This document shows, in pieces, positions 1 to 64,000 of a DNA stretch of 64,000 bases. A program made the position numbers and the translations under genes. The notes under the pieces are model-generated. The model had not been told where the DNA came from and ran no database searches. It saw only the letters and a program-made list of their open reading frames with translations. How positions within the stretch are numbered: the stretch's first letter is position 1; each line of letters begins with the position of its first letter. The stretch spans positions 10,471 through 74,470 of the forward strand of contig CANCET010000002.1 in the NCBI GenBank assembly GCA_947375105.1, read 5' to 3'. This stretch comes from Sphingomonadaceae bacterium (lineage in GTDB: Bacteria > Pseudomonadota > Alphaproteobacteria > Sphingomonadales > Sphingomonadaceae).

Positions 1-1
1 C

Positions 2-1309
2 TTTGTCCCCTTCAACTGGCGCCTTTCGGCCGCCGAACTGGCGCAGCTCATCGACGACAGCACGGCGCGGATCGTATTCGTCGAGCGCGCGCTGGCAGAC
101 CTGTGGAACGCCGCAGCGGAAGCTTCAGTGTGTGCGGTCGAGGTGATCTGGTTCGACGGTGAAGACACATTAGAGCGCCGCTATTCCGGCGATAGTGCGA
201 CAAAGCCCGACCTGTTCATCAGTGAGGAAGACGTTGCCATCCAGCTCTATACCTCAGGCACCACCGGCAAGCCCAAGGGCGTGATGCTGAGCCACGGCGG
301 GTTCAACCGGATGCGTTTGTGCGAGCATCTCGAGCCCGCCTACGAATGGCACGAGGGCGATATATTCATAAACCCGTTGCCCAATTTCCATCTGCTCTCG
401 ATCGGCATCGCGTTCCAGTGCCTCTACAACGGCGTCGCAGTCTCGATCGTGCGCCAGTTCGATCCCGGCGTGATTTGCGAGACGATCGAGCGCGACCGTC
501 CGACCTTGCTGACGCTTACCCCGACGATGATCCAGATGCTGCTCGATCATCCGCGCGCGGCCCAGACCGATTTCTCGTCTCTGCGGCTCGTGCTCTATGC
601 TGGATCGCCGATTTCGCTGGGCCTGATCCGGCGCGCCATCGCGCAGATGCCGTGCCAGTTCATGCAGTTCTATGGCGCCACCGAGGCCTGCGGGGCCTTC
701 ACGATCCTGCGGCCAAGCGAGCATGACCTTGAGGACGAGGCCAAGCTGCAAAGCTGCGGTCGGCCCCTGCCGCTGATCGAGCTGCGCATCGTAGATGCCG
801 CCGGGAACGATGTACCCGAGGGTGAGCCAGGCGAACTGATCGCACGTGCGCCTGCCATCACCGCCGGGTATTGGAAACAGGAAAAAGCCACCGCCAAAGT
901 GCTGCAGAATGGCTGGTACCGTACCGGCGATGTAGCGCGCCGCGATTCAGAGGGGCTTTACTACATCGTCGACCGGGTCAAGGACATGATCGTCTCGGGC
1001 GGTGAGAACATCTATTGTGCTGAGGTGGAGAACGCGCTTTCGACCCACCCGGAGGTGGCGCAAGTCGCGGTGATCGGCGTGCCCGATGCGCGGTGGGGCG
1101 AAGCGGTGATGGCCTGCGTGATCCGCCAGCCCGATAGCGGGCTCGATGGAGCCGCGCTCATCGCACACGCCCGAACGCTGCTGGCGGGCTACAAAGTGCC
1201 CAAGCGAGTGACGTTCATGGAAAGCTTCCCGCTGGTGCCATCGGGCAAGGTTTCGAAGAAGGACCTGCGCGCGCCGCACTGGGAAGGGGCCACGCGCCAG
1301 GTCGGGTGA
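2..1309 (+). CDS. Long-chain fatty acid--CoA ligase (AMP-binding), 5' end outside window
   Basis: Frame open from base 2 (FVPFNWRLSAAEL); P-loop YTSGTTGKPKG, FYGATE, YRTGD, DRVKDMIVSGGENIY, C-terminal GKVSK. Confidence 0.93.
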   Translation, partial: FVPFNWRLSAAELAQLIDDSTARIVFVERALADLWNAAAEASVCAVEVIWFDGEDTLERRYSGDSATKPDLFISEEDVAIQLYTSGTTGKPKGVMLSHGGFNRMRLCEHLEPAYEWHEGDIFINPLPNFHLLSIGIAFQCLYNGVAVSIVRQFDPGVICETIERDRPTLLTLTPTMIQMLLDHPRAAQTDFSSLRLVLYAGSPISLGLIRRAIAQMPCQFMQFYGATEACGAFTILRPSEHDLEDEAKLQSCGRPLPLIELRIVDAAGNDVPEGEPGELIARAPAITAGYWKQEKATAKVLQNGWYRTGDVARRDSEGLYYIVDRVKDMIVSGGENIYCAEVENALSTHPEVAQVAVIGVPDARWGEAVMACVIRQPDSGLDGAALIAHARTLLAGYKVPKRVTFMESFPLVPSGKVSKKDLRAPHWEGATRQVG

Positions 1310-1319
1310 GCATCATGCG

Positions 1320-2435
1320 CTAAACCGAAGCCGCAAACATCGGATAATCGGTATAGCCACGCGCATCGCCGACATAGGCATGGTCCATATCCGCCAGCGC
1401 GAGTGGATGCCCGCCGCGCATGCGCATCACGAGATCGGGATTGGCGATATAGGGCCGCCCGAACGAGACCGCATCGGCCTTGCCAGCCGCGATGCAGGCA
1501 TTGGCTGCCGGGGCATCGAAGCTACCGTTCTGAATCACGACGCCCCGGAAAATCGCACGGATGCGCTCGATGACCGGATTATCGGGCCGCTCCATGAAGC
1601 CGGAAGCAATCGGCTCGATCAGGTGAATGTAGGCGATGCCGAATTCCTGCGCCAACGCTGCGACGGCATCGGCCAGCGCATCGGGGTTTTCATCGCCCAT
1701 GCCCTTGCGCGCGCTGGTCGGGCTGATGCGGAGACCGACCCGCCCGGGGCCGACCGCTGCCGTCACGGCTTCCAGAACCTCGCGCAGCAGGCGCGAGCGA
1801 CCTGCCAGGTCACCGCCATAAGCATCGCTTCGATGGTTGGCGTTCGATTGCAGGAACTGGTCGATGAGATAGCCGTTGGCGGCATGGATCTCCACGCCGT
1901 CGAACCCGGCGACCAGCGCATTCGCGGCGCCGGTACCATAGGCTTCGACCGCATGGGCGATATCCGCATGGGTCATCTCGCGCGGGACGACGTAAGCCTT
2001 CATCGGCAGGAAACCGCCCACATAGTCCGGCGGTGGCGGCGCAAACGTCTGCCCTTCCCCAGCGATGGGCGATGGGCCCAGCGGCTGCGCACCACCGATG
2101 TAATCAGGCAGCACCAGGCGCCCCATGTGCCATAGTTGCGCAAAGATCTTCCCACCCGCTGCATGGACAGCGCCGGTGACCTGCGCCCAACCCGCGACCA
2201 TGTCCGCAGTCCAAAGACCAGGCACCCGGTACCAGCCCATCCCGAGCGGATCGACCGCGGTCGCTTCGGAAACGATCAGCCCGCAATCGGCGCGCTGCGC
2301 ATAATACTGCGCCATGAGCGGCGTCGGCACATTGCCAGGCGTCGCGCGGGCGCGAGTGAGAGGGGCCATGATCACCCGGTTGGGCAAGGTCAGCCCGCCA
2401 AGCTGCAGCGGCTGGAACAACGCATCGAGACTCAT
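1320..2435 (-). CDS. Old yellow enzyme family ene-reductase (NemA/XenB-like)
   Basis: Start trimmed to MSLDALFQPLQLGG; NRVIMAPLTRARA, QLWHMGR, EIHAANGYLIDQF (HxxN-x-Y), GRPYIANPDL. Confidence 0.92.
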   Translation of the reverse strand: MSLDALFQPLQLGGLTLPNRVIMAPLTRARATPGNVPTPLMAQYYAQRADCGLIVSEATAVDPLGMGWYRVPGLWTADMVAGWAQVTGAVHAAGGKIFAQLWHMGRLVLPDYIGGAQPLGPSPIAGEGQTFAPPPPDYVGGFLPMKAYVVPREMTHADIAHAVEAYGTGAANALVAGFDGVEIHAANGYLIDQFLQSNANHRSDAYGGDLAGRSRLLREVLEAVTAAVGPGRVGLRISPTSARKGMGDENPDALADAVAALAQEFGIAYIHLIEPIASGFMERPDNPVIERIRAIFRGVVIQNGSFDAPAANACIAAGKADAVSFGRPYIANPDLVMRMRGGHPLALADMDHAYVGDARGYTDYPMFAASV

Positions 2436-2454
2436 AGGATCAGGCTGCTCGCAG

Positions 2455-3306
2455 TCACGTGTTTCTCCATGTGATTTCGCCTCCATCGAGCACCTTGCGG
2501 TTGCCGACATAGGCGGCAAAGTGCGCGGCTGCGCCTTCACGTTGCCAGATCTGGAATTCCAATTCGTCGCCGGGCAGCACCACGCCCGAAAACCGGCACG
2601 CCAGCCGCGAGAGGGCAGCCGGATCGCGCCCCACTGCGCGCGAAACCGCCACACCGGCGATGCCAAAGCTGGCAAGGCCCTGCAGAATCGGTCGTTCAAA
2701 ACCAGCCGCGCGCGCCACTTCCGGATCGAGGTGCAGCGGGTTCCAGTCGCCCGAGAGGCGATAGATCAGCGCGCCACGCGGGCTTGTCGCAAAGCTGACG
2801 GTCAGATCAGGGACGCGATCCGGTAATGCGGTTTCGTTGCGCGGCGCGGGCGATCCGCCAAAACCGCCATCCCCTCGCAACATCAGCGTCTGATGCAGGC
2901 GGCAGTACATCGCACCGCTGGCAACGTCGAAAATCCGCCGTTCGAGCACCAGCACCGCGCCTTTGCCCTCACCCCTGTCGGTCAGCGAGAGAACTTGCGC
3001 CTCACCCCGAACACATGCCTCGGGCGGCAGGGGCGCTATAAAATCGGCAGACTGCGCCGAATGGACCAGTTTGGCAAAATCGACGCCAAGTGCGGGATCA
3101 CGGATCCACATCCCTGGCGTACACAGAGTGACAGCAAACGTCGGGAGGACCGCCAGGCTCCGCTCGTCGAGGAAGGCGAGAACGGCCGTATCGAGGGCAT
3201 CGCTGCCCAGCCCCACGCCCAGCGCATACAGGATCGCGTCGCGCGGCACATACGTCTGCTCCGGCTGACCGAAATCATACGCCAGAATAGCGGCGGGATC
3301 GATCAC
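2455..3306 (-). CDS. Double hot-dog (R)-specific enoyl-CoA hydratase (MaoC / hydratase-2 type)
   Basis: Hydratase-2 motif YRLSGDWNPLHLDP, PILQGLASFG, N-terminal ILYALGVG. Confidence 0.9.
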   Translation of the reverse strand: MIDPAAILAYDFGQPEQTYVPRDAILYALGVGLGSDALDTAVLAFLDERSLAVLPTFAVTLCTPGMWIRDPALGVDFAKLVHSAQSADFIAPLPPEACVRGEAQVLSLTDRGEGKGAVLVLERRIFDVASGAMYCRLHQTLMLRGDGGFGGSPAPRNETALPDRVPDLTVSFATSPRGALIYRLSGDWNPLHLDPEVARAAGFERPILQGLASFGIAGVAVSRAVGRDPAALSRLACRFSGVVLPGDELEFQIWQREGAAAHFAAYVGNRKVLDGGEITWRNT

Positions 3307-4217
3307 ACGGGATCCCAGCTGAAGACCTCGGCCGAACGGTGTAGCGGATAGAAGTCGTTCGCGAACTGAGGGAAGACCCGGTCGGCAATGGCTTCAGGCG
3401 TCCAGCCCTCGGCGGTGTGGGCAGCGCGCATCGGGCGCGGCTGCGAGAACAGGAAAATCTCGTTGTTGCGCACGCCGAAGATCTGTCCGGTGACCTTGGC
3501 AGCCCCGTCGCCGCACAGGGCGACGCACAAGGGCCCGATCTTGTTAGCATCAAGCTTCTTGAGACCGTCCACGCGCTTCTGCTGCTCGGGCGTATCGGTC
3601 GGAATGGAGTCGATCATGCGTGTCCACGCGAACGGTGCGACGGCGTTCGAACGCACGCCGAAGCGCTGCATGTCGAGTGCGATCGACTTTGAAAGTCCGA
3701 CGATCCCCAATTTGGCCGCAGAGTAATTGGCCTGCCCGAAATTGCCGATCAGTCCGCTGGTCGAGGTCATATGGACATAGGCGCCGCTGCCTTGTTCCTT
3801 GAAAAAGGGCGCTGCTGCACGGCTGGTGTTGAAGCTGCCCATGAGGTGCACTTCGATCACCGCGCGGAAATCGTCCGGGCTCATCTTGTGGAAGTAGACA
3901 TCGCGCAGATTGCCCGCGTTGTTGACCACCCCGTCGATCCGGCCGAAACTGTCGATGGCCGCCTTGATCATGCGGCCCGCACCGAGCCAGTCGGACACGC
4001 TGTCGTGGTTGGCGACAGCCTTGCCGCCTGTCGCGCGGATTTCCTCCACGACCTGCTCAGCGGGCGAGCCTTCATCCTGGCCTTCACCGCTCAGCGCAAC
4101 ACCAAGGTCATTGACGACCACCGCCGCCCCCGCCTCAGCCATAGCGAGCGCGATCCCACGCCCCACGCCGCGCCCCGCGCCGGTGACCAGCACCGCCCTA
4201 CCGTCCATCATCCCCAT
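3303..4217 (-). CDS. SDR resembling the MFE-2 3-hydroxyacyl-CoA dehydrogenase domain
   Basis: TGAGRGVGRG, VVVNDLG, NNAGNLRD, GNFGQANYSAAK; start at MGMMDGR; 4-bp overlap with the hydratase gene. Confidence 0.88.
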   Translation of the reverse strand: MGMMDGRAVLVTGAGRGVGRGIALAMAEAGAAVVVNDLGVALSGEGQDEGSPAEQVVEEIRATGGKAVANHDSVSDWLGAGRMIKAAIDSFGRIDGVVNNAGNLRDVYFHKMSPDDFRAVIEVHLMGSFNTSRAAAPFFKEQGSGAYVHMTSTSGLIGNFGQANYSAAKLGIVGLSKSIALDMQRFGVRSNAVAPFAWTRMIDSIPTDTPEQQKRVDGLKKLDANKIGPLCVALCGDGAAKVTGQIFGVRNNEIFLFSQPRPMRAAHTAEGWTPEAIADRVFPQFANDFYPLHRSAEVFSWDPV

Positions 4218-4227
4218 GGATTTTTCC

Positions 4228-5406
4228 TCAATAGCTCTTGGGCAGGCCGAGCACTTTCTCGGCAATGAAGCACATGATCAGCTGCTCGGTGATTGGCGCG
4301 AGGCGGGTCAGCGCGCTTTCCCGGTAGAGCCGCTCGACGTGGTACTCCTTGGCATAGCCAAAGCCGCCATGGGTGGCGACCGCCTGCCACGCTGCATCAT
4401 GGCAAGCGCGCGCGGCGAGGAACTTGCACGCATTGGCTTCGGCCCCGCAGGGCAGGCCCTGGTCATAAAGGCGCGCAGCCTTTTCGACCATCAGCCAGGC
4501 GCTCTCCAGATACATCCACTTTTCCGCAAGCGGGTGCTGGATACCCTGGTTCATGCCGATCGGCCGATCAAACACCACGCGTTCCTTCGCATAGTTCACG
4601 CCCCGCCGCAGCGCATCGCGCCCGATTCCAATGGCCTCGGCGCCGATGAGGATGCGTTCGGGATTAAGGCTGTGGAGGATGTAGCCGAAGCCCTTCCCTT
4701 CCTCGCCGATGCGGTCCTCGTCAGGAATGAACAGCCCGTCGATGAAGATCGCATTCGAATCCACCGCCTTGCGGCCCATCTTGTTGATCAGTCGCACATC
4801 AATCTTGGACCGGTCGAGATCGGTGTAGAAGATCGTGATGCCATCAGTCGGCCGGGCGCAGTCCTCGAACTTGGCCGTCCGAGTCAGAAGCATGATCTTG
4901 TTCGCGACTTGGGCGGTCGAGGTCCAGACCTTCTGGCCGTGGACCACATAACCCCCCGGCACTTTCTCGGCGAACGTCTTGATCCGCGTGGTGTTTAGCC
5001 CAGCGTCGGGCTCGGTAAAGCCGAAGCAGCACTGGTCCTCGCCCGAAACGAGCCGCGGGACCCAGCGCGCCTTCTGCTCCAGTGTGCCCTCCACCACGAT
5101 GGGGTGCGGGCCGAACAGGTTGATGTGGATGGTCGAAGCCGCCGCGAACCCGCCGCCGCAAGCCGCGACCTCACTCATCATCGTCATTGCCTCGGTCACG
5201 CCGAGGCCCGAACCGCCGAATTGCTCAGGCATGGTAATGCCAAGCCAACCGCCATCGGCCATCGCGCGGTGAAATTCGCGCGGGAACTCACCGTCATCAT
5301 CGCGTGCGAGCCAATAGTCATCGCCGAACGGCGCACAGGCGGCACGAACGCCTTCGCGGATAGCCTGAAGGTCTTCCTCGGTGGGAAGCGAGCGAGCTTG
5401 GGTCAT
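4228..5406 (-). CDS. Acyl-CoA dehydrogenase
   Basis: FGFTEPDAGLN, GQKVWTS, LNPERILI, THGGFGYAKEYHVER. Confidence 0.93.
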   Translation of the reverse strand: MTQARSLPTEEDLQAIREGVRAACAPFGDDYWLARDDDGEFPREFHRAMADGGWLGITMPEQFGGSGLGVTEAMTMMSEVAACGGGFAAASTIHINLFGPHPIVVEGTLEQKARWVPRLVSGEDQCCFGFTEPDAGLNTTRIKTFAEKVPGGYVVHGQKVWTSTAQVANKIMLLTRTAKFEDCARPTDGITIFYTDLDRSKIDVRLINKMGRKAVDSNAIFIDGLFIPDEDRIGEEGKGFGYILHSLNPERILIGAEAIGIGRDALRRGVNYAKERVVFDRPIGMNQGIQHPLAEKWMYLESAWLMVEKAARLYDQGLPCGAEANACKFLAARACHDAAWQAVATHGGFGYAKEYHVERLYRESALTRLAPITEQLIMCFIAEKVLGLPKSY

Positions 5407-6278
5407 GCGGTTTCTCCGACGGCTGCCAGCGTCTTAAGCGCGGCCTTGAGGTGCGGGATATCGAACATCTTGCCGTCGATCCCGAGCGTACCGGCGTCGG
5501 GATTGGCGGCGAATGCGTCCACGATCCGGCGGGCATGCGCGACCTCCTCGTCTGAGGGGGTGAAGCAGCGGTTGATCGTGGCGACCTGATCAGGATGGAT
5601 CGCGATACGGCCCAAGAACCCGTCGCGACGGGCCCGGCGGCAATCGGCCTCAAGCCCCGCCCCGTCGCGAAAATCAGCATAAAGCGTATCGACCGGCATC
5701 ACTCCGGCCGACGCCGAGGCGAACAGGCACAGAGAGCGCGCAAAGCGATAGGGCTCGGTCCACTGCCCATCCGGTTCCTTGTTGTCCGTCGCCCCGATGG
5801 CGGCCGCAAGGTCTTCCGCGCCCCACGTCAGGCCAATCAGGCGCGGATGCGGCGGGGTATAACTGCCGAGCGCAAACATCGCCTGCGGGGTCTCAGTGGC
5901 GACGACCATGATCTTGACCGTACCGGGCGCCATTCCGGCGGCGGCCTCCAGCGGATCGATCATCCCTGCAATCGTCGCGATATCGTGCGCACCATTGGCC
6001 TTGGGCACAAGAATGCCAGCAAGTCCCGGGCGCACCACTGCGGCGAGATCATCGGAGGTAAGACTGGTATCTAGGGGATTGACCCGCACGAACAAGCTGG
6101 CCTCGACATCGTCTGCCTCGCACAGCCACCCCGCCACGAGATCACGTGCAACGGCTTTCATCGACGGCGCAACCGCATCCTCCAAATCGAGGATCAGCAC
6201 ATCCGCGCCAGCCGTGCGCCCTTTTGCGAACTTGCGCTCGCTGTCTCCGGGCACGAATAGAAGCGAGCGCAACCTCAT
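5403..6278 (-). CDS. CitE-family acyl-CoA lyase (citramalyl-/malyl-/HMG-CoA lyase-like)
   Basis: RSLLFVPG, ILDLEDAV, FVRVN, GAEDL, IHPDQV, DGKMFDIPH; start trimmed to MRLRSLL. Confidence 0.9.
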   Translation of the reverse strand: MRLRSLLFVPGDSERKFAKGRTAGADVLILDLEDAVAPSMKAVARDLVAGWLCEADDVEASLFVRVNPLDTSLTSDDLAAVVRPGLAGILVPKANGAHDIATIAGMIDPLEAAAGMAPGTVKIMVVATETPQAMFALGSYTPPHPRLIGLTWGAEDLAAAIGATDNKEPDGQWTEPYRFARSLCLFASASAGVMPVDTLYADFRDGAGLEADCRRARRDGFLGRIAIHPDQVATINRCFTPSDEEVAHARRIVDAFAANPDAGTLGIDGKMFDIPHLKAALKTLAAVGETA

Positions 6279-6727
6279 GCCGGCTTCTTCATCATCAGCG
6301 CGTTGCGCACTGTGCGGCATACCACTTCATTGCGCTGGTTAAGCCCGATGTGTTCGAAGGTGACGATGCCCTGCGTGGGCCGCGATTTGCTCTCCCTAAG
6401 CTCCAGCACCTTCGTTTCAGCACGGAGCGTATCGCCCGAGAAGACAGGCTTGGGGAAGGTCGTATCGGTCATCCCGAGATTGCCTACGGTGGTGCCCATC
6501 GTGGTGTCCTGCACGCTCAGCCCAATGACCAGCCCGAGCGTGAAGATCGAGTTCATCAGCGGCTGGCCAAACTCGGTGCCTTCGCAATAGGCGTGATCGA
6601 TATGGATCTGAGCCGGATTGTAGGTCAGCGAGGAAAACAGGCTGTTCTCATAATCGAGCACAGTCTTGCGGACTTCGTGCCGGAACACCTGCCCAACGCT
6701 AAATTCGTCAAACCAAAGGCCCGCCAT
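6275..6727 (-). CDS. MaoC-family dehydratase (single hot-dog, itaconyl-CoA hydratase-like)
   Basis: GLWFDEFSVG, TYNPAQIHID, FPKPVFSGDTL; overlaps the CitE gene start. Confidence 0.85.
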   Translation of the reverse strand: MAGLWFDEFSVGQVFRHEVRKTVLDYENSLFSSLTYNPAQIHIDHAYCEGTEFGQPLMNSIFTLGLVIGLSVQDTTMGTTVGNLGMTDTTFPKPVFSGDTLRAETKVLELRESKSRPTQGIVTFEHIGLNQRNEVVCRTVRNALMMKKPA

Positions 6728-6740
6728 TACAATATCCTTC

Positions 6741-7940
6741 TCAGTTCAGCCGGCCAAGGATCGCGACGGCGGCCACGCTGTTGAACGGCGAACCGCCAAG
6801 GTTGTGCGTGAGGCCGAAATCGACCTTATCCCGCTGGCGGTCGCCTGCCCGGCCCTGAAGCTGCGTATAGACCTCATAGGCCATGCGCAGGCCCGAAGCG
6901 CCAACTGGATGGCCAAAGCACTTGAGCCCGCCATCGAGTTGGCACGGAATTGCGCCGCCGCGATCAAAACGCCCGTCGAGAATGTCGGTCGGCGCGCGGC
7001 CTTCGTCCGACAGGCCGAGGTCCTCCATGGTCACCAGTTCGGTGATCGAGAAGCAGTCATGCACTTCGGTCATGTCGAGTTCGGCGCGCGGGTCACGGAT
7101 ACCGGCTTCGGCATAGGCGCGCGCGGCGGCGGCGCGGGTATTGGGCACCGTGGCCCCATCCCATGCGCCGAACTGCATTTCCCAGCCATTGCTCGCCGAA
7201 AGCTGGATCGCCTTGATCGTGACCGGGTCAGCCTTGCCGAGCGCGCGCGCGATCTCGGGTGTGGTGACGATAGCCGCCGCCGCGCCGTCCGAAACCCCGC
7301 AGCAATCGAACAGGCCGAGCGGATCGGCGATCAGCGGCGCGTTTAGGATCTTGTCCATGTCGACCGTGCCGCGCAGGTGCGCTTTGGGCGACAGCGCACC
7401 GTTCTGGTGGCTCTTCCACGAAACATGCGCCATCGCACGTTTGAGATCGCCCGGCGCGATGCCGTGCCGCGCGGCATAGGCACCAGCCAGCTGCGCAAAA
7501 GTCCCCGGAGCCGAACCATAAGGCATCCACAGGTCATTCTGAACGCCCTTGGTGCGCAGCGGCAGCCCACCGTAACCGGTGTCCTTTAGTTTCTCGACGC
7601 CAATCGCCAGCGCGATATCCACTGCGCCCGAGGCGACGGCGTAAGCCGCACCGCGCAGCGCCTCGGTGCCGGTGGCGCACATGTTTTCGACGCGGGTCAC
7701 CGGCACCTTGTCCAGTCGCAGTGCATGGGCTGCCGGGAGTGCACTGTTGCCGACATTGATATCATCGAGCGCATTTCCGACCCAGGCGGCTTCGATGCGC
7801 GCGCGCTCGATCCCGGCATCGGCCAGCGCTTCGAGAAACGCCTCGACCATCAACCCGTCCGCACCCACATCCCAGCGCTCGCCAAACCGCGTGCAGCCCA
7901 TGCCGACAATGGCAACCTTGTCGCGAATTCCCGTGGCCAT
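6741..7940 (-). CDS. SCP2-type thiolase
   Basis: RVENMCATG (catalytic Cys), EVHDCF, GHPVGASG, THNLGG. Confidence 0.9.
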   Translation of the reverse strand: MATGIRDKVAIVGMGCTRFGERWDVGADGLMVEAFLEALADAGIERARIEAAWVGNALDDINVGNSALPAAHALRLDKVPVTRVENMCATGTEALRGAAYAVASGAVDIALAIGVEKLKDTGYGGLPLRTKGVQNDLWMPYGSAPGTFAQLAGAYAARHGIAPGDLKRAMAHVSWKSHQNGALSPKAHLRGTVDMDKILNAPLIADPLGLFDCCGVSDGAAAAIVTTPEIARALGKADPVTIKAIQLSASNGWEMQFGAWDGATVPNTRAAAARAYAEAGIRDPRAELDMTEVHDCFSITELVTMEDLGLSDEGRAPTDILDGRFDRGGAIPCQLDGGLKCFGHPVGASGLRMAYEVYTQLQGRAGDRQRDKVDFGLTHNLGGSPFNSVAAVAILGRLN

Positions 7941-9382
7941 CAGGCTTCTCCCAGCACGGGCCGCACCAGCGGGGCCGCTTTCCAGAAGTAGGTGCGAAAG
8001 CCGAGCCGGCGGTTCTGCGCCTTGATGCGCAGCCGCATCCGCACCCGGTCTCCCACGCGAAAGCCATCGGCTGGGCGATTGACCATTTCCATCAAGACGC
8101 GGGCACCGTTTTCGAATTGGACAAGGCCGAAGTCGAAAGGCGGATCTGGGCTGAAGTTGAGCCGGTCAGCTGTGATCGAAACGATCGTCGCTTCAAGATC
8201 GGCCAGCCGCACGTCCTCCATCTTTTCGACCTCAGACAGCGCCGGATTGACCGGGAAGGCACTTTTAGGAAACTGCACGTTGCCTGCGCTGTCGCGCCCG
8301 CCGACGAAGCCCACCATGTCGCGCCCTACGCGTTCGAGCACGGTGGCTTGCGCCTTCTGCTCGAATTCGGCGCGCATGCCCCAGTCAAGCTCGAGCGAGC
8401 CGGTCAGGCTGAGGAAGCGCGAGTAGCTCACGAGGACCTGCCCTTCCTTGAGCGCCGCCACCATGGCGCTCGCCCCCGGAACCGGGCTAGTCACCTCGAA
8501 CACCATGGCATCGGCGCCGCTGCCGAAGCCGACGAGTAGCACAAAGTCACCAACTTCTGCCGTGTCGAGCGCGAGACCGAGCCCATAGAGGGCGTGGGCC
8601 ACGCCCAGATCGCCGGCCATTTCGGAAACCGCTTCACAATGATTGGGTGCCTTGCTGCCCAAAGCCTTTGCTACGGCCCGCCAGCATGCGCTGACGGGTT
8701 CATGCACGGCGGCATGGGCGAGTTGCGCTGGCGCGATGCCCGCGGCCGCGCAGGCTGCGCGCACCACCGGTGTCAGCACTTCGGCAACTGCCGCATCGCG
8801 CACGAAGCGCTCTTCGTAGGCGTAGGAGAACGGGTGGTCGCGCGACGCGTAACGGTCGATGAGGTCATAGGACAGGCTGGCATGGCCGATGAGGCGCGCT
8901 GGCGCATGCGGCCCGGTTCGCACCGCCGCCGCGCCGTCGCCAAAGGCGAGCTGTGCCGCGCTGCCTGGCTGGGTGGGCCGTTGCTCTCCGGCGGTCACGA
9001 TCTCGCTGCGCGCACCGAGCAGAGCGTCGAGCAGGGCGGATGTGGCTCCGCGCCGCGAGTTTCCGGCATCGCTGGTGCGCACAGTACGGGGCAAGGCAAG
9101 CGCATCGAGCGCCATCCCGCTTTGCGCGCGATCGGTGAAATAAGCTGAAGTCGAGGCAAACCGGAGCGCCTCTGGCGCGCTTCGGCAACAGAGCGGGCGG
9201 GCCGCTTCCACTGCCATGGTCAGCGCATCCTCATCCCAATCTGCAACGGCGCGCGTGCCCGTTCGCGGCATCGGCAGGCCGGACCAGGCCAGTTCGCGGG
9301 CCACCGCCTTTCGGTCTAGCCGCAGCAACGGGATATAGCCGCCGAGCGCGGCAATACCGAACGATTGCGCTAGCCCTGACAC
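7940..9382 (-). CDS. HMG-CoA-synthase-like domain fused to a C-terminal DUF35/OB-fold domain (probable non-catalytic thiolase partner)
   Basis: N-terminal GGYIPLLRL..EDALTMAVEAA (HMGS/FabH fold); C-terminal PFDFGLVQFENGARV..YFWKAAP (DUF35 OB-fold); 1-bp overlap with the thiolase gene. Confidence 0.8.
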   Translation of the reverse strand: MSGLAQSFGIAALGGYIPLLRLDRKAVARELAWSGLPMPRTGTRAVADWDEDALTMAVEAARPLCCRSAPEALRFASTSAYFTDRAQSGMALDALALPRTVRTSDAGNSRRGATSALLDALLGARSEIVTAGEQRPTQPGSAAQLAFGDGAAAVRTGPHAPARLIGHASLSYDLIDRYASRDHPFSYAYEERFVRDAAVAEVLTPVVRAACAAAGIAPAQLAHAAVHEPVSACWRAVAKALGSKAPNHCEAVSEMAGDLGVAHALYGLGLALDTAEVGDFVLLVGFGSGADAMVFEVTSPVPGASAMVAALKEGQVLVSYSRFLSLTGSLELDWGMRAEFEQKAQATVLERVGRDMVGFVGGRDSAGNVQFPKSAFPVNPALSEVEKMEDVRLADLEATIVSITADRLNFSPDPPFDFGLVQFENGARVLMEMVNRPADGFRVGDRVRMRLRIKAQNRRLGFRTYFWKAAPLVRPVLGEA

Positions 9383-9447
9383 CCGCTTCTCCTCGATCCA
9401 ATACTCTGCCTTATCGCTCCGAGATGGCGGTTTTCTTCCACTCGTGC

Positions 9448-9482
9448 TTGACAGTCATGAATCATCTAGTAAACACCTTAAC
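9448..9482 (+). promoter_or_regulatory. Putative sigma70 promoter (TTGACA-N16-TAAACA) with imperfect inverted repeat GTAAA-CACC-TTAAC over the -10 (possible MarR site)
   Basis: TTGACA 9448-9453, TAAACA 9470-9475, inverted repeat 9469-9482 in the divergent intergenic region. Confidence 0.45.
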
Positions 9483-9539
9483 ATTGTCTGGCAAGAGCAA
9501 TTGGCCGCAAGGCCAGACGGGACCGACACGGAGAGGACG

Positions 9540-9659
9540 ATGACCATTTTCGCCGACTACGCGCATGCAGGCCTGTCCGCCGTGGTCGCTGAAGGTCAGA
9601 ACTTTGCGGGGCACGGGCCTGCTTCCAACAACCAATTCCTGCGCCTGAAGGCTGCCTGA
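9540..9659 (+). CDS. Small 39-aa ORF (MTIFADYAHAGLSAVVAEGQNFAGHGPASNNQFLRLKAA), function unknown
   Basis: SD-like GGAGAGG just upstream, mostly G/C-ending codons, TGATG overlap with the next gene. Confidence 0.5.
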   Translation: MTIFADYAHAGLSAVVAEGQNFAGHGPASNNQFLRLKAA

Positions 9660-10822
9660 TGATTGAACGCTCCCTCTTCCAGCCCGAGCATGAGATGTGG
9701 CGCCAGACGGTCCGTCACTTCGTTGAGAAGGAAATCGTCCCGTTCCACGAGCAGTGGGAAAAAGACGGGATCGTGCCACGTGAGTTGTGGCTCAAGGCAG
9801 GCGAGGCCGGCATGCTGTGCTGCACCGTGCCCGAAGAATACGGCGGTCTTGGGCTCGACTATCTGTTCGATGTGGTCGTGTTCGAGGAACTTTGGCGCGT
9901 GGGTGCCAGCGGCCCGGGTTTCCTGATCCATGCGGATCTGGTCGCCACCTATATCCTCAGCTTCGGCAGCGAAGAGCAGAAGCGCCACTGGCTGCCCAAG
10001 ATGGTGCGCGGCGAGGCGATCGGCTCGCTCGGCATGACCGAGCCGCACGCTGGCAGCGACCTCAAGGCGATCCGCACCAAGGCCGAGCGCGATGGCAACC
10101 ACTTCGTCATCAATGGGCAGAAAGTGTTCATTTCAAACGGCCAGATGTGCGACGTGCTGGTACTGGCGACCAAGACAGATACCGCCGCCGGCGCCAAGGG
10201 CGTGACGCTGTTTCTCGTCGATGCTTCGTTGCCCGGCTTTAATCGGGGCAAAAATCTCGACAAGCTGGGGATGAAGGCACAAGACACCTCGGAGCTTTTC
10301 TTCGACAACCTGCGCGTTGATGCCGATGCGATGCTGGGCGAGGAAGGCAAAGGCTTCTCGCTGATGATGACCAAGCTGGCGCAGGAACGGCTGGCGCAGG
10401 CGGTCCGCTCAGCCACTGTGATCGAGACGGTGATCGACTACACGGTCGAATACACCAGCGAGCGCAAGGCCTTCGACCAGACCATCGCAGACTTCCAGAA
10501 CACCCAGTTCGTGCTCGCCGACCTGAAAGCCCGCAGCGTGATGGCACGCGTGTTTACCGACAAGTGCATCGAGCTGTTCATGCGCGGCGAGCTCAATCCC
10601 GTCGATGCCGCCATGGCCAAGATGGTCACGTCAGAGCTGCACTGCGAGACCGTCGACAAGTGCCTGCAATTGTTCGGCGGCTGGGGCTATATGTGGGAGT
10701 ATCCCATTGCGCGGGCCTATGCCGATGCGCGGATCGTCAAGATCGCCGGTGGTTCCATCGAGGTAATGAAGACCATCATCTCGCGCGACCTGTTCAAGGG
10801 CAAGTTGAGTGCAAAAAGGTGA
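9659..10822 (+). CDS. Acyl-CoA dehydrogenase (LCAD-like)
   Basis: GMTEPHAGSDL, NGQKVFISNG, LAQERL, QLFGGWGYMWEYPIAR. Confidence 0.93.
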   Translation: MIERSLFQPEHEMWRQTVRHFVEKEIVPFHEQWEKDGIVPRELWLKAGEAGMLCCTVPEEYGGLGLDYLFDVVVFEELWRVGASGPGFLIHADLVATYILSFGSEEQKRHWLPKMVRGEAIGSLGMTEPHAGSDLKAIRTKAERDGNHFVINGQKVFISNGQMCDVLVLATKTDTAAGAKGVTLFLVDASLPGFNRGKNLDKLGMKAQDTSELFFDNLRVDADAMLGEEGKGFSLMMTKLAQERLAQAVRSATVIETVIDYTVEYTSERKAFDQTIADFQNTQFVLADLKARSVMARVFTDKCIELFMRGELNPVDAAMAKMVTSELHCETVDKCLQLFGGWGYMWEYPIARAYADARIVKIAGGSIEVMKTIISRDLFKGKLSAKR

Positions 10823-10896
10823 ACAGGCTTACTCCACCTCTTGCGCAAGGCGCAGCTGCGGTTAGTCCGAGAGATGTCTCTCCCGGAGTTTCCTTG

Positions 10897-11376
10897 ATGG
10901 TCCAGAAAAATCTCGATTCCAGTCTGCGCTTCGGTTTCCTCATTCACGATGTCTCGCGCCTGCGCCGAATCGTGGTTGATCGTGCGCTCAAGCCGCTCGG
11001 GTTGACGCGCTCACAGTGGTGGGTGCTGGCTTTCCTTTCGCGCCGCGACGGCATGACCCAGACCGCGCTGGCGGCAGACCTGGATCTGACCAAAGTCGCG
11101 ATTGGCGGCCTGATCGACCGGATGGAATCAGGCGGGTTCGTCGAACGGCGCGCCGATGAACGTGATGCACGCGCACGCCGGGTCTTCCTGACCCGCGCCG
11201 GGCTCAAGCTTGTCTCGACCATCCGCGAAAGCGTCGACGCGGTCGAGGCCGATATTCTGGCCACAGTCAGCGAGGACGAACTCGACGCAGCGGCGCTCGT
11301 GCTCGTGAAAATCAAGAACCGCCTGCTCGATATGGCGGGCGGCGAAGCAGAGGGCGGGCAGGACCTGGATCTCTGA
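10897..11376 (+). CDS. MarR-family transcriptional regulator
   Basis: LGLTRSQWWVL, GMTQTALA, LIDRME..VER..DERDARARRVFLT; start trimmed to MVQKNLD. Confidence 0.9.
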   Translation: MVQKNLDSSLRFGFLIHDVSRLRRIVVDRALKPLGLTRSQWWVLAFLSRRDGMTQTALAADLDLTKVAIGGLIDRMESGGFVERRADERDARARRVFLTRAGLKLVSTIRESVDAVEADILATVSEDELDAAALVLVKIKNRLLDMAGGEAEGGQDLDL

Positions 11377-11416
11377 CCGCCATACCTGAATGCAAAAATG
11401 CCGAACGGAGGAATAC

Positions 11417-12178
11417 GTGAGAGGACTGGACGGAAAAGTCGCCATTGTCACCGGCGGCGGACAGGGCATTGGCCGCGCCTTGACGCTGCGGCTTGCGGCG
11501 GAAGGCTGCAAGGTCGCAATCTTCGACCTCAGCATGGCGGCGGGCGAAGAGACTGCGCAGCTGGCGGGTGATGGTGCCACCATCCGCACCTGGCAGCTTG
11601 ATGTCAGCGATCTGCCTGCCGTCCAGGCCGCTGTCGAGGCGGTCGAAGTCGAACTGGGCCCGATTTGGACGCTGGTCAACAACGCCGGCTGGGACCGCCC
11701 CGCCCCTTTCCTCAAAACCACGCCCGAATTCTGGGACAAAGTGATCGCGATCAACCTCACCGGCAATCTCAACACCCATTTTGCCGTGGCTGGCAAGATG
11801 GTCGAGCATGGCGGCGGCCGCATCATCAACATCGCCTCGGATGCCGCCAAGGTCGGCACCGCGATGGAAGCAGTCTATTCGGCGTGCAAGGGCGGCCTCA
11901 TCAGCTTCACCAAGTCGATCGCCCGCGAACTCGCGCGCAAGAACGTACTGTGCAACGCCGTGTGCCCGGGGCCGACCAACACCCCGATGATGACCGAAGT
12001 CGCCGGCACCGGCCCCGAGGCCGAGAAGTGGAAGGCCGCGCTAGAACGCGGCATTCCGCTTGGCCGCATGGGCGAGCCTGAGGACTACGCCGGGATCGTC
12101 GCGTTGCTCGCTTCCGATGACGGCGCCTACATTACCGGCCAGGCCATTTCGGTCTCCGGCGGCATGAACATGGTCTGA
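11417..12178 (+). CDS. badH: 2-hydroxycyclohexanecarboxyl-CoA dehydrogenase-like SDR (BadH-like)
   Basis: VNNAGWD, IINIASDAAKVG..EAVYSACKGG, VCPGPTNT, SVSGG match R. palustris BadH as recalled; GTG start after GGAGG. Confidence 0.72.
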   Translation: MRGLDGKVAIVTGGGQGIGRALTLRLAAEGCKVAIFDLSMAAGEETAQLAGDGATIRTWQLDVSDLPAVQAAVEAVEVELGPIWTLVNNAGWDRPAPFLKTTPEFWDKVIAINLTGNLNTHFAVAGKMVEHGGGRIINIASDAAKVGTAMEAVYSACKGGLISFTKSIARELARKNVLCNAVCPGPTNTPMMTEVAGTGPEAEKWKAALERGIPLGRMGEPEDYAGIVALLASDDGAYITGQAISVSGGMNMV

Positions 12179-12188
12179 GACAGACGCA

Positions 12189-12617
12189 ATGCCGCCGATC
12201 GGTCCGCCTCATCTAGCCGGAAACTGGGCCTGCCATGTGCCCCCCGGCGACGGGACCTGGACGATCGGCGATGTATGGATTGATCGCCAGAGCGGAAGGC
12301 TGGCCCTGTTCGTAACCACAGCACACTGCAACCCGTTTGACGTGATGCACGGCGGCGCACTGGCCACCTTTGCCGATTACCAATGCGCGGCCTTGCGTGA
12401 CTATTCCGATGACGGTGCAGACCATACGCCGACTGTCACGCTGTCGGTCGACTATCTCGCCCCGGTCCCCCGGGGTCGGTGGCTGCTGGCGGAGGTGACG
12501 CTCCTGCGCGGGACTGGCAGCCTGATTTTCACGCAGGCGGTCATGACCGTCGATGGCACCAAGGTTGGCCGGTCGAACGCAATTTATCGCAGTTTCAAAA
12601 GGAAGGATGCGCCATGA
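12189..12617 (+). CDS. PaaI-family hot-dog thioesterase
   Basis: NPFDVMHGGALATFAD, TVTLSVDYLAP. Confidence 0.85.
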   Translation: MPPIGPPHLAGNWACHVPPGDGTWTIGDVWIDRQSGRLALFVTTAHCNPFDVMHGGALATFADYQCAALRDYSDDGADHTPTVTLSVDYLAPVPRGRWLLAEVTLLRGTGSLIFTQAVMTVDGTKVGRSNAIYRSFKRKDAP

Positions 12618-13405
12618 GCACCCCCGAATTCGAAGACATTCTCTATGAAGTGCGCGGCCGCGCCGCATGGGTCACGATCAACCGTCCCAAGCTTTACAAC
12701 GCTTTTCGCGCGCAGACGATCGAGGAATTGATCGCCGCATTCAAGCTTGCCGCCGATGATCGGGGTGTGTCGTCGATTGTGCTGACCGGCGCGGGCGACA
12801 AGGCATTCTGCACCGGCGGTGACCAGAGCGCGAAGGACGGCCAGTATGACGGGCGCGGCATTGTCGGACTGCCGATCGACGAATTCCAGTCGATCATTCG
12901 CGACATTCCCAAGCCCGTGATCGCGCGCGTCAACGGCTTCGCGATTGGCGGCGGCAATGTGTTTGCCACGCTCTGCGACCTCACCATCGCGGCCGACACG
13001 GCCAAGTTCGGCCAGGTCGGCCCCAAGGTCGGCTCGGTCGATGCCGGCTGGGGCACTGCATTTCTCGCCCGCCACGTAGGCGACAAGAAGGCGCGGGAGA
13101 TGTGGTTCCTGAACCTGCAGTACTCGGCGCAGGAAGCGCTCGAGATGGGCCTCGTCAACAAGGTGGTCCCTGCTGCCGAGCTCGACGCAGCGGTCGATGA
13201 GTGGACCGAGATGCTCGGCCAGCGTTCGCCTACGGCGCTGGCGCTGGCCAAGCGCAGCTTCAATGCCGACAGCGACAACATTCGCGGCATTTCGATGATG
13301 GCGCTCAATTCGGTGAAGCTGTTTTACGACACCGAAGAATCGAAGGAAGGTATGCGCGCGTTCCAGGAACGACGCACGCCGGACTTCCACAAATACGTGA
13401 AGTAG
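12614..13405 (+). CDS. badI: 2-ketocyclohexanecarboxyl-CoA hydrolase (ring-opening crotonase, BadI-like)
   Basis: FCTGGDQS..DGQYDGRGIVGLP, FGQVGPKVGSVD, RSPTALALAKRSFN, PDFHKYVK closely follow BadI as recalled; start at MSTPEFED. Confidence 0.85.
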   Translation: MSTPEFEDILYEVRGRAAWVTINRPKLYNAFRAQTIEELIAAFKLAADDRGVSSIVLTGAGDKAFCTGGDQSAKDGQYDGRGIVGLPIDEFQSIIRDIPKPVIARVNGFAIGGGNVFATLCDLTIAADTAKFGQVGPKVGSVDAGWGTAFLARHVGDKKAREMWFLNLQYSAQEALEMGLVNKVVPAAELDAAVDEWTEMLGQRSPTALALAKRSFNADSDNIRGISMMALNSVKLFYDTEESKEGMRAFQERRTPDFHKYVK

Positions 13406-13425
13406 GCGGATTTGGGGCGCAGCAC

Positions 13426-14667
13426 ATGACGAAGCGCCTGCTGCGCCCTGGAGACCTGCCCGGCGTTCTGCCGCCGGGCGGGCTAACACTCGTCTCCTCC
13501 TGCTCGGCGGAATCCGATCTGCTGATCGCCGAGGTTGCCGCCGCCGGAAGAGCACTGGGCGCGATGACGTTCTCGGGCATCTTTGTCCCTGGACTCAACA
13601 AGGCGGTCTGGCGCGCAGGGCATGACGCGCGCGTCCTGACATTTTTCCAGACGTCGGAACTGCGCCGCGAAGGCGCGCGAAGCCAGTTCCTGCCGCTGTG
13701 CTATCAAGACATCTTGGCGCTCTATCGCCAGCAGAAGCCTGCCGCAGCGCTGTTCATGTGCAGCCCGCCCGATGCCGAGGGAAATTGCAGCTTCGGCGCG
13801 GAGACCGGGTTTATCGCGGCCCTGTGGCGCGAGATTCCGGTGCGCATTGCCCACTTCAATCCGCTGATGCCCCGCACGGCGGGTGATCCCGGCATTCCAT
13901 TTGCAGAGCTGACCGGCTGGTACGAGAGCGAGCAGCCGCTGCGCACGATGGCCAGCGGCGAGGACGTGACAAGCCTCGCTATCGCCGCCCACGTCGCGCC
14001 GCTCATCCCCGATGGGGCGACGGTTCAAACCGGGCTGGGCAAGATACCTGATGCCGTGCTCCGCGCGCTCACGGGCCATCGCGGCCTGCGGCTCCACACG
14101 GGCCTCATCGGCGATGGTGCGCTGGAACTCGTGCGCTCGGGCGCGATGGCAGACGGCCCGTCAGCACTGGTCGGGGTCGCGATCGGCAGTACCGCGCTCT
14201 ATGACGGGCTCGGCGATCCCCATTTCCAGTTCCGCCCGGTCAGTGTCACCCACGATCCGGCAACGCTCGGCGCAATGGAGCGGTTCGTCACGATCAATTC
14301 GGCGATGGAAGTCGATCTTTACGGACAGGTCCATGCAGAAGCATCGGCGCGGGGGTTCCTGTCGGGACCCGGCGGCGGGGGCGACTATGCGCGCGGCGCA
14401 AGGGCCGCCGGCGGCCTGAGGATCATCGCGCTGCCGTCGGAGGCAGGCACTGCCAGCCGCATTGTTCCGGCAGGCGGAGGGCACGGTCCGGTCTCGCTCT
14501 CGCGTTTCGATGTCGATGTGGTCGTAACCGAACATGGCGCGGCAGACTTGCGCAATCTGGGGCACGAGGCGCGCGCGCAGGCGCTGATCGGCATCGCCGC
14601 ACCCCATACCCGCGAGACTTTGGCCCGGCATTGGCGCGATGCCATGCAGGCCCTGCAGGAGAGTTGA
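13426..14667 (+). CDS. Acetyl-CoA hydrolase/transferase family protein (class I CoA-transferase fold; catalytic Glu apparently replaced by Gly)
   Basis: DGATVQTGLGKIPDAVL, INSAMEVDLYGQ, DVDVVVTEHG; HTGL where HSEM is expected. Confidence 0.85.
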   Translation: MTKRLLRPGDLPGVLPPGGLTLVSSCSAESDLLIAEVAAAGRALGAMTFSGIFVPGLNKAVWRAGHDARVLTFFQTSELRREGARSQFLPLCYQDILALYRQQKPAAALFMCSPPDAEGNCSFGAETGFIAALWREIPVRIAHFNPLMPRTAGDPGIPFAELTGWYESEQPLRTMASGEDVTSLAIAAHVAPLIPDGATVQTGLGKIPDAVLRALTGHRGLRLHTGLIGDGALELVRSGAMADGPSALVGVAIGSTALYDGLGDPHFQFRPVSVTHDPATLGAMERFVTINSAMEVDLYGQVHAEASARGFLSGPGGGGDYARGARAAGGLRIIALPSEAGTASRIVPAGGGHGPVSLSRFDVDVVVTEHGAADLRNLGHEARAQALIGIAAPHTRETLARHWRDAMQALQES

Positions 14668-14669
14668 AC

Positions 14670-15599
14670 GTGGCACAGCACAAAGTCATCATCAGCTGCG
14701 CGGTTACGGGCTCGATCCATACTCCGTCGATGTCACCGCACCTGCCTGTCACCGCGCAGGAGATCGCCGAGGCGGCGCTGGGTGCCGCCGAAGCCGGCGC
14801 CGCCATTGTCCACCTCCACGCCCGCGATCCGCAGGATGGTCATCCGGTCCACACACCCGAGGACTTCGAACCGTTCCTGCGCGTGATCAAGCAGAGCAGC
14901 AACGTAGTCGTGAATCTCACCACCGGCGCCTCGCCCTATATGCCGGTCGAATACCGCGTGAAGCCGGCCGAAGTGTGGAGGCCCGAAGTCGCCAGCCTCA
15001 ACATGGGCTCGATGAATTTTGGCCTCTTCCCGATGCTGAAGCGCTTCAAGGAGTTCCAGCACGCGTGGGAGCCGGAAATGCTGGAGGGGAGCCACGATCT
15101 GGTTTTCCGCAACAGCTTCAAAGACATCCGCTATGCGCTCGACACGCTGAACGCCACCGGCACGCGCTATGAGTTCGAGTGCTACGACACCAGCCACCTC
15201 TACAATCTGCACTACTTCTGGAGCGAAGGGCTCGTGCAAGCCCCGCTGTTCATCCAGACCTGTTTCGGCCTGCTAGGCGGGATCGGCGCGCATCCGGATG
15301 ACGTGATGCACATGAAGCGGACAGCGGACCGGCTGTTTGGCGACAACTACCGCTGGTCTGTCTTGGCTGCGGGGGCGAACCAGATGAAAGTCGCCGCCAT
15401 GGCTGCGGGCATGGGCGGCCATGTGCGCGTCGGGCTGGAGGACAGCCTGTGGATCGGGCGCGGGCAACTGGCGCGGAGCAATGCTGAACAGGTTACCCGC
15501 GTGCGCCAGATCATCGAGGGGCTCGGACTAGAGGTCGCCACGCCGGATGATGCCCGCGCGATCCTTTCCCTGAAGGGCGCCGATGCCGTCGGCTTCTGA
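14670..15599 (+). CDS. BKACE / beta-keto acid cleavage enzyme (DUF849), copy 1
   Basis: IISCAVTG, IVHLHARDP, SLNMGSMNF, EFECYD, HVRVGLEDSL; GTG start. Confidence 0.9.
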   Translation: MAQHKVIISCAVTGSIHTPSMSPHLPVTAQEIAEAALGAAEAGAAIVHLHARDPQDGHPVHTPEDFEPFLRVIKQSSNVVVNLTTGASPYMPVEYRVKPAEVWRPEVASLNMGSMNFGLFPMLKRFKEFQHAWEPEMLEGSHDLVFRNSFKDIRYALDTLNATGTRYEFECYDTSHLYNLHYFWSEGLVQAPLFIQTCFGLLGGIGAHPDDVMHMKRTADRLFGDNYRWSVLAAGANQMKVAAMAAGMGGHVRVGLEDSLWIGRGQLARSNAEQVTRVRQIIEGLGLEVATPDDARAILSLKGADAVGF

Positions 15600-17004
15600 A
15601 GCGTTCCTGCCGCTGGCGGACCTGTTTGCGCGGGTTCCGCCCGAACGCGAGGCGCTGGTCCACGGAACCGAGCGCTGGACGTTTGGCCAGCTCGATGCGC
15701 GCAGTGCGCAGCTGGCGGCATGGCTCATCGGTAAAGGTGTGGAGCCCCACGATCTGGTGGCCTTCCAGCTTCCGAACGGGCCTGACTTTCTCGCGCTCAC
15801 TTTCGCCATCTACCGCTGCGGCGCGACTCCGGCGCCGCTCTCGCATCGCCTTCCCCCCACAGAGCACGATGCCATCATCGGCGTGATGCAGCCGCGCTGC
15901 GCCATCGATGCCGCGATGCTGCCCGCGCCCTCGTCCCACCATGCCCCAGTGGAGCCGTGCCCGGTTGCGGCGTCGTGGAAGGCCTGCACCAGCGGCGGCA
16001 GCACCGGTACGCCCAAGGTCATCGTCGATGGCCGCCCTGCCGGTTTTCCCGCTGGCACCGCCTTCATCGGAATCCCCGCCGACGGCCGGGTCATTGTACC
16101 CGGGCCGCTTTACCACAACGCCCCGTTCAGCGCGGCGGTGTTCGCACTGTGGAATGGCTCCACCGTCCACACCATGGAGAGGTTCGACGCGGTGGCGGCG
16201 CTTGATATCATCGCGCGAGAGGGGATTGGCTGGGCGCTGATGGTGCCGACCATGATGCACCGGATCATGGCCCTGCCTGAAACCGCGCGGCCAGCTGCGC
16301 GCTATGCCGCTTGGAAGCAGGTTGTGCACACCGCCGCCCCGATGGCGCCTTGGCTCAAATCGGCGTGGATCGACTGGCTCGGCCCGGATCATGTCTGGGA
16401 AGTCTATGGCGCTACCGAGGGTCTTGCCCGCTGCTGGATCGGCGGGCGCGAGTGGCTCGAACGTCCCGGTTCAGTCGGCCGCCCCATCGGCGGTGCCCGT
16501 ATCCGCATCCTGCGCCCCGATGGCAGCGACGCGGCACCGGGCGAGCAAGGCGAGGTCTATGCTATGCCGCCCGGCGGCCCCGGATCGACTTACCGCTACA
16601 TCGGGGCCGAGCGCCGTGCGACCGCCGAGGGCTGGGAAACCGTCGGCGATATCGGTTGGCTCGATGCGGACGGCTTTCTCTTCCTGGCAGACCGCAAGGA
16701 TGATCTGATCATCAGCGGCGGCATCAACATCTGGCCCGCCGAAGTCGAGGCCGCCATCCTGCGTCACCCAGCCGTGCGCAGCTGCGCGGTCTTCGGCAAG
16801 TCCGATCCCGATCTGGGTGCGCGTGTCCACGCCGTCATCGAAACCGACTCGGCGCTGTCAGCGAGTGACCTCTCGTCCTTCCTCGCCGACCACCTCGCCA
16901 AGTCCAAACACCCGCGCTCGATAGACGTTACCACCCAGCGTGTCCGCGACGATGCAGGCAAGTTCCGCAAACCGCGCACGCCGATACCGGAGCCCACACC
17001 ATGA
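15583..17004 (+). CDS. Acid--CoA ligase (AMP-binding)
   Basis: TSGGSTGTPK, GPLYHNAP, YGATEG, TVGDIG, DLIISGGINIWP. Confidence 0.88.
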   Translation: MPSASEAFLPLADLFARVPPEREALVHGTERWTFGQLDARSAQLAAWLIGKGVEPHDLVAFQLPNGPDFLALTFAIYRCGATPAPLSHRLPPTEHDAIIGVMQPRCAIDAAMLPAPSSHHAPVEPCPVAASWKACTSGGSTGTPKVIVDGRPAGFPAGTAFIGIPADGRVIVPGPLYHNAPFSAAVFALWNGSTVHTMERFDAVAALDIIAREGIGWALMVPTMMHRIMALPETARPAARYAAWKQVVHTAAPMAPWLKSAWIDWLGPDHVWEVYGATEGLARCWIGGREWLERPGSVGRPIGGARIRILRPDGSDAAPGEQGEVYAMPPGGPGSTYRYIGAERRATAEGWETVGDIGWLDADGFLFLADRKDDLIISGGINIWPAEVEAAILRHPAVRSCAVFGKSDPDLGARVHAVIETDSALSASDLSSFLADHLAKSKHPRSIDVTTQRVRDDAGKFRKPRTPIPEPTP

Positions 17005-18182
17005 CCCCGCCCACTCTCACGCAGTTCCGTGCCGAGATGCAGGACAATGGCCTCGTGCACCTCGTGTTCGATTGCCCCGACAGATCGATGAACGTGTTTT
17101 CGAACAAGGCTATCCACGAGCTCGGTAAATTTGCCGAATGGCTGCACCGTGCCGATGTAAGAGGCGTGCTCGTGCGATCAGGCAAGGCCACCGGCTTTTG
17201 TGCGGGCGCAGACCTTACCGAACTCGGCGTGGCTTACGACATGATCGTCGCTGCCCCCGCTGCTGACCGGTTCGACATGGCGTTCAACCACTTCTTCCCG
17301 CTCAGCCATGCCATCCGGAGGCTGGAGACAGCGGGTAAGCCCGTCGCCGCAGCCATCGCGGGCTTAGCACTTGGCGGTGGCTGCGAACTGGCGCTCGGGG
17401 CGCACTACCGCGTCGTCACCAGCAATCGCCGGGCCATGCTCGGCCTGCCCGAATGCGCGGTGGGGCTCCTACCTGGTGCTGGGGGAACCCAGCGTATGCC
17501 GCGGCTCGTCGGCGTCGCGCTCGGCCTCGAGGTTCTGCTGTTGGGCCGCACGCTTTCTGGCGAGGAAGCGCGTGAGGCCGGCCTTGTCCATGCCGTGGTA
17601 GCCGAGGGTGAGGAGATCGCTGCGGCGGAGGAGTGGCTCCTTTCGGACCGCGCGCATGCGGTGCAGCCGTGGGACCACGCCGCGCAGCCGCTCGCCCATG
17701 TCGCCTACGCGGATGCCATCGCCGCGCATCGCACGCGCGAAATGGCGCGGATGCTTGGCCACGAACCTGCCCCGCTCGCGATCCTCGATTGCGTCGAGTT
17801 TGGGCTGATGCAGCCAATCGATGGTGCCATCCGCGCTGAAATGTCGGTTTTTGCCCACTTGATCCAGCGTCCCGAGCCGCGAAATATGATCCGAACCATG
17901 TTTCTGGGCAAGCAGGCCTATGACAAGGCCAGCCGGGAAGGCACGCTTTCGCCGGCGGTGATCGTTGCCAGCGAAGCGATCACGCGGCTTGTCGTCTCGG
18001 CCCTGCCCGAGCATCCGGATCTGACGACGGCCCTTGGATCATTGGCGCCTGAAATCGGCCAGATCGCGGCGAAACTCTCCCCGGTCGAGATGCTTCAACT
18101 GGACCATGCGGTAACGCTGAGCGGTGCAATCCCGGCCTATGCGGGCGGTGCAAGCGGCGCACTTGAACGGGCTGCGGCGTAG
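17001..18182 (+). CDS. Enoyl-CoA hydratase resembling the FadJ/FadB N-terminal domain, without the NAD-binding dehydrogenase domain
   Basis: FCAGADL, GGGCELAL and GLPE (both Glu), PGAGGTQRMPRLVG, RNMIRTMF; no GxGxxG afterwards. Confidence 0.8.
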   Translation: MTPPTLTQFRAEMQDNGLVHLVFDCPDRSMNVFSNKAIHELGKFAEWLHRADVRGVLVRSGKATGFCAGADLTELGVAYDMIVAAPAADRFDMAFNHFFPLSHAIRRLETAGKPVAAAIAGLALGGGCELALGAHYRVVTSNRRAMLGLPECAVGLLPGAGGTQRMPRLVGVALGLEVLLLGRTLSGEEAREAGLVHAVVAEGEEIAAAEEWLLSDRAHAVQPWDHAAQPLAHVAYADAIAAHRTREMARMLGHEPAPLAILDCVEFGLMQPIDGAIRAEMSVFAHLIQRPEPRNMIRTMFLGKQAYDKASREGTLSPAVIVASEAITRLVVSALPEHPDLTTALGSLAPEIGQIAAKLSPVEMLQLDHAVTLSGAIPAYAGGASGALERAAA

Positions 18183-18195
18183 GCGCTTAGCCGCA

Positions 18196-18492
18196 TCAGC
18201 CTGCGCCAAGCGCTTTCAGCGTTGCAACTTCGGGCGGCGCGCCAAGATGGGCCAACACGGCCTTGAACGCCGCCTTGTCGATCAGCTGGCTGCCGGCGGT
18301 ATAAGCTGCCGCCGATTGCCAGCGCTCGATGAAAATGAAGCGATTGGCATCCGCCTCGTCTTGCAGGAGATCGACCCCGACAACGCCATCAATCTCGGCA
18401 ATCCGCTGTGAGAGTTGGCCAAGCTCCGCTCGCAAGGCCGAAACGGCACCTTCCGCTGCCCGCAGAACATAATGCTTGATGAACAAATCCAT
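18196..18492 (-). CDS. ABM-domain small protein
   Basis: 98 aa; LLQDEADANRFIFIERWQS pattern. Confidence 0.7.
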   Translation of the reverse strand: MDLFIKHYVLRAAEGAVSALRAELGQLSQRIAEIDGVVGVDLLQDEADANRFIFIERWQSAAAYTAGSQLIDKAAFKAVLAHLGAPPEVATLKALGAG

Positions 18493-18523
18493 GGGCGCGT
18501 CTCGCTCTTGCTGCCAAGGCGCT

Positions 18524-18546
18524 GGGCAGAGTCAACCGCTCTGCCC
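18524..18546. other. Intergenic hairpin (8-bp stem, 7-nt loop)
   Basis: GGGCAGAG-TCAACCG-CTCTGCCC; no U-tract. Confidence 0.5.
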
Positions 18547-18563
18547 GCAACCTCCCTCCGGGG

Positions 18564-19757
18564 TCAGGCTTTTGGAGGCAAAGCGGCGATGAGTTCGGGC
18601 GCGATGTCCTTCTGGCCATGCTCGTCGATGTGGCGCTGAATGCGGTCCTGGATCGCGGCACCGATCTGCCCGGCCAGTTCGGGCCGGTTGGCGCGGCATT
18701 CGGCCTCCGACACGGCGCGGTTGTCGATCATGTCGTCGACCTGCGGCATGACGAAACGGGCAAACATCTCGTAGGAGCGCTTGGTCTCGGCCCAATCGGC
18801 CCAGTTGTGCGCAAACAGCACCAGCGTGCCGAACCCGCCCGACTGTGCCTGCAGCCGCTTGATCTGCGCCACGGCGTCGTCGGGCGTGCCGATCACCGCC
18901 ATGTGCGAGCTCATGAGCGCATCGATGACATCGCCGCCGCCCGGAACGATCGGCAAGGCTGCCACGTTGCGCAGGTAGTCGGCCCAGCCTTCGACGCCAA
19001 ACTCGACCTCTTTGCGGGCCTGTTCACGCGTCGGTGCAATATGCATCGGCGCGACCAATCGCCAGTTCTTGCGATCAATCGTCTTCCCACTGGCCTTGGC
19101 CGTGTCCTCGGCGATATTCCAGTTGGCCGAAAGCGCATCGAAAGCGCCGCCGGACGTCGCGCCGAATGAGAGCATGCCGATGCCGTTGCGCCCGGCTGCG
19201 CGCGATCCGGTCGGAGAAATTGTGCTGGCCGCGATCATGTCAATGCCGGGCCGCGAATAGGGCGTCATGTGGATCCGCGCATTGTCGAGCGTGAACCAGT
19301 CGGTCTTGGCCGTTACCGTTTCACCGCGCAGCAGACGAACAAGCACGTCGATGCCTTCATCCATCATGTCGCGCTGCTTGGCGACGGGAATGCCCATCAT
19401 CTTGGCATCGGAGGCCAGCGAACCAGGCCCCATGCCGAGCATGACGCGGCCACGAGTCATGTGATCGAGCTGGCTGTAGCGCTCGGCGATCATCAGCGGA
19501 TGGTGATAGGGCACCGAGGTCACCGCCGAGCCCAGCTTGATGCGCTTGGTGCGCTCAGCCGCAGCCGCGATCATCACTTCGGGGCTTGCGATCAGTTCCC
19601 AGCCGGCTGAATGGTGCTCGCCATACCACAGCTCGTCAAAGCCAAGATATTCGAGGTGCTCCGCCAGCTCGAGATCGCGCTGCAAGGTGAGCGTCGGGTT
19701 CTCGTTCAGCGGATGGTGGGGGCCGCAGAAGGCACCAAATCGAAGCTTGCCAGACAT
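18564..19757 (-). CDS. LLM-class flavin-dependent monooxygenase, limonene 1,2-monooxygenase (LimB)-like
   Basis: LRFGAF..PHH..NPTLTLQRDL, GFDELWYGEHHSAG, LDHMTRGR, GPGSLASDA, SPTGSRAAG. Confidence 0.82.
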   Translation of the reverse strand: MSGKLRFGAFCGPHHPLNENPTLTLQRDLELAEHLEYLGFDELWYGEHHSAGWELIASPEVMIAAAAERTKRIKLGSAVTSVPYHHPLMIAERYSQLDHMTRGRVMLGMGPGSLASDAKMMGIPVAKQRDMMDEGIDVLVRLLRGETVTAKTDWFTLDNARIHMTPYSRPGIDMIAASTISPTGSRAAGRNGIGMLSFGATSGGAFDALSANWNIAEDTAKASGKTIDRKNWRLVAPMHIAPTREQARKEVEFGVEGWADYLRNVAALPIVPGGGDVIDALMSSHMAVIGTPDDAVAQIKRLQAQSGGFGTLVLFAHNWADWAETKRSYEMFARFVMPQVDDMIDNRAVSEAECRANRPELAGQIGAAIQDRIQRHIDEHGQKDIAPELIAALPPKA

Positions 19758-19813
19758 CCGTGTTCTCCAGAATTGAAATCGTTCAAACGCGCCCCGTTCC
19801 GTGCAGGGCTTCT

Positions 19814-19845
19814 GGGCCGGGCGGATGAGGGAATCCGTCCGGCCC
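19814..19845 (-). other. GC-rich hairpin just after the TBDR stop; no U-tract, probably an mRNA-stabilising stem
   Basis: GGGCCGGGCGGAT-N6-ATCCGTCCGGCCC, 12/13 complementary. Confidence 0.6.
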
Positions 19846-19850
19846 TGACC

Positions 19851-22256
19851 TTAGAACTTGTAGCGCAGCTCCGCCATGAACGTGCGCGGCGCGCCCGGCA
19901 CGATGGTGTTGAACTGGAACAGCTCGCCGGTGGCGATGCCGCCCACGTAGTAGGTCCGGTTGAAGGCGTTCTTGAGGTTTGCGGAAAGAGACCAGCCCGC
20001 CTTCTCGTCCTGGATACCGACCCGGAAGTTCGCCAGCGTGTAGCCGTCGATATGGGCCCCGGTGTTGTTGTTGCCGGTCGACGAGAACCAGAACAGCGAC
20101 TGCGAGTAGACATCTCCGCGCAACGTGCCGCTGATCGAGCCCGCAAGCGGGACATTGACCTCGGCATAGGCGCCGCCCGACCATTCCGGCGTATCCGGAT
20201 ACGTGCCGAAGGCCACCGGCGCGCCGCCACCGATCGAGACGAGATTGTCGGTGAAGCGGGCATTGGTATAATTCACCGAGCCGCCGATCGAGAGCCAGTC
20301 CGCCGGGCGGATCGAGGTATCAAGCTCGAAGCCAGTGATCTTCGAACGTGGCACGTTGACGGTGACCGCCGCCGGGGTCGAACCGAGCAGTGTATAGGCC
20401 ACGCGCTGACCATCCTTGATCCAGTTCTGGTAGCCCGCGACGTTGAAGGTCACCGGCATGGTGCCAAGCATGCCGCGATACTTGAGGCCGAGTTCGACGT
20501 CGGTCAGTGTTTCGCGGCCATAGCCGTCGCCGCCCTGCGACCCAGGGCCCGGCACCGGGTTCTGGATGCCGTTGTAGCCGCCGTTCTTGTAGCTGCGACG
20601 CGAGGCGAGGTAGACGAGCAGGTCCGGCGTGATCTGGTCCTGCAGGCCGATCGTCCAGCTGACGTTCCCGAACGACTTGTTCTGGTGGAAGTTGTAGGTG
20701 GCCTGTGCTGCCGGCGACGCCTGATAGGCAGTGTCGTCCGCAAGCACATCGAACTTGATCTTCTCATGGGTAAAGCGGGCACCGAGCGTGAAGCCCAGAC
20801 CCTTGATCCCGGTTGCATCACTCAGATCATAGGTCGCCTGACCATAGCCCGCGATCATGTCGCGGGTGGTTTTCTTGTGGTAGACCGTGGTCGACGTGAG
20901 TGGCGGGAAATCGAGCAGCAGGCTGGTCGTCAGGTCGACGTTGGTCTCGTGCGAATAAAACGCGCCGATCACGTAGTTGAGATTGCCGCCCAGCGCTTTG
21001 CCGGCAAGCTGAAGCTCTTCCGAGACCTGCTTGGTAAAGTCGTTCTTGCCGCCGCCGGGGCCGTTGCTGTCGATGCCATAGGGCATGCCGTCGATGTCGC
21101 CCATCGAGTTGGCCTTGAGGCTGGTGAAGCCGAAGATGTTGCGCACCTTGGTATCGGCTCCGACATCGAACGAGGTGATGTTGGAGAGGATAAAGTTGCG
21201 GCCGACGTAGGCATTGGTGCCGTCGGTCTCGATCTTGTAGGGCCCGCGCGCCTGCTGGGTGGCAAGGTACGACACAACACCACCCGGATCGAGCTTGGGA
21301 TTGGCAGCGGCATACTTGGCCGCGCAGTTGTTGGTGGTGTCGTTGCAACCGGCGAGGCCGCCGGTGAAGGCGTTGATCAGGAAGTTGTACTGCGCCTGGT
21401 TGCCGAAGTTGGTCAACGCAAGGAGCGGCACCGCGCCCGCCGGGTCGAGGCTGCTGACCAGGCCGCTGATGCTGTTGCCGCCCGAGTGCAGGTAGTCGAC
21501 CACGAGATCGTTCTTGATCGAGTCGGAAAGCTTGATCGTCAGGCTGCCACGCAGGCCAAAGCGGTCCACATTGCCGGCCCGGTTATTCTGGAACAGGTTG
21601 ACCTGATAGCCGTCGCGCTTTTCGTAGAAGCCGGCAACGCGCGCCAGCACCCGGTCGGTCGCCAGCGGCACATTGAGCGCGCCTTCGAGCGTATAAGCCT
21701 TGTAGTTGCCGATGCGGCCAAGGACATAGCCACCGAAGGTTTCGGTCGGGCGCTGCGATGTGAACAGCACCGCGCCGCCGGTCGAGTTGCGTCCAAACAG
21801 CGTGCCCTGCGGGCCCTTGAGGACCTGGACCGATTGGAGGTCATAGAACGCCGAAGAGCCCCCACCGACGCCGTCGAGCTGAATTTCATCGAAATAGGGA
21901 AGCACGCCCGGGCGCGTGTCACTGAAGGCATCAAGCGACTGGCCGCGCAGCGCATAGTTGAGCTGGTTCGAGTTCTGGCCAGCCCGGATCGTAAGGCCCG
22001 GCGTAGCGGTCTGAAGGTCTGCCTCAGTGACGATCGCGCGCTTGGTCAGCGCGTCGCCGCTGATCACCGCGACCGCGACCGGCGTGCGCTGCAGCGATTC
22101 CGAGCGTCGCTGCGCGGTGACGATGATCTCGCCCGACGGATCGCTGGCAGCAGCCCCGTCCTGAGCGGCCTGAGCTGCCTGAGCGTGAGCGGCGGTCGCA
22201 TTTGCCAGAGCCAATGCTGTCAACGCGGATGCAATGCCAATCTTATGCTTGGTCAT
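19851..22256 (-). CDS. TonB-dependent receptor 1
   Basis: Signal peptide, EIIVTAQRRSESLQ, VLKGPQGTLFGRNSTGGA plug, C-terminal LRYKF. Confidence 0.95.
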   Translation of the reverse strand: MTKHKIGIASALTALALANATAAHAQAAQAAQDGAAASDPSGEIIVTAQRRSESLQRTPVAVAVISGDALTKRAIVTEADLQTATPGLTIRAGQNSNQLNYALRGQSLDAFSDTRPGVLPYFDEIQLDGVGGGSSAFYDLQSVQVLKGPQGTLFGRNSTGGAVLFTSQRPTETFGGYVLGRIGNYKAYTLEGALNVPLATDRVLARVAGFYEKRDGYQVNLFQNNRAGNVDRFGLRGSLTIKLSDSIKNDLVVDYLHSGGNSISGLVSSLDPAGAVPLLALTNFGNQAQYNFLINAFTGGLAGCNDTTNNCAAKYAAANPKLDPGGVVSYLATQQARGPYKIETDGTNAYVGRNFILSNITSFDVGADTKVRNIFGFTSLKANSMGDIDGMPYGIDSNGPGGGKNDFTKQVSEELQLAGKALGGNLNYVIGAFYSHETNVDLTTSLLLDFPPLTSTTVYHKKTTRDMIAGYGQATYDLSDATGIKGLGFTLGARFTHEKIKFDVLADDTAYQASPAAQATYNFHQNKSFGNVSWTIGLQDQITPDLLVYLASRRSYKNGGYNGIQNPVPGPGSQGGDGYGRETLTDVELGLKYRGMLGTMPVTFNVAGYQNWIKDGQRVAYTLLGSTPAAVTVNVPRSKITGFELDTSIRPADWLSIGGSVNYTNARFTDNLVSIGGGAPVAFGTYPDTPEWSGGAYAEVNVPLAGSISGTLRGDVYSQSLFWFSSTGNNNTGAHIDGYTLANFRVGIQDEKAGWSLSANLKNAFNRTYYVGGIATGELFQFNTIVPGAPRTFMAELRYKF

Positions 22257-22378
22257 GGATATCCCCTTCCCTTGAATGTTTCGAATTTCGTTCTGGTCGC
22301 CTCGCCGCCGGCTATGTCCGGCTTTGCCAATGCGTCGGAGATTGTGTCCGCCCGAACGGATTTAGTTAGCCAGTTCAC

Positions 22379-22407
22379 TTGATAGATTCGACCCACCCCT
22401 CTGTCAA
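22379..22407 (-). promoter_or_regulatory. Sigma70-type promoter for the TBDR1 operon (TTGACA-N17-TATCAA)
   Basis: Reverse complement of 22402-22407 is TTGACA and of 22379-22384 is TATCAA; 17-nt spacer. Confidence 0.7.
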
Positions 22408-22419
22408 CACAGTAGTTGA
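22404..22419. promoter_or_regulatory. Operator palindrome TCAAC-N6-GTTGA (site A)
   Basis: TCAACACAGTAGTTGA, overlapping the -35 of the TBDR1 promoter. Confidence 0.7.
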
Positions 22420-22669
22420 AAAACGATGATGCCTGCTTTGCTGCATGTGCCAATGCGTCGCCGATCCGCGATCGAGAGCGTGCAGGGCTGTCAATTTTGG
22501 AGAGCCCTTAACCCGATTTTTATTATTTTTTATCATTATCTTACATCACGATTGGCTGGCCTCGGGGAACGCGTCTGGCTTGCAAGCACACACTCTCGCC
22601 GGCACCGAACCAGCGCTAACGGAGACTGCGGCCGACGAAGCGAAGCGGTCCAACCAAACGCCGCCAGCG

Positions 22670-22697
22670 TTGACATTACACCAGTGAACGATATTCA
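22670..22697 (+). promoter_or_regulatory. Possible sigma70 promoter for the SDR/barrel/kinase operon (TTGACA-N16-TATTCA)
   Basis: Perfect -35 at 22670-22675, weak -10 at 22692-22697. Confidence 0.4.
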
Positions 22698-22829
22698 TAG
22701 GTGGAGGAGATGGTAAGCGCACATATCGTTCGGGCAGGAACGTCGGCGTCTGGAAGATCGGCAATCAAGCCGCGCCAAGACCACCACGTCCGGCATAGCC
22801 GCAAAACCACCCCCAAACGGAGAGATGTC

Positions 22830-23576
22830 ATGGGTAGATTGTCAGGCAAGGTCGCCATCATCACGGGTGCGTCGCAAGGCATGGGTGAAGCCCACGCAAA
22901 GGCCTTTGTTGCCGAAGGCGCCAGCGTGATCCTCACCGACATAAACGCCGTAGCTGGCGAAGCGCTGGCCGAGGCGCTGGGCAGCCAAGCCATGTTTGTG
23001 AAGCACGATGTCGCCAGCGAAGCCGGCTGGGCGGAAGTCGTTGCTGCCGGCGAAGCCCGCTTTGGTCGGGTCACCGTGCTGGTCAACAATGCCGGGATCA
23101 TCGGTACCATCGCCAAGACGGCTGACCTTTCAGCGGCCGATTTTGCACACGTCTGCGCGGTCAACCAGACTGGCGTGTTTCTGGGCATGCGCGCGGTCCT
23201 GCCCTCGATGATCGCCAGCGGCGGCGGCTCGATCGTGAACATCTCCTCGACCTCGGGCATGATCGCCAATGTCGGGACGCCCAATCTCGCCTATGCTGGC
23301 AGCAAGTTCGCGGTGCGGGGCATGACCAAGCAGGTCGCCGTCGAATACGGCGACCAGAACATCCGCGCCAATTCGGTCCACCCGGGCTACGTCAAAACTC
23401 CGATGATGGTCGCCGCGACCGATGAGGACGGAGGCGGCGCAGCGGCGGGTATCCCGCTCCGCCGTTTTGCGGAGCCTTCGGAGATCTCGCCACTGGTGGT
23501 GTTCCTTGCCTCGGACGAATCCTCGTTCATCACCGGCACCGAGCATGTCATCGACGGCGGCATGATAGTGTGCTGA
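22830..23576 (+). CDS. SDR, secondary/cyclic alcohol dehydrogenase type (3alpha,20beta-HSD / cyclopentanol dehydrogenase-like)
   Basis: MGRLSGKVAIITGASQGMG, VNNAG, YAGSK, NSVHPG, VIDGG. Confidence 0.88.
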   Translation: MGRLSGKVAIITGASQGMGEAHAKAFVAEGASVILTDINAVAGEALAEALGSQAMFVKHDVASEAGWAEVVAAGEARFGRVTVLVNNAGIIGTIAKTADLSAADFAHVCAVNQTGVFLGMRAVLPSMIASGGGSIVNISSTSGMIANVGTPNLAYAGSKFAVRGMTKQVAVEYGDQNIRANSVHPGYVKTPMMVAATDEDGGGAAAGIPLRRFAEPSEISPLVVFLASDESSFITGTEHVIDGGMIVC

Positions 23577-23601
23577 GGCGGCTGGTGCTGGAGACCCTAA
23601 G

Positions 23602-24573
23602 ATGATCACTGCTCAGGATTTCGCGTTCCACCCCCGTGACCCCGCGGATATGCAGTGGACCGAAACGCTGTTCCTGATCTTTTCGGTGCCCGAAGCGGGC
23701 ATCAGCGGCAATCTCTACAATCTGGCGCGGCCCAATCTCGGCGTCTGCCACAGCTCGATCGAGATCCACAAAGGGCTCAGCCTGCATCCCTGGCAGATCG
23801 AGCACAACGATGCGCAGATGCATTTGCCCTGCCCCGAGCGCTTCGAAGATTTCACGCTGGCCAATGGCCTGTCGTTTCAGGCGCACAGCGCCCGCGATTG
23901 CGCGTTCCAGTACCAGTCGCTCGATGGCAATTGCGCGCTCGACATCACCTACAGCGCTGTGTGCGATCCCTTCGATCCTCACGATGCGGCGGAGAACCCG
24001 CTGATCGCCTCGTCCAAGCTCGCCGGCTATGATGGCTGGAACACCGGCCATATGGAAAGCAAAGGCCGCGTGACCGGCACGCTCTCGCTTCACGGCCGCG
24101 AGTACAAGGTCGATTGCACCGAGGGCATGAACAAGAGCTGGGGCCCGCGCAAGGACTGGGGCAGCAAGGGCGGCACCTGGGTTCATGTCAACCTCGGCCC
24201 CGATCTCGGCGCATTCCTCGTCTTGGGACTCGAATTCGAGAACAAGGAGGTCGTCTACGGCCCCTTCAAGTTCGGCTACGTGGTCGTCGACGGCGAGCGC
24301 CGCCCCCTCGTTCGGGCAACCATGCGCGCGCAGCGGTTCGATATGCTGGTCACCCGCGCCGTGGTCGAGTTCGAAGACGACCGTGGCAATTGCTGGAACG
24401 CGGTCGGCACGACTGTTGCTGCCGCGCCGTGGTACAACTTCAATCCATCGAGCGCGGCTTTCCAGACCTTGATGCGCTGGGAAAGCGGCACCCGCGTCGG
24501 CCATAGCCACATCGCCGATTTCGCCGGCCTCGCGCACCTTTCGCGCGGGATGGCCGACAAACATGACACCTGA
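23602..24573 (+). CDS. Uncharacterised predicted tandem beta-barrel protein (tocopherol cyclase/AttH/CrtC-like), copy 1
   Basis: Beta-strand-like pattern; WTETLFL, GTLSLHGREYKVD, MNKSWGPR (cf. the EKNWG/DHxWG motif of this superfamily). Confidence 0.6.
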   Translation: MITAQDFAFHPRDPADMQWTETLFLIFSVPEAGISGNLYNLARPNLGVCHSSIEIHKGLSLHPWQIEHNDAQMHLPCPERFEDFTLANGLSFQAHSARDCAFQYQSLDGNCALDITYSAVCDPFDPHDAAENPLIASSKLAGYDGWNTGHMESKGRVTGTLSLHGREYKVDCTEGMNKSWGPRKDWGSKGGTWVHVNLGPDLGAFLVLGLEFENKEVVYGPFKFGYVVVDGERRPLVRATMRAQRFDMLVTRAVVEFEDDRGNCWNAVGTTVAAAPWYNFNPSSAAFQTLMRWESGTRVGHSHIADFAGLAHLSRGMADKHDT

Positions 24574-24601
24574 CCCAAAGAGCGGGACGACGGACTAGAC
24601 C

Positions 24602-25819
24602 ATGATCGACGACAGCATCCGGCAGCATCCCAGCGATGCCTTCATCGAAGCGGTCCGCGCGCGGTTTCCCACCGAGCGCGAAGTGGACACCGTGCTCACC
24701 CGCAAGATGCGCCGCCGCAATGGTCCTTCGTTTCAGGCGGTCGGGTTGGAAACGCTCGTTGATGGCACAGAGCGCCTGATCACCAATCAGGTCGGCTATC
24801 CGGTCCGCATCGCTGATGCGCGCTGGCTTTCCGGCGGCGCATCCAAGCTTCAGATGCTGTTCAACCTCCAATGGCGCGGCGAGAACGCCAATGGCCAGGC
24901 GCAAGTCGTCACACCAATGGTGCTGCGCATGGAACCGGCCGCTTCGGTTACAGAGTCGAGCCGTCGGCGCGAGTTCGAAGTGATCCGCGCGGTCGCGGGC
25001 ACCGTGCCAGTCCCGCATGCCTACTGGATGGACCCAGACGCCCAGTTCCTGCCCTATCCGGCGATGATCTATGGCTTTGCCGCCGGCACAGCGAAGCCTT
25101 CGCACGATGCTGGCAAAGTCACCGGCCTCGGCCAGAACTATGGGCCGGAGCTGCGTGCCAAGCTGGCACCGCAGTTCATCGAATACCTTGCCCGCATCCA
25201 TAACCTTCCTATCGGCGCGCCGCCGGTGCTCGCCAGCTTCGACCGGCCGGAAGTGGGCTCGAATGCGTCGGTCATCCGGCAGGTCAATGCTGCGCGGCGC
25301 ATCTGGGAGGAAGACCGGATCGAGGACGAACCGGTCATGGCAGTGGTCTACAAGTGGCTCATCCGCAACGCCCCGCCAATCGACCATATCTCGATCGTCC
25401 ATGCCGACTATCGCAGCGGCAATTTCCTGTTCGATGAAGCGAGGGGCGAGATCACCGCATGGCTCGATTGGGAAGGTGCTGTGCTGGGCGACCGGCATCA
25501 GGACCTGACATATGCAGCGCTGCCGATCTTCCAGCATTATGCCGAAGATGGCGAGACGATCCTGGTCTCGGGGATGATGCCCGAGGCAGAGCTTTATGCC
25601 GCCTATGAAAAGGCCTCAGGCCTGCCGGTCGATCCGGTTCGCATCCGCTATTTCGGCGTGTTCAACCGCTATCTCGTCTCGGTGCTGCTGCTCGCAGCCT
25701 CGACCCGGGCGGCACGCGGCGCGGCAACCCATCAGGACGTGCTCCTCAACCATGTTGCCGGAATGGGCTACCTCGCCCTCTCCGATCTGCTCGGCAATTT
25801 ACGGAGTGCGACGGCATGA
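24602..25819 (+). CDS. APH/choline-kinase-fold phosphotransferase (LvaA / ACAD10-11 kinase-like), copy 1
   Basis: LSGGASK loop, REFEVI, HADYRSGN, LDWE, GDRHQDL. Confidence 0.88.
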   Translation: MIDDSIRQHPSDAFIEAVRARFPTEREVDTVLTRKMRRRNGPSFQAVGLETLVDGTERLITNQVGYPVRIADARWLSGGASKLQMLFNLQWRGENANGQAQVVTPMVLRMEPAASVTESSRRREFEVIRAVAGTVPVPHAYWMDPDAQFLPYPAMIYGFAAGTAKPSHDAGKVTGLGQNYGPELRAKLAPQFIEYLARIHNLPIGAPPVLASFDRPEVGSNASVIRQVNAARRIWEEDRIEDEPVMAVVYKWLIRNAPPIDHISIVHADYRSGNFLFDEARGEITAWLDWEGAVLGDRHQDLTYAALPIFQHYAEDGETILVSGMMPEAELYAAYEKASGLPVDPVRIRYFGVFNRYLVSVLLLAASTRAARGAATHQDVLLNHVAGMGYLALSDLLGNLRSATA

Positions 25820-26319
25820 ACCAGGATTTCGAAACGCAGTTGCAAGTGGTCCAGCGCGCGCTAGGCGAGGTGGTGCTTCCCGCTCTTGGGAGCGCTGACA
25901 AGCATGTGATCGAACAGCTCCACCTCTCGCTTGCCGCGATCGGCTTCATGCAGCAGCGCGTCCCGCTCGCGCGCCAATACTATCGCGGCACGCTTGAGCG
26001 CTATCTGGCTATGGCAGGCGCGGTCGCGGCGCTACTTGACGCTGACGCGGAGAGCCTCGCAGACCAGTCGAAGCAAAGCAAAGCAGTGCTGGACGATCCG
26101 GCCGCCTCGGACGCCGATCTGCGCGCCGCGACTGCCACGTTGCGAGCCGGCGTTGCTGCGCTTGTCGAAGCCGCGAAGGATACGCCGCAAGAGAGTGCGC
26201 TCGATGCGCTGGTCTTGGAATACAGCGAGGCAATCCTGAGCGAAGACCGCTCGTGGTGCATCCCGCTGGGCTTCGAACTGCGCCCCGAAGATCTGCCCAA
26301 GCCTGACTGGCAACCCTAA
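25816..26319 (+). CDS. Small helical protein coupled to the kinase (LvaB-like), copy 1
   Basis: ATGA overlap with the kinase; N-terminal QLQVVQRALGEVVLPAL pattern. Confidence 0.6.
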   Translation: MNQDFETQLQVVQRALGEVVLPALGSADKHVIEQLHLSLAAIGFMQQRVPLARQYYRGTLERYLAMAGAVAALLDADAESLADQSKQSKAVLDDPAASDADLRAATATLRAGVAALVEAAKDTPQESALDALVLEYSEAILSEDRSWCIPLGFELRPEDLPKPDWQP

Positions 26320-26324
26320 AAAAG

Positions 26325-27176
26325 CTAGAATTGCTTCACGGCAAAGGTCAGCGGATCGGGGCCGGTGCGGCCCTCCGCGCTGTCGAGTGTCGCAATCGCG
26401 CCGAGATCGGTTTCGTCGAGATCAAACGACAGTGAGGCCATGTTCTGCGCAAGGTGCTGCACACTCGTCGCCTTGGGAATGGCGGATGCGCCGGATTGGG
26501 TGAGCCAGCGCAGCACCACTTGCGAGGGCGTGCGCGCATGCTTTGCTGCGATTTCCGCAAGCACCGGCTCACCCAGCAGAGGGACTCCCCCGGTGCCGCC
26601 ACCGCCGAACGGCGACCAAGCCTGCGAAATGATGCCATGTTCCCGATGAAACGCATGCAGCGCGCGCTGCTGAAAGCGCGGATGCATTTCGATCTGGTTC
26701 ACCGCCGGCACGACCTCGGTTTCCGCGATCAACCGGCCAAGATGGTCTGCCGTGAAGTTTGAAACGCCAATCGAGCGGACCAGCCCCTCTTCCCGCAGCG
26801 CAATCAACGCGCGCCAGGTCTCGACGTAAAGGTCGTCCATCGGCAGCGGCCAGTGGATGAGGTAAAGATCGATCTGATCAAGGCCCAGACGCTGCAGACT
26901 CCCTTCGAGCGCTGCACGGGTTTTGCCGCTGCCATGCTCGGTGTTCCAGAGTTTGGTGGTGACGAACACACCCTTCCGCGCCAGCCCGCACTGCCGCAGA
27001 CCATCACCCACTTGTTGCTCGTTGCCATATACGGCCGCGCTGTCGAAGAGACGGTAGCCAGCGCCCGCCGCACTGGCGAGCACCGCCGCCGTTTCCCCTT
27101 CCGAGCCAAACCGCATGAGGCCGAGCCCCAGTTGCGGCATGCTGTGGCCATCATTGAGGATCACATTCGGGTTCAT
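26325..27176 (-). CDS. Aldo/keto reductase (2,5-DKG reductase-like)
   Basis: FDSAAVYGNE, TTKLWN, LIHWP, IGVSNF, NQIEMHP. Confidence 0.92.
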   Translation of the reverse strand: MNPNVILNDGHSMPQLGLGLMRFGSEGETAAVLASAAGAGYRLFDSAAVYGNEQQVGDGLRQCGLARKGVFVTTKLWNTEHGSGKTRAALEGSLQRLGLDQIDLYLIHWPLPMDDLYVETWRALIALREEGLVRSIGVSNFTADHLGRLIAETEVVPAVNQIEMHPRFQQRALHAFHREHGIISQAWSPFGGGGTGGVPLLGEPVLAEIAAKHARTPSQVVLRWLTQSGASAIPKATSVQHLAQNMASLSFDLDETDLGAIATLDSAEGRTGPDPLTFAVKQF

Positions 27177-27308
27177 CGTTTGTCCCCCTTGCCCTTGGAC
27201 AACCTTGTGGCGGGGCTGCCTTGTCTGCTTGCCACAAATGCTCCCGTCGTCACCTGCCCGACAAAGGTCGCTTCAACATAGTCCGACCAAGCGATCGGAG
27301 CCGTCAAC

Positions 27309-29375
27309 CTATTGGTCCGGCTCCTTCGCCAGCAACCGCGCACGGTCGGCAACATAGGCACGGACGGACTCCACATCCTCGGGCGACATCCACTTGGCGA
27401 AGCCCACCATGCCGTTGGCCTTGAGCGCGCCGTCATGCACAACCGCCTGCCACGTCGCCCTGTCGGCCAGCACGCCCGAGCGGCGCAGATCGGGCAGCAC
27501 ACCCGAGGAGCGCACGCCGCCGCCATGGCAGACCGAGCAAGTATTGCCATAAAGCTCGGCGCCCTTGGCCACCGTTTCAGGCGACCATTCATTCTGGACT
27601 ATGACAGGCGGGGCCTGCGGGGCGCGCTCGATCTTGTAGGAGGCCTTCCCGCCGAGCGCGAAGACCAGCAGCCGGCCATTGGGCCGTGGGCCCTGCAGTT
27701 CTGCAAAGGCGGCTGGCAGACCATAGCCGCCGCCATAACCGGCCATAACGGCCACATACTGCACGCCCTTCACCGAATAAGTGATCGGCGGGGCGATGAT
27801 GCCGATGCCGGCGTCATAGGACCACAGTTCCTTGCCACTTGTCGCCGCGTAAGCAACCAGCTTGCCCTTGGCATTACCCGCAAAGACGAGGCCGCCCGCG
27901 CTGGTCAGCACGCCGCCGTTGCCGGGGCCGCCGAGATCGACGCGCCAAGTCTCTCTCTGCTCCACCGGGTTCCACGCGATGAGGTAGCCGCGCAGCGTGG
28001 CCCGGATCGCTTTCAGCGTAGCCTTATCATCGGGCAGCGAGTTGATCGCGAGATTGACGCCGAGGTTCCATCCGCCGGGACGCGCCACGAAGGGCTTTTC
28101 GCTAACGTAAGCAAGGGGCACTTCCTGTGCCGGGATATAGGCGAGCCCCGCCTGCGGGCTATAGGCCATGGGCTGCCAGTTGTGCGCGCCGTGGCCGGAA
28201 GGCGTGGCGACGAACACGCCCTTTTCATAGCGGGCATCGGGATTTTCCATGGGGCGGCCCGTCGCCATGTCTACGCCGGTAGTCCAGTTGACTGGCACGA
28301 AGTTCTTGGCGGAAATCAGCTTACCGTTGCTGCGGTCGATCACGTAGAACAGGCCGTTCTTGGGGGCCTGCATCATGACCTTGCGGTCTGCTCCGCCGAT
28401 CTTGAGCGTGGCCAGAATGATCGACTGGGTCTGGGTGAAGTCCCAGCTTTCGCCCGGCACGCCCTGATAGTGCCACTTGTATTCGCCGGTATCGGCATCG
28501 AGCGCGACGACGGAGGAAACAAACAAGTTGTCGCCCTTGCCGTTCGAACGCAGGCGGTGATCCCAGGGCGAGCCATTGCCGACGCCGATCAGGACCTGGT
28601 TGAATTCCTTGTCGTAGACGATCGAATCCCAGACGGTGCCGCCGCCGCCGAACTTGGACCAGTCACCATCCCAGGTGCCCTGCATCTTCTCGATGATCTT
28701 GTCAGAGGCCGCGCCATCGGGGCCGGCGCCTTTGGCAGGCGGCACTGTGTAGAAGCGCCAGGTCATCTTGCCAGTTTGGGCATCATAGGCGCTGACATAG
28801 CCGCGCACGCCATATTCGGCGCCGCCATTGCCGATCAGCACGTTCCCCTTCACCACGCGCGGCGCGCCGGTGATCGTGTAGGGTTTGCTCTGATCGACCG
28901 TCAGTGTCGACCAGATGAGCTTGCCGGTCTTGGCATCAAGCGCGATCAGCCGGCCATCGAGCGTGCCGACATAGACCTTGCCGTCAAAGAGCGCAGCACC
29001 GCGATTGACGACATCGCAGCAGGCCTTGAACCCGGTCTCGCCGGGGACCTTGGGATCGTATTCCCAGAGGAGTTTTCCGCTCACTGCATCAAGCGCATAG
29101 ACCTTGGACCATGCGGTCGTCGTGTAGATCACCCCGTCAGCGACCAAAGGCGTCGCCTCGAGGCCGCGCGCGGTATCGAATTCGTGGCTCCAGGCGAGGC
29201 CCAGATTGCCGACCGTGCTGGCATCAATCGCGGTCAGCTGGCTGAAGCGCTGTTCGTCGGCAGTGCCGCCATAAGTTCGCCAATCTCCCGACGATACGGA
29301 GGTGATCGGATCAGCGATGGCCTGTGCGCAGCCAGCAAGCAAAAGCGAAAGAACGACCGGATGAAACTTGCGCAT
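27309..29375 (-). CDS. PQQ- and heme c-dependent (type II quinohemoprotein) alcohol dehydrogenase, Ca-type, with lipobox
   Basis: LEATPL, ACCDVVNRG vicinal Cys, GGGGTVWD, WDFTQTQ, AHNWQPM, C-terminal CSVCH; N-terminal LLLAGC. Confidence 0.92.
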   Translation of the reverse strand: MRKFHPVVLSLLLAGCAQAIADPITSVSSGDWRTYGGTADEQRFSQLTAIDASTVGNLGLAWSHEFDTARGLEATPLVADGVIYTTTAWSKVYALDAVSGKLLWEYDPKVPGETGFKACCDVVNRGAALFDGKVYVGTLDGRLIALDAKTGKLIWSTLTVDQSKPYTITGAPRVVKGNVLIGNGGAEYGVRGYVSAYDAQTGKMTWRFYTVPPAKGAGPDGAASDKIIEKMQGTWDGDWSKFGGGGTVWDSIVYDKEFNQVLIGVGNGSPWDHRLRSNGKGDNLFVSSVVALDADTGEYKWHYQGVPGESWDFTQTQSIILATLKIGGADRKVMMQAPKNGLFYVIDRSNGKLISAKNFVPVNWTTGVDMATGRPMENPDARYEKGVFVATPSGHGAHNWQPMAYSPQAGLAYIPAQEVPLAYVSEKPFVARPGGWNLGVNLAINSLPDDKATLKAIRATLRGYLIAWNPVEQRETWRVDLGGPGNGGVLTSAGGLVFAGNAKGKLVAYAATSGKELWSYDAGIGIIAPPITYSVKGVQYVAVMAGYGGGYGLPAAFAELQGPRPNGRLLVFALGGKASYKIERAPQAPPVIVQNEWSPETVAKGAELYGNTCSVCHGGGVRSSGVLPDLRRSGVLADRATWQAVVHDGALKANGMVGFAKWMSPEDVESVRAYVADRARLLAKEPDQ

Positions 29376-29408
29376 GGAATGCAGCCTATGTGCGGGTTAG
29401 TGTCGTTG

Positions 29409-29442
29409 AAAAAGTGAGGGCACCTGCGTCGCAGATGCCCTC
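29409..29442 (-). terminator. Intrinsic terminator/attenuator between TBDR2 and the PQQ dehydrogenase gene
   Basis: Minus strand GAGGGCATCTGC-GAC-GCAGGTGCCCTC (one G:U pair) followed by ACTTTTT. Confidence 0.65.
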
Positions 29443-29453
29443 GTGGTGGTCCA

Positions 29454-32051
29454 TCAGAACTTGGCGCCGACTTCGAGGCCGAACTGGCGCGGTGCTGCAC
29501 GGATACGGTAGTCACTGCCGTAGCTGCCCTCGACGTTGATTGCGTTGGGGTAGTAGAGCTTGTTGGTCAGGTTCTTGACGTAGCCGGCGATGCTGAAGTG
29601 CTGCGTCGTGTAGGAGATCCGGCCATTGATCAGCCAGTACGGCGCCTGGCCTTCACCCAGCGGGCCCCGTGCCGAATTGACCGAGCTGCCCTGCGGCCCG
29701 ACATAGTCATACGAACCGAACACGTCGTAGTAATACCGGCCGGTGTAGCTGGTATCGGCATGGACCGTGAACGTGCCCGCATCTGTCTTGTAGGCATCCC
29801 AGTCCAACCCGATGTTGCCCGAAACCTTGCTGGCATAGGGGAACGGATTGCCACCCACGTCGATCTTGCCGCCGCCGGTCGAGATGCAGTTACCAACCTG
29901 AGGCGGCGTGCCGCTGATCGGTGCGGTCGGGCAAGCGCCGTTGTCGAACTTGCTGTCGAGCACGCCGAGGCCGGCGTTAAAGCGGACGGTATCGGTTACA
30001 GCAAAGACGAGTTCCGCGTCTAGGCCGGTCAGCTTCCCATCGAGATTGATCAGGAAGGTCACCGAGCTCGGATCGAGCAGCTGCTGCTGCTGCGCCTTGT
30101 ACTTGTAGTGGAACGCCGACAGGTTGAACTGCAGGCGGTTGTCGAAGAAACGGCTCTTAATACCCACTTCGAAAGCATCAACCTTTTCTGGCTGAACGAA
30201 GTAGACCTGAGCGGCATTCTGGAAAGCCAGTCCGTTGTAGGTGCCCCCGCGATAGCCGCGGCTGTAGCTGGCATAGAGCAGCATGCTCTCGGTCGGCTTC
30301 CAGTCGATGATCGCACGGCCCGTGAGCGCGTTCGAGCCATCGCGGCGGTTGAGCGGCTTGATGCTCTTGTCGAGCGCCGCATTGTCACCGATGAAGTACT
30401 TCGAGAGCACGCCGCCGGGCGCATAGTCTGACACGGTGTAGAGGCGCGCCGCGCCAGTATCGTCGTAGAACGTGGTGAGCGCGTCGAGGTAGGCGAACTT
30501 GTCCTTGGTGTAGCGCAGACCGGCGGTGAGCTTGACCGTGTCGGTCAGTTCATAGCTGGCCTCGCCATAGATCGCGTAGGACTTGCGCTCCTGGGTGTAA
30601 TTCTGCGTGGCCTTCAGCGCGGTTGCCATGCCGCCCTCGCGACCGAGGCCAGCGGGGTTGAAGTAGGTCTTGGGATTGCCGATCGCGGCGTTCACGTCGC
30701 TGAGGAAGCCGTAGAAATCAGGCGTGTTGTTGGTGACGATCTTGTCCCAGCCATAATAGACGCCCGCGATCGCCTTGAACCGGCCGCTCGAATAATCGAG
30801 GCGCAGATCCTGGTTGAAGCTGCGCGAGGCCGAGGCATAGCCGATCGAGCACACGTTGTAGGGCGTACCGTCGCAGTCGATGCGGGGCAGCAGGCCATTG
30901 CGCGTGCGGTCGAAGCCGGTGATTGAGGTGAGGTTGACCTTGTCGCCAAGCTCGAACTTGGCGTTGAGCACGATACCGAAGGTCTTGGTCTCGGCCGTGC
31001 CGATCGAGTTGCCCTCGATCTGGCGGTCGGTCAGGCCGCGGCCCTTGGCGCTGTAGGCGGGCGGGAGGTACTTGGTGAGGTCCTGACCATTGCCGAACAA
31101 CGTGCTTGCAAGCGGCGTGTAGAAGAAACCGAACGCCGAATCTGCAAGGCTGATCGTGTCATTGGTCAGCGAGGGACCATGGTTCTGCGGTGAATCCTGC
31201 CCGCCGACCGACTGAGCCACATAAGCCTTGAGGTTGAGATCTACCCGGTCGCTGGGCTTGAAGCGGATCTGCCCGCGAATGCCCCACGATTCATGTCCGC
31301 CCGGCGAGATGCCCGCGTTCTTGTCACCGAAGGCGACATTGTCGGGAACATTGGAGTTGGACTTGATCAGGCCGACAGGCTGCACGTTGCGGACGTAGGG
31401 ATCAGAGTCGACATAGCTTCCCGCGATCCGGATACCGAGCTTGTCCTCAATCGGAGTGACTTCGATCGCGCCTTGCGCACTGATGCGGTTGAATGAGCCG
31501 TAACCGAGCGTGACGGCCCCATTCTGGCCCTGCAGCTTAGGCTTGCGGGTGATGAAGTTGATCGCGCCACCAGTGGTGTTACGCCCATAGAGCGTACCCT
31601 GGGGGCCGCGTACGACTTCCAACTGCTCAAGGTCGAACAGCTGCTGACCGTGGCTGGCGCGGAACGACTGGTACACTTCGTCGACGTAGATGCCGACCGG
31701 CGAAGCGGCGTTGGAGTTGTACTCGGTTCCGACGCCGATGCCGCGCACGGTGAAGTTTGGCTGCGTTTCGCCGTAGGCCGAGCTGACCTGCAGGTTCGGG
31801 ATCGAATTGTTGAGGTCGGTCGTGGAGAACACGCCCTGCTTAGTAAGCTGAGCCGCATTCACGGCGGTGATCGCCACCGGCACGTTCTGAAGGTTTTCGC
31901 TCCGCTTGGTCGCAGTCACGATGATTTCGCCAAGGCCCTCGGCCGGCGCGGCCTGCTCAGGCTGAGGCGCAATCTGCGCATGAGCCGTCGTGGCCAGCGA
32001 AAGAACGCTCGCTGAAACAAGCGCAGCGCGAAGAATGGTAGACCTTGACAT
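29454..32051 (-). CDS. TonB-dependent receptor 2
   Basis: Signal peptide, EIIVTATKRSENLQ, VVRGPQGTLYGRNTTGGA, C-terminal VGAKF. Confidence 0.95.
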   Translation of the reverse strand: MSRSTILRAALVSASVLSLATTAHAQIAPQPEQAAPAEGLGEIIVTATKRSENLQNVPVAITAVNAAQLTKQGVFSTTDLNNSIPNLQVSSAYGETQPNFTVRGIGVGTEYNSNAASPVGIYVDEVYQSFRASHGQQLFDLEQLEVVRGPQGTLYGRNTTGGAINFITRKPKLQGQNGAVTLGYGSFNRISAQGAIEVTPIEDKLGIRIAGSYVDSDPYVRNVQPVGLIKSNSNVPDNVAFGDKNAGISPGGHESWGIRGQIRFKPSDRVDLNLKAYVAQSVGGQDSPQNHGPSLTNDTISLADSAFGFFYTPLASTLFGNGQDLTKYLPPAYSAKGRGLTDRQIEGNSIGTAETKTFGIVLNAKFELGDKVNLTSITGFDRTRNGLLPRIDCDGTPYNVCSIGYASASRSFNQDLRLDYSSGRFKAIAGVYYGWDKIVTNNTPDFYGFLSDVNAAIGNPKTYFNPAGLGREGGMATALKATQNYTQERKSYAIYGEASYELTDTVKLTAGLRYTKDKFAYLDALTTFYDDTGAARLYTVSDYAPGGVLSKYFIGDNAALDKSIKPLNRRDGSNALTGRAIIDWKPTESMLLYASYSRGYRGGTYNGLAFQNAAQVYFVQPEKVDAFEVGIKSRFFDNRLQFNLSAFHYKYKAQQQQLLDPSSVTFLINLDGKLTGLDAELVFAVTDTVRFNAGLGVLDSKFDNGACPTAPISGTPPQVGNCISTGGGKIDVGGNPFPYASKVSGNIGLDWDAYKTDAGTFTVHADTSYTGRYYYDVFGSYDYVGPQGSSVNSARGPLGEGQAPYWLINGRISYTTQHFSIAGYVKNLTNKLYYPNAINVEGSYGSDYRIRAAPRQFGLEVGAKF

Positions 32052-32114
32052 TTACATCTCTCCCCTTGGCGTGTGCGCGACTTTTGCCGCCGGCACAGAC
32101 TCGCCACCCATTGA

Positions 32115-32130
32115 TCAACACTCCCGTAGA
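32115..32130. promoter_or_regulatory. Degenerate operator (site B), one mismatch
   Basis: TCAACACTCCCGTAGA, about 65 bp upstream of the TBDR2 start. Confidence 0.45.
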
Positions 32131-32305
32131 TTACGCCGCCCACATTCGTCAACAGTGGTGTAAAATTTTTGAGGCAAGGCGGCCAAGTTGGGGGTCGTCA
32201 GCGGATATTTGTCATATATTTCAAAGCCAATCGTCGATAGACTTGGGCTTTTTGCCCGCAAGAGCCACACTCAGAGAGAGCGCCGAACACCTCAGTGCAC
32301 CAATA

Positions 32306-32321
32306 TCAACATATCTGTTGA
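32306..32321. promoter_or_regulatory. Operator palindrome (site C)
   Basis: TCAACATATCTGTTGA; right arm runs into TTGACT (-35-like) upstream of the BVMO. Confidence 0.72.
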
Positions 32322-32408
32322 CTTTTGTTGCGCGGTTGCGGACAGAGATGCGAAGGCTGCTCCGCGGATGGAGCCCGCCGGGCAATCAAGAGCAATGGCA
32401 AGGTAGCT

Positions 32409-34349
32409 GTGCAACATTCCGAACACCCTGATTGGCTCACCACGGCTCTGGAGGCAGCGAATGTGCCGACCCTTGCCTGCTTGCTGGTGCAGTTGACGGG
32501 CGAACGGCGCTGGATCGAAGGGAAGTTTATCCCAACCCGCACGCGCGGGATGGACGACAACGACAGCGGCGGCCTGCCGGATGACGTGCAGAGCGAAATC
32601 CGCGAAGCTGCCCACGCCGCGCTGACTCGGCATTTCGCGGGTGAGCCCGCCCGCCTTGTCAATCCGCCCGATGCACTGCTGGTCGAGATGATGGGTGTCT
32701 CGCTTGGCGAGACGATCCCGGCGTCTTACGCTCCCATGATCCGCGCTGACCTAGATCTGCCCGCAGCCGACGGCAGCAGGCCAACCACTCCTCCTGTTCC
32801 GAAGGGTTTCCGCGCGCTGATTATCGGCGCAGGCATTTCCGGCCTTTGCGCCGCTATCCAGCTGGCAGAGGCGGGCATCCCCTACACCATTGTCGAGCGT
32901 CATGACCGGCCCGGCGGCGTCTGGCTGGAAAACCGTTATCCGGGCGCGGCCTGCGACGTGCCGAGCCACCTCTATTCGTTCTCGTTCGCGCCTTACGACT
33001 GGTCGCGCTACTTCGCCGGCAGCCGGGAGATCCACGCCTATCTCGAGAAGGTCGCGGACGATCACGACATCACCCGGCATATCCGCTTCGGCGTGGAAGT
33101 TACCGAAGCACGCTTTGACGAAGCCGCAGGCGAGTGGGCCGCTCTCGTCACCAACGAGGCGGGAGATGCCGAAACCTTGCGGGCTTCGATCCTGATCAGC
33201 GGCGTCGGCGCGTTCAACAAGCCGCGCTTGCCGAATATTCCCGGGCTCGACACCTTCAAGGGCCCCAGCTTCCACACTGCGACTTATCCGGATCAGGGCG
33301 TGCCGCTCGAAGGGCGCAACGTGGTCCTGATCGGCAACGGAGCCAGCGCAATGCAGGTCGCGCCCGCGATTGCGGGCTCGGTCGCTTCGCTGACGATCGT
33401 GCAGCGTACACCGCAGTGGGCTGCACCCTTCCCCAAGTTCGGCAAGAGCATTCCCGAACCGGTGCGCCGCCTGCTCGATGCTGTGCCACTCTACCGGCGC
33501 TGGTACCGCATCCGCCTGAGCTGGGCGTTCAACGACAAGCTCTACGAGGCGCTGCAGCAGGACCCGGCCTGGGAAGGCCACGGCCGTTCGATCAATCCGA
33601 TCAACGATGCGCACCGCAAGGGGCTTGAGGCCTATATCACCTCGGAACTCGGCGGGGCGACGCATCTGTTGCCGCAAGTCGTCCCGGATTACCCGCCCTT
33701 CGGCAAGCGCATGCTGCTGGATAATGGCTGGTTCCGCACATTGGCGAAGGACAATGTCACACTTGTCACCGGCTCGGTGGTCGAGGCTATGCCTGATGGG
33801 GTCCGCACGCAGGATGGCGCGGTCCACAAGGCGGACGTGCTGATCTGGGCGACCGGCTTCGATGTGGTCAATCTGCTCGCGCCGATGAAGGTCGTCGGGC
33901 TTGGCGGGCGTGAACTGCACACGGACTGGAACGGCGACGACGCACGCGCCTATCTCGGCACAGTCGTCCCTGGATACCCCAACTTCTTCTGCCTTTATGG
34001 ACCCAACACCCAATTCGGGCACGGCGGCAGCCTGATCACCGTGCTTGAGCGGCAGATGCACTATGTGATGTCGCTCATTCGCCAGATGCTGACCGAGGGC
34101 GCAGCGCAAGTCGAAGTACGCGAAGAGGTGCACGACGCCTACAACGTGAAGGTCGATGCGACCCACGCCGGCATGGTGTGGACCTTCCCCGGCGTTGAAA
34201 CCTACTACAAGAATTCCAAAGGCCGGGTCGTGGTCAACAACCCGTTCCGGATCATCGACTTCTGGACCATGACCGAGACGGCAGACCTTGGCGAATACCG
34301 CCTTGGCAAAGACGGCACGGCCCAGATCGAAGCCACAGGGGTAGCCTAG
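32409..34349 (+). CDS. Baeyer-Villiger monooxygenase, HAPMO-like with N-terminal extension
   Basis: ALEAANVPTL..VQLTG extension, GAGISG, NRYPGAACDVPS, FKGPSFHTATYP, GKRMLLDNGW, ATGF; GTG start inferred. Confidence 0.88.
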   Translation: MQHSEHPDWLTTALEAANVPTLACLLVQLTGERRWIEGKFIPTRTRGMDDNDSGGLPDDVQSEIREAAHAALTRHFAGEPARLVNPPDALLVEMMGVSLGETIPASYAPMIRADLDLPAADGSRPTTPPVPKGFRALIIGAGISGLCAAIQLAEAGIPYTIVERHDRPGGVWLENRYPGAACDVPSHLYSFSFAPYDWSRYFAGSREIHAYLEKVADDHDITRHIRFGVEVTEARFDEAAGEWAALVTNEAGDAETLRASILISGVGAFNKPRLPNIPGLDTFKGPSFHTATYPDQGVPLEGRNVVLIGNGASAMQVAPAIAGSVASLTIVQRTPQWAAPFPKFGKSIPEPVRRLLDAVPLYRRWYRIRLSWAFNDKLYEALQQDPAWEGHGRSINPINDAHRKGLEAYITSELGGATHLLPQVVPDYPPFGKRMLLDNGWFRTLAKDNVTLVTGSVVEAMPDGVRTQDGAVHKADVLIWATGFDVVNLLAPMKVVGLGGRELHTDWNGDDARAYLGTVVPGYPNFFCLYGPNTQFGHGGSLITVLERQMHYVMSLIRQMLTEGAAQVEVREEVHDAYNVKVDATHAGMVWTFPGVETYYKNSKGRVVVNNPFRIIDFWTMTETADLGEYRLGKDGTAQIEATGVA

Positions 34350-34351
34350 CC

Positions 34352-35116
34352 ATGGACAGCCCGGTTCAAATTGAACAGCGTGATGCGGTCCTGGTGATCG
34401 CGATCAATCGCCCGCAGCAGCGCAATGCGGTCACGCACGCGGTGTCTCTCGCCATAGCTGGCGCGCTGGACCGGCTTGACGCCGATCCTGACTTGCGGGT
34501 GGGGATCATAACCGGGCGCGGCAGCTCGTTTTGCGCGGGGATGGACCTCAAAGCGTTTGCCGATGGCGAACGGCCCGAGCTGGAAGGCCGAGGCTTTGCC
34601 GGGATCACCGAAGCACCGCCCAAGAAGCCGGTGATCGCTGCGGTCGAAGGCTTCGCGCTGGCAGGTGGCTGCGAACTGGCACTGGCCTGCGATCTGATCG
34701 TGGCCGCCGAAACAGCGTGGTTTGGCCTGCCGGAAGTGGCACGTGGCCTTGTTGCTGGGTCCGGTGGGTTGGTGCGACTCCCACGCCGCATTCCTGAGGC
34801 CATCGCTCTCGAATATGCGCTAACCGGCGCGCGCATGGACGCGGCCACGGCGCACCGCTGGGGCCTCGTCAACCGGATCACGCCCGAAGGCGGCGCGCTG
34901 GAAGGCGCACTGGTGCTCGCGGAGGCCATCACCGCCAACGCGCCGCTCAGCACGGCGATGACGAAGCGCATCATCCGCGAATCGCGCGAGTGGTCCGAGG
35001 CCGAGATCTGGGACCGCCAGCGCCCGCTTGTGGATGGCGTGCTCACTTCTGACGACGCTACCGAGGGCGCACGCGCCTTTGCCGAGAAACGCGCCGCACA
35101 ATGGACCGGACGATGA
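34352..35116 (+). CDS. Crotonase/enoyl-CoA hydratase
   Basis: INRPQQRNA, FCAGMDL, GGCELAL, FGLPEVARG. Confidence 0.92.
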   Translation: MDSPVQIEQRDAVLVIAINRPQQRNAVTHAVSLAIAGALDRLDADPDLRVGIITGRGSSFCAGMDLKAFADGERPELEGRGFAGITEAPPKKPVIAAVEGFALAGGCELALACDLIVAAETAWFGLPEVARGLVAGSGGLVRLPRRIPEAIALEYALTGARMDAATAHRWGLVNRITPEGGALEGALVLAEAITANAPLSTAMTKRIIRESREWSEAEIWDRQRPLVDGVLTSDDATEGARAFAEKRAAQWTGR

Positions 35117-35973
35117 ACGCAGCTTTGGCAAACCAGCAGATCGCCGTGGTCGGCGGCGGCACGATGGGCGTCGGCATCGTCTATGTCAGTGCCATGGCCG
35201 GTGCGCATGTCACGGTCGTCGAACCCGATGATGCGCGGGCAGTCGGCCTGCGCGAGACGATCAGCAAGACCGCCGCTTCGGCCATCACGCGCGGCAAGCT
35301 GGATGCAGCAGGCGCCGCGGCGCTCGAAAACCGGATCACGCGAATTGCCGATGTGGACGCGCTGCCGGAGGGCCTCGATCTCGTCATCGAGACCGTGCCC
35401 GAACGGCTGGAGCTCAAGCTCGACATTCTGGCGCGGATCGCGCGCCGCGCGCCGAAGCTGATCGGCAGCAACACCAGCGCGATGTCGATCGATCGGCTGG
35501 CGCAGGCCTTGCCCAATCCGGGCATCTTCCTTGGCATGCACTTCTTCAATCCGGTCTGGTCGATCCATCTGGTTGAATTGGTCGAAGGCGCAAAGACCGT
35601 GCCTGAGACGCTGGAGGCGGCTCGCGCCTATGTGACAGCGCTCGGCAAACAGTCGCTCACCGTGCGCGATGTCCCGGGGTTTGCCACAAGCCGGCTCGAT
35701 CTGATCGCCAGCCTTGAGGCGATGCGCATGCTCGAATCGGGTGTCGCATCGGCAGAGGACATCGATCGCGCAGCCGTTGTGGCCTATCGCCACCCGGTGG
35801 GGCCGCTGCGCCTCAGCGACATCGTCGGCATCGACGTGCGCCTCGACATCGCGCGCACGCTGGAGGCCGCCCACGGGCCGCGCTTCGCCCCGCCGCAAAT
35901 CCTCATCGACATGGTCGCCGCAGGCAAACTCGGCGCCAAATCGGGCCAAGGCTTCTTCACCTGGCCGAAGTAA
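35113..35973 (+). CDS. 3-hydroxyacyl-CoA dehydrogenase
   Basis: VVGGGTMG, IETVPE, SNTS, GMHFFNP, DVPGF. Confidence 0.92.
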   Translation: MNAALANQQIAVVGGGTMGVGIVYVSAMAGAHVTVVEPDDARAVGLRETISKTAASAITRGKLDAAGAAALENRITRIADVDALPEGLDLVIETVPERLELKLDILARIARRAPKLIGSNTSAMSIDRLAQALPNPGIFLGMHFFNPVWSIHLVELVEGAKTVPETLEAARAYVTALGKQSLTVRDVPGFATSRLDLIASLEAMRMLESGVASAEDIDRAAVVAYRHPVGPLRLSDIVGIDVRLDIARTLEAAHGPRFAPPQILIDMVAAGKLGAKSGQGFFTWPK

Positions 35974-36000
35974 ACCTCTATTATATTTGGAGTTTTTCGA

Positions 36001-37179
36001 ATGTCGTCTGATCTTTTCCAAACAACCCTGTGCGATACCGCCGACCATCATCGCGATCTGCGTGACAGCGTCAGCAAACTCGTCGGCAAGTTTGGGCGGA
36101 AATACTTCCAGGATGTCGTCAACAAGGGCGAGCAGCCGACCGCGCTGTGGTCGGCGCTGGGCGAAGCCGGGTTCCTGGGTGTGCACGTGTCAGAGGCATA
36201 CGGCGGCGGTGGTGGCGGCCTTGCGGAACTCAATATCTGCATCGAGGAAACCGCAGCGCATGGCTGCCCGATCCTCTCGATGGTCATCTCCTCGATCACC
36301 GCGCCGATCATTGCGGCTTGCGGCAGCGAGGCGATGAAGCAGGAGTGGTTGCCCGGCATCGCCAGCGGCAAACGCAAGATGTGCTTCGGCATCACCGAGC
36401 CGAACGCCGGGTCGAACACCCACAAGGTCACCACCCATGCGGTGCGCAAGGGCAATGGCTGGGTGATCAACGGCGCAAAATACTGGACTTCCGACATCGA
36501 CCAGTCGGACGCGGTCATGGTCGTGGCGCGTGACGGCGTGCCGGTGAATGACGGCTCGCGGCAAGGCTTGTCTCTGTTCGTTGTGCCCACCAACACGCCG
36601 GGCATCTCGATGACACAGATCGATTCAGCGCTGCGCACCTCCGAAAAGCAGTTCTCGGTGTTTTACGACAATGTCGAAGTGTCAGACGACGCGCTGATCG
36701 GGGAGCCGGGCGCGGGTCTGAAGCAGGTGTTCTCGGGCCTCAATCCCGAACGCATCGCAGCGGCCGCGATCAACAACGGCATCTCGCGCTTCGCGATTAC
36801 GCAGGCCGCGCAATATGCCAAGGACCGATCGGTTTGGAGCACACCGATCGGTGCGCATCAGGGCGTCGCCCATCCGCTTGCCGAGGCATACATCAACGTG
36901 CAGGCCGCCCGCTTGCTCAATGCGCGCGCCGCGCAGCTGTGCGATGGCGGGGAAGACGCCGCCGAAACCGCCAACATGGCCAAGTTCGCTGCCGCCGAAT
37001 CTTCCTTGAAGGCGCTCGATCAGGCGATCCAGGTTCACGGTGGCAACGGGCTTTCGAATGAGTATGGTCTTTCCGACCTGTGGTTCATCGCGCGCCTGCA
37101 CCGCACAGCACCGGTGAGCCGCGAGATGATCCTGAATTACGTCTCAACCCACAGCCTGGGTCTTCCGAAGAGCTACTGA
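36001..37179 (+). CDS. Acyl-CoA dehydrogenase
   Basis: FGITEPNAGSN, NGAKYWTS, LNPERI, QVHGGNG. Confidence 0.93.
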   Translation: MSSDLFQTTLCDTADHHRDLRDSVSKLVGKFGRKYFQDVVNKGEQPTALWSALGEAGFLGVHVSEAYGGGGGGLAELNICIEETAAHGCPILSMVISSITAPIIAACGSEAMKQEWLPGIASGKRKMCFGITEPNAGSNTHKVTTHAVRKGNGWVINGAKYWTSDIDQSDAVMVVARDGVPVNDGSRQGLSLFVVPTNTPGISMTQIDSALRTSEKQFSVFYDNVEVSDDALIGEPGAGLKQVFSGLNPERIAAAAINNGISRFAITQAAQYAKDRSVWSTPIGAHQGVAHPLAEAYINVQAARLLNARAAQLCDGGEDAAETANMAKFAAAESSLKALDQAIQVHGGNGLSNEYGLSDLWFIARLHRTAPVSREMILNYVSTHSLGLPKSY

Positions 37180-37184
37180 TCCCC

Positions 37185-38705
37185 GTGGAAACCAACCTGC
37201 TGACCTTGCTGCGCCAGAATGCCGCGCTGACCCCGGATGCTCCGTGCCTGACTTTCGGCGACGAGACGCTGAGCTTTGGGGCGTTCGACACGCAGGCCAG
37301 CCGTGTGGCGCACGCGCTGGCGGCGCAGGGCGTGCAGGCTGGAGACCGGGTCGCGATCATTGCGCGCAATGGGCTGGCGCAGTTCGAGCTGTTCTTCGGC
37401 TGCGCCAAGGCTGGCGTGATCTGCCTGCCAATCAACTGGCGACTGGCACCGCGCGAGATCGCCGGCATTCTGGGCGACAGCACGCCTGCGCTGCTGATCG
37501 TGGAAGAAGCCCTGCAAGGGCTGCTGGCCGAAACATTGACACCGCCCGCCATGATCCTGCTCGCGGACTATCCCGCGTGGCGCGATGCTGAAAGCCCGGA
37601 TGATCTGGGCACTCTGCCCGCGCCTGAGAGCCCGCTGCTGATCCTTTACACCTCCGGCACAACCGGCCTTCCAAAAGGCGTCGTGCTGAGCCACCGCAAT
37701 CTCTCATTTCTGGCGCAGATGGCGCATGAACTGTGGGGCATGACGGCCAGCAGCGTCAATCTGGTGGCGAGCCCGCTCTTCCATATCGGCGGCATCGGCT
37801 ATGCCATGACTGCAATGAGCCAGGGTGGCCACACCGTGCTCATGCAGCAGGTCGTGCCGGCCGAAATCGTCGCAGCAATCCAGACCCACCGCGTCACCCA
37901 CGGCTTCTTCGTGCCCACTGTGGTCCAGATGCTGCTCGAAGTGCCGGGCGTTGCGGACATGGACATGTCGAGCATCAACCGCATCGTCTATGGCGGTGCG
38001 CCGATCGGTGAAGCGGTGCTCAAGCGCGCGATCGCGGTGCTCGGCTGCGGCTTCATGAACACGTATGGCATGACCGAAACCGCCGGGACGGTGATCATGA
38101 TGGCCCCTGAGGACCACGATCCGGGCGGCCCCCTCGCACATCGCCTGCGTGCTTGCGGGAGGCCCATGCCGTGGAACGAGTTTTCACTGGTCAATCCGGC
38201 AACCGGTCAGCCGGTTGCCGTTGGCGAGGTCGGCGAGATCCGCATCCGGTCCGAAGCCATCATGCTCGGCTACTGGAACAAGCCCGCAGAAACCGCGAAA
38301 ACGATCACCCCCGATGGCTGGATGTGCACCGGCGACGCCGCCTATCAAGACGCTGACGGCTACGTTTACATCCATGACCGCTTCAAGGACATGATCGTCT
38401 CCGGCGGGGAAAACATCTACCCCACCGAGATCGAAAACGTGCTTTACGACCACCCGGCAGTCGCCGCAGTCGCAGTCATTGGCGTGCCGCATGAACGCTG
38501 GGGCGAAACGCCCAAGGCTTTTGTCGTCGCGCGGGCGGGTGCCATGCCCACCGAGGCCGAGCTGATCGCCTTCACCCGAGTGCGGCTGGCGCACTACAAG
38601 TGCCCGACGGCCGTCGCTTTCGTGGCGGCGCTGCCGCAGAACGCCTCGGGCAAGATCCTCAAGAAAGAGATGCGCGATCCGCGCTGGCTGGAAGAACAAG
38701 CATGA
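37185..38705 (+). CDS. Long-chain fatty acid--CoA ligase
   Basis: YTSGTTGLPKG, YGMTE, CTGD, DRFKDMIVSGGENIYP, GKILK; GTG start inferred. Confidence 0.92.
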   Translation: METNLLTLLRQNAALTPDAPCLTFGDETLSFGAFDTQASRVAHALAAQGVQAGDRVAIIARNGLAQFELFFGCAKAGVICLPINWRLAPREIAGILGDSTPALLIVEEALQGLLAETLTPPAMILLADYPAWRDAESPDDLGTLPAPESPLLILYTSGTTGLPKGVVLSHRNLSFLAQMAHELWGMTASSVNLVASPLFHIGGIGYAMTAMSQGGHTVLMQQVVPAEIVAAIQTHRVTHGFFVPTVVQMLLEVPGVADMDMSSINRIVYGGAPIGEAVLKRAIAVLGCGFMNTYGMTETAGTVIMMAPEDHDPGGPLAHRLRACGRPMPWNEFSLVNPATGQPVAVGEVGEIRIRSEAIMLGYWNKPAETAKTITPDGWMCTGDAAYQDADGYVYIHDRFKDMIVSGGENIYPTEIENVLYDHPAVAAVAVIGVPHERWGETPKAFVVARAGAMPTEAELIAFTRVRLAHYKCPTAVAFVAALPQNASGKILKKEMRDPRWLEEQA

Positions 38706-39502
38706 CCCTCAGTCCCTCCGCGCGCCTGCTGCGCGGCTTTGCCGTCGATTTCCTGACCTGCCACAATGTGGCGGCTGTCGAGACGATCATGGAGCCCGAC
38801 TATGCGCTCAGCATCGGCGGATTCCTGCTCGCTGGCCGCGACGACACCTATTTGCCGGCAACCGCTGCGCAGCTCGATCAGTTTCCCGGGCTCTGCGTAA
38901 CGGTGCACGATACCGTGATCGGCCCCGACGCTATTGCGATGCGGTTTACCGAACACGGCGCGTCGATCCGCCATGGCGGACGGCTTTCCACTTGGGGCGG
39001 GGTCACGCTGTTCCGCATCCAGAACGGCAGATTGCATCGCGGCTGGGCTGAAGAGGATTACTACGCCCGCAAGCGCCAGCTCGCCGAGAGCACCTGCGAC
39101 ATGATTCGCGCCCCGCATCCTGCCCCTTGGGACGCGCCTTGCGAAGCCCCGGATGAGGCGGTGGAAGCCCTTGCCGAAGCGTGGCTGACGGACCCCGCCA
39201 ACTGGGCCGACAGGACCGTGATCGACGAGATCAGCGCCGAAGGTCCGCGCTTTGCCGATCTGGTGGCAATCGAAGCCATCGCCATCGACCAACTGTTTTC
39301 CGCAGGGCCGCGCGGGGCGTTCCACCTTACTTGCACCGGCACCTATCGCGGCGGATTCGACGATATCGATCCGGCGCAAATCGGCCAGCCGGTCACGCTG
39401 GCGCTGGCTGGCATCTTCGACTCCGAGGGAGACCAGATTGTGCATGTGCAAGTTACTGCGGACCGGCTCGGCCTCAACCGCACGCTGATGCCGCCGCGAT
39501 GA
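38702..39502 (+). CDS. Tandem SnoaL/NTF2-fold protein (cyclase or epoxide hydrolase-like)
   Basis: Two repeats of a SnoaL-like strand pattern (FPGLCVTVHD..MRFTEHG..FRIQNGRL; IDQLFSAG..TGTYRG..IFDSEGDQI); 4-bp overlaps on both sides. Confidence 0.6.
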   Translation: MTLSPSARLLRGFAVDFLTCHNVAAVETIMEPDYALSIGGFLLAGRDDTYLPATAAQLDQFPGLCVTVHDTVIGPDAIAMRFTEHGASIRHGGRLSTWGGVTLFRIQNGRLHRGWAEEDYYARKRQLAESTCDMIRAPHPAPWDAPCEAPDEAVEALAEAWLTDPANWADRTVIDEISAEGPRFADLVAIEAIAIDQLFSAGPRGAFHLTCTGTYRGGFDDIDPAQIGQPVTLALAGIFDSEGDQIVHVQVTADRLGLNRTLMPPR

Positions 39503-40425
39503 GCAAGGTCATCATCACTTGCGCCGTCACCGGCGGCGCGCATACCCCGACCATGTCGGACGCCCTGCCCTGCACGCCGTCCGAGATTGCCGAGCAGTCG
39601 ATCGCGGCGGCCGAAGCGGGTGCAGCCATTCTACACCTTCACGCGCGCAATCCCGCCAACGGACAGCCCACCGGCGATCCGGCGATCTACGCGCAGTTCC
39701 TGTCGGTCATCAAGCAACAGACGGATGCCGTGGTGAACATCACCACGGGCGGTTCCGCGACCATGCCGCTGGCCGAGCGGCTGAAGGCGGCAGTGCAGTT
39801 CAAGCCCGAGATGTGCTCGCTCAACATGGGCTCGATGAACTTCGCGTTCTTCGGCGCAGCGGCGCGTATCAACACTTGGAAGCACGATTGGGAAGAGCCC
39901 TATGTCACGGGCTCGGACGACTTCATCTTCCGCAACACCTTCCGCGATATCGCAACGATCCTTGAGGTGATGGGCGAGGCTGGCACCAAGTTCGAGCACG
40001 AGTGCTACGATGTCAGCCACCTCTACAACCTGGCGCATTTCGTTGATCGGGGCCTGGTGAAGCCGCCATTCTTCATCCAGATGATTTTCGGCATTCTGGG
40101 CGGCATCGGCCCCGATCTCGAAAACCTGATGTTCATGAAATCGACTGCCGACCGCCTGTTTGGCCGCGACAATTTCCAGTGGTCGGTGCTCGCGGCCGGG
40201 CGTCACCAGATGCCGTTCCTCACACAAGCCGCGCTGATGGGCGGCAATGTCCGTGTCGGGCTGGAGGACAGCCTGTTCATCGAACGCGGCGTGCTTGCCG
40301 CCTCGAACGCGCAGCAGGTGGAAAAGATCGTGCGGATCATCCGCGAAATGGGCCATGAACCGGCGACCCCAACCGAAGCCCGCGCGATGCTGGGCCTCAA
40401 AGGCGGCGACAGGGTGGAGTTCTAG
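39499..40425 (+). CDS. BKACE / beta-keto acid cleavage enzyme (DUF849), copy 2
   Basis: IITCAVTG, ILHLHARNP, SLNMGSMNF, EHECYD, NVRVGLEDSL. Confidence 0.9.
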   Translation: MSKVIITCAVTGGAHTPTMSDALPCTPSEIAEQSIAAAEAGAAILHLHARNPANGQPTGDPAIYAQFLSVIKQQTDAVVNITTGGSATMPLAERLKAAVQFKPEMCSLNMGSMNFAFFGAAARINTWKHDWEEPYVTGSDDFIFRNTFRDIATILEVMGEAGTKFEHECYDVSHLYNLAHFVDRGLVKPPFFIQMIFGILGGIGPDLENLMFMKSTADRLFGRDNFQWSVLAAGRHQMPFLTQAALMGGNVRVGLEDSLFIERGVLAASNAQQVEKIVRIIREMGHEPATPTEARAMLGLKGGDRVEF

Positions 40426-40428
40426 GGT

Positions 40429-41205
40429 ATGGCGCGCACGATTGTAGACCTCTCGATCTACCTCGAAAACGACGTGATCTCCGATCCGCCACCCTACCAG
40501 CCCAAAATCGCTTACATCGACCACAAGACCTCGATACCCGATCTGGTCGGCTTCTTCCCGGGGCTGAAGCCCGAAGACCTGCCCGATGGCGAGGCTTGGG
40601 CAATCGAGAAGATCGAGCTGATCACGCACAACGGCACGCACCTCGATGCACCGTACCACTTCGCCTCGACGATGAATCGGGGTGAGCGCGCGATCACGAT
40701 CGACGAAGTACCGCTCGATTGGTGCTTCCAGCCCGGCGTGAAGCTCGATTTTACCGCCCTGCCCGATGGCTATGTGGTGACCGCCGCAGATGTCGAGGCA
40801 GAGCTCGCGCGCATCGGCCACACGCTCTCACCGCTGGAAATCGTCGTGGTGAATACGGCGGCGGGCAAGCGCTACGGGCAGGACGACTATGTCACCGCCG
40901 GCTGCGGCATGGGCTATGATGCGACGATGTACTTGCTCGAACGCGGCGTGCGGCTGACCGGCACCGACGGCTGGAGCTGGGACGCGCCATTCGTCCACAC
41001 GCGCGAGGCCTACGAGGCGACGGGCAATGCCGCCCTGATCTGGGAAGGCCACAAGGCGGGCCGCGATATCGGCTACTGCCACCTCGAGAAGCTGCACAAT
41101 CTGGAAGTGCTGCCCCCCACCGGCTTCACGATCGCCTGCTTCCCGATGAAAATCCGCGCCGCCTCGGCCGGCTGGACGCGCGCCGTGGCGATCTTCGAGG
41201 ATTAG
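40429..41205 (+). CDS. Cyclase-family metal-dependent hydrolase (kynurenine formamidase/isatin hydrolase fold), copy 1
   Basis: THNGTHLDAPYH, GTDGWSWD, HLEKLHNL. Confidence 0.88.
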   Translation: MARTIVDLSIYLENDVISDPPPYQPKIAYIDHKTSIPDLVGFFPGLKPEDLPDGEAWAIEKIELITHNGTHLDAPYHFASTMNRGERAITIDEVPLDWCFQPGVKLDFTALPDGYVVTAADVEAELARIGHTLSPLEIVVVNTAAGKRYGQDDYVTAGCGMGYDATMYLLERGVRLTGTDGWSWDAPFVHTREAYEATGNAALIWEGHKAGRDIGYCHLEKLHNLEVLPPTGFTIACFPMKIRAASAGWTRAVAIFED

Positions 41206-41206
41206 G

Positions 41207-41872
41207 TCAGACGATCTTTTCCGTGAGGGCGAACATTACCGGCGCCGTCGCGCGCACCGATGGCCGGTCGCGGTGGAACGCCTCGAACCGCGCGAGATTG
41301 GGATAGAGTTCGTGCCACGGCGCCATATCCGGCGCGTAGGCTTGCCAGAGCGGGATCATGCCCGTCTCGATCACGATGTCCTGATTGCCGAGCAGCGCAA
41401 TCACCGCAATGTCGGCCAGCCCGAACCGGTCGCCGACCAAGTGTTCACGTGTCCCCACCCGGCGATTGAGCTCGGTCAGCCCGCCTTTGACCTTGCGCAG
41501 CTGCCGCTGCGCCCATTCCGCGCTCGGCTGGGGCCGCTGCATTTCCCAGAACAGGAGCACAGTAGCATCGAGCACGCCTTCGGCGATCACCTGCACCTGC
41601 TTGGCCTCCAGCGCCGCCTCGGGCGCGTCGGGCAGCATCGGCGGCGTGGGATAGCGCCACTCGATCCAGTCCATGATGTGCGAGGATTCGAAGACCGGAT
41701 CCGCATTATCGGGGATCAGCACGGGAAGCTGCTCCAGCGGATTGTAGCGCGATGTCTGGGTATCGGCGTGCCAGGGTATCTCGTTCTGCAAGGTGAAGGG
41801 CACGCCCTTTTCCATCAGAGCAATGCGCACCTTGCGCGCAAACGGGCTGGGTGTGGCGCTGATCAGGATCAT
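41207..41872 (-). CDS. Glutathione S-transferase family protein (YibF-like)
   Basis: SPFARKVRIAL.EKG, NPLEQLPVL, FESSHI, FGLADIA. Confidence 0.85.
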   Translation of the reverse strand: MILISATPSPFARKVRIALMEKGVPFTLQNEIPWHADTQTSRYNPLEQLPVLIPDNADPVFESSHIMDWIEWRYPTPPMLPDAPEAALEAKQVQVIAEGVLDATVLLFWEMQRPQPSAEWAQRQLRKVKGGLTELNRRVGTREHLVGDRFGLADIAVIALLGNQDIVIETGMIPLWQAYAPDMAPWHELYPNLARFEAFHRDRPSVRATAPVMFALTEKIV

Positions 41873-41882
41873 CTTGGGTTCC

Positions 41883-42653
41883 TCAATTCATCCAGTGTCC
41901 GCCGGTGACGTTGATCGCCTGTCCGGTCATGTAGGCGGCGCGGTCCGAGGCCAGAAAGGCGACGAGTTCGGCAATTTCACCAGGGGTTCCGGCGCGGCGC
42001 AGCGGGATCGCCTGAACCCGCGTGGCGACATCGGGCAGGCCCTGCTCGCGGTTCATTTCCTCGGCTTCGGCACGCATTTCGGTATCGACGATGATACCCG
42101 GACACACCGCGTTGATGCGGATGCCCAAGCTGCCGAACTCGCCCGCCAGGCTCTGCGTGAGGTTGATGATCGCAGCTTTTGTGGCGCCATAGGCCGCGTG
42201 GTTGGGCACGCCCTTCTTGCCCGTCCACGAAGAGACATTGACGATGGCCCCACTCCTGCGCGCGATCATAGCCGGCAGCACCGCCTGCGAAAAATGAAAC
42301 ACCCCGTCGAGATTGATCGCGAACATGCGCCGCCAGTCATCCTCGGTCACATCGAGAAAAGCCGCTGTGCGCAGGATGCCCGCGTTGTTCACCAGAATAT
42401 CGACCGGACCGAGTTCACCTACGATTGTCTCCACCCCGCGGATCACCTCGGCGCGGCTTGAAACGTCACCGGCGGCAACCGCGGCCCGCTGTCCGAGCGC
42501 GGTGATCACTTCAGCAGTGGCGCTGGCGCTGGCTGCGTTCGTATCGAAAAGGCCGACGTTCGCGCCGCTCATCGCTAGCCGCAGCGCAATGGCCCGGCCA
42601 ATGCCCGCGCCCGCGCCGGTCACCAGCGCCACCTTGTCTTTCAGATCATCCAT
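41883..42653 (-). CDS. SDR oxidoreductase
   Basis: MDDLKDKVALVTGAGAGIG, VNNAG, YGATK, NVTGG. Confidence 0.9.
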   Translation of the reverse strand: MDDLKDKVALVTGAGAGIGRAIALRLAMSGANVGLFDTNAASASATAEVITALGQRAAVAAGDVSSRAEVIRGVETIVGELGPVDILVNNAGILRTAAFLDVTEDDWRRMFAINLDGVFHFSQAVLPAMIARRSGAIVNVSSWTGKKGVPNHAAYGATKAAIINLTQSLAGEFGSLGIRINAVCPGIIVDTEMRAEAEEMNREQGLPDVATRVQAIPLRRAGTPGEIAELVAFLASDRAAYMTGQAINVTGGHWMN

Positions 42654-42665
42654 GCCCGTCCGCCT

Positions 42666-42697
42666 TACCAGTGGGTATTGATTTAACCCAGTGGGTT
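42666..42697. promoter_or_regulatory. Second candidate operator: two CCAGTGGGT-containing inverted repeats 20 bp apart
   Basis: TACCAGTGGGTA (42666-42677) and AACCCAGTGGGTT (42685-42697). Confidence 0.5.
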
Positions 42698-42706
42698 TTC
42701 TATGTT

Positions 42707-42747
42707 TCAACATATGTGTTGATTCGACCTTATGTCGAGCGCAAAAT
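42707..42747 (+). promoter_or_regulatory. Operator site D (42707-42722) overlapping a putative TTGATT-N17-CAAAAT promoter
   Basis: TCAACATATGTGTTGA; -35 at 42719-42724, -10 at 42742-42747. Confidence 0.68.
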
Positions 42748-42792
42748 GCGGCCCAAGCAGCGCCGGAAGAATTGATCGAAGGGATCTCAAGG

Positions 42793-44418
42793 ATGTCCGA
42801 GCCTGCCAGCGCTGCAATCAAGGCAGACTACGATGCTGTCGTGGTCGGCGCGGGCTTTGCCGGGCTCTACATGATCCACAAGCTGCGCGGCCTCGGCCTC
42901 TCGGTCCTCGCGTTCGAAGCGGGCAGCGGTGTCGGCGGAACGTGGTTCTGGAACCGCTACCCCGGCGCACGCTGCGACGTGTACAGCCTCGAATACTCCT
43001 ACTCGTTCGACGCAGGGCTGCAGCGAGAATGGGTCTGGAGCGAGCGCTATCCCGCGCAGGCTGAGATCCTGCGTTATATCGAGCACGTGGCCGACCGGTT
43101 CGATCTGCGCCGTGACATCCGCTTCAACACCCGTGTTGCTTGTGCGCACTATAACGAGCCCGCAAACCTCTGGAGCGTCGAGACGGAGACCGGCGAGGTC
43201 GTAACCGCTCGCTTCTGCATCATGGCCTCGGGTGCGCTCTCCGCCCCCCGCAAGCCCGACTTTGCGGGCCTCGATGACTTTGGGGGCAACTGGTATCACA
43301 CTGGGCACTGGCCGCACGAGCCGGTCGATTTTACCGGCCAGACTGTTGCAGTGATCGGCACGGGCTCCTCGGGCATCCAAGTCACGCCGATGGTCGCCCA
43401 GCAGGCAAAGCGCCTGTTAGTATTCCAGCGCACCCCGAACTTCAGCATCCCGGCCTGGAACCACCCGCTGCCCGATCACGTGCAGGACGCATGGAAGCGC
43501 GATGCCGCACAGCTACGGGCCAAAGCCAAGGCGACGAAATCAGGCGCACTCTATGAGTATGGCCAGCGCGGCGCATTCGAGGTGAACGACGAAGAGCGCC
43601 AGCGCGAGTTCGACGCACGCTGGGCGCGGGGCGGTGCCAATTTTACCCATGCGTTCAACGACCTGTTCAAGGACAAGGCAGCCAACGATCTCGCGGCAGA
43701 CTATGTACGCGGCAAGATCCGGGAAATCGTGAAAGACCCGGCCGTCGCGGCAAAACTGACCCCCACCGACCACGCTATCGGCACCAAGCGCATTTGTGTC
43801 GACACCGACTACTACGCGACCTTCAACCGCGAGAACGTAACGCTGGTCGATGCGCGCGAGACCCCGATCACCCGCATCACGCCGGCGGGCATTGAAACCT
43901 CTGGCGGCCAGTACGCGGTGGACAGCATCGTGTTCGCTACCGGATACGACGCTGTGACTGGCGCGCTCACCCGCATCGACATCCGCGGGCGCGGCGGCGT
44001 CTCGCTTGCGGAGAAATGGCAAGACGGGCCCAAGACCTATCTCGGCCTTATGGTCGCCGGTTTTCCCAACCTGTTCACGATCACCGGCCCTGGCAGCCCC
44101 TCGATCCTGACCAATGTGGTCATGGCGATTGAGCAGCACGTCGATTGGGTCGGCGATTGCCTTGCCTATATGGCAAGCCAAGCCGCAGCGACAATCGAGG
44201 CTGAACCCAAGGCCGAAGAAGACTGGGTGGACCACGTGCGCGAAGTGGCTGAGGCGACGCTGCATGTGCAGGCCAACAGCTGGTACATGGGTGCGAACAT
44301 CCCCGGCAAACCGCGCGTTATGCTGCCCTATGTCGGCGGACTGGGCGTCTATACCGGCATCTGCAACGACATTGCAGCCGATGGCTATCGCGGCTTTGCC
44401 ATGGCGCGCGGGGGCTGA
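42793..44418 (+). CDS. Type I Baeyer-Villiger monooxygenase (CHMO/PAMO-like)
   Basis: GAGFAG, GGTWFWNRYPGARCD, FGGNWYHTGHWP, GTGSSG, GTKRICVD, ATGYD. Confidence 0.94.
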   Translation: MSEPASAAIKADYDAVVVGAGFAGLYMIHKLRGLGLSVLAFEAGSGVGGTWFWNRYPGARCDVYSLEYSYSFDAGLQREWVWSERYPAQAEILRYIEHVADRFDLRRDIRFNTRVACAHYNEPANLWSVETETGEVVTARFCIMASGALSAPRKPDFAGLDDFGGNWYHTGHWPHEPVDFTGQTVAVIGTGSSGIQVTPMVAQQAKRLLVFQRTPNFSIPAWNHPLPDHVQDAWKRDAAQLRAKAKATKSGALYEYGQRGAFEVNDEERQREFDARWARGGANFTHAFNDLFKDKAANDLAADYVRGKIREIVKDPAVAAKLTPTDHAIGTKRICVDTDYYATFNRENVTLVDARETPITRITPAGIETSGGQYAVDSIVFATGYDAVTGALTRIDIRGRGGVSLAEKWQDGPKTYLGLMVAGFPNLFTITGPGSPSILTNVVMAIEQHVDWVGDCLAYMASQAAATIEAEPKAEEDWVDHVREVAEATLHVQANSWYMGANIPGKPRVMLPYVGGLGVYTGICNDIAADGYRGFAMARGG

Positions 44419-44419
44419 C

Positions 44420-46033
44420 ATGCAACCGCCCACCAGCCGAACTTTCCCGGAACTCCTGCGCGAACTGGCTGCCGTTGCGCCGGATCGGTGCGCGGTCATA
44501 GATGGCGCCGTCTCGGTCACTTACGCCAGCCTCGCGCAGCGCGCCCATTTGGTCACGAACGCGCTAAAAGGAGCAGGCGTAAAGCGCGGCGACCGGGTCG
44601 GTGTGCTCTTGTCGAACCGGATCGAATGGCTCGAGATCTTCTTCGGTGCGAGCGCGGCGGGCGCTGTCGTCGTGCCGATCAGCACCTGGTCCAAGCCCGC
44701 AGAGCTTGAATTCATTCTGAGCGACGGCGGTGTCTCGGTGCTGTTTGCGATGCCGTCTTCGGGCAAGGAAGACTTCTTTGCCGCGCTGAACATGCTGGTT
44801 CCCGAGGCTATCGAGCAGAATCAATGGGTCAGCGCGCGCCTGCCTGCTCTGCACCTGCTCGTTGCCATGGCAACCACCGCGCCCGGCGCGGGATGGTGCA
44901 CCCACAACGGGTTCTGCACCGCAGCGTCCGATATGCCGCTTGGCGACGGACCAGACCCGGCCGACGACGCGCTCATTCTCTACACTTCGGGCTCGACCAG
45001 CAAACCCAAGGCCGTCCGCCTTGCGCACGGCGCGCTGATCGAAAACGGTTTCAACATCGGCGGGCGCATGGGCCTCGCGGCCAACGACAGGGTATTTGTC
45101 TCGGTCCCGCTGTTCTGGGCCTATGGCTCAGCCAATGCGCTCCCCGCCGCAATGAGCCACGGCGCAGCGATCGTCCTGCAGGACCGGTTTGAGCCAGGCG
45201 GCGCGCTGGCGCTGATTGAGCAGCACCGCTGCACGGCAATCTACACCCTGCCGACAATGACCAGCGCGCTGATCGCACACGAGGACTTTGCTCTGGCCCG
45301 CACGGCCAGCCTCAGAACCGGGCTCACGATCGGCAGCCCGCAGGATGTGATGGCTGCGGCCACAGGGCTGGGCGCGGCACATATCTGCAACATCTACGGA
45401 TCGAGCGAGACCTGCGGCAATTGCTGCGTCACGCCGTGGGATTGGCCGCTGGACCGCCGCGCAGCTTGCCAGGGTCCGCCGCTCCCGGGTGTCAGCCTGC
45501 GGCTCGTCGATGCTGAAACCGGGGCAAAGGCCGAACCGGGCCAGCCCGGGCTCATCGAGGTGACGGGCTACCTCATGGCTGGCTACGGGGGGCAGAGCGC
45601 CAGCCACAACGCCGCCGCTTTCACAGCGGACGGGTGGTATCGCACCGGAGACCTTGGTCAGTTGTCTGATGATGGAGACCTGATCTTCCTTGGTCGCGCA
45701 ACGGAGATGATCAAGCGCGCCGGGATCAATGTCTCCCCCGCTGAAGTCGAGGACGTGCTGCTGCAGCATCCGGCAGTGGCGCAAGTCGCCGTGGTCGGCG
45801 CGCCCGATCCTGCGCGCGGCGAGATCATCGTCGCGTTCGTGGTCACAACGAAGCCCGCAACCGAAGCCGAGCTCATCGCGCATGCCCGGACGATTGCATC
45901 GACCTACAAGGTGCCCGACCGGATCGTGTTCCGAACGAAACTTCCCGCGACCGCCACCGGCAAGTTGCAGCGCCAGCCGCTCAAGGCGGAAGCCGCAGCC
46001 CTCAGCGCAAAGGATAAAGCCCATGTCGCGTGA
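44420..46033 (+). CDS. Acyl-CoA synthetase (AMP-binding)
   Basis: YTSGSTSKPK, YGSSE, YRTGD, EMIKRAGINVSP, GKLQR; start at MQPPTSR. Confidence 0.9.
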   Translation: MQPPTSRTFPELLRELAAVAPDRCAVIDGAVSVTYASLAQRAHLVTNALKGAGVKRGDRVGVLLSNRIEWLEIFFGASAAGAVVVPISTWSKPAELEFILSDGGVSVLFAMPSSGKEDFFAALNMLVPEAIEQNQWVSARLPALHLLVAMATTAPGAGWCTHNGFCTAASDMPLGDGPDPADDALILYTSGSTSKPKAVRLAHGALIENGFNIGGRMGLAANDRVFVSVPLFWAYGSANALPAAMSHGAAIVLQDRFEPGGALALIEQHRCTAIYTLPTMTSALIAHEDFALARTASLRTGLTIGSPQDVMAAATGLGAAHICNIYGSSETCGNCCVTPWDWPLDRRAACQGPPLPGVSLRLVDAETGAKAEPGQPGLIEVTGYLMAGYGGQSASHNAAAFTADGWYRTGDLGQLSDDGDLIFLGRATEMIKRAGINVSPAEVEDVLLQHPAVAQVAVVGAPDPARGEIIVAFVVTTKPATEAELIAHARTIASTYKVPDRIVFRTKLPATATGKLQRQPLKAEAAALSAKDKAHVA

Positions 46034-46904
46034 TGCCTGGGGTCGCTGGGGCGAAGCCGACGAGGTCGGCGCGCTCAATCTCGTCGGCACGAGCGAAGTG
46101 CTCGGCGCTACCGGCCTCGTCCGGCAGGGCCGGGTCGTGAGCCTCGCACAGCCGCTGTCGAAGAAGACCCCGGTTCCCAGCAACCGCACCGGCCTCCTCC
46201 ATTTCATGGACCGCGACGGCGGCGACTATGCGGCCGGAGCACGCATTTCCAACGGCTTCCAATTTGCCGACGACAGCGTGGTCATGCCGCTCCACATCGG
46301 CACGCATATCGACGCGCTGTGCCATGTGTGGACTGAGGATCAGCTCTACAACGGCCATCCCGGATCGGGCACGAACAGCACGCACGGCGCGAAAAAGTGC
46401 GGCGTGGAAAAGCTGCCGCCCATCGTCACGCGCGGGTTGCTCCTTGATGTGGCGGCGCTGCATGAAGCGCCTCTGCCATTCGGCTATGCGATCGGGGTGG
46501 ACGAAATGAAAGAGGCCGCCAGCCGCGCAGGAGTGACTCCCGCGATTGGCGATGCCGTTCTGATCCGAACGGGATGGCAGGAAAATCAGGCGGGCAAGCC
46601 TGCACAGACGGTCGATTTCAACGAGGAGCCGGGCATAGACGTTGAGGCTGCGCTCTGGCTTGCCGAGGCCGGCGTTTCGCTCGTCGGCGCGGACAACTAT
46701 GCGATCGAGGCCATGCCCTTTCCCGCAGGCACAACCTTCCCCGTCCATCAGCGCCTGATCCGCGACTTCGGCATTCCGCTGCTTGAAGGCCTCGTGCTGC
46801 AGGACTTCGCCGCGCTCGGTGTGCCCGAGTTCCTGTTCGTCGCCGCGCCGCTGCCGATCGTCGGTGGAACCGGCAGCCCGATCACCCCGCTGGCGATTTA
46901 TTGA
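46023..46904 (+). CDS. Cyclase-family metal-dependent hydrolase, copy 2
   Basis: WGRWGEADEVGALN, LHIGTHIDALCH, GADNYAIE, LLEGLVL. Confidence 0.87.
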   Translation: MSRDAWGRWGEADEVGALNLVGTSEVLGATGLVRQGRVVSLAQPLSKKTPVPSNRTGLLHFMDRDGGDYAAGARISNGFQFADDSVVMPLHIGTHIDALCHVWTEDQLYNGHPGSGTNSTHGAKKCGVEKLPPIVTRGLLLDVAALHEAPLPFGYAIGVDEMKEAASRAGVTPAIGDAVLIRTGWQENQAGKPAQTVDFNEEPGIDVEAALWLAEAGVSLVGADNYAIEAMPFPAGTTFPVHQRLIRDFGIPLLEGLVLQDFAALGVPEFLFVAAPLPIVGGTGSPITPLAIY

Positions 46905-46908
46905 TCCC

Positions 46909-47934
46909 ATGACCGTGGACGCCCATGAGCCGGATAGGGCCGCACGGCAGGTCGCCGATGGGCTGGCGCAGCTTGTGCGCCATGCGATCCCCTCGGCGCA
47001 GGATATCGCCTTCACGGGCCTCACCCGCTCCGCCGGCGGCCTCAGTCGGGAGAACTGGTCGTTTGATGCCAGCTGGCACGATGCGGAAGGAGGCCACACA
47101 CATCGGCTGATGCTGATGCGCGATGCCAAAGGCACTCTGCTGAAGACCGAACGCAGCCGCGAGTTCGATGTGCTGAGGGCACTGCAAGGCAGCCCCGTGG
47201 CGGCACCGGCGGTGTTCTGGATGGATCCCGATGGGCAGTTCCTCGGCGCGCCCTCGCTGATCATGGAGCGCGTTTCAGGCCGCTGCGACTATATGGTGCT
47301 GAATGGCGCACAGCCATTGAATGAGCGGCTGGAACTCGCACATGCCTTTCTGCAACTGCTGACCGATATTCAGACGATCGACTGGCAGACACGCGGCCTC
47401 GGGCCCAGCCTCGGCGTACCTGAAGGCTCGCCGGCCCAGATCGTGCTCGATGAGTGGGAGACGGAGTATCGCCGTGTGCAACTAGAGCCCCATCCGGAGC
47501 TCGATTATGTTTTGGCGTGGATGCGCCGCGCGGCCCCGCAAGCGCAAGCCATTGTTCTCGTCCACGGCGATTTCAAACCGGGCAACGCGCTGATCGAGGG
47601 CACACGGATCACCGCCAAGCTCGATTGGGAGACCGCGCATCTGGGTGATCCGCTCGAAGACCTCGGCTGGATCACCAATCCCGTGCGGCGGCGCGAACAC
47701 CAGATCCCCGGTCATTGGGAACGTGCGCAGATCGTCGAAGCCTATACCCGCCTGACCGGCCGCGCAGTGGGCGACGCTGCTCTGACATGGTGGAACGTGT
47801 TCTCGTGCTGGAAGCTGGCGGTGATCCAGCTGACGGCCGTCAACGAGTTCGTCTCGGGCCGCTACAACCGCGTGTTCCAGACTCCCTCGTGGCTCTTCCG
47901 CCCCATGCTCCAGATGATGGAGCGCGCGACATGA
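46909..47934 (+). CDS. APH-fold phosphotransferase (LvaA / ACAD10-11 kinase-like), copy 2
   Basis: AGGLSRENW, REFDVL, HGDFKPGN, LDWE, GDPLEDLGW. Confidence 0.88.
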   Translation: MTVDAHEPDRAARQVADGLAQLVRHAIPSAQDIAFTGLTRSAGGLSRENWSFDASWHDAEGGHTHRLMLMRDAKGTLLKTERSREFDVLRALQGSPVAAPAVFWMDPDGQFLGAPSLIMERVSGRCDYMVLNGAQPLNERLELAHAFLQLLTDIQTIDWQTRGLGPSLGVPEGSPAQIVLDEWETEYRRVQLEPHPELDYVLAWMRRAAPQAQAIVLVHGDFKPGNALIEGTRITAKLDWETAHLGDPLEDLGWITNPVRRREHQIPGHWERAQIVEAYTRLTGRAVGDAALTWWNVFSCWKLAVIQLTAVNEFVSGRYNRVFQTPSWLFRPMLQMMERAT

Positions 47935-48398
47935 GGCCCTCAGTCGAAGAGCAGCTACTGGGCACGTGCCACATTCTCGAAACCGTCGTCGCGCCGGCTG
48001 TGGCCGAGCCCTTCGCACGCACCATTCTCGACAGCCTCATCGCGAACTTGCGCATGGTCACCGAAGCGCTGCCCGCCGTGCCGGGCTTCCTGCGCTGGGA
48101 CAATGCGGCGACGCAGGACCTGCTGCACAAGCTGCGCAGCGAGCTGCCTTCCGATCTCGCCCGGCGCATCGACACTGCGCTGGAAACCCCCGAACCCGAC
48201 ATGCTCGACAGCGCTGCGCAGACCGCGCGCAACGACTTGCTGCGCGCTATGCTCGCTGAAGCCGTCTGCAGCCCGGATCTGGCCCCCGATCTGCACCGTG
48301 CCATTCAGCAACACATGATCGCTCGCGCCTCACGCGCACCGATGCGTTACGTGCCGACCGCCGTTCCCCCCGCACCCACGCCCACCACGAGACCGTAA
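47931..48398 (+). CDS. Small helical protein coupled to the kinase (LvaB-like), copy 2
   Basis: ATGA overlap with the kinase; N-terminal EQLLGTCHILETVVAPAV. Confidence 0.6.
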   Translation: MRPSVEEQLLGTCHILETVVAPAVAEPFARTILDSLIANLRMVTEALPAVPGFLRWDNAATQDLLHKLRSELPSDLARRIDTALETPEPDMLDSAAQTARNDLLRAMLAEAVCSPDLAPDLHRAIQQHMIARASRAPMRYVPTAVPPAPTPTTRP

Positions 48399-48402
48399 AC
48401 CC

Positions 48403-49530
48403 ATGCTTACCGCGCTTGACGATACGCTTTGGCACCAGTTGCCGACAACATTCGATCACGTCTGGACCAGCGACCCCCGGTTCTTCGACCGCTACTGGTT
48501 CGCGATCTATTCGGGCGATGGGCGGGTCGCGATCCAGATCACCATGGGCGCCTATCGCAACATGAACGTGCTGGATGCCGGGGCGGTGATGATCGTCGAT
48601 GGCAAACAGTACAACCTGCGTGTCTCGCGCTCGCTCAATGGCAGCGTGGAGACGGTCTGCGGCCCGATCCGCATCACGCCCATCGAGGCACTGCAGACGC
48701 TCGATATCGTGATCGAGCCCAGCGAAGGCGTGCTTCACGGCCGCATCCGCTGGGACGGTGTGGAGCCCGCGCACGAGGAGCATCCCCACTACACTCGCCT
48801 GCAAAGCCGCACGGTCGAGGACTATCGTCGCTTCGATCAGATCGGCGTGGCCAGCGGCTATCTGGAGGTCGAGGGCCAGCGTGTCGAGATCGACAAATGG
48901 TGGTCCTGCCGCGACCATTCCTGGGGCGTGCGGCGCGGCATGGGCGTGCCCGAACCAGTCACCGGCCCCAAGCTTCCCCTCTCCGAGAAAGGCCACGTCA
49001 TGGCCTTCCTGTTCTTCTCCACCACCGCCGTGAGCGGCAGCCTGCTTTTCTCCGGGCGCGGCGATGATACGCCCTATACCACCGGCGTGCTCACCTTGCG
49101 CGAGACTGAGACGGCGCACGATGTGACCCAGATCGCGCTTGAGGTCGATCTTCACGAAGGCACCCGCCGCTTCCGCCGCGCCGCCGTCGTTGCACAGTTG
49201 GAGGGCGCCGGCGAACTTCGGCTGGAGCTCGATGCGCAGGGCGCCTCGATCGCGATGCAAGGCCTTGGTTACAGCGGCGGCTTCAACGATGGGCGCGGGC
49301 TCGGCGCGTGGCGGGGCGAGACCTGGCTCGAAACCGATGTGTGGGATGTGTCACACCCCGCCAAGGTGATCTATCCGGACGGTACCGAGAAGGTTCACTG
49401 GCACCGCATCCAGCCCGTCTCCATCGCGGCAAGCCTGAACGGGGAAACCAGCCAAGGCACCGGCAGCATGACGCTGACCATTGCGGGGCAGCTTCCCGCG
49501 CATCTGCAAGTCCAGTCCGCTTCCATCTAG
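48403..49530 (+). CDS. Uncharacterised predicted tandem beta-barrel protein (tocopherol cyclase/AttH-like), copy 2
   Basis: FFDRYWF, GPIRITPIE, SGYLEVEGQRVEID, RDHSWGVR. Confidence 0.65.
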   Translation: MLTALDDTLWHQLPTTFDHVWTSDPRFFDRYWFAIYSGDGRVAIQITMGAYRNMNVLDAGAVMIVDGKQYNLRVSRSLNGSVETVCGPIRITPIEALQTLDIVIEPSEGVLHGRIRWDGVEPAHEEHPHYTRLQSRTVEDYRRFDQIGVASGYLEVEGQRVEIDKWWSCRDHSWGVRRGMGVPEPVTGPKLPLSEKGHVMAFLFFSTTAVSGSLLFSGRGDDTPYTTGVLTLRETETAHDVTQIALEVDLHEGTRRFRRAAVVAQLEGAGELRLELDAQGASIAMQGLGYSGGFNDGRGLGAWRGETWLETDVWDVSHPAKVIYPDGTEKVHWHRIQPVSIAASLNGETSQGTGSMTLTIAGQLPAHLQVQSASI

Positions 49531-49546
49531 ACCGCAGGAGACCCGC

Positions 49547-50761
49547 TTGTTCGCATGCGTGCTTGCCGAAGTGCTGCGCCCCGGCGACCGCGTGGTCGTG
49601 GGCCAGGCGACGAGCGAGCCGGTGGGGCTGGTAGAGGACCTGTTTGCGGCAGCAACGCATATCGATGATCTGTCCGTATTCTGCGGCTACTCGCTGAACC
49701 CGGCATGGAAGGACGCAGTGCCGGATACGCTGCAGGTCATTTCCTATTGCGGGCTCGGCGCGATAGGTGCGCTCACTCTGCATGGCCGCGCCAAGGTCAT
49801 CCCCTTTGCCATGTCGCAATTGAGCGCCGCGCTGGCTGCGCGCACACTGCCGGTGGATGTGGTGCTGCTGCAAGTCTCCCCCGCCGATGCCGATGGCTAT
49901 CACAGCCTCGGACTTGCCGCCGACTATGTCTGGGAAGCGGCGCAACTGGCGCGGGTCGTTGTCGCCGAAGTCAATGCGCGCGTTCCGATAACCCGCAGCC
50001 AGTGCCGCCTCCACTGCAGTCAGATCGTTATCGCACGCACATGCGATACTCCGCTGCCCGAAGTGCGGCCTGAACCGGTTGGCGAAGTGCAGACGCGTGT
50101 TGCGCGCGAAGTGGCAAAGCTGGTCCCCGATGGCGCGACCGTGCAAATCGGCATTGGCAAGCTTTCCGATGCGATAGCCCATGCGCTGCGGGATCGCCGC
50201 GGCCTCAAGGTGCGATCAGGCATGGTGGGGGACTGGTTCCCCTCGCTGGTGGCTGCGGGGGCGATCGACACCAGCACGCCGGATGCCTGCCTCGCCTCGC
50301 TCGCAGTGGGCAGCAGCGCGCTTTACGATTGGCTGGACTGCAGCAATCTCCTGGGCTTTGCGCTCCCCGAACACCTGGCTGTGCCCGTCCGCGATTCTCC
50401 GTTTATGGCGATTAACTCGGGCATCGAGGTGGACTTGCGCGGCCAGGTCAACGCCGAATTCCTGGGGCACCGCTATGTCGGTGCCTCGAGCGGGCAACCA
50501 GACTATTTCCGGGCCGCGCAGCGTTCCGCGGGTGGCCTCGCAATCCTTGCTTTGCCCTCAGCCAACGAGCGCGGTGATGTGAGCCGCATCGTCCCGCGCC
50601 TCGCGAGCGGCTACGTCACCTCCGCACAGAGCGACGTGGATGTGATCGTCACCGAACAGGGCATAGCCGATATCCGCGCCACCGATTTTGGCGAACGCCG
50701 CCGCCGGATAACGGCAATTGCCGATCCGCGCATGCGCGGCGCACTCAGCCCCGAGGAATGA
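49547..50761 (+). CDS. Acetyl-CoA hydrolase/transferase family protein, copy 2 (catalytic Glu apparently replaced by Gly)
   Basis: DGATVQIGIG, INSGIEVDLRGQ, DVDVIVTEQG; RSGM where HSEM is expected; TTG start after AGGAG inferred. Confidence 0.82.
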   Translation: MFACVLAEVLRPGDRVVVGQATSEPVGLVEDLFAAATHIDDLSVFCGYSLNPAWKDAVPDTLQVISYCGLGAIGALTLHGRAKVIPFAMSQLSAALAARTLPVDVVLLQVSPADADGYHSLGLAADYVWEAAQLARVVVAEVNARVPITRSQCRLHCSQIVIARTCDTPLPEVRPEPVGEVQTRVAREVAKLVPDGATVQIGIGKLSDAIAHALRDRRGLKVRSGMVGDWFPSLVAAGAIDTSTPDACLASLAVGSSALYDWLDCSNLLGFALPEHLAVPVRDSPFMAINSGIEVDLRGQVNAEFLGHRYVGASSGQPDYFRAAQRSAGGLAILALPSANERGDVSRIVPRLASGYVTSAQSDVDVIVTEQGIADIRATDFGERRRRITAIADPRMRGALSPEE

Positions 50762-52002
50762 ACTGCATGGCAACCGCATCACTGGCGCCCGTCCCTCCGC
50801 ACGTTCCCGCTGATCGCATTATCGATTTCGACGTCTACAACCCTGCCGGCATTGAGGTGGGCTTTCATCAGGCATGGATGCGGCTCCACGGCGATGGCGT
50901 GCCCGATCTGGTCTGGACCCCGCGCAACGGCGGCCACTGGATCGCGACACGCGGTCATCTCATCCGGCAGTTCCTCAATGAGCCGGAAAACTTCTCTGCC
51001 CGGGTGATGATCGTGCCGAAAGAGGCGGGGCTTGAACACAAGCTGGTTCCCATGAACATGGACCCGCCCGAGCATGGCCCCTATCGCCGGGTGCTTAATC
51101 AGGGACTTGGGCCGCGCGAAATCCGCAACATCGAAGGCGATATCCGTGCCGCTGCAATCGCGCTCATCGAAGCCTTCGCGCGGGACGGCAAAGTCGATTT
51201 CTGCGCCGAATACGCCAATGTGTTCCCGATCAAGGTGTTCCTCGCCTTCTCGCGCCTGCCGCTCAGTGATGCGCCGCTGCTTACCCGCTTTTCCAATTCC
51301 ATGCTCCGCCCTGAAGGCACGACACCGGAGGAGAAGGCGGCTTCCATGGCAAACGCCAACGCCGGGTTCTTTGCCTATATCGCGCCGACCGTGGCCGAGC
51401 GGCGGGCCAATCCGGGCGACGACTGGATCAGCCTGATCATCCACAGCGAGGTGAACGGCCAACCGGTCACCGAATACGAAACGCTCGCGATGATCTCGCT
51501 CGTACTGCTCGCCGGGCTGGATACCGTGGTGAACTTCCTGCCATTCTGCATGGATTATCTCGCACGCCATCCCGAACTCGTGGCGCTGCTGCACGCCGAT
51601 CCAGCCAGAATCCCGGCGCGGGTCGATGAACTGTTCCGCCGCTTTCCGGTCGTCTCGCAGGCGCGGTTGGTGACGCAGGATGTGAGTTATGATGGCGTGA
51701 CGCTGAAGGCGGGCGAGATGGTGCTCATCCCATCCACCCTCCACGGCACCGACCCCCGCGAAAACGCCGATCCGCTGACGGTCGATTTCGGCCGAAAAAA
51801 GATCTCGCACTCCACCTTCGGCGGCGGCGCGCATATCTGCGCAGGGATGCATCTCGCCAATCTGGAGATCATCATCACGCTGCAGGAATGGCTGAAGCGC
51901 ATTCCCGAATTTCGGGTTGCGGAGGGCTTCCAGCTCGTCGCGCACTCGGGTGTCGTCGCGCAAGTCGAACGGCTCGATCTGGAGTGGAACCCTGCGCCTT
52001 AA
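50758..52002 (+). CDS. Cytochrome P450, CYP101 family (P450cam/CYP101D/CYP101B-like)
   Basis: PPHVP..DFDVYNP, DLVWT..NGGHWIATRG, MDPPEH, LAGLDTVVNFL, ELFR, FGGGAHICAG. Confidence 0.93.
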   Translation: MNCMATASLAPVPPHVPADRIIDFDVYNPAGIEVGFHQAWMRLHGDGVPDLVWTPRNGGHWIATRGHLIRQFLNEPENFSARVMIVPKEAGLEHKLVPMNMDPPEHGPYRRVLNQGLGPREIRNIEGDIRAAAIALIEAFARDGKVDFCAEYANVFPIKVFLAFSRLPLSDAPLLTRFSNSMLRPEGTTPEEKAASMANANAGFFAYIAPTVAERRANPGDDWISLIIHSEVNGQPVTEYETLAMISLVLLAGLDTVVNFLPFCMDYLARHPELVALLHADPARIPARVDELFRRFPVVSQARLVTQDVSYDGVTLKAGEMVLIPSTLHGTDPRENADPLTVDFGRKKISHSTFGGGAHICAGMHLANLEIIITLQEWLKRIPEFRVAEGFQLVAHSGVVAQVERLDLEWNPAP

Positions 52003-52613
52003 GCGGTCGGGGTTTGCACACCCGCCATCGCCAGGATCAGCCCTGCAACTTCGTCTGCCAGCGCTTCGAGCGAGAGGCGACCGTGCGGCCGGTACCAGAC
52101 ATAAGCCCAGCTCACGAGCCCGCCGATCGACAGCGCCGCGACATCGGGATCGTCGAGATGGAACTCGCCCGCATCGACCCCCGCTTGGAGCAGCCCGACC
52201 AGTTTCCGGTCAAAATCGCGCCTGAGCGCACTAAGCCGCTCGAAATCGGCAGGCTCAAGGCTCTTTTCCTCGCGCGTAAGGATGGCGATATAACGCTGGT
52301 TGCTCAGCACCGCCGTCAGGAAACCGCGCGAGAGCATCCTCAGTTTTTCGGTCGGAGACACTTCGGCTGCGAGTGCGGCCTCCATCGCCACCAGCGAAGC
52401 GCTGACCCCGCGCGTGCAGATATCGGCGAGCAGTTCGGCCTTCGACTTGAAGTGATTGTAGATGAACGGCTTGGTGACGCCCATGGTCTCCGCGACGGCT
52501 TCGAGCGTGGTTTTCTCATAACCGCGATCGTAAAACAGCTGCGCCGCCGCCTCGACCGTGCGCTCGCGCTTCAGCGCAGTCACTTCATCCCGGATCGTCG
52601 GAAAGCCTACCAT
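51999..52613 (-). CDS. TetR-family regulator (KstR2-like C-terminal domain), last gene of the caiB-BVMO operon
   Basis: HTH GYEKTTLEAVAETMGVTKPFIYNHFKSK; SWAYVWYRP; start inferred. Confidence 0.9.
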   Translation of the reverse strand: MVGFPTIRDEVTALKRERTVEAAAQLFYDRGYEKTTLEAVAETMGVTKPFIYNHFKSKAELLADICTRGVSASLVAMEAALAAEVSPTEKLRMLSRGFLTAVLSNQRYIAILTREEKSLEPADFERLSALRRDFDRKLVGLLQAGVDAGEFHLDDPDVAALSIGGLVSWAYVWYRPHGRLSLEALADEVAGLILAMAGVQTPTA

Positions 52614-52614
52614 C

Positions 52615-53913
52615 TCAGACCGGTCGCTTAACGCCATTGGCGGCATAGTCCAGAGCCAGCCGCTTGCGATAACGGCGCGGATCAAGCTCCAGCCCATAGC
52701 GCGGGCTATCGGGAAATTGGCTCTGTGCCCAGGCGCGTTCGGTCTCGATCGCCGCGAGCATATCCTGCTCGCTCGGTCGCCGGATCGCGCCGGTTGCCAT
52801 GGCGGCGATATAGGCGGCCTGATCGTCCATCATTCGGATATTGCTGCCCCCAGTCACATCGAAGTAGCCGATGAAGAACAGCCCCGGCACACTGGGATGC
52901 GCCACCCGGTTGTAGAGCGCAACATGGGTCGTCGCTTCCTCGACCGGCGAGATCGCTTCGGGCAAGAACGGAATGGCCGTGTTGTAACCGGTCGCGGCTA
53001 TGATTGCGTCGAACCTGTCTTCGCTGCCATCGCTGAACTGGACAGTCGTGCCGCTTACGGCCTTGATCCCCGGTTTCACGGTTACCCGGCCCCATGCAAT
53101 CTGCGAAATCAGCGTCGGATGGCTGATCGGGTGCGTACGCGTCTTGGGTGTGCGGAAACCCCACTGTTCCATGCGACCATGAAACATCCTGGTCAGCGTG
53201 GTGCGGATCCACACGCGCACCTGCCATGGCAGGAATGGCCGCTCCAGCTTCAGCAGCGTACGCGAGTTCGGCACGCCGAACATCATGCGCGGCATGATCA
53301 ACACGGGCGACCGGGCAGACAGGACCGTGTGCTCGGTAACCGTACAGATGTCGGCCGCAATATCGACACCGCTATTGCCCGGCCCGATCACCAAGACGCG
53401 CTTGTCGGCATAGGGACCCGGCACCCGGTAGGCATGGGCGTGGGCATATTGCCCGGTATAGCCCTCGATCTGAGGTGGATGGCGCGGCACGCTCTGGTGT
53501 CCGCTGGCGACCACGACCCCGTCGAAAGTCTCGGTTGTTCCGTCTTCCAGTTCGATGCGGGACTTGCCCTCCGCCGGTACGATCTGCTTCACGCGCGCCT
53601 TGAAACGGATCCGGCGCGCCAGATCGAAATGATCGGCATAACGCGCAAAATAGCGGCTCATCTCCGCGTGATCGGGATAGAGCGGAGCGTTATCAGGAAA
53701 CGGAAAATCGGCGAGGCTGCTGACTTTGGCTTCGGAATTGATGTGGAGCGATTTGTAGGCCGGGCTCATCCCGCTGTCGTTGTTGTAGACCCACAGCCCG
53801 CCGACCTGCGATCCCGCCTCGAACAGGGTCACCTCGATGCCCTGCTGCGTCAGATAGCGCGCGGCGCAAAGCCCGCCCGCGCCCGCGCCGACGATGGCAA
53901 AGTGGCGGCTCAT
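52615..53913 (-). CDS. Flavin-containing monooxygenase (FMO-like, class B)
   Basis: GAGAGG, GGLW, YKSLHINS, YTGQYAHAHAYR, GPGNSG, ATGY; start at MSRHF. Confidence 0.88.
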   Translation of the reverse strand: MSRHFAIVGAGAGGLCAARYLTQQGIEVTLFEAGSQVGGLWVYNNDSGMSPAYKSLHINSEAKVSSLADFPFPDNAPLYPDHAEMSRYFARYADHFDLARRIRFKARVKQIVPAEGKSRIELEDGTTETFDGVVVASGHQSVPRHPPQIEGYTGQYAHAHAYRVPGPYADKRVLVIGPGNSGVDIAADICTVTEHTVLSARSPVLIMPRMMFGVPNSRTLLKLERPFLPWQVRVWIRTTLTRMFHGRMEQWGFRTPKTRTHPISHPTLISQIAWGRVTVKPGIKAVSGTTVQFSDGSEDRFDAIIAATGYNTAIPFLPEAISPVEEATTHVALYNRVAHPSVPGLFFIGYFDVTGGSNIRMMDDQAAYIAAMATGAIRRPSEQDMLAAIETERAWAQSQFPDSPRYGLELDPRRYRKRLALDYAANGVKRPV

Positions 53914-54830
53914 GCCCGCGCTTTCAACCACGTGCCCGCTGCCGCCATGGCTTCATCCGCCCGGTCCAGCGAACCAGCCATGCCCATGAAACCGTGGTTC
54001 ATATCATCGTAGTGGACAAGCATGGCATCCACCCCTGCGGCGATCAGCCGCTCGGCAAAGGCTTTGCCCTCATCGCGCAGAAGATCGTATTCGGCTGTGA
54101 TCACATAGGCGGGCGGCAGACCGGCGAGGTCTGGCGCCCGCAGCGGCGAGGCATGCGGATGCGCGCGGTCGGCCGGGTTGGTGACATAGAGATTCCAGCC
54201 CCACCGCATGGCATTGGCGGTTAGCCCGCAGTCCTCGCCGCGCTCGATATAAGAAGCGGGCAACTTGTCAGGATAGTCGGTGACCGGGTAGATGAGGAAC
54301 TGCGCAGCAATTGCCGGCCCGCCCGCATCGCGCGCGCGCAGTGCCGTCACGATCGCCATCGTCGCGCCGGCGCTGTCGCCTGCCACGACGAGCCGCGCCG
54401 AATCGCCGCCAAAGCTTGCGGCATTGACAGCCACCCACTTGGTTGCTGCGAAGCTGTCATCGGGTCCGGCAGGGAACGGGGCTTCGGGCGCTAGGCCATA
54501 ATCGACCGAGACCACGACAGCACCCGATTGCAGGCAGAGATGCCGGCACAGCACATCATGCGTGTTGATACTGCAGATCACGAAGGCGCTGCCGTGAAAG
54601 TAGGTGATCACGGTGTGGCCATCTTCCAGATCGGGCCGGTAGATGCGCACCCGGATTTCGCCGCGCGGGCCGGGGATCATGCGGTCTTCTACATGGGCCA
54701 CGTCCGGGCGCGACGCCTTGGCTGTCAGCGCCTCGTAGTTGGCGCGCAGCACGGCGGGGGCGATGCTCTCCATCGGCGGCAGGCCGGCAGAAGCATCGAC
54801 GATCGCCTGAAGCTGGGGGTGTAAAGCCAT
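53910..54830 (-). CDS. HSL-family alpha/beta hydrolase (probable lactonase/esterase)
   Basis: FHGSAF (HGG variant), GDSAG, AEYDLLRDE, HGF; directly downstream of a BVMO. Confidence 0.88.
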   Translation of the reverse strand: MALHPQLQAIVDASAGLPPMESIAPAVLRANYEALTAKASRPDVAHVEDRMIPGPRGEIRVRIYRPDLEDGHTVITYFHGSAFVICSINTHDVLCRHLCLQSGAVVVSVDYGLAPEAPFPAGPDDSFAATKWVAVNAASFGGDSARLVVAGDSAGATMAIVTALRARDAGGPAIAAQFLIYPVTDYPDKLPASYIERGEDCGLTANAMRWGWNLYVTNPADRAHPHASPLRAPDLAGLPPAYVITAEYDLLRDEGKAFAERLIAAGVDAMLVHYDDMNHGFMGMAGSLDRADEAMAAAGTWLKARA

Positions 54831-54831
54831 G

Positions 54832-56427
54832 TCAGTCTCCACTCGTTATCTGAAAGCCGGCGTAGCCGCTGGCAGCGACTTCGTCGCAAATCGCCCGGTA
54901 GCGGCCGATGCCGCCGACAAAGGGCATAAAAACACGGGGTTTTCCGGGAATATTGGCCCCGAGATACCAGGAGTTCGCCTGCACGAAGAGCGTCTCAGCC
55001 GCTGCTTCGTTGACTTGCTGGACCCAAGCGTTTTCGGCATCGGGCTCGGGCTCGATCCGCGAGGCTCCGGTGCGAGTCAGATGCTGGATGCACTCGGCGA
55101 TCCAGTCGATGTGCTGCTCGATACCCACCACCATGTTGACCAGCACCGAGGGGCTGCCGGGGCCGGTCACGATGAACATGTTAGGGAAGTCCGCCACCAT
55201 CAGCCCCAAATAATTGCGCGGCCCATCGGCCCATTTGGCGCTGAGCGCCGCGCCATGGCGGCCCCGAATATCGATCTGCGCCAGCGCCCCAGTCAATGCG
55301 TCGTAGCCCGTCGCGCAGACGATAACGTCGACCGGCAGCACGGCGTCGGCCATGTGGATGGCATCCCCGCTAATCGCCGTGACGGGCGTCGCCTGCAGAT
55401 CGATCAGCATGACATGGGGCTGATTGTAGGTCTCGTAGTAGTCCGAGCCGACGCAAATGCGCTTGGCCCCCAGCGGATAGCCGCGCGGGCAAAGCATTTC
55501 CGCCGTCTTCGGATCGGTGACCAGTTCGCGGATGCGAGCATGGACGAAATCGGCGGCGGTCTGGTTGGCCGCCGGATCGGTCATGATATCGCTGAACGCA
55601 TGGACGAAGTTGACCCCGCCCAGCTCCCACCGGCGGCGATATTCCGCCTCGCGCGCCTCGGCACTGACGGACAGCGCCGGGGTCTGGCTGAAATCATAGA
55701 GCGTGCCGACCTGCCGCGCCTGCGCCCGGTAGTCGGCATAGGCTGCCTTCCACGCGGCCTGTTTCTCACCGCTCAGCGGCTGATTGCGCGCTGGCACCAC
55801 GAAGTTGGGCGTGCGCTGCAGAACCACAAGCCGCTCCGCCGAGCGGGCGATCTGCGGAATGGCCTGCACGCCCGACGATCCCGTGCCGATGACGGCGACA
55901 GACTTGCCGGCAAAGTCCACGCCGTCACGCGGCCATGCTCCGGTGTGCAGGATCTGCCCCGCAAACGTCTCGATCCCCGGGACATCCGGCAGGCGCGAGG
56001 CTGAGAGCGACCCGCTCGCCATGATGCAGAAGCGCGCGGTGACCTCGCCGCCGCGATCCGTATGCACATGCCAGCGGTCCGCCGCCGGATCGAAATGGGC
56101 CGAGGTGACCCGCTTTCCGAACGCAATCAGCGGTCGCAGGGCGAACCGGTCGGCCACATGGTGAAGGTAGGCGAGGATCTCGTCCTGCTGCGCATAGCGC
56201 TCCGACCAGACCCATTCCTGCTGGAGCGGATCATCGAACGAATAGCTGTATTGCAGGCTTTCAACATCGCAGCGCGCGCCGGGATAGCGGTTCCAGTGCC
56301 ACACCCCGCCGACATCGTTGGCAGCCTCGAATGCGTGGACGGCAAGCCCCAGCCCGCGCAGCTTGTGCAGCGCATAGAGCCCGGCGAACCCGGCGCCGAC
56401 GACAACGACATCCAGTTCGCGCGTCAT
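54832..56427 (-). CDS. Type I Baeyer-Villiger monooxygenase (CHMO/PAMO-like)
   Basis: GAGFAG, GGVWHWNRYPGARCD, FAGQILHTGAWP, GAKRICV, ATGYD. Confidence 0.94.
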   Translation of the reverse strand: MTRELDVVVVGAGFAGLYALHKLRGLGLAVHAFEAANDVGGVWHWNRYPGARCDVESLQYSYSFDDPLQQEWVWSERYAQQDEILAYLHHVADRFALRPLIAFGKRVTSAHFDPAADRWHVHTDRGGEVTARFCIMASGSLSASRLPDVPGIETFAGQILHTGAWPRDGVDFAGKSVAVIGTGSSGVQAIPQIARSAERLVVLQRTPNFVVPARNQPLSGEKQAAWKAAYADYRAQARQVGTLYDFSQTPALSVSAEAREAEYRRRWELGGVNFVHAFSDIMTDPAANQTAADFVHARIRELVTDPKTAEMLCPRGYPLGAKRICVGSDYYETYNQPHVMLIDLQATPVTAISGDAIHMADAVLPVDVIVCATGYDALTGALAQIDIRGRHGAALSAKWADGPRNYLGLMVADFPNMFIVTGPGSPSVLVNMVVGIEQHIDWIAECIQHLTRTGASRIEPEPDAENAWVQQVNEAAAETLFVQANSWYLGANIPGKPRVFMPFVGGIGRYRAICDEVAASGYAGFQITSGD

Positions 56428-57521
56428 GCATCCGGTTCCCGGCGCAGCGGCGCGCGCAGGGCGGTGCGCTGGCCGTTGAAGGTGGCGGGAAACAAGGTCT
56501 GCAACGCGCCATCACAGCGCTGGACGAAGCCGCGTGCGCGCACTTGCTCCGATGAAAGTGCTTCGCCGAGATCGAGAACGGGCGAAAGGCAGCAATCCGC
56601 ACCGGCGAACTGCGCCTCGATCTCGCCTAGAGTTCGGCACGCAAAGAACGCGGTGACTTCTGCAATAAGGCTCGTCTGGGGCAGCGGATCACCCTGCCGC
56701 ACTGCCCACTCCGGCCGATCTGCCGCCGCGCAGAAGTTGTGCCAGAAGCGTGGCTCGACCGGCCCGAGCATCACATGGCGCCCATCAGCTGTCGGGTAGA
56801 TGTTGTAGTAGGCCGCCGCCCCGTTAAGGTAGGTCGATCCCCGCTTTGGTACGGTGCCGTTTGCGCCCCATTCGGCCACTTGCATCGCTTGCAGCGGCAT
56901 CAACGTATCGGCCAGGCCAAGCTCGATATGCGCCCCCTCGCCCGTCCGCTGCAGGGCGTTGAGCGCACCGAGGATGGCAATCGCCGCATAGAGCGCGCCC
57001 GCCATGTCCGCGATCGGCGGATCGAAGAAGACCGGTGCCTCGCGGCCGTTGCGGTCCAAAATACCGCTTTGCGCCAGATAGTTGCCATCATGGCCCGCCG
57101 CGTCTGCCAGCGGTCCGTCCGTGCCATAGCCGCTGATCGAGCAATAGATCAGCCCCGGATGGCGCGCCGCCAGCGCGGCGTAATCAAACCCGAGCCGGGC
57201 CATGACACCGGGACGGAAGCCCTCGATCAGCACGTCGGCATCGCCCAGCAGGCCCTCCAGCGCGCTACGCCCATGGGCGGATTTGAGATCAAGCTGAAGC
57301 AGCGATTTGCCTGCATTGAGGCTGACATAAAACACTGGTTCGTCAATGGCATCCCGCGGCCCGAGATCGCGCATCCCGTCGCCCGCGGGCGGCTCGATCT
57401 TCACCACCTCGGCGCCCATGTCGGCCAGAATCTGGCTCGCGACCGGCCCCGAAATGTAGTGCGAAAGATCGAGCACTTTCACACCGGCAAGGAAGGAATC
57501 GACACCGCCCAACGCGCTCAC
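56424..57521 (-). CDS. CaiB/BaiF family III CoA-transferase fold, alpha-methylacyl-CoA racemase-like
   Basis: LADMGAEVVKIEPP, EGFRPGV, AGHDGNYLA, IADMAG. Confidence 0.85.
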   Translation of the reverse strand: MSALGGVDSFLAGVKVLDLSHYISGPVASQILADMGAEVVKIEPPAGDGMRDLGPRDAIDEPVFYVSLNAGKSLLQLDLKSAHGRSALEGLLGDADVLIEGFRPGVMARLGFDYAALAARHPGLIYCSISGYGTDGPLADAAGHDGNYLAQSGILDRNGREAPVFFDPPIADMAGALYAAIAILGALNALQRTGEGAHIELGLADTLMPLQAMQVAEWGANGTVPKRGSTYLNGAAAYYNIYPTADGRHVMLGPVEPRFWHNFCAAADRPEWAVRQGDPLPQTSLIAEVTAFFACRTLGEIEAQFAGADCCLSPVLDLGEALSSEQVRARGFVQRCDGALQTLFPATFNGQRTALRAPLRREPDA

Positions 57522-57575
57522 CCCGGCGGGACAAGCTCCCGCCTATCTTCGAATATTCTCATTGGATGGAAACCA

Positions 57576-57589
57576 TACTGATGGGTATT
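57576..57589. promoter_or_regulatory. Copy of the second candidate operator upstream of the caiB operon
   Basis: TACTGATGGGTATT matches TACCAGTGGGTATT at 42666 in 11/14 positions. Confidence 0.45.
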
Positions 57590-57607
57590 TTGCAAGCGCG
57601 AACGCCA

Positions 57608-58354
57608 TCAATTCGACCATCCACCGTCAATTATGTGGCACTGGCCGGTGGTGAACCGGGCTGCGTCGCTTGCCAGATAGAGCGCGAGGCTGGCGATCTC
57701 GTCAGCCTGCCCGAACCGGCCGAGCGGCTGGCGCGCAGCAAAGGCCGCGCGGGTCGCTGCATAGTCACCGCTTGCCAGCATCCGCGCTTCGAGCGCTGAT
57801 GTCTCGATCGTGCCGGGGCAGATCGCATTGGCCCGGATGCCTTGCGCGGCGTGGTCTGCGGCCAGCGCCTTGGTCATGCCGATGATCGCCGCCTTCGTTG
57901 CGGCGTAGGCAAACCGATCAGGCACCCCGCGCACGGAACTGGCGACCGAGGACATCGTGATGATCGATCCGCCCCCCCGCACGATCATCCCTGGCAGCAG
58001 CGCGCGGACCATGCGGAACATGGCGGTGACATTAAGATCGAAGGCCTGATCCCAATCCGCATCGCTGCAATCGAGCACTGTGCCATAAGGGACCGTGCCC
58101 GCGCAGAGGAATGCGATGTCTACCGCGCCCGCCGCCCGCGCGAACGCATCGATCGCTGCGGCATCTGTCAGATCAAAGGCAAAGGGTTCGCACCCGCACG
58201 CTGCTTCAAGCGATGCGAGGGCAGCCGCATTGATATCGACCGCCAGCACACGCGCACCCTCGCGCGCAAAGCGTTCGGCACTGGCCCTGCCGATCCCCTG
58301 CCCGGCGCCGGTAACGACCGCCGTCTTCCCATGCAGGGCACCGGGAACGGTCAA
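57608..58354 (-). CDS. SDR (BDH2 / keto-deoxy acid dehydrogenase-like)
   Basis: LHGKTAVVTGAGQGIG, YAATK, ICPGTIET, IIDGGW; TTG start overlapping the TetR stop. Confidence 0.85.
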   Translation of the reverse strand: MTVPGALHGKTAVVTGAGQGIGRASAERFAREGARVLAVDINAAALASLEAACGCEPFAFDLTDAAAIDAFARAAGAVDIAFLCAGTVPYGTVLDCSDADWDQAFDLNVTAMFRMVRALLPGMIVRGGGSIITMSSVASSVRGVPDRFAYAATKAAIIGMTKALAADHAAQGIRANAICPGTIETSALEARMLASGDYAATRAAFAARQPLGRFGQADEIASLALYLASDAARFTTGQCHIIDGGWSN

Positions 58355-59031
58355 TAGGGTGATTCCAGCCCGGCCAGCACCATCTCGGCGTAGGTCTTGC
58401 CGATCTCCTCGGCGCTGACATCGCTTTCCGCGGGCCGGAACCAGCGGTGGGTCCACCCGACGATGCCGAGAACACCGTAGGCCACGACCTTGGGCGAGCC
58501 GACGTTGCGGAATGACTTGTCGGCATAACCCTGCTCTATGATCGCAATCACCGCCTCGGACATCTGGCTGTTCAGGTCGCGCATGTAGCGTGACCATTCG
58601 GACCGCTTGTCGCTGACATTGCTGAGGTTCTCGCGGATGTAGATATACATCAGCGGATAATGTTCACCGTAGGACGACATCAGCGCGATGATCAGGTCGC
58701 TGAGCTTGCGGCGCGGGCGCATGTCGCTCGCCCGGATTTTTTGCGCCAGCGCGACATTGCGCTCCACCACGGTGCGGACGATCTCGTCGAAGAGTTCCTC
58801 CTTCGACGAGATGTAGTAGTAGAGCGAGGCCCGATCGATATTCAGCTCGGCCGCAACAGCAGTCATGCTCGCCCGTTGGAACCCCATCCGGTTGAACACC
58901 CGGATCGCCGCTTCGCCGATTTCCTTGCGGCGTTGCTGATGCGAAACGCTGGAATCCTCGCGTGCCGCCGTGCGCCGCTTGCCAATACCACTTTCGGAGG
59001 GTGCCATCATCGGCTTGCCGTCTTTCATCAT
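58351..59031 (-). CDS. TetR-family regulator (KstR2-like C-terminal domain)
   Basis: HTH GFQRASMTAVAAELNIDRASLYYYISSK; GWTHRWFRP; start uncertain (59031-59007). Confidence 0.9.
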   Translation of the reverse strand: MMKDGKPMMAPSESGIGKRRTAAREDSSVSHQQRRKEIGEAAIRVFNRMGFQRASMTAVAAELNIDRASLYYYISSKEELFDEIVRTVVERNVALAQKIRASDMRPRRKLSDLIIALMSSYGEHYPLMYIYIRENLSNVSDKRSEWSRYMRDLNSQMSEAVIAIIEQGYADKSFRNVGSPKVVAYGVLGIVGWTHRWFRPAESDVSAEEIGKTYAEMVLAGLESPY

Positions 59032-59077
59032 GCACCGCCGATTACGCGATAAAACGCGCTTTTTCCAGTTGAACGCA

Positions 59078-59848
59078 TCATCCGCGTGGCCCTCCGGCAA
59101 CGTAGAGCACTTGCCCCGTCACATAGCCCGAACGCGCATCGACAAAGAACGACACGGCGTGGGCAATATCATCGGGCTGGCCAACCCGCCCGACAACCGT
59201 TCCGGCAATCGCCTGCTGCTTCATGTCCTCGAACGTCATGCCGACCCGTGCCGCAACTTCAGCCGTCATCGCGGTCTCTACAAAGCCCGGTGCGACGGCG
59301 TTTGCCGTGATCCCGTAGCGCCCCAGTTCGATCGCCAGTGTCTTGGTCAGGCCCTGCACGCCGGCCTTGGCCGCCGCGTAGTTGGCCTCGCCCAGATTGC
59401 CGAGCGCAGCCGTGCTGGAAAGGTTGACGATGCGGCCCCAGCCCGCGCTGCGCATATGGCCCTGAACCGCGCGGCTCATCAGAAAGGCTCCCCGCAAGTT
59501 CACGTTGATCACCAGATCCCAGTCCGCCAGCGACATCTTGCCGATGGTGCGATCGCGCAGGATTCCGGCGTTGTTGACCAGTATGGTGGGCGATCCGAGC
59601 GCGGCTGCGACATCGGCAACGGCCCGTTCAACCGCCGCCTCTTCAGCAACGTCAGCGCCGACGGCAAAGGCGCGCCGCCCGAGCTGCTCGATCCCACGCA
59701 CGGTATCGTTGCACACCGCCGCATCGAGGTCGAGCACCGCGATATCATGGCCATCCGCCGCAAGGCGCAGCGCGATGCTCGCGCCAATGCCGCGCGCGGC
59801 CCCTGTGACAATGGCAACCCGGTTGGAACTGCCCCCAGCCTCGCTCAT
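59078..59848 (-). CDS. FabG-like 3-oxoacyl-CoA/ACP reductase (SDR)
   Basis: TGAARGIG, NNAGILRD, NYAAAK, VAPGF. Confidence 0.9.
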   Translation of the reverse strand: MSEAGGSSNRVAIVTGAARGIGASIALRLAADGHDIAVLDLDAAVCNDTVRGIEQLGRRAFAVGADVAEEAAVERAVADVAAALGSPTILVNNAGILRDRTIGKMSLADWDLVINVNLRGAFLMSRAVQGHMRSAGWGRIVNLSSTAALGNLGEANYAAAKAGVQGLTKTLAIELGRYGITANAVAPGFVETAMTAEVAARVGMTFEDMKQQAIAGTVVGRVGQPDDIAHAVSFFVDARSGYVTGQVLYVAGGPRG

Positions 59849-61563
59849 GCGGCCTCCACCATGTGGGCCACGGCTTCGGCGAGCATGAACTTGCGCGCCC
59901 GGCCCGAGGCGGTCGTGGGAATTTCGGATGCCTCCACGAAGAACAGATAGCGCGGCACCTTGAACCGCGCGAGGCGTTCGCGAACCAGCGCCAGCAGCCC
60001 CTCATTTGTCACATCGGCTCCGATGCTGCGAACAACTAGCGCAACACCGACTTCGCCCATGCGTTCATCGGGCAGGGGCACGACATGGGCCTGCGCCACG
60101 CCGGGATGCGAGGTCAGCACGTCCTCCACTTCGCTCGGCAAAACCTGCTCCCCGCCGCAACGGTAGGATTCCTTGAGCCGACCTGCTAGCGAGAGATAGC
60201 CATCATGGTCAATGCGCCCCAGATCGCCGGTGCGAAACCAGCCTTCGGCATCGAACGCCGCTGCCGTTTCGGCAGGCTTGTTGTAATACCCACAGGTTAC
60301 GCCCGGCCCCCGCGCGCGCAGTTCGCCCACTGCGCCGGGAGGCAGGGCGGCTTCACTTTCCGGATCAACCACCTTGTATCCAACCAGTCGTCCACCAAGG
60401 GCAGGATCACCAGCCGCGCCCGCATCGCGCAGCCGCCCATTGGAATCGAGCAATCGCTCGAACGGATCATCGGGCCGCGTGACGGTGGAGGATGCCGTGA
60501 CCTCGGTCATCCCGTAGCCAGTCGTGATCTCGGCTACGCCCAGAACGCTGCCGATCTCGCGCCAGATGCGCTCGGGCGCGCGCGCGCCGGAGGAGAGAAC
60601 CGCAGTGAGCGAGGACAGATCGCAAGCAGCTTCCCGCGCCGCATCGATCAAGGCGAGCGTCATGGTCGGCACCAGCAGTGCATCGGTCACGCGGTGGCGC
60701 GCTATCGCCGTCAGCATGTCCGCGGCAGCGAAGCGCACCTGCAGCACGATCGCTCCGCCGACGAACAGCACCGGCAGCATGCCCTCTCCGTAGCCATAGA
60801 CATGGTACATCGGCAGCGCGAAAACGATCCGCCGCCCATCCTCGAACGCGCGCGCCAAGGCGCTGGTGAAGGCGGTGCGCACAACCTGATCGTGGCTGAG
60901 CATCACGCCCTTGGGCGCGCCAGTGGTGCCGGAGGTATAGATGATATCGGCCACGCCGTCCGGGGCCGAGGACGGGAAGGTCAGGCCATCGGCCGCACTT
61001 TGCTCCAGCGCGGCAAAGGGCATGGCCTGTGCGCGGACTGGCTCTGAACCGGCCGGGAACACCACGACCTGCCGCAGCCGTGGTATCGCTTGCCCGCCTC
61101 CGCCCTGCTCCCAGCCCGGCATCAGAGCATCCAGCATGGCGAGCGTATCGAGGCCCCGGAAGCGATCCATGGTGACGAGCATGGCCGCATCGGACTGCGC
61201 AAGCACGTAGCCCAGTTCTGCCTGCCGGTTCAGGATATTGATCGGCACGGCCACCGCACCAACCCGCGCAATTGCGTACTTCAGCGCGACGAATTCGGGA
61301 TAGTTCGCCATGAGCAGCGCGACATGTTCGCCCGGCTTCACCCCCGCCGTCATAAGACCTGCCGCCAGCCGCCGCGACCAGTCCGCCAGTTCGCGATAAG
61401 TCCAGGTGCGTTCGTCGGTGATCACATAGGGCCGGTCCGGGAATTCAGCCGCCGCCGCATCCAGCATGCCGTCCAGCGAGCGCGCGATCCACTTGGGAAA
61501 GCGCGCCGCCAGAGCGGCTTGCCGGTCGGCCACGGACGGCCGCAGGGCAGCCTGCGCGGTCAC
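59845..61563 (-). CDS. Acyl-CoA synthetase (AMP-binding)
   Basis: YTSGTTGAPKG, GYGMTE, FRTGD, ESYRCGGEQV. Confidence 0.92.
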   Translation of the reverse strand: MTAQAALRPSVADRQAALAARFPKWIARSLDGMLDAAAAEFPDRPYVITDERTWTYRELADWSRRLAAGLMTAGVKPGEHVALLMANYPEFVALKYAIARVGAVAVPINILNRQAELGYVLAQSDAAMLVTMDRFRGLDTLAMLDALMPGWEQGGGGQAIPRLRQVVVFPAGSEPVRAQAMPFAALEQSAADGLTFPSSAPDGVADIIYTSGTTGAPKGVMLSHDQVVRTAFTSALARAFEDGRRIVFALPMYHVYGYGEGMLPVLFVGGAIVLQVRFAAADMLTAIARHRVTDALLVPTMTLALIDAAREAACDLSSLTAVLSSGARAPERIWREIGSVLGVAEITTGYGMTEVTASSTVTRPDDPFERLLDSNGRLRDAGAAGDPALGGRLVGYKVVDPESEAALPPGAVGELRARGPGVTCGYYNKPAETAAAFDAEGWFRTGDLGRIDHDGYLSLAGRLKESYRCGGEQVLPSEVEDVLTSHPGVAQAHVVPLPDERMGEVGVALVVRSIGADVTNEGLLALVRERLARFKVPRYLFFVEASEIPTTASGRARKFMLAEAVAHMVEAA

Positions 61564-62489
61564 GCGTCCGCAGGGCCGTCCGAACCGCGCCCAGCTTCGC
61601 GTTCAGCCTCGTAAGCCTCAAGATAGGTGCGATAGGGCGCAAATGGTGCATCGCGCATCCGCACCGCCGGGCGCACCCCGCCCTCGCGCCACACCTTGGT
61701 GAACTCTTCCATGCCCGGCCCGGCAATGCCGAGCGCATCGAGATCGTTGGCCGCAGCCATGCCGGCCTGCATGCCGGCTGCCTCGAACCAGCGGTTGGTC
61801 ACTTCCTTGTGGCTGTAGATCGCATCGAGCGGCACATTGGATACGCGCTTGGCATAGGCCATCGCCACGGCTTCCAGTTCCTCGCGAGGCACTGCCCGGT
61901 TCACCAAGCCCATTTCGGCCGCTTCCACGCCGGTCATGTTGTCGCCGGTGAACAGCCATTCCTTGGTCTTGCGCATGCCGAGATGGATCGGCCACATCGC
62001 GAAGACATGAAGCTCACCCATGGCGCGCGCCTCGGGCTGGCCGAGCAGGGCATCTTCGGCGGCAAAAGCAATGTCGCACACGCCAATCAGATCGAGCGAT
62101 CCGGCAACGCAGTGCCCGTGGACCACCGCGATCGTGCACTGGCGCAGGCGGAACAGGCGCATCCAACGCTCGCGCGAGAGGTGGAACTCGCGACGCGACC
62201 AGACAGGATTACGGCGATGCGGACGACGCTGCACTTCATTGATCGCGCTGTCGGCATCCCAGAGATAGGAGAATTCCTTGAGATCGTAACCCGTGCCGAA
62301 ATGGGCGCCGTTGGCCTTGATCACGAGGACACGCGTCTCGTCGTCATGATCAAGATCGTCCATCACCCGGTCAAGCTCATCGCGCAGCTGCACCGAAATC
62401 GCATTGCCGGTGTGCGGGCGGTTCAGGGTGACTGTCGCGATGCGATCAGCCTTTTCGTAGATCAGGGTTTCAAACTGCATTGCCAGCAT
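61560..62489 (-). CDS. Crotonase/enoyl-CoA hydratase family protein
   Basis: LNRPHTGNA, FGTGYDL, VHGHCVAG, GQPE; canonical GGxE motif divergent; start may be 62480. Confidence 0.85.
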   Translation of the reverse strand: MLAMQFETLIYEKADRIATVTLNRPHTGNAISVQLRDELDRVMDDLDHDDETRVLVIKANGAHFGTGYDLKEFSYLWDADSAINEVQRRPHRRNPVWSRREFHLSRERWMRLFRLRQCTIAVVHGHCVAGSLDLIGVCDIAFAAEDALLGQPEARAMGELHVFAMWPIHLGMRKTKEWLFTGDNMTGVEAAEMGLVNRAVPREELEAVAMAYAKRVSNVPLDAIYSHKEVTNRWFEAAGMQAGMAAANDLDALGIAGPGMEEFTKVWREGGVRPAVRMRDAPFAPYRTYLEAYEAEREAGRGSDGPADA

Positions 62490-62517
62490 CCTTGGTTGTC
62501 ATGTTCTCTGGTCAAGG

Positions 62518-62558
62518 TGGTTATCGCCGAGGAACGCTTTAGTCAACATATACGTTGA
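62518..62558 (-). promoter_or_regulatory. Operator site E (62543-62558) overlapping a putative minus-strand TTGACT-N17-TAACCA promoter
   Basis: TCAACATATACGTTGA; -35 at 62541-62546, -10 at 62518-62523 on the minus strand. Confidence 0.65.
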
Positions 62559-62613
62559 TTTTATCCATCCGAGCCCAAAAACCGAGACCTTGAATGCACC
62601 GGAAGCAGTTTAA

Positions 62614-62654
62614 TCAACATAAGTGTTGATCCGTGATCGCAGAAGCGATATCCG
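62614..62654 (+). promoter_or_regulatory. Operator site F (62614-62629) overlapping a putative TTGATC-N17-TATCCG promoter
   Basis: TCAACATAAGTGTTGA; -35 at 62626-62631, -10 at 62649-62654. Confidence 0.65.
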
Positions 62655-62661
62655 ATTCGCC

Positions 62662-64000
62662 ATGACGAATGATCCATCCCACGCCACTGTTGACATCGTG
62701 ATTGTAGGCGCCGGCCTCGCCGGACTCCGCGCGCTCTATTCCATGCGCGAGGCCGGATTCTCGGTCACCGTGCTGGAGGCGAGCGACGATCTGGGCGGGG
62801 TCTGGCACCACAATCGCTATCCCGGCGCGCGCTGCGATGTCGAAAGCTACGACTATTCTTACATGTTCTCGCCCGAGCTTGAGCAGGAATGGCGCTGGAG
62901 CGAGCGCTACGCGACTCAGCCCGAAGTGCTTTCGTACATCCGCCATGTGGCGGACCGCTTCGACTTGCGCCCTGCCATCCAGTTCAACACGCGCATGGCG
63001 CGCGCCGAGTTCAATGAGTCCAGCAATCGCTGGTCCGTGACTGCCAAGGATGGCCGCACCTGGGATGCGGGCACTCTGATCATGGCGGTTGGCCAGCTTT
63101 CAACGACCAAGCAGCCCACTCTGCCAGGGCAGGAAAGCTTCACCGGCGCGATCTATCACAGCGCCGCCTGGCCGCGCGAGGGCGTCGATTTGGCCGGCAA
63201 GCGAGTCGGGATCATCGGCACAGGCTCCTCCGGCGTACAGATGACGCCGCTGATAGCCGCCGAGGCAGCGCATCTCACCGTGTTCCAGCGCTCTGCAAAC
63301 TTCAGCATTCCGGCCGCCAATGCACCGATCTCGGCTGAAGAGGACGCGGCGATAAAGGCGGACTATCGCGCCCGCCGCACCCGCGCGCTCAATTCTCCCA
63401 GCGGCCTCGGCTTCTTGCCTAATGGCGCATCTGCCCTCGAAGCCTCGGCAGACGAGCGCCAGGCGGTCTATGAAGCGGCGTGGGTCCGGCTCGGCTTCGG
63501 CTTCGCCCTGGCCTACAAGGATATTCTGCTGGACGAGGCCTCGAACGAGACGGCTGCAACGTTCATCCGCGACAAAATCGCCGCACAGGTCAAGGATCCG
63601 TCGACCCGCGAACTGCTGACTCCGCGCGGCTTTCCCTTCGGTGCAAAGCGGCCCTCGGTCGACAGCAACTACTTCGCCACCTTCAACCGCAACAATGTGG
63701 CACTGGTCGATATCAAGGCCGATCCGATCGAGGCCCTGACCCCGACCGGCCTCAGCACCGGAAATACACACTATCCGCTCGATGTCCTGATCTACGCGAC
63801 CGGATTTGATGCGTTCACCGGCTCACTGCTGCGCCCCGACATCATCGGCCGGGACTGGCTCAGCCTCCGGGACAAATGGTCAGCCGGCCCGGCGACCTAC
63901 CTCGGGCTTGGAGTCTCTGGGTTTCCCAACATGTTTGTTCTGGTCGGCCCCGGCAGCCCATCGCTTCTCAGCAACGTAATCCTCTCGATCGAGCAGCAGG
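62662..64000 (+). CDS. Type I Baeyer-Villiger monooxygenase, 3' end outside window (absent from the supplied ORF track)
   Basis: Manual translation: MTNDPSH..GAGLAG, GGVWHHNRYPGARCD, FTGAIYHSAAWP, GTGSSG, GAKRPSVD, ATGFD; frame still intact at the window edge (GPGSPSLLSNV). Confidence 0.92.
   Translation, partial: MTNDPSHATVDIVIVGAGLAGLRALYSMREAGFSVTVLEASDDLGGVWHHNRYPGARCDVESYDYSYMFSPELEQEWRWSERYATQPEVLSYIRHVADRFDLRPAIQFNTRMARAEFNESSNRWSVTAKDGRTWDAGTLIMAVGQLSTTKQPTLPGQESFTGAIYHSAAWPREGVDLAGKRVGIIGTGSSGVQMTPLIAAEAAHLTVFQRSANFSIPAANAPISAEEDAAIKADYRARRTRALNSPSGLGFLPNGASALEASADERQAVYEAAWVRLGFGFALAYKDILLDEASNETAATFIRDKIAAQVKDPSTRELLTPRGFPFGAKRPSVDSNYFATFNRNNVALVDIKADPIEALTPTGLSTGNTHYPLDVLIYATGFDAFTGSLLRPDIIGRDWLSLRDKWSAGPATYLGLGVSGFPNMFVLVGPGSPSLLSNVILSIEQQ

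Follow-up and report, generated by a model that had tools for sequence, protein, structure and literature searches.

Two three-gene cassettes lie in the Novosphingobium catabolic island analysed here, a stretch of 64,000 nucleotides referred to below as the window. Each cassette encodes an APH-fold kinase together with a small helical protein as its partner, and a protein with two barrels. We propose that both cassettes probably function as ATP-dependent dehydratases in separate parts, which remove hard-to-oxidise hydroxyls via a phosphoester and the elimination of its phosphate. The kinase, which probably forms a heterodimer with the helical product of the small overlapping gene, would move the γ-phosphate of ATP onto a hydroxyl that ordinary enzymes cannot oxidise or remove. 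The best candidate substrates would be alicyclic or terpenoid compounds with a tertiary or hindered alcohol, the latter being either made by a neighbouring P450 or exposed by hydrolysis of a Baeyer-Villiger lactone. The two-barrel protein would bind the phosphoester and eliminate phosphate as a C-O lyase, and the resulting alkene could then be handled by the hydratases and β-oxidation enzymes of the island. We infer the reaction itself, as well as the complex between kinase and small protein, the substrates and any attachment to CoA.

Organization of the two cassettes

The operon of locus 1, encoded on the forward strand, opens with an SDR-family oxidoreductase (22701..23576; PF13561, 5.3e-60; PF00106, 5.2e-51), upstream of which promoter-like sites are found at 22498-22536. 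Since its Pfam domain starts only at residue 50, the true start of this gene may be further downstream. After a spacer of 25 nt comes barrel1 (23602..24573), a 323-residue protein of the DUF7064/DUF7065 family and a putative phosphoester C-O lyase. It is followed by kin1 (24602..25819), a 405-residue APH-fold small-molecule kinase (PF01636, 1.1e-23), in which the motifs HADYRSGN and DWE are intact, embedded in VHADYRSGN and LDWEGAVLGD, respectively. The third gene of the cassette, small1 (25816..26319), encodes a 167-residue four-helix protein, a putative kinase subunit that is LvaB/DUF6285-like by position. Its start overlaps the stop of kin1 in the sequence ggcATGAacc, indicative of translational coupling. 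Locus 1 and its relatives are surrounded by genes for TonB receptors and PQQ dehydrogenases instead of CoA ligases, a setting that does not bear out a hydroxyacyl-CoA substrate of the LvaA kind.

Locus 2 comprises an operon on the forward strand and a convergent gene for a TetR-family regulator on the reverse strand (51999..52697; PF00440, PF17932). The operon opens with a Baeyer-Villiger/FMO-type flavin monooxygenase (42691..44418; PF00743, PF13738), followed by an AMP-binding acyl-CoA ligase (44114..46033, start probably near 44415; PF00501, 9.1e-70; PF13193) and a cyclase-family metal hydrolase (45729..46904, start probably near 46030; PF04199, 2.7e-26), the latter being a candidate lactone or amide hydrolase. 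Only 4 nt lie between the stop of this hydrolase and the ATG of kin2 (46909..47934; start checked), a 341-residue APH-fold kinase (PF01636, 4.5e-28) with the motifs HGDFKPGN and DWE. It shares an ATGA overlap with small2 (47931..48398), a 155-residue helical protein that is distantly DUF6285-like, and barrel2 (48403..49530), a 375-residue member of the Rv3169/25-phosphosteroid-lyase family (NF053593, 1.9e-75), completes the cassette. The same operon continues with a CoA-transferase/acetyl-CoA-hydrolase-family protein (49481..50761, start probably 49547; PF13336, 2.3e-34; PF02550) and is closed by a cytochrome P450 (50758..52002; PF00067), a candidate producer of the alcohol.

The triads at both loci, as described in an earlier note on this DNA, were confirmed, and both junctions between kinase and small gene proved to be ATGA overlaps. 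The note had also called the second triad reordered and very different in sequence. Indeed, kin1 and kin2 share 28% identity (4e-29), and the barrels and the small proteins fall below detection by BLASTP, which found no similarity between barrel1 and barrel2 or between small1 and small2. These two pairs are linked only via profile methods, as BLASTP was empty: comparison using hhalign aligned the two barrel families with a probability of 91.4% (E 9e-7), including their SWGxR motifs, and the small1 and small2 families with a probability of 60-76%. A third kinase-barrel pair (C103) is located elsewhere in the genome. Its barrel scores 371.9 bits against Rv3169_fam and matches the 25-phosphosteroid lyase (25-PSL) over the full length with an E-value of 7.5e-36; pairs of the kinC103 type have no small partner.

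Kinase and barrel genes are persistently linked

A kinase adjoins all three barrels of this genome, the barrel in 12 of 12 loci within the genus, and in 10 of 13 Rv3169-family loci from other alphaproteobacterial genera, the remaining three being without a kinase within 8 kb. In the best 80 species-representative loci listed from a narrower barrel alignment, all of which belong to Alphaproteobacteria, the kinase adjoins the barrel in 76, and the remaining four have cut flanks. The co-occurrence of barrel and kinase in other genomes, put forward previously as a check, was thereby borne out overwhelmingly. By a rough estimate, any given gene in this genome has a probability of about 0.008 of being within 1.5 kb of a kinase, and the recurrence of the triad is far beyond chance.

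The gene order varies among loci, including kinase-barrel, barrel-kinase, divergent and barrel-small arrangements. The small-partner gene comes after the kinase in most loci and after the barrel in one (L162). Triads of the barrel1 type are retained, at 43-65% identity, in unrelated contexts. P450 genes recur beside the kinase-small-lyase sets, and in 26 Caulobacterales loci a P450-kinase-small operon sits opposite the lyase gene. A profile search with barrel1 against 1.84 billion representatives yielded 970 matches (~970 clusters at 50% identity). No kinase-barrel fusion was found in the best 150 of these 970 matches, which are all single-domain proteins of up to 387 residues, most of 300-350. 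Overall, the three genes of the triad are very strongly linked, in a manner that tolerates rearrangement.

The barrels resemble 25-phosphosteroid lyase

At the sequence level, barrel2 is a clear homologue of 25-PSL. Search using phmmer matched its residues 2-185 to 25-PSL (PDB 9FZN) with an E-value of 3.8e-29, and it scores 254.1 bits against the NCBIfam model Rv3169_fam (NF053593; cut-off 150), covering model positions 1-344 of 351; its score against Pfam DUF7065 is 23 bits, below the cut-off. The family invariants D..HQ and R-D-x-S-W-G-x-R are present as D6, H11 and Q12, and as R170-D171-H-S-W-G-V-R177, respectively. The 25-PSL structures (PDB 9FZN, 9G2I and 9G4C) were released in January 2026, and we take the lyase function from the titles and ligands of these entries and from papers of 2020-2024 that postulate the lyase. 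Our literature search returned no 25-PSL paper, and nothing on the identifiers 9FSG and 9O56 of two kinase structures discussed below.

By fold and profile, barrel1 is a remote relative of 25-PSL. It passes the cut-off of Pfam DUF7064 (2.6e-8, 34.6 bits; cut-off 24.7), falls slightly below that of DUF7065 (1e-5, 26.1 bits; cut-off 27) and scores 15.2 bits against Rv3169_fam, below the cut-off of 150. We found 155 homologues of barrel1; neither phmmer nor hmmsearch detected it against 25-PSL. Structural similarity search of its AlphaFold2 model (pLDDT 94, pTM 0.92) using Foldseek placed 9G4C, 9FZN and 9G2I on top, with an E-value of 7e-15 and a TM-score of 0.65. The next relatives are the Diels-Alderases Fsa2/Phm7, kievitone hydratase and AttH, with E-values of about 1e-9. 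Barrel1 possesses D6, H10 and M-N177-K-S-W-G-P-R183, and thus shares an N-terminal His as well as the SWGxR motif with the 25-PSL/Rv3169 barrels. The motif Asp of 25-PSL and the Rv3169 family is replaced by Asn177, as in about a third of the barrel1 family. Since entry 9G4C carries an Asp-to-Asn change at this very position, the chemistry of barrel1 may differ.

A role as phosphate lyase fits, as barrel2 is a sequence homologue and barrel1 a homologue by fold and profile of 25-PSL; the first of the options named earlier for the barrel, removal of the phosphate that the kinase has added, is therefore well supported. Alternatively, the barrels, and barrel1 above all, might perform other carbocation or pericyclic chemistry, such as phosphate-free hydration or dehydration in the manner of CrtC and kievitone hydratase, cyclisation or isomerisation, with the kinase acting on the barrel product or at another step. 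The Diels-Alderases and hydratases that come next after 25-PSL among the fold relatives would suit this reading, as would the Asn at the Asp of RD(R/H)SWG and the remoteness of barrel1 from 25-PSL. We nevertheless regard it as unlikely: 25-PSL is clearly ahead of all other structural matches (TM-score 0.65 versus about 0.5), barrel1 shows its SWGxR motif as well as its N-terminal His, and cofactor-free hydratases would not account for so tight and persistent a link with a kinase. More speculatively, and in our judgement quite unlikely, the Asn-bearing DUF7064 branch of barrel1, invariably tied to a two-subunit kinase, may use phosphate as a leaving group beyond simple elimination, for example in a carbocation-driven reaction of a terpenoid (cyclisation, rearrangement or allylic transposition), much like a monophosphate-dependent terpene cyclase. 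The small protein may physically connect the kinase to the barrel, forming a channelling complex.

Kinases and small helical partners

Both kinases belong to the ACAD10/11-LvaA-Rv3168 branch of APH kinases. The nearest solved relatives of kin1 are 9FSG (top, 3.7e-12), 9O56, 3DXP, 3ATS (Rv3168) and ACAD11, and those of kin2 are 3DXP (8.5e-20), 9O56, 9FSG and ACAD11. Entry 9FSG is a 379-residue “aminoglycoside phosphotransferase-like protein”, the accession of which is close to the 25-PSL entries. A search of genome contigs for the locus of the steroid kinase 25-HSK with a published primer gave no match. In the kinase tree, the small-partnered kinases of the kin1/kin2 type are the nearest relatives of a DUF6285-partnered clade.

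Neither small1 nor small2 has a Pfam or NCBIfam match, Pfam DUF6285 included, even at an E-value of 10. The AlphaFold2 model of small1 (pLDDT 87.6) consists of four helices and found no fold match in the PDB using Foldseek; a sequence search of the PDB with a DUF6285 protein also returned no meaningful match. None of the 77 homologues of small1 contains a Pfam domain. Translational coupling of the small partner is seen in every case. The small2 family is encoded directly 3' of kin2-type kinases in 37 other loci, and hhalign aligned its N-terminal 68 residues only with DUF6285 (probability 87%, E 4e-6); the corresponding probability for the small1 family is 23%. In 25 of 26 genomes, DUF6285, which we take to be the LvaB-type family that includes P. 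putida LvaB, is encoded immediately 3' of an APH kinase, to which it is sometimes fused. We assign small1 and small2 with moderate confidence as distant DUF6285 (LvaB-type) kinase subunits. The proposed kinship to LvaB receives moderate support from the profile matches, the position of the genes and the kinase phylogeny; the match of small1 to DUF6285 is weak.

The classical logic of LvaAB and ACAD10/11 would have kinase and small protein act on a 4-hydroxyacyl-CoA from which an acyl-CoA dehydrogenase (ACAD) of the island eliminates the phosphate, leaving the barrel as an unrelated neighbour or a lipid-binding accessory. The position of both kinases in the APH branch of ACAD11 and 3DXP, next to the DUF6285-partnered kinases, is in line with such a route, and the window does contain CoA ligases as well as three ACADs (4228-5406, 9659-10822 and 36001-37179). 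However, in agreement with the earlier note, no ACAD adjoins kin1 or kin2 within about 10 kb at either locus, and the canonical APH-DUF6285 fusion of this genome with its ACAD is separate, on contig C3. Moreover, the partner type follows the kinase tree, with 2-3 changes compared to about 23 when shuffled, and the barrels share homology with a phosphoester lyase. Altogether, we consider this route highly improbable. A window ACAD standing in for LvaC was likewise rejected, the three being ordinary paralogues of the ACAD beside the fusion. An APH-type resistance kinase with a binding protein for xenobiotic or antibiotic modification, as once suggested for Rv3168 (3ATS, deposited as a putative aminoglycoside phosphotransferase), is hardly credible, given that the weak NCBIfam matches to APH(3')- and Mph-type models reach 34-38 bits against a cut-off of 205, that the genes sit in catabolic operons with BVMO, CoA ligase, P450, SDR and TonB receptors, and that a catabolic lyase is among the homologues of the barrel.

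Implications and comparison with known systems

To our knowledge, the removal of an alcohol by a kinase and a phosphate lyase has so far been shown only for anaerobic cholesterol breakdown. The present cassettes suggest that ATP-dependent dehydration via a phosphoester, hitherto considered the preserve of anaerobes that degrade sterols, also serves aerobic bacteria as a modular tool. Wired to P450s and Baeyer-Villiger oxygenases, they would turn dead-end (tertiary) alcohols into alkenes. Our proposal that the barrels are lyases would also give a testable function to the large “unknown” families DUF7064/DUF7065 and Rv3169_fam, as well as to the unnamed family of small kinase partners, and it suggests what the uncharacterised Rv3168-Rv3169 operon of Mycobacterium tuberculosis might do. 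In biocatalysis, such pairs of kinase and lyase could be used to dehydrate tertiary alcohols regioselectively under mild conditions.

The AttH-like enzymes, including CrtC, kievitone hydratase (PDB 7A0T), Fsa2/Phm7 (PDB 7E5T/7E5V) and AttH NE1406 (PDB 2ICH), have the same double β-barrel fold. They are cofactor-free and act on hydrophobic isoprenoid or polyketide substrates. However, they are not known to act on phosphoesters or to pair with kinases, and are more distant than 25-PSL.

In M. tuberculosis, Rv3168 and Rv3169 form one operon that is repressed by the TetR regulator Rv3167c (PMC5340868). It likewise pairs a kinase, Rv3168, which is matched by kin1, with a barrel of the Rv3169 family, and is TetR-controlled as locus 2 may be. 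Unlike our cassettes, this operon, itself uncharacterised, lacks a gene for a small partner, and it comes from a different phylum.

In the levulinate operon of P. putida (LvaA/LvaB/LvaC), as well as in mammalian ACAD10/ACAD11, an APH-fold kinase phosphorylates a hydroxyl and the phosphate is then eliminated. The small (12-kDa) partner LvaB binds LvaA, and phosphorylation needs both (PMC6692424). The gene arrangement is identical, with the kinase followed by a coupled small gene, and kin1 and kin2, sister to the DUF6285-partnered clade, possess the HxDxxxxN and DxE/D motifs. The systems differ in the elimination step, which LvaC performs as an acyl-CoA dehydrogenase on 4-phosphoacyl-CoA, whereas a 25-PSL-like barrel takes its place here; in addition, the DUF6285 HMM detects neither small1 nor small2.

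The closest counterpart makes the earlier label of a “candidate new system” an overstatement: in Sterolibacterium denitrificans, ATP-dependent dehydration by a kinase and a C-O lyase is already established as part of a pathway (PMC8449060, PMC7411048), and the PDB contains the lyase structure. There, 25-HSK, a 40-kDa kinase of the phosphotransferase family, phosphorylates a tertiary steroid alcohol, which is then converted to the alkene by a C-O lyase distinct from the kinase (PMC8449060, PMC11061730); 25-HSK acts on free steroid alcohols. Both systems would combine an APH-like kinase of ~40 kDa acting on an unreactive alcohol with a two-barrel C-O lyase, to which barrel2 and the C103 barrel are related in sequence (E 1e-29 to 1e-36) and barrel1 by fold and profile. 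Recombinant 25-HSK is active alone (PMC8449060), whereas the two cassettes here include a small helical subunit; since kinC103-type and Rv3168-type pairs also come without one, the small protein is not generally required. The 25-HSK and 25-PSL genes are unlinked in Sterolibacterium (“no candidate gene in vicinity”, PMC8449060), an anaerobe that obtains the alcohol from a Mo hydroxylase. Barrel1 belongs to another Pfam family (DUF7064). What sets the present systems apart is their operonic three-part organization, the aerobic setting among BVMO, P450 and TonB-receptor genes, and the natural Asn of barrel1 in place of the motif Asp.

Gene organization of the two cassettes

The window (C2:10471-74470) comes from a 3.6-Mb draft genome with a GC content of 63%, whose nearest named relative is Novosphingobium sp. 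NDB2Meth1 (94% identity at the barrel on contig C103). A small-protein homologue of 96% identity likewise carries the annotation Novosphingobium sp. Locus 1 comprises four + strand genes, separated by 25 and 28 nt at two junctions and overlapping at the third. It consists of an SDR gene (22701-23576, +), barrel1 (23602-24573, +; 323 residues, with matches to DUF7064, 2.6e-8, and DUF7065, 1e-5), the kinase gene kin1 (24602-25819, +; 405 residues, APH at 1.1e-23, with the motifs HADYRSGN and DWE) and small1 (25816-26319, +; 167 residues without family match), the stop of kin1 and the start of small1 sharing ATGA. Locus 2 sits within one long + strand operon in the order BVMO, CoA ligase, PF04199 cyclase-family hydrolase, kin2 (46909-47934, +), small2 (47931-48398, +; ATGA overlap with kin2), barrel2 (48403-49530, +), CoA-transferase-like protein and P450, followed after its end by a convergent TetR gene. 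The two kinases share 28% identity, and no similarity is recognisable by BLASTP between barrel1 and barrel2 or between small1 and small2. The two triads of kinase, small protein and barrel claimed by the earlier note are confirmed in every particular, and an ATGA overlap is present at both loci. As it had also stated, no ACAD adjoins kin1 or kin2; those in the window are ordinary paralogues located about 10 kb or more away.

The barrels resemble 25-phosphosteroid lyase

Sterolibacterium denitrificans uses two steps to dehydrate the tertiary alcohol at C25 of cholesterol intermediates (PMC8449060, PMC11061730). The first is catalyzed by the ATP-dependent 25-hydroxysteroid kinase (25-HSK), a 40-kDa protein of the phosphotransferase family that is active as a single recombinant protein (PMC8449060), and in the second the phosphate is eliminated by a separate C-O lyase, which as of 2021 and 2024 still lacked an identified gene, with no candidate near the kinase (PMC8449060, PMC11061730). 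PDB entries show that this lyase, 25-phosphosteroid lyase (25-PSL), has since been found and is a two-barrel protein of the Rv3169 family; its structures (9FZN, 9G2I and, in complex with phosphate and desmostadienone, 9G4C) were released in January 2026.

Barrel2 scores 254 bits against the NCBIfam model Rv3169_fam (cut-off 150) and matches the 25-PSL sequence directly with an E-value of 3.8e-29. Barrel1 has no match in the PDB by sequence or profile search. Its AF2 model (pLDDT 94, pTM 0.92, 27 homologues as input) was compared against the PDB with Foldseek, which placed 25-PSL at the top (9G4C, 9FZN and 9G2I; E 7e-15, TM 0.65), followed at a TM of about 0.5 by the AttH-like folds of the Diels-Alderases Fsa2/Phm7, kievitone hydratase and AttH NE1406. 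Alignment of the barrel1 family against the Rv3169 family by hhalign gave 91% probability and an E-value of 9e-7, with S-W-G-x-R lined up between the two families, which also share an N-terminal Asp/His pair.

Comparison of the chains of 9G4C and 9FZN revealed an Asp to Asn change within RDRSWGVR, which implies that the depositors of 9G4C regarded this Asp as functionally important. The residue is kept as Asp in barrel2 (RDHSWGVR), and barrel1 has a natural Asn (MNKSWGPR; N177-K178, 24128-24133). Asn occupies this position in about one third of the barrel1 family, among otherwise closely related members, such that Asp and Asn alternate between close homologues.

The kinases belong to the ACAD10/11-LvaA-like branch

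Among solved structures, kin1 and kin2 are closest to 3DXP, 9O56, 9FSG, ACAD11 and Rv3168 (3ATS), which places both in the ACAD10/11-LvaA-like branch of the APH fold and not among the antibiotic kinases. The NCBIfam resistance models score far under their cut-offs. The best solved match of kin1 is a 379-residue "aminoglycoside phosphotransferase-like protein" (PDB 9FSG/9FT5/9FU5), which may be 25-HSK itself because its accession codes are near those of the 25-PSL entries.

The small proteins as candidate kinase subunits

None of the 77 homologue clusters of small1 contains a Pfam domain, and its predicted four-helix model (pLDDT 87.6) has no fold match in the PDB. Profile comparison of the small2 family with DUF6285, the small LvaB-type family, gave 87% probability (E 4e-6) over the N-terminal 68 residues, that of the small1 and small2 families gave 60-76%, and that of the small1 family with DUF6285 gave 23%. 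These comparisons would chain small1, small2 and DUF6285 by weak to moderate links. In 37 fetched loci, an HMM of the small2 family located a member immediately after a kin2-type kinase; it detected none beside kinases of the type found with the third barrel of this genome. For DUF6285 itself, 25 of 26 genomes have the gene immediately after an APH kinase; it is sometimes fused to the kinase, and an ACAD is often a neighbour.

In a tree of the kinases, those partnered by DUF6285 group as a single clade (SH-aLRT 100). Its nearest neighbours (support 95) are two other clades, that of kin1 and kin2 and one of 17 barrel-linked kinases, at least four of which have small partners. The partner type requires 2-3 changes on this tree versus about 23 with shuffled labels. 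In Pseudomonas putida, the 12-kDa LvaB binds LvaA, and both are needed for phosphorylation of 4-hydroxyvaleryl-CoA, according to Rand et al. 2017 as cited in PMC6692424. Altogether, the profile links, gene position, kinase phylogeny and LvaB precedent indicate that both small proteins most likely serve as LvaB-like subunits of their kinases and may be distant relatives of DUF6285. One Caulobacteraceae locus (L120:389-4696) has two kinases within 6 kb of the barrel, one of kin2 type with its small partner and the other partnered by a true DUF6285 protein.

Barrels and kinases are linked across genomes

Linkage of Rv3169-family barrels to APH-fold kinases is general. A kinase lies within 1.5 kb of the barrel in all 12 loci of the genus. 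Of 13 loci taken from 12 further genera of Alphaproteobacteria, 10 show this proximity and three have no kinase within 8 kb. All 15 further barrel loci with larger flanks are kinase-linked, seven of them representing divergent barrel subfamilies, with kinases from several subfamilies. The link was also found in 76 of the best 80 species-representative loci (Sphingomonadales and Caulobacterales), the other four having cut flanks. Gene order varies among kinase-barrel, barrel-kinase, kinase-small-barrel and divergent arrangements, and the association survives these rearrangements. No kinase-barrel fusion was present in the best 150 of 970 representatives of the barrel1 family. In Mycobacterium tuberculosis, Rv3168-Rv3169 form a single operon that is repressed by the TetR protein Rv3167c (PMC5340868).

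The barrel1 family is common in metagenomes and rare in isolates: of 301 species genomes of Sphingomonadales, 2 contain it, one of them in four copies. At 65%, 46% and 43% identity, homologues retain the barrel-kinase-small triad within unrelated neighbourhoods that contain a TonB receptor, PQQ dehydrogenase, TetR, ACAD or second barrel. The copies in the four-copy genome are arranged as barrel-kinase-small, as kinase-small-barrel-barrel, and as a divergent kinase with barrel-small, and the fourth has no kinase inside its 1.5-kb flanks. At one of these loci (L162:138-2995), the barrel and small genes overlap where the barrel gene ends, with the kinase transcribed divergently, so the small protein may bridge kinase and lyase. 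Two different DUF7064 barrels share an operon with one kinase-small pair in Novosphingobium colocasiae and Sphingomonas sp. ID0503 (L001:6001-9755 and L003:2897-7008).

Related modules elsewhere in the genome

On another contig (C103:2525-4698), an EcKL/APH-type kinase gene overlaps a 25-PSL-like barrel gene of the Rv3169 family directly downstream, without a small gene. The match of this barrel to 25-PSL is full-length (E 7.5e-36). Each of the genome's three barrels is therefore kinase-linked, compared to a rough chance estimate for kinase adjacency in this genome of ~0.008 per gene. Pairs of this type lie in conserved housekeeping synteny (enolase, ribBA and ribH) in about 45 Sphingomonadales genomes, a setting that hints at an endogenous lipid or isoprenoid pathway and not at catabolism.

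A third contig, outside the window, encodes a 500-residue fusion of APH kinase and DUF6285 followed directly by an ACAD (C3:30819-33619), the canonical LvaA/LvaB/LvaC-type arrangement. The genome thus has ACAD-linked and barrel-linked versions, which are kept apart.

Catabolic setting and candidate substrates

The window is an island densely packed with catabolic genes, with four BVMO/FMO genes, three CoA ligases, enoyl-CoA hydratases, a 3-hydroxyacyl-CoA dehydrogenase, an esterase, a P450, TonB receptors, a PQQ quinohaemoprotein dehydrogenase and two genes for beta-keto acid cleavage enzymes (BKACE, PF05853; 14631-15599 and 39181-40425). The gene content of locus 2 is consistent with a pathway in which BVMO and P450 would carry out ring oxygenation or hydroxylation, the PF04199 hydrolase would open the lactone prior to CoA activation, and kinase plus lyase would finally remove the leftover hydroxyl. 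In 26 Caulobacterales loci, a 431-residue P450 heads the kinase-small operon, divergent from a 25-PSL-like barrel gene (for example L155:3158-7071), which points to hydroxylation, phosphorylation and elimination, a net desaturation. The neighbours of locus 1 and its relatives are TonB receptors, PQQ dehydrogenases, SDR and aldo-keto reductase, not CoA ligases; for this locus, a free, imported alcohol appears at least as likely a substrate as a CoA ester.

Comparison with the 25-HSK/25-PSL dehydratase

The suggestion of the earlier note that the barrel may act as a phosphate lyase was right in kind, given the sequence match of barrel2 and the fold and profile match of barrel1 to 25-PSL. We consider a kinase-then-lyase mechanism probable for locus 2, and favour it with less assurance for locus 1. 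The proposal of a new system was not borne out, as the ATP-dependent dehydratase 25-HSK/25-PSL is already known, and the cassettes are a variant of it. Compared to 25-HSK/25-PSL, the present version is operonic, often three-part with a putative LvaB-like subunit, and found in aerobes. Moreover, it occurs three times in one genome, with one copy from the distant DUF7064 branch in which the motif Asp is naturally Asn.

Follow-up and report, generated by a model that had tools for sequence, protein, structure and literature searches.

The region 46909-49530 of the DNA stretch analysed here (the window, 64,000 nucleotides of contig CANCET010000002.1 from a Sphingomonadaceae bacterium) probably encodes an ATP-dependent dehydration system. 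Its most likely substrate would be an acyl-CoA carrying a tertiary or γ/δ hydroxyl, derived in this organism from the action of a Baeyer-Villiger monooxygenase (BVMO). We hold this reading, which is built on sequence and model comparisons, with moderate confidence. The system is composed of three genes, hereafter the cassette, coding for an APH-fold kinase, a small helical partner and a lyase of the 25-phosphosteroid lyase (25-PSL) family. These genes, their neighbours and a first triad located elsewhere in the window are the following:

23602-26319, + strand: first triad of the window, with lyase (DUF7065 and DUF7064), kinase and small partner in that order (Pfam).
41883-42653, - strand: SDR oxidoreductase, 256 aa from the ATG at 42653 (Pfam adh_short, E 2e-62), divergent to the operon.
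42654-42792, no strand: divergent promoter region with the palindrome AACCCAGTGGGTT at 42685-42697 and a second near copy, CCAGTGGGT, read directly from the sequence.
42793-44418, + strand: type I BVMO (Pfam FMO-like/Pyr_redox_3).
44420-46033, + strand: AMP-forming acyl-CoA ligase (AMP-binding, E 6e-70, and AMP-binding_C).
46023-46904, + strand: cyclase-family (PF04199) metal-dependent hydrolase (Pfam, E 1e-26).
46909-47934, + strand: APH-fold small-molecule kinase, 341 aa (Pfam APH PF01636, E 3e-28).
47931-48398, + strand: six-helix partner protein, 155 aa, its start overlapping the kinase stop (ATGA).
48403-49530, + strand: predicted phosphoester lyase, 25-PSL/Rv3169 family, 375 aa, two-barrel AttH-like fold (NCBIfam Rv3169_fam).
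49547-50761, + strand: 4-hydroxybutyrate-CoA-transferase homologue of the acetyl-CoA hydrolase/transferase family (E 2e-58 to the AbfT-type 3d3u).
50758-52002, + strand: CYP101-type P450, its start overlapping the preceding stop.
51999-52697, - strand: TetR-family regulator (TetR_N and TetR_C_24), convergent to the operon.

The order and positions that the original prediction had given for the eight genes within 42793-52002 (BVMO, acyl-CoA ligase, cyclase-family hydrolase, kinase, 155-aa helical protein, barrel or lyase, CoA-transferase-like protein and P450, all on the + strand) were borne out. One start needs correction, since the CoA-transferase-like gene most likely begins at the TTG at 49547, after AGGAG. 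Intergenic gaps range from -11 to +16 nt (successively +1, -11, +4, -4, +4, +16 and -4 nt from the BVMO through the P450), and terminator-like sites are not above those of shuffled sequence (7 versus 6.6). In Sphingomonadales loci, orthologues of the SDR (72-87% identity) occupy the same position and orthologues of the TetR protein (63-92% identity) are located at the end of the operon. The former is a candidate for an alcohol-to-ketone step, and the latter is a probable regulator of the operon. The palindrome of the divergent promoter region could possibly be a TetR operator; a copy with one mismatch, some 110 bp ahead of the BVMO gene, is found only in the closest relative (locus L007).

The barrel protein encoded at 48403-49530 is not an orphan but a full-length relative of 25-PSL, for which three structures are available (PDB 9fzn, 9g2i and 9g4c). 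It scores 254 bits over residues 2-354 against NCBIfam Rv3169_fam (NF053593.1, cut-off 150), while the Pfam DUF7065 match, taken alone, is under its cut-off (23 versus 27 bits). The N-terminal half of the lyase finds 9fzn with phmmer (E 4e-29), and a profile of 45 family members aligns with the same structure over the full length (residues 2-368 against 5-361, E 3e-84). The AlphaFold model (pLDDT 91.4) matches 9g4c in Foldseek with an E value of 2e-25 and has a TM score of 0.81-0.84 to 9g4c and 9fzn; the next matches, which are pericyclases, kievitone hydratase and AttH, reach about 0.5 at most. Sequence identity to 25-PSL is only 23-24%. Most of the family-invariant polar residues, including the RD.SWG.R motif, are common to both proteins. 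The residues identical in the aligned 9fzn are D6, H11, Q12, D24, R26, D29-R30, N53, Q69, R73, S75, E126, R143, Q146, R170-D171, S173-W174-G175, R177 and G289-Y290, and H172 is aligned to an Arg. The conserved polar residues are candidates for a phosphate-binding and catalytic set. 25-PSL itself was crystallised with phosphate and the alkene product (PDB).

The kinase shows the two features by which APH membership is recognised, namely the catalytic loop HxDxxxxN and the metal-binding Asp, and both motifs are intact: HGDFKPGN at 47563-47586 (residues 219-226) and DWE at 47623-47631 (residues 239-241). Homology therefore lends support to the two proposed steps, phosphoester formation by the kinase and elimination by the barrel, because the barrel matches 25-PSL over its full length and the kinase motifs are preserved; the phosphorylation and elimination chemistry itself we infer from these relatives. 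The kinase is closer to metabolic than to antibiotic-resistance kinases. Its matches to solved relatives (3dxp, E 9e-20; 9o56, 2e-18; 9fsg, 1e-12; kinase domain of ACAD11, 7e-12) are stronger than those to MphH (3e-8) and hygromycin kinase (3e-5), and all NCBIfam resistance models fall far below their cut-offs, the best being APH(3') with 37 bits versus 205. The protein is no closer to ACAD11, a 4-hydroxyacyl-CoA kinase domain, than to 9fsg; this APH-like structure, which was deposited together with that of 25-PSL, is probably the 25-hydroxysteroid kinase (25-HSK) of Sterolibacterium denitrificans.

Kinase, small partner and lyase genes have the same order and strand in 80 of the 80 related loci with enough flank, which belong to four phylum- or class-level groups (Sphingomonadales, Burkholderiales, Actinomycetota and Gammaproteobacteria). 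Therefore, their adjacency is not a matter of chance. This constancy of order and coupling, the catabolic surroundings found everywhere and the low score of the best resistance model make it highly improbable that the kinase is an unrelated phosphotransferase, for drug resistance or otherwise, with coincidental neighbours, a view that could invoke its place in the Pfam APH family and the coverage of Rv3168 (APH family, next to Rv3169) in reviews on aminoglycoside kinases and mycobacterial drug resistance.

The conserved unit is larger than the triad originally described: it comprises at least four genes, with the CoA-transferase-like protein, and often six, with the ligase and the cyclase-family hydrolase. 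The wider unit recurs as far as a Rhodococcus plasmid. The surroundings vary among lineages. For instance, Burkholderiales cassettes are accompanied by an ACAD, a thiolase with DUF35, an enoyl-CoA hydratase and a family III CoA-transferase; the distant cassette on pDK3 of Rhodococcus DK17 by a ligase, an enoyl-CoA hydratase, an SDR, and a P450 and its reductase; and in Piscinibacter a luciferase-like monooxygenase and a flavin reductase are located upstream of the ligase. Carriers are bacteria common in freshwater and soil, among them the cultured Piscinibacter sakaiensis 201-F6, Ramlibacter, Rhodococcus opacus, Pseudonocardia and Nocardioides. With respect to the first triad of the window, its kinase is 28% identical to that of the cassette, and its pair of kinase and small partner is found again in other genomes, with seven occurrences in one of them. 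A kinase-lyase pair without a partner is present on contig C103 of the genome from which the window comes.

The small partner directly follows the kinase in all loci with flank, and a 4-nt overlap joins the two genes in most of 73 loci. The 155-aa protein matches no family in Pfam or NCBIfam, 17 of its orthologues have no Pfam match either, and the model has a pLDDT of 91 yet no fold match in the PDB. By profile comparison with hhalign, the protein is a homologue of the first triad's 167-aa partner (95.9%, E 6e-9). The protein had been called LvaB-like, after the levulinate operon of Pseudomonas putida (LvaA, LvaB and LvaC). The likeness holds for the architecture, that is, a small protein coupled to an APH kinase through an ATGA overlap. 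Homology was measured through DUF6285 as a proxy for LvaB, and hhalign gave a probability of 5-15% (E 0.002-0.008) with the same N-terminal helices in register. We take DUF6285 to be the probable LvaB-type family from its gene context: these proteins follow APH kinases beside an ACAD in Thermus, and on contig C3 of the genome studied here the domain is fused to an APH kinase.

An acyl-CoA setting, as originally proposed, is plausible, since a CoA ligase and a CoA-transferase homologue accompany the cassette across phyla, being found beside it in Proteobacteria and in Rhodococcus. From this gene context a CoA ester is the likely substrate. The ligase (motif YTSGSTSKPK at 44981-45010) reaches the cut-off of no NCBIfam model, and its solved relatives give no hint of the substrate. 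In nearly all loci at 69% identity or above, the CoA-transferase homologue comes after the lyase. The name originally given to it stands for the homology to 4-hydroxybutyrate CoA-transferase but not for the activity: RSGM is aligned to the HTEM/HSEM of 3d3u and 3eh7, so that the catalytic Glu is replaced by Gly (codon 50219-50221). This Gly is invariant in about 43 orthologues, and the Rhodococcus copy has Thr. Lacking the thioester-forming Glu, the protein should not be classed as a working ping-pong CoA-transferase.

These companions could also suit an LvaAB- or ACAD10/11-type pathway for ordinary secondary 4-hydroxyacyl-CoAs, for instance from γ-lactones, in which the barrel would replace the flavin-dependent LvaC/ACAD eliminase. 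The relationship of the kinase to the ACAD11 kinase domain, the 4-hydroxybutyrate CoA-transferase homologue and the gene overlap of the partner, much as LvaB accompanies LvaA, fit with such a pathway. We nevertheless regard it as distinctly unlikely. The flavin-dependent ACAD10/11 eliminases work via an activated α position, whereas the 25-PSL-type enzyme has no flavin, its sole known substrate is an unactivated tertiary phosphoester, and a secondary phosphate would be chemically much harder to eliminate by its route; the likeness of the partner to the presumed LvaB-type family (hhalign probability 5-15%) is also too uncertain to favour it.

The hydrolase of the operon contains the cyclase-family metal motif HxGTHxDxxxH (HIGTHIDALCH at 46293-46325). 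Orthologues with 57-78% identity are found near the cassette in Proteobacteria, and one with 48% identity adjoins it on a Rhodococcus opacus plasmid. The characterised members of the family are amide (C-N) hydrolases or a C-C ring hydrolase of a cyclic β-diketone, and we know of no lactonases among them. A role as lactone hydrolase is a guess, and the gene is better described as a candidate for a ring- or ester-opening step.

The BVMO carries the fingerprint FxGxxxHxxxWP (FGGNWYHTGHWP at 43279-43314) between two Rossmann GxGxxG motifs, GAGFAG and GTGSSG. Its best solved relatives are steroid monooxygenase (STMO, 4aos) and phenylacetone monooxygenase (PAMO, 1w4x), both with E values of about 1e-195, compared with about 1e-138 for OTEMO and CHMO. 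The BVMO assignment of the original prediction is confirmed. Since the nearest solved relatives prefer open-chain ketones, an ester product is as likely as the lactone that had been proposed. Every Sphingomonadales locus with sufficient upstream flank has the BVMO beside the cassette, and in a few Rhodoferax loci an orthologue is located downstream of the cassette. The BVMO is missing from most cassette loci, as is the P450. The link between BVMO and cassette is therefore consistent within these lineages but not general.

The P450 belongs to the CYP101 family, with CYP101D2 (E 4e-145), CYP101D5, CYP101D1 and P450cam (E 1e-121) as its best solved relatives and the Cys-ligand loop FGGGAHICAG at 51817-51846. 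Only four related loci contain it, and the two closest relatives do not. It is an accessory gene and cannot define the pathway, in which its hydroxylation had been proposed as the first step. This distribution bears on whether the kinase and lyase instead use a tertiary alcohol that is free of CoA and comes straight from the P450, in the manner of S25DH, 25-HSK and 25-PSL on the cholesterol side chain; an unactivated C-H would in effect be desaturated, and the ligase and CoA enzymes would act later. 25-HSK and 25-PSL, which are encoded by unlinked genes, use a free steroid tertiary alcohol (PMC8449060), so that homology alone does not indicate a CoA-ester substrate. These are the only characterised relatives, the P450 is translationally coupled in this operon, and a P450 with its reductase flanks the distant cassette on pDK3. 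We consider the free-alcohol pathway rather improbable even so, given that the P450 is lacking in the closest relatives and in most loci, that the CoA ligase and the CoA-transferase homologue accompany the cassette most faithfully, and that acyl-CoA enzymes dominate the Burkholderiales contexts.

In the acyl-CoA reading that we prefer, a ketone would come from a terpenoid-like or alicyclic compound through the SDR and the CYP101-type P450. The BVMO would insert oxygen beside the more substituted carbon of this ketone, either free or CoA-bound as with OTEMO, and the cyclase-family hydrolase would open the resulting lactone or ester, leaving a hydroxyl. The substrate of the cassette would then be an acyl-CoA with a tertiary or γ/δ hydroxyl resistant to ordinary dehydrogenases and hydratases, which the kinase and its obligatory small partner would phosphorylate. 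The lyase would remove the phosphate to form a C=C bond, and the alkene product would pass to β-oxidation-type enzymes. 25-HSK catalyses a reversible reaction, and the phosphoryl-transfer potential of tertiary phosphoesters is high (PMC8449060). As such an ester is about as energetic as ATP, the kinase step would be reversible and would need the lyase to draw it forward, which would account for the close translational coupling and, perhaps, for a physical complex of kinase, partner and lyase.

More tentatively, the six-gene unit of ligase, cyclase-family hydrolase, Glu-less homologue, kinase, partner and lyase could constitute a general flavin-independent route by which tertiary (or γ/δ) hydroxy acids derived from lactones or esters reach β-oxidation, a bacterial counterpart of LvaABC and ACAD10/11. 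It would involve a carbocation-type elimination, a channelling complex and a new activity of the Glu-less homologue, such as holding the hydroxyacyl-CoA against relactonisation or the opening of a lactone by CoA.

Tertiary alcohols and γ/δ-hydroxy acids are dead ends for ordinary dehydrogenases and β-oxidation. Such hydroxyls come from BVMO or P450 attack on branched terpenoids, steroids, naphthenic acids and similar pollutants. To our knowledge, the solution of phosphorylating and then eliminating is known in only three systems, LvaABC, ACAD10/11 and the anaerobic 25-HSK/25-PSL, and the route with a kinase and a 25-PSL-type lyase has been studied solely in anaerobic cholesterol degradation. 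If the proposed function is correct, the cassette would extend the latter to aerobic, CoA-dependent catabolism. It would also give testable functions to the Rv3169/DUF7065-DUF7064 family, including Mycobacterium tuberculosis Rv3169, neighbour of Rv3168, and to two more unannotated families, the small partner and the Glu-less AbfT-like protein.

The original prediction knew of no described pathway that joins ring expansion by a BVMO to kinase-dependent dehydration, but chemistry of this kind is known from 25-HSK/25-PSL, LvaABC and ACAD10/11. The camphor pathway of Pseudomonas putida is one catabolic context with a similar set of enzymes: it combines P450cam, of the CYP101 type, with a dehydrogenase and a CoA ligase, and its type I BVMO, OTEMO, works on a CoA ester. 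However, it has no kinase or lyase step, the BVMO described here is nearer to steroid and phenylacetone monooxygenases, and the P450 is dispensable in close relatives. In the LvaABC and mammalian ACAD10/ACAD11 systems an APH-fold kinase phosphorylates a hydroxyacyl-CoA that is beyond the reach of β-oxidation, and elimination of phosphate gives an enoyl-CoA; LvaABC also shares a small essential kinase partner and a CoA ligase in the operon. Their eliminase has the acyl-CoA-dehydrogenase fold, whereas the operon studied here lacks an ACAD and uses an AttH-fold, 25-PSL-like protein, and the resemblance of the small partner to LvaB is architectural, the sequence having been compared only through the DUF6285 proxy. 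In M. tuberculosis, Rv3168, of the APH family, lies by gene number beside Rv3169, which names the NCBIfam family; the titles and abstracts retrieved describe no function for the pair. We take this gene order to be without a small partner, ligase or CoA-transferase homologue, and to resemble the kinase-lyase pair of contig C103 more than the cassette. In the 25-HSK/25-PSL system of S. denitrificans, too, an APH-fold kinase acts before a lyase that has the family and fold of the one described here, and the predicted ATP-dependent dehydration through a phosphoester is common to both. 25-HSK works without a small partner, and its pathway is anaerobic and molybdenum-dependent (PMC8449060), whereas here three translationally coupled genes are found in an aerobe together with a CoA ligase, a Glu-less CoA-transferase homologue and oxygenases.

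The original prediction for 42793-52002 is correct as to gene list and gene order. Eight genes are found on the + strand:

The genes of the operon at 42793-52002
42793-44418, +, type I Baeyer-Villiger monooxygenase (BVMO; Pfam/NCBIfam)
44420-46033, +, AMP-forming acyl-CoA ligase (Pfam/NCBIfam)
46023-46904, +, PF04199 "cyclase" metal hydrolase (Pfam/NCBIfam)
46909-47934, +, PF01636 APH-fold kinase (Pfam/NCBIfam)
47931-48398, +, small partner of 155 aa, belonging to no Pfam or NCBIfam family
48403-49530, +, lyase of 375 aa, NCBIfam "Rv3169 family" (254 bits, cut-off 150)
49547-50761, +, acetyl-CoA hydrolase/transferase homologue (start TTG, preceded by AGGAG)
50758-52002, +, cytochrome P450 (Pfam/NCBIfam)

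The intergenic distances are, in order, +1, -11, +4, -4, +4, +16 and -4 nt, the start of the small partner overlapping the stop codon of the kinase (ATGA), and the expected catalytic motifs of the operon proteins are all intact. The operon is bordered by a divergent SDR gene at its start and a convergent TetR gene at its end. The G+C content of the window is ~63%. Promoter and terminator scans gave the same counts as shuffled sequence, terminator-like hairpins not being enriched, and no inverted repeat was found by a search of the divergent region; a palindrome spotted there by eye is kept only in the closest relative.

The lyase was earlier described as an AttH-like barrel, which holds at the fold level, but 25-phosphosteroid lyase (25-PSL) of Sterolibacterium is much more closely related to it and has a defined function. 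Searching the PDB with the plain sequence retrieves 25-PSL (9fzn, 9g2i, 9g4c) at E 4e-29 over the N-terminal half, and a profile of 45 family members aligns with it at full length (E 3e-84, residues 2-368 to 5-361). The AlphaFold model (pLDDT 91.4) superimposes on 25-PSL with a TM of 0.81-0.84, one of the matched entries containing phosphate and the alkene product, while the folds ranked next (decalin-forming pericyclases, kievitone hydratase, AttH) reach a TM of only ~0.5. 25-PSL shares most of the polar residues that are invariant in the lyase family, among them the RD.SWG.R motif and several arginines. An eliminase of the ACAD/LvaC type is ruled out, since the protein lacks an ACAD domain and folds like 25-PSL. 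The Sterolibacterium pathway dehydrates cholesterol-derived steroids at their tertiary C25 alcohol at the expense of ATP: this alcohol is first phosphorylated by 25-HSK, an APH-type kinase, and 25-PSL then completes the reaction (PMC8449060; PMC11061730). The lyase family has ~1,144 representatives at 50% clustering, and every orthologue of 70-98% identity is annotated "hypothetical protein". A third family member, 37% identical over the N-terminal half, is present in another contig of the same genome (C103:2531-4788, -), where it immediately follows an APH kinase, without an intervening small partner, and lies two genes from an enolase.

In the kinase, the catalytic loop reads HGDFKPGN and the metal site DWE. 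Among solved structures, the best matches are metabolic APH-fold proteins (3dxp, 9o56, 9fsg and the kinase domain of ACAD11), with resistance kinases far behind. Of the NCBIfam resistance models, APH(3') scores highest, at 37 bits (cut-off 205). A resistance kinase is ruled out by the catabolic context and by all NCBIfam APH/Mph models being far below their cut-offs; this explanation, like chance adjacency of the genes, can be considered effectively excluded.

The small partner is confidently modelled as six helices (pLDDT 91), with no fold match in the PDB (best E 0.79). Its homologue in the first triad of the window, located at 23602-26319 on the + strand in the order lyase, kinase, partner, has 167 aa (hhalign probability 95.9%, E 6e-9), and both triads therefore have all three families in common. 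Calling this protein LvaB-like fits its architecture, and homology is not established: with a DUF6285 alignment standing in for LvaB, profile comparison of the small partners gave a probability of 5-15%, the same N-terminal helices being aligned. An Lva-type layout is found on a Thermus plasmid, where genes for an ACAD, an APH kinase, a 116-aa DUF6285 protein and a histidine phosphatase are consecutive. In another contig of the genome studied here (C3:31062-32276, +), a DUF6285 domain and an APH kinase share one open frame of 501 aa, a natural fusion joining a kinase to what probably represents the LvaB-type partner; several related genomes contain comparable frames of 449-491 aa. A genome of the same family, G095, shows a striking expansion of the cassette, with seven kinase/small-partner pairs of the first-triad type (loci L087 and L090-L095), some of them with a lyase alongside.

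By homology, it is likely that the kinase, together with its partner, would phosphorylate a hydroxyl group, and that the lyase would then eliminate the phosphate to give an alkene.

Using an alignment of 12 closer lyase sequences, 80 loci carrying the cassette were gathered from Sphingomonadales, many Burkholderiales (for instance Piscinibacter sakaiensis 201-F6, Ramlibacter, Rhodoferax and Polaromonas), Actinomycetota (such as Pseudonocardia and Nocardioides) and Gammaproteobacteria. Kinase, partner and lyase have identical order and strand across them, wherever the flank suffices. In 73 loci the partner-to-lyase distance is typically -1 to +4 nt, and most of these show a kinase/partner overlap of 4 nt. 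In loci of at least 69% identity, the lyase is nearly always followed by the CoA-transferase homologue, and a Rhodococcus opacus plasmid carries, consecutively, a ligase fragment, the cyclase (48%), the transferase homologue (40%), the kinase (44%), the partner and the lyase, so that the functional unit extends beyond the triad. Every Sphingomonadales locus whose upstream flank is long enough keeps the BVMO-ligase-cyclase block. Some Rhodoferax loci have a BVMO orthologue (64-66%) downstream of the cassette, and in Piscinibacter a luciferase-like monooxygenase and a flavin reductase, instead of a BVMO, precede ligase and cyclase. Most Burkholderiales cassettes are located among genes for ACAD, SCPx-type thiolase with DUF35, family III CoA-transferase, enoyl-CoA hydratase, NMO and TctC. 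Three loci (L029, L038 and L074) belong to MAGs labelled Akkermansia muciniphila, Bordetella parapertussis and Klebsiella pneumoniae; these labels are probably mis-assigned, since the gene content fits freshwater Burkholderiales or Gammaproteobacteria.

When 200 other Sphingomonadales species genomes were searched with the alignment, none contained the lyase type of the operon, and 32 contained another member of the lyase family, most of them in the bit-score range of the C103 paralogue. Because of this distribution and of the 76-80% identity to betaproteobacterial copies, the sequences suggest that the cassette has spread horizontally among freshwater bacteria.

The CoA-transferase homologue aligns at full length to 4-hydroxybutyrate CoA-transferases (E 2e-58). 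The position of the catalytic Glu is occupied by Gly, which is invariant in ~43 orthologues, the Rhodococcus copy having Thr. Because of this replacement, the protein as predicted cannot use the usual ping-pong mechanism. The window encodes two divergent paralogues of this kind (13426-14667 and 49547-50761, ~34-38% identical), and both carry Gly at this position (HTGLIGDG and RSGMVGDW), which points to a functional Glu-less subfamily.

The P450 is closest to CYP101D2, CYP101D5 and CYP101D1, followed by P450cam. Only four related loci contain it, and the two closest relatives, with lyases of 95-97% identity, lack it. A distant version of the system on plasmid pDK3 of Rhodococcus sp. DK17 comprises a P450, lyase, ligase, enoyl-CoA hydratase, SDR, kinase, partner and P450 reductase. 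According to the Sterolibacterium logic, a free alcohol made by the P450 could be the substrate of kinase and lyase, but this is unlikely, the P450 being dispensable and the faithful neighbours being CoA enzymes. An acyl-CoA is, from this context, the somewhat more probable substrate.

Among solved structures, the BVMO lies nearest to steroid monooxygenase and phenylacetone monooxygenase (E ~1e-195), and farther from OTEMO and the cyclohexanone monooxygenases (E ~1e-138). Conversion of an open-chain ketone into an ester is as plausible as that of a ring ketone into a lactone, and the OTEMO precedent allows an order in which the ligase would act before the BVMO. The cyclase family includes isatin hydrolase, kynurenine formamidase and the Mn-dependent C-C hydrolase dihydrophloroglucinol cyclohydrolase. 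A lactonase role for the operon member is a guess, and a literature search linking cyclase-family proteins to lactonases found nothing relevant among the papers listed. The solved relatives of the ligase, and 5ibz, an uncharacterised relative of the cyclase, give no hint about the substrate.

Kievitone hydratase and similar folds are associated with carbocation-type chemistry. For this reason, and because the known substrate of 25-PSL is an unactivated tertiary phosphoester, a tertiary centre is favoured. The phosphorylated hydroxyl may, tentatively, be tertiary or otherwise non-oxidisable; it would arise through insertion of oxygen by the BVMO beside the more substituted carbon and opening of the product by the hydrolase. 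A plain LvaABC-style route for secondary 4-hydroxyacyl-CoAs would suit a companion resembling AbfT, a 4-hydroxybutyrate CoA-transferase, but it is chemically harder for a flavin-free lyase and appears quite improbable. Regarding the phosphorylation-elimination proposed here, the 25-HSK reaction is freely reversible because tertiary phosphoesters are as energetic as ATP (PMC8449060), which provides a rationale for tight coupling of kinase and lyase.

Just upstream, another operon (35053-41205), syntenic in related Sphingomonadales, contains a 3-hydroxyacyl-CoA-dehydrogenase-like gene, an ACAD, a CoA ligase, a tandem SnoaL protein and the following two genes:

Two genes of the upstream operon
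39499-40425, BKACE (NCBIfam equivalog 3,5-dioxohexanoate:acetyl-CoA acetone transferase, 517 bits, cut-off 430)
40429-41205, second cyclase-family protein

This combination of cyclase, BKACE and dehydrogenase is reminiscent of the anaerobic phloroglucinol pathway, with DPGC, TAL and TfD (PMC10470551), although the bacterium studied here is an aerobic sphingomonad. Four or five BVMO/flavin-monooxygenase paralogues are present in the 64-kb window (32775-34136, 42793-44418, 53266-53841, 54838-56436 and 62683-63999), several of which adjoin esterases or SDRs in related loci. The set as a whole, to which several CoA ligases, a PQQ alcohol dehydrogenase and TonB receptors also belong, amounts to a large island for the catabolism of alicyclic/terpenoid ketones.

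No published study was found on the lyase orthologue group, the small partner or the Glu-less transferase homologue, nor one linking the orthologue group to Baeyer-Villiger and CoA-dependent catabolism. Chemistry of this kind is already known from 25-HSK/25-PSL, from LvaABC of the Pseudomonas putida levulinate operon and from mammalian ACAD10/11, and the lyase family already has an NCBIfam name.

Follow-up and report, generated by a model that had tools for sequence, protein, structure and literature searches.

Two kinase-linked two-barrel proteins encoded in a Sphingomonadaceae genome are candidate phosphate-eliminating lyases of the 25-phosphosteroid-lyase kind

Tertiary alcohols cannot be oxidized directly, and are hard to dehydrate. 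To our knowledge, a dedicated biological solution has been characterised in a single case, that of an anaerobic sterol degrader. In the 25-HSK/25-PSL system of Sterolibacterium denitrificans the tertiary C25 alcohol undergoes an ATP-dependent dehydration via a 25-phosphoester, and kinase and lyase are separate proteins (PMC7411048, PMC8449060). The structures of 25-PSL (9fzn, 9g2i, 9g4c) were released by the PDB in January 2026; the enzyme has been deposited with phosphate and with the alkene product (9g2i, 9g4c), which in 9g4c is desmost-1,4-diene-3-one. A related logic is found in the lva/ACAD systems, in which an APH-type kinase phosphorylates the hydroxyl of a 4-hydroxyacyl-CoA, and the phosphate is eliminated by a second enzyme (PMC11342911). 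LvaA requires a small 12-kDa partner, LvaB, by which it is bound (PMC6692424). Among the cofactor-free hydratases, Asp268 of CrtC is essential and lines the inter-barrel cavity, near W283 and W285 (PMC4717167, PMC12402844).

The window, i.e. the whole stretch of 64,000 nucleotides of Sphingomonadaceae DNA analysed here, hosts exactly two APH kinases, two small helical proteins and two two-barrel proteins, arranged in two contiguous triples. We propose that both barrel proteins, hereafter copy 1 and copy 2, are phosphate-eliminating C-O lyases of the 25-PSL kind, each paired with the adjacent APH-type kinase, and assign to this reading a probability of about 0.65. The cassette occurs twice in the window in deeply diverged forms, along with a third, unannotated helical component, and the window suggests that the kinase plus lyase solution is modular and present in aerobes.

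Copy 2 (48403..49530, plus strand) is a two-barrel protein of 375 aa, which belongs to the Rv3169/25-phosphosteroid-lyase family. Its score with the NCBIfam model NF053593 (“Rv3169 family”) is well above the cut-off (254.1 bits vs 150, E 1.9e-75), and positions 1-344 of the 351 of the model are covered. 25-PSL (9fzn) is retrieved by phmmer at E 3.8e-29, and the profile of the copy 2 family (family 2) aligns with 25-PSL over the full length (2-367 on 5-361, E 1.5e-88). The AlphaFold model is an AttH-type double barrel (pLDDT 92.0), and its best solved match in Foldseek is 25-PSL (9g4c/9fzn, E 1e-25 (1.3e-25), TM 0.80/0.83). In Pfam scans DUF7065 remains below the cut-off (23 bits vs 27), and DUF7064 is not matched. 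The motif RDHSWGVR (48910..48933, plus strand, residues 170-177) resides where the last strand of barrel 1 ends, within a strand (E159-176) predicted by the model, and aligns with RDRSWGVR of 25-PSL. Its consensus in family 2 is RD[HR]SWG[VIL]R: D171, H/R172, S173 and G175 are found in 56/56 sequences, R170 in 55/56, R177 in 54/56 and W174 in 53/56. The N-terminal strand FFDRYWF (48481..48501, plus strand) includes a conserved acid, D29, which is Asp in 50 and Glu in 4 of the 56 sequences; the strand aligns with FYDRYYF of 25-PSL, and with E21 of copy 1. All the near-invariant polar residues of family 2 in the aligned stretch (residues 2-185) are also found in 25-PSL, and copy 2 and 25-PSL share D6, H11, Q12, D24, D29, N53, D58, Q69, R73, S75, R76, E126, R143, Q146, R170, D171, S173, W174 and R177. 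That R73, R76, R143, R170 and R177 are invariant, or nearly so, in family 2 fits anion binding.

Copy 1 (23602..24573, plus strand) is a two-barrel protein of 323 aa, probably made of DUF7065 and DUF7064. The score is above the Pfam cut-off for DUF7064 (34.6 bits vs 24.7, E 2.6e-8), and just below it for DUF7065 (26.1 bits vs 27, E 1e-5); precomputed DUF7065/DUF7064 domains are annotated on many close homologues of both copies. With NF053593 copy 1 scores 15.2 bits, far under the 150-bit cut-off, and should therefore be regarded as a superfamily relative, not as a member of the Rv3169 family. A phmmer search of copy 1 against the PDB returned only a chance match to monellin. The AlphaFold model (pLDDT 93.4) is again an AttH-type double barrel; its best solved match in Foldseek is 25-PSL (E 5e-13, TM 0.64-0.67/0.58-0.60), to which copy 1 is about 14% identical. 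The motif MNKSWGPR (24127..24150, plus strand, residues 176-183) terminates the last strand of barrel 1, is part of a predicted strand (E166-182), and falls at the boundary of the Pfam domains, as DUF7065 ends at residue 183 and DUF7064 begins at 185. In the copy 1 family (family 1) the consensus is [DN][KRH]SWGPR, with S179, W180, G181, P182 and R183 each conserved in 26/26 sequences and K, R or H at position 178. At position 177, 18 family members have D and 8, copy 1 included, have N, so that a general base at this position cannot be a requirement in family 1. The N-terminal strand WTETLF (23656..23673, plus strand) carries E21 and T22, invariant in the 26 sequences and aligned to D29-R30 of copy 2. 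Of the invariant polar residues that family 2 shares with 25-PSL, copy 1 keeps H10, E21, S179, W180 and R183, and departs at H150 (for R143) and N177 (for D171).

Pairwise BLASTP detects no significant similarity between copy 1 and copy 2. The family profiles do align, in hhalign, both in local (96.4%, E 1.4e-9) and in global mode (98.1%, E 5.4e-13, 295 columns), the latter placing the two motifs in one column, and on this comparison of sequence profiles the two families appear clearly homologous. A GxLxxxGxxxxxD hairpin precedes the motif in each copy (GYLEVEGQRVEID and GTLSLHGREYKVD). Ten columns are at least 85% conserved and feature the same residue in both families: four correspond to S, W, G and R of the motif, the other six to H11/H10, N53/N45 and four Gly. 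The motif is the best-conserved stretch in either family, and SWGxR is found in 81 of 94 full-length representatives obtained by 50% clustering. A third SWGIR is present in the window, in a TonB-receptor ORF on the minus strand. Given this occurrence, and the non-significant BLASTP, the short motif alone does not go beyond chance. The idea that alternate conserved residues of the motif define one functional face was dropped, as essentially all the motif positions are conserved. In AttH/CrtC proteins the counterpart of the motif strand, by alignment, is the invariant W-x-D-R-E-W-S strand, from which the two families differ in having Ser for Glu and an invariant terminal Arg, with Asp and Trp unchanged. 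The Asp of AttH shows the same +15/+17 spacing to the W-x-W pair observed in CrtC. PF07143 proteins were sampled in 400 genomes of the phylum, filtering the AttH set by the DHGxH signature; none was found in 41 related genomes, and among 35 PF07143 proteins no true CrtC, with the H-x-W ... Y-x-D signature, was present. The correspondence of the motif Asp to the catalytic Asp268 of CrtC would accordingly be by spacing, drawn from the shared Pfam family and the identical W-x-W distance rather than from direct alignment. Being the most conserved segment, and aligned with the catalytic-Asp strand of CrtC-type hydratases, the motif strand is favoured as part of the active site; its position in the lining of the pocket is predicted by homology and strand topology.

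The original prediction, made on the letters alone, had described two distant relatives sharing a polar SWG motif, each with a preceding GxLxxxGxxxxxD strand and an N-terminal acidic strand. RDHSWGVR and FFDRYWF in 48403..49530, and MNKSWGPR and WTETLF in 23602..24573, are where it had set them, both hairpins are present, and the acid of the N-terminal strand is conserved in both families (D29 in 50/56, plus 4 Glu; E21 in 26/26). The distant relationship, invisible to BLASTP, emerges at the profile level, and the surmise that the motif is a likely active site is favoured by its top conservation and by its alignment to the strand of the CrtC catalytic Asp. The predicted AttH-type barrel fold was borne out by structure prediction and Foldseek, as both models match AttH (2ich), kievitone hydratase (7a0t) and the Diels-Alderases Fsa2, Phm7, CghA and 7dmn, at E 1e-7 to 1e-10. 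Tocopherol cyclase is not among the Foldseek PDB matches listed, and no such family appears in the Pfam scans of either copy.

Each barrel protein is associated with a kinase of the APH family. Kinase 2 (46909..47934, plus strand, 341 aa; PF01636, E 4.5e-28) has readable HGDFKPGN and DWE motifs, and its nearest solved relatives are 3dxp, 9o56, 9fsg and the kinase domain of ACAD11; MphH and hygromycin kinase are weak matches (E 3e-8 to 3e-5). Kinase 1 (24602..25819, plus strand, 405 aa; PF01636, E 1.1e-23) carries HADYRSGN and DWE motifs, and shares 28% identity with kinase 2 (E 2e-29). The catalytic motifs HxDxxxxN and DWE are therefore intact in both enzymes. The solved relatives of the two include Rv3168, and both are closer to hydroxy-lipid/hydroxyacyl-CoA kinases (3dxp, ACAD11, 9fsg, Rv3168) than to antibiotic kinases. 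The start codon of the small helical partner 2 (47931..48398, plus strand, 155 aa) overlaps the stop codon of kinase 2 (ATGA), and only 4 nt separate its end from the start of copy 2. Similarly, partner 1 (25816..26319, plus strand, 167 aa) overlaps by ATGA the stop codon of kinase 1. The two partners are homologous according to hhalign (97.6%, E 3e-12), with nothing significant in pairwise BLASTP, and a search with their profile yielded no Pfam or PDB relative, only coiled-coil noise. All three parts of the cassettes are thus paralogous (kinases, E 2e-29; partners, 97.6%; barrels, 98.1%).

The linkage extends well beyond the window. In loci gathered by using a single protein as query, an APH kinase adjoins the copy 2 homologue in 78 of 80 cases, a count which partly reflects shared descent, since the loci are mostly orthologues. 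The species involved belong to Alpha-, Beta- and Gammaproteobacteria, Actinomycetota, Chloroflexota, Myxococcota and Spirochaetes. Partner 2 was detected by tblastn in 49/80 of these loci, and by ORF inspection in nearly all those with a co-directional kinase; a CoA-transferase-like gene follows the lyase gene in 33/80. A kinase of the same type was found in 66 of 78 copy 1 loci, and lies directly downstream of the copy 1 homologue in 48 of the 61 with enough flanking sequence. A third member of the barrel family, encoded on a different contig, likewise has a kinase as immediate neighbour, in this case of the EcKL type.

The genes surrounding the cassettes are catabolic (CoA ligase, Baeyer-Villiger monooxygenase, P450, esterase, short-chain dehydrogenase, TonB receptors). 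A short-chain dehydrogenase (22830..23576, plus strand; adh_short_C2 in Pfam, E 5e-60) is found directly upstream of copy 1, its start being read as the first Met ahead of the TGASQGMG motif. According to Pfam, the operon of copy 2 includes upstream a Baeyer-Villiger monooxygenase, an acyl-CoA synthetase and a hydrolase of the ‘cyclase’ family (42691..46904, plus strand), downstream a CoA-transferase-like protein and a P450 of the CYP101 family (49481..52002, plus strand). Steroid monooxygenase and phenylacetone monooxygenase are the nearest relatives of the Baeyer-Villiger enzyme (E 1e-195), and CYP101D2, CYP101D5 and CYP101D1 those of the P450 (E 1e-139 to 4e-145). The context may be defined as terpenoid-like.

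As each copy is tied to its own kinase, ATP-dependent chemistry via a phosphoester seems most likely. In the model proposed, the kinase, probably together with the translationally coupled small helical protein, would use ATP to phosphorylate a hindered hydroxyl, most likely tertiary, of a lipophilic, terpenoid- or steroid-like substrate, possibly a CoA ester. The two-barrel protein would take the phosphoester into the inter-barrel cavity and expel the phosphate, and the loss of a neighbouring proton would give the alkene. The net result would be an ATP-driven dehydration beyond the reach of a simple hydratase. The [D/N]-[basic]-S-W-G-x-R strand, at the end of barrel 1 and at the junction of the two barrels, is the putative core of the site: Ser, Arg and the basic residue of the motif may hold the leaving phosphate, and candidates for proton abstraction are the motif Asp, the invariant His near the N-terminus (H11/H10) and, on the N-terminal strand, the acid D29/E21. 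Fold, homology, conservation of the motif and association with kinases are what the analysis shows; the reaction, the parts played by single residues and the type of substrate are inferred.

The fold leaves room for other readings. The original prediction had favoured cofactor-free isoprenoid hydratases and cyclases, and in such a scenario both copies would act on isoprenoid double bonds or alcohols, the kinases serving another step. Besides the AttH/CrtC/kievitone-hydratase fold, and an operon of terpenoid type with a CYP101 P450 and a Baeyer-Villiger monooxygenase, this hypothesis is sustained by the profile-profile match of family 2 to PF07143 proteins (92.2%, E 5.8e-7), with Asp and Trp of the motif strand conserved; family 1 scores 48% (E 1.8e-4) in the same comparison. 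Yet, the CrtC model of Pfam (PF07143) matches neither copy at E up to 1, Ser takes the place of the Glu of the hydratase D-R-E-W strand, with an invariant Arg in addition, and 25-PSL is far closer to the model of copy 2 than hydratases are (TM 0.80-0.83 against 0.45-0.51). A hydratase would also leave the near-obligate linkage to kinases across phyla without explanation, and we consider this reading unlikely. The functional part of the original prediction has thus to be amended: with 25-PSL as closest relative, and a kinase for each copy, cofactor-free hydratases or cyclases are not the best reading, but lyases and phosphate elimination were among the options it had listed. A purely structural role of the SWG strand, which would close barrel 1 and pack on barrel 2, with active-site residues located elsewhere, seems very unlikely. 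Gly and Trp are typical packing residues, the motif sits at a domain junction, and Gly residues outside it account for four of the ten shared conserved columns; however, D/N, the basic residue, Ser and Arg of the motif are as conserved as Gly and Trp, and the equivalent Asp is catalytic in CrtC (PMC4717167, PMC12402844).

A subtler alternative accepts the phosphorylation step. The copies could be phosphate-triggered carbocation enzymes, in which the cation left by the loss of phosphate is quenched by an internal nucleophile, or by water attacking a different carbon; cyclisation, allylic transposition or formation of an ether would follow, as with terpene cyclases. The linkage to kinases fits this scheme as well as it fits elimination. 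Fsa2, Phm7 and CghA are fold relatives catalysing cyclising/pericyclic reactions, copy 1 has Asn where a base might be expected, and the equivalent of the cation-stabilising W285 of CrtC is apparently kept, W193 being invariant in family 1 (PMC12402844). The only characterised relative, however, performs a plain elimination to alkene (9g4c with desmost-1,4-diene-3-one; PMC7411048), and copy 2 retains all the family-invariant residues checked against 25-PSL, which makes this alternative improbable. Hardly credible at all is the notion of a detoxification or resistance pair, in which an antibiotic or toxin would lose its activity through the APH-type kinase, and what results would be bound or further processed by the barrel protein. 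Many antibiotic kinases do belong to the APH family, and MphH and hygromycin kinase are weak matches of kinase 2, but better matches are of the hydroxy-lipid or acyl-CoA type, and the gene surroundings are catabolic. A role of the kinases as antibiotic kinases was set aside on these same grounds, the catabolic context and the closer relatives acting on hydroxy-lipids.

Elimination of phosphate by 25-PSL-like lyases may be placed in a wider, and more doubtful, frame. It is possible, though we hold it only tentatively, that carbocation handling in one large superfamily, spanning AttH/CrtC hydratases and kinase-coupled lyases, has the D-[H/R]-x-W-G strand as its ancestral centre, and that the cassette is a portable ATP-driven ‘tertiary-alcohol dehydratase’. 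According to this view, the lyases would run the first step of CrtC in reverse, with phosphate instead of water as leaving group. The cassette would be widespread, and aerobic freshwater and sponge-associated bacteria would join it to varied oxygenase pathways to dispose of terpenoid and sterol tertiary alcohols that are otherwise dead ends; environmental terpene alcohols, such as terpineols, linalool, geosmin or 2-methylisoborneol, are conceivable substrates. The kinase would require the small helical protein as a subunit, and the latter would represent a new family. The data provide in any case a short list of residues (H11/H10, D29/E21, the D/N-basic-S-W-G-x-R strand), and a mechanistic link from the lyases to the cofactor-free CrtC/AttH hydratases. 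If the elimination reading is true, a function could be given to large ‘hypothetical’ families as DUF7064, DUF7065 and the Rv3169 family, including the pair of Mycobacterium tuberculosis, and enzymes for the selective alcohol-to-alkene conversion of terpenoids would become available.

The cassettes resemble known systems to different extents. AttH, CrtC and kievitone hydratase share with the two copies the two-barrel fold, profile-level homology, a D-[R/H]-x-W-[S/G] strand and, presumably, chemistry at tertiary carbons of isoprenoid-like substrates; they need neither ATP nor a kinase, have Glu where the lyases have Ser, and lack the terminal Arg. The fungal decalin-forming Diels-Alderases (Fsa2, Phm7, CghA, 7dmn/7dmo) have the same two-barrel fold (Foldseek E 1e-8 to 1e-10), but TM is only 0.45-0.55, no sequence relation is detectable, and no phosphate is involved. 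The polyketide context is absent here, and a Diels-Alderase role was for this reason set aside. Closer to the cassettes is the Rv3168/Rv3169 pair of M. tuberculosis, as the NCBIfam family of copy 2 is named after Rv3169. We take 3ats (with 3att) to be Rv3168, an APH-type kinase. The two genes are presumably adjacent in M. tuberculosis, and, we assume, not separated by a small helical gene; we know of no function for the pair.

LvaA/LvaB and LvaC of the Pseudomonas levulinate operon, and ACAD10/ACAD11, follow the same kinase-then-elimination logic, and an acyl-CoA ligase and a short-chain dehydrogenase are found nearby in the lva operon as well. The coupling of a small gene to an APH kinase in LvaA/LvaB is a parallel by analogy only (PMC6692424). 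In contrast to the cassettes, the eliminating enzyme of LvaC/ACAD is a flavin acyl-CoA dehydrogenase, not a two-barrel protein. The 25-PSL/25-HSK system of S. denitrificans differs in gene organization: here kinase and lyase genes are adjacent, and joined by a third, helical protein; in Sterolibacterium the two genes are not neighbours, and adjacency is therefore not a defining trait of the characterised system (PMC8449060). The setting differs too, an aerobe with an oxygenase-rich, terpenoid-like island versus an anaerobic sterol pathway with molybdenum hydroxylases; as this aerobic host has oxygenases in the operon itself, the reasoning behind the anaerobic pathway is not directly transferable. 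Copy 1 falls in a separate, uncharacterised clade (DUF7065 plus DUF7064), and copy 2 is about 24% identical to 25-PSL in the structural alignment, and about 40% in the N-terminal half. The fold is nevertheless the same, copy 2 and 25-PSL belong to the same NCBIfam family, and share the RD[HR]SWGxR, FxDRY and DDxxxHQ motifs. There too the partner is a kinase of the phosphotransferase family, of about 40 kDa (PMC8449060), and the net reaction proposed would likewise be an ATP-driven dehydration.

The two barrel proteins are encoded by ORFs of 375 aa (copy 2, 48403..49530, plus strand) and 323 aa (copy 1, 23602..24573, plus strand). FFDRYWF and RDHSWGVR are found from nt 48481 and 48910 in copy 2, WTETLF and MNKSWGPR at 23656 and 24127 in copy 1, and the start codons of both ORFs fit the family consensus (MLTxLDD and MITxxD). 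Each protein has hundreds of close homologues, most of them from Sphingomonadales and Burkholderiales, and almost all of these are annotated as "hypothetical protein". No significant similarity between the two has been detected by BLASTP. Alignments of 56 copy-2 relatives (A2, identity down to 23%) and 26 copy-1 relatives (A1) match each other in both local (probability 96.4%, E 1.4e-9) and global (98.1%, E 5.4e-13, 295 columns) hhalign runs, either of which places RDHSWGVR on MNKSWGPR and FFDRYWF on WTETLF. The profile comparison indicates that the two families are homologous. Only ten aligned columns carry the same residue at a conservation of at least 85% in both families, namely H11/H10, N53/N45, four Gly and the motif residues S, W, G and R; in the N-terminal strand, the acid D29/E21 is conserved in both as well. 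Column counts give RD[HR]SWG[VIL]R in the copy-2 family, with D171, S173 and G175 each in 56 of 56 sequences, and [DN][KRH]SWGPR in the copy-1 family, and SWGxR is present in 81 of 94 full-length cluster representatives. The original prediction of a motif shared by two distant proteins is thus borne out and sharpened by profile alignments and per-column counts, according to which the motif extends beyond SWG and includes two basic residues; the GxLxxxGxxxxxD hairpin expected ahead of it is found in both copies. The short motif alone is not diagnostic, since SWGIR occurs by chance around 31289 (minus strand), inside a TonB-dependent receptor ORF of the window (29454-32051).

AlphaFold models built on the A1 and A2 alignments (pLDDT 93.4 for copy 1, 92.0 for copy 2, pTM 0.91 for both) each consist of two beta-barrels in succession. 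The proposed fold is matched by both, as Foldseek searches of the PDB retrieve AttH (2ich), kievitone hydratase (7a0t, 7a0q) and the fungal Diels-Alderases Fsa2, Phm7, CghA, 7dmn and 7dmo (E 1e-7 to 1e-10, TM about 0.45-0.57). Both models match best to 25-phosphosteroid lyase (25-PSL), whose three entries, 9fzn, 9g2i (with phosphate) and 9g4c (with phosphate and desmost-1,4-diene-3-one), were released in January 2026. Foldseek values against 25-PSL are E 1.3e-25 and TM 0.80/0.83 for copy 2, E 5e-13 and TM 0.64-0.67 / 0.58-0.60 for copy 1. The copy 2 sequence matches 25-PSL at E 3.8e-29, the A2 profile at E 1.5e-88 over the full length, and copy 2 is a member of NCBIfam NF053593, "Rv3169 family" (254 bits, cut-off 150). 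Copy 1 falls below this cut-off, and corresponds to Pfam DUF7065 (just below threshold) plus DUF7064. Sequence and predicted structure together identify copy 2 as a new member of the 25-PSL/Rv3169 family.

In the models, the final strand of barrel 1 (E159-176 in copy 2 and E166-182 in copy 1) terminates in the motif, exactly at the DUF7065/DUF7064 boundary, i.e. at the barrel junction. The polar members of the motif are conserved to the same degree as its Gly and Trp, and 25-PSL has every one of them. Across a set of 35 PF07143 (CrtC/AttH) proteins, drawn from 400 genomes of the phylum, no motif is better conserved than the corresponding strand: the 13 AttH-type sequences that are closest all have W-[LFM]-D-R-E-W-S, and variants such as D-H-x-W-G or D-R-Q-Y-G occur in more distant ones. 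Aligned to this set, A2 (hhalign 92.2%, E 5.8e-7, 222 columns) matches D171 to the Asp and W174 to the Trp; A1 keeps that register with less confidence (48%, E 1.8e-4). Asp268 is an essential residue of Rubrivivax CrtC and has been proposed to donate the proton, the carbocation being stabilized by W283 and W285 (PMC4717167, PMC12402844). The AttH Asp lies at the same +15/+17 spacing from an invariant W-D-W (G-W-D-W) as in CrtC, and plausibly corresponds to Asp268, an equivalence drawn from the spacing rather than from a direct alignment with RgCrtC. In some PF07143 subgroups the strand reads H-K-E-W-G-S or S-K-E-W-G-S, and the loss of the Asp suggests non-hydratase offshoots. Barrel-junction topology, conservation and the link to hydratases favor an active-site role for the motif, so that, within the reach of sequence and structure prediction, the earlier proposals on fold and active site are supported. 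On this reading, the Asp and Trp of the AttH/CrtC hydratase center persist in the lyases, with Ser in place of Glu and additional Arg residues, as would be expected if the leaving group is phosphate and not water. At the Asp position the copy-1 family has D in 18 and N in 8 members, copy 1 itself carrying Asn; the base in this family must therefore be another residue, with the invariant H10 and E21 as the leading candidates.

Both barrel genes reside in tightly packed cassettes of three genes. At locus 2, an APH kinase (46909..47934, plus strand) is followed by an ORF for a 155-aa helical protein (47931..48398, plus strand), which overlaps the kinase stop by ATGA, and by copy 2 after a 4-nt gap. 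At locus 1 the order is short-chain dehydrogenase, copy 1, APH kinase (24602..25819, plus strand) and helical ORF (167 aa, 25816..26319, plus strand), with the same ATGA overlap. No APH kinase or small ORF of this kind occurs in the window outside the two triples, so that there are exactly two of each. The kinases are 28% identical (E 2e-29); the small ORFs do not match by BLASTP, and profiles of their orthologues align (97.6%, E 3e-12, 130 columns). As all parts are paralogous, the whole cassette reflects an ancient duplication. A third Rv3169-family gene, featuring RDRSWGVR and FYDRYFF, resides on another contig of the same genome (3.6 Mb, 294 contigs), its start overlapping the end of an EcKL/APH-type kinase (2525-3592(-) and 3586-4698(-)); there is no small helical gene there. 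A phage-type integrase fragment (82-1023, minus strand) lies about 1.5 kb away, hence this paralogue may sit on a mobile island.

Association with the kinase is widespread. Relatives of copy 2 (45-97% identity) were surveyed in 80 genome loci from Sphingomonadales, Burkholderiales, one gammaproteobacterium, Pseudonocardia, Acidimicrobiia, Chloroflexota, Myxococcota and Spirochaetes. An APH kinase adjoins the gene in 78, and in the remaining two the contig ends at that point. The small ORF separates kinase and lyase in nearly all loci with a co-directional kinase, also in distant loci of Acidimicrobiia and Chloroflexota, where it escapes tblastn. Among 78 metagenome loci hosting copy-1 relatives (38-97% identity), 66 contain a kinase, which is directly downstream in 48 of the 61 with enough flanking sequence, and mostly upstream or a few kb away in the others. 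Neighbors vary: a CoA-transferase-like gene follows the lyase in 33 of the 80 copy-2 loci, 30 contain a short-chain dehydrogenase, and Baeyer-Villiger monooxygenase, ligase and "cyclase" are confined to Sphingomonadales. The conserved unit is accordingly made of kinase, helical partner and barrel. Copy-2 orthologues (45-47% identity) occur in many Acidimicrobiia genomes labelled "Candidatus Poriferisocius" (sponge symbionts), together with a kinase and a small partner of ~120 aa, and the gene that follows them is usually a short-chain dehydrogenase; the sterols or terpenoids of the sponge would be plausible substrates.

The small partners (about 120-180 aa) are all-helical, are conserved from Proteobacteria to Acidimicrobiia and Chloroflexota, and share an N-terminal pattern, roughly L-x-x-V-(V/A)-P-A-(V/L)...(E/D)-Q-L. 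No relative has been found in Pfam or the PDB. They are translationally coupled to the kinase in both cassettes, and the kinase of the lva system depends on a small 12-kDa partner (PMC6692424, PMC11342911); by analogy, the helical protein may be a kinase subunit similar to LvaB.

The locus 2 operon includes an acyl-CoA synthetase and a "cyclase"-family hydrolase, and is flanked by a divergent TetR regulator, an FMO-type monooxygenase and an esterase. A Baeyer-Villiger monooxygenase (42691-44418, plus strand) is closest to steroid and phenylacetone monooxygenases (E 1e-195), and a CYP101-family P450 (50758-52002, plus strand; E 4e-145 to CYP101D2, 1e-120 to P450cam) to the camphor-hydroxylating CYP101D2, D5 and D1. 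Directly after copy 2, a CoA-transferase-like gene (49481-50761, plus strand) encodes AcetylCoA_hydro N- and C-terminal domains. Such a gene follows the lyase also in Burkholderiales loci devoid of the oxygenases, and may be a fourth, semi-conserved cassette member. Near locus 1, besides the upstream dehydrogenase, reside TonB-dependent receptors, a CoA ligase, an enoyl-CoA hydratase and a luciferase-like monooxygenase. Gene context points to alicyclic or terpenoid substrates, possibly as CoA esters.

The nearest solved relatives of the window kinases are 3dxp, 9o56, 9fsg/9ft5/9fu5, the ACAD11 kinase domain and 3ats (Rv3168). These relatives belong to the hydroxy-lipid/hydroxyacyl-CoA branch of the APH fold, rather than to the antibiotic kinases. 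The 9fsg/9ft5/9fu5 protein (379 aa, named "aminoglycoside phosphotransferase-like protein") ranks first or third among the solved relatives of the two kinases, has accession codes not far from the 25-PSL ones, and may itself be the 25-hydroxysteroid kinase (25-HSK) of Sterolibacterium denitrificans.

In S. denitrificans, dehydration of the cholesterol side chain at its tertiary C25 alcohol consumes ATP: 25-HSK, a 40-kDa phosphotransferase-family kinase, forms a high-energy 25-phosphoester, from which a separate C-O lyase expels phosphate, yielding a delta-24 alkene (PMC7411048, PMC8449060, PMC11061730). In 2021 the lyase gene had yet to be named, and was "not in the vicinity" of the kinase gene in Sterolibacterium (PMC8449060). 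The Sterolibacterium lyase, the CHARACTERISED relative, is now named by the 25-PSL entries. The functional class initially envisaged, hydratase, cyclase or lyase, is best narrowed to a predicted kinase-dependent phosphate lyase. The logic of phosphorylating and then eliminating is common to LvaAB/LvaC and ACAD10/11 (PMC6692424, PMC11342911). Compared with the 25-PSL system, what is new is copy 1, the cassette of three genes, including an unannotated helical partner, and the terpenoid-type setting in an aerobe.
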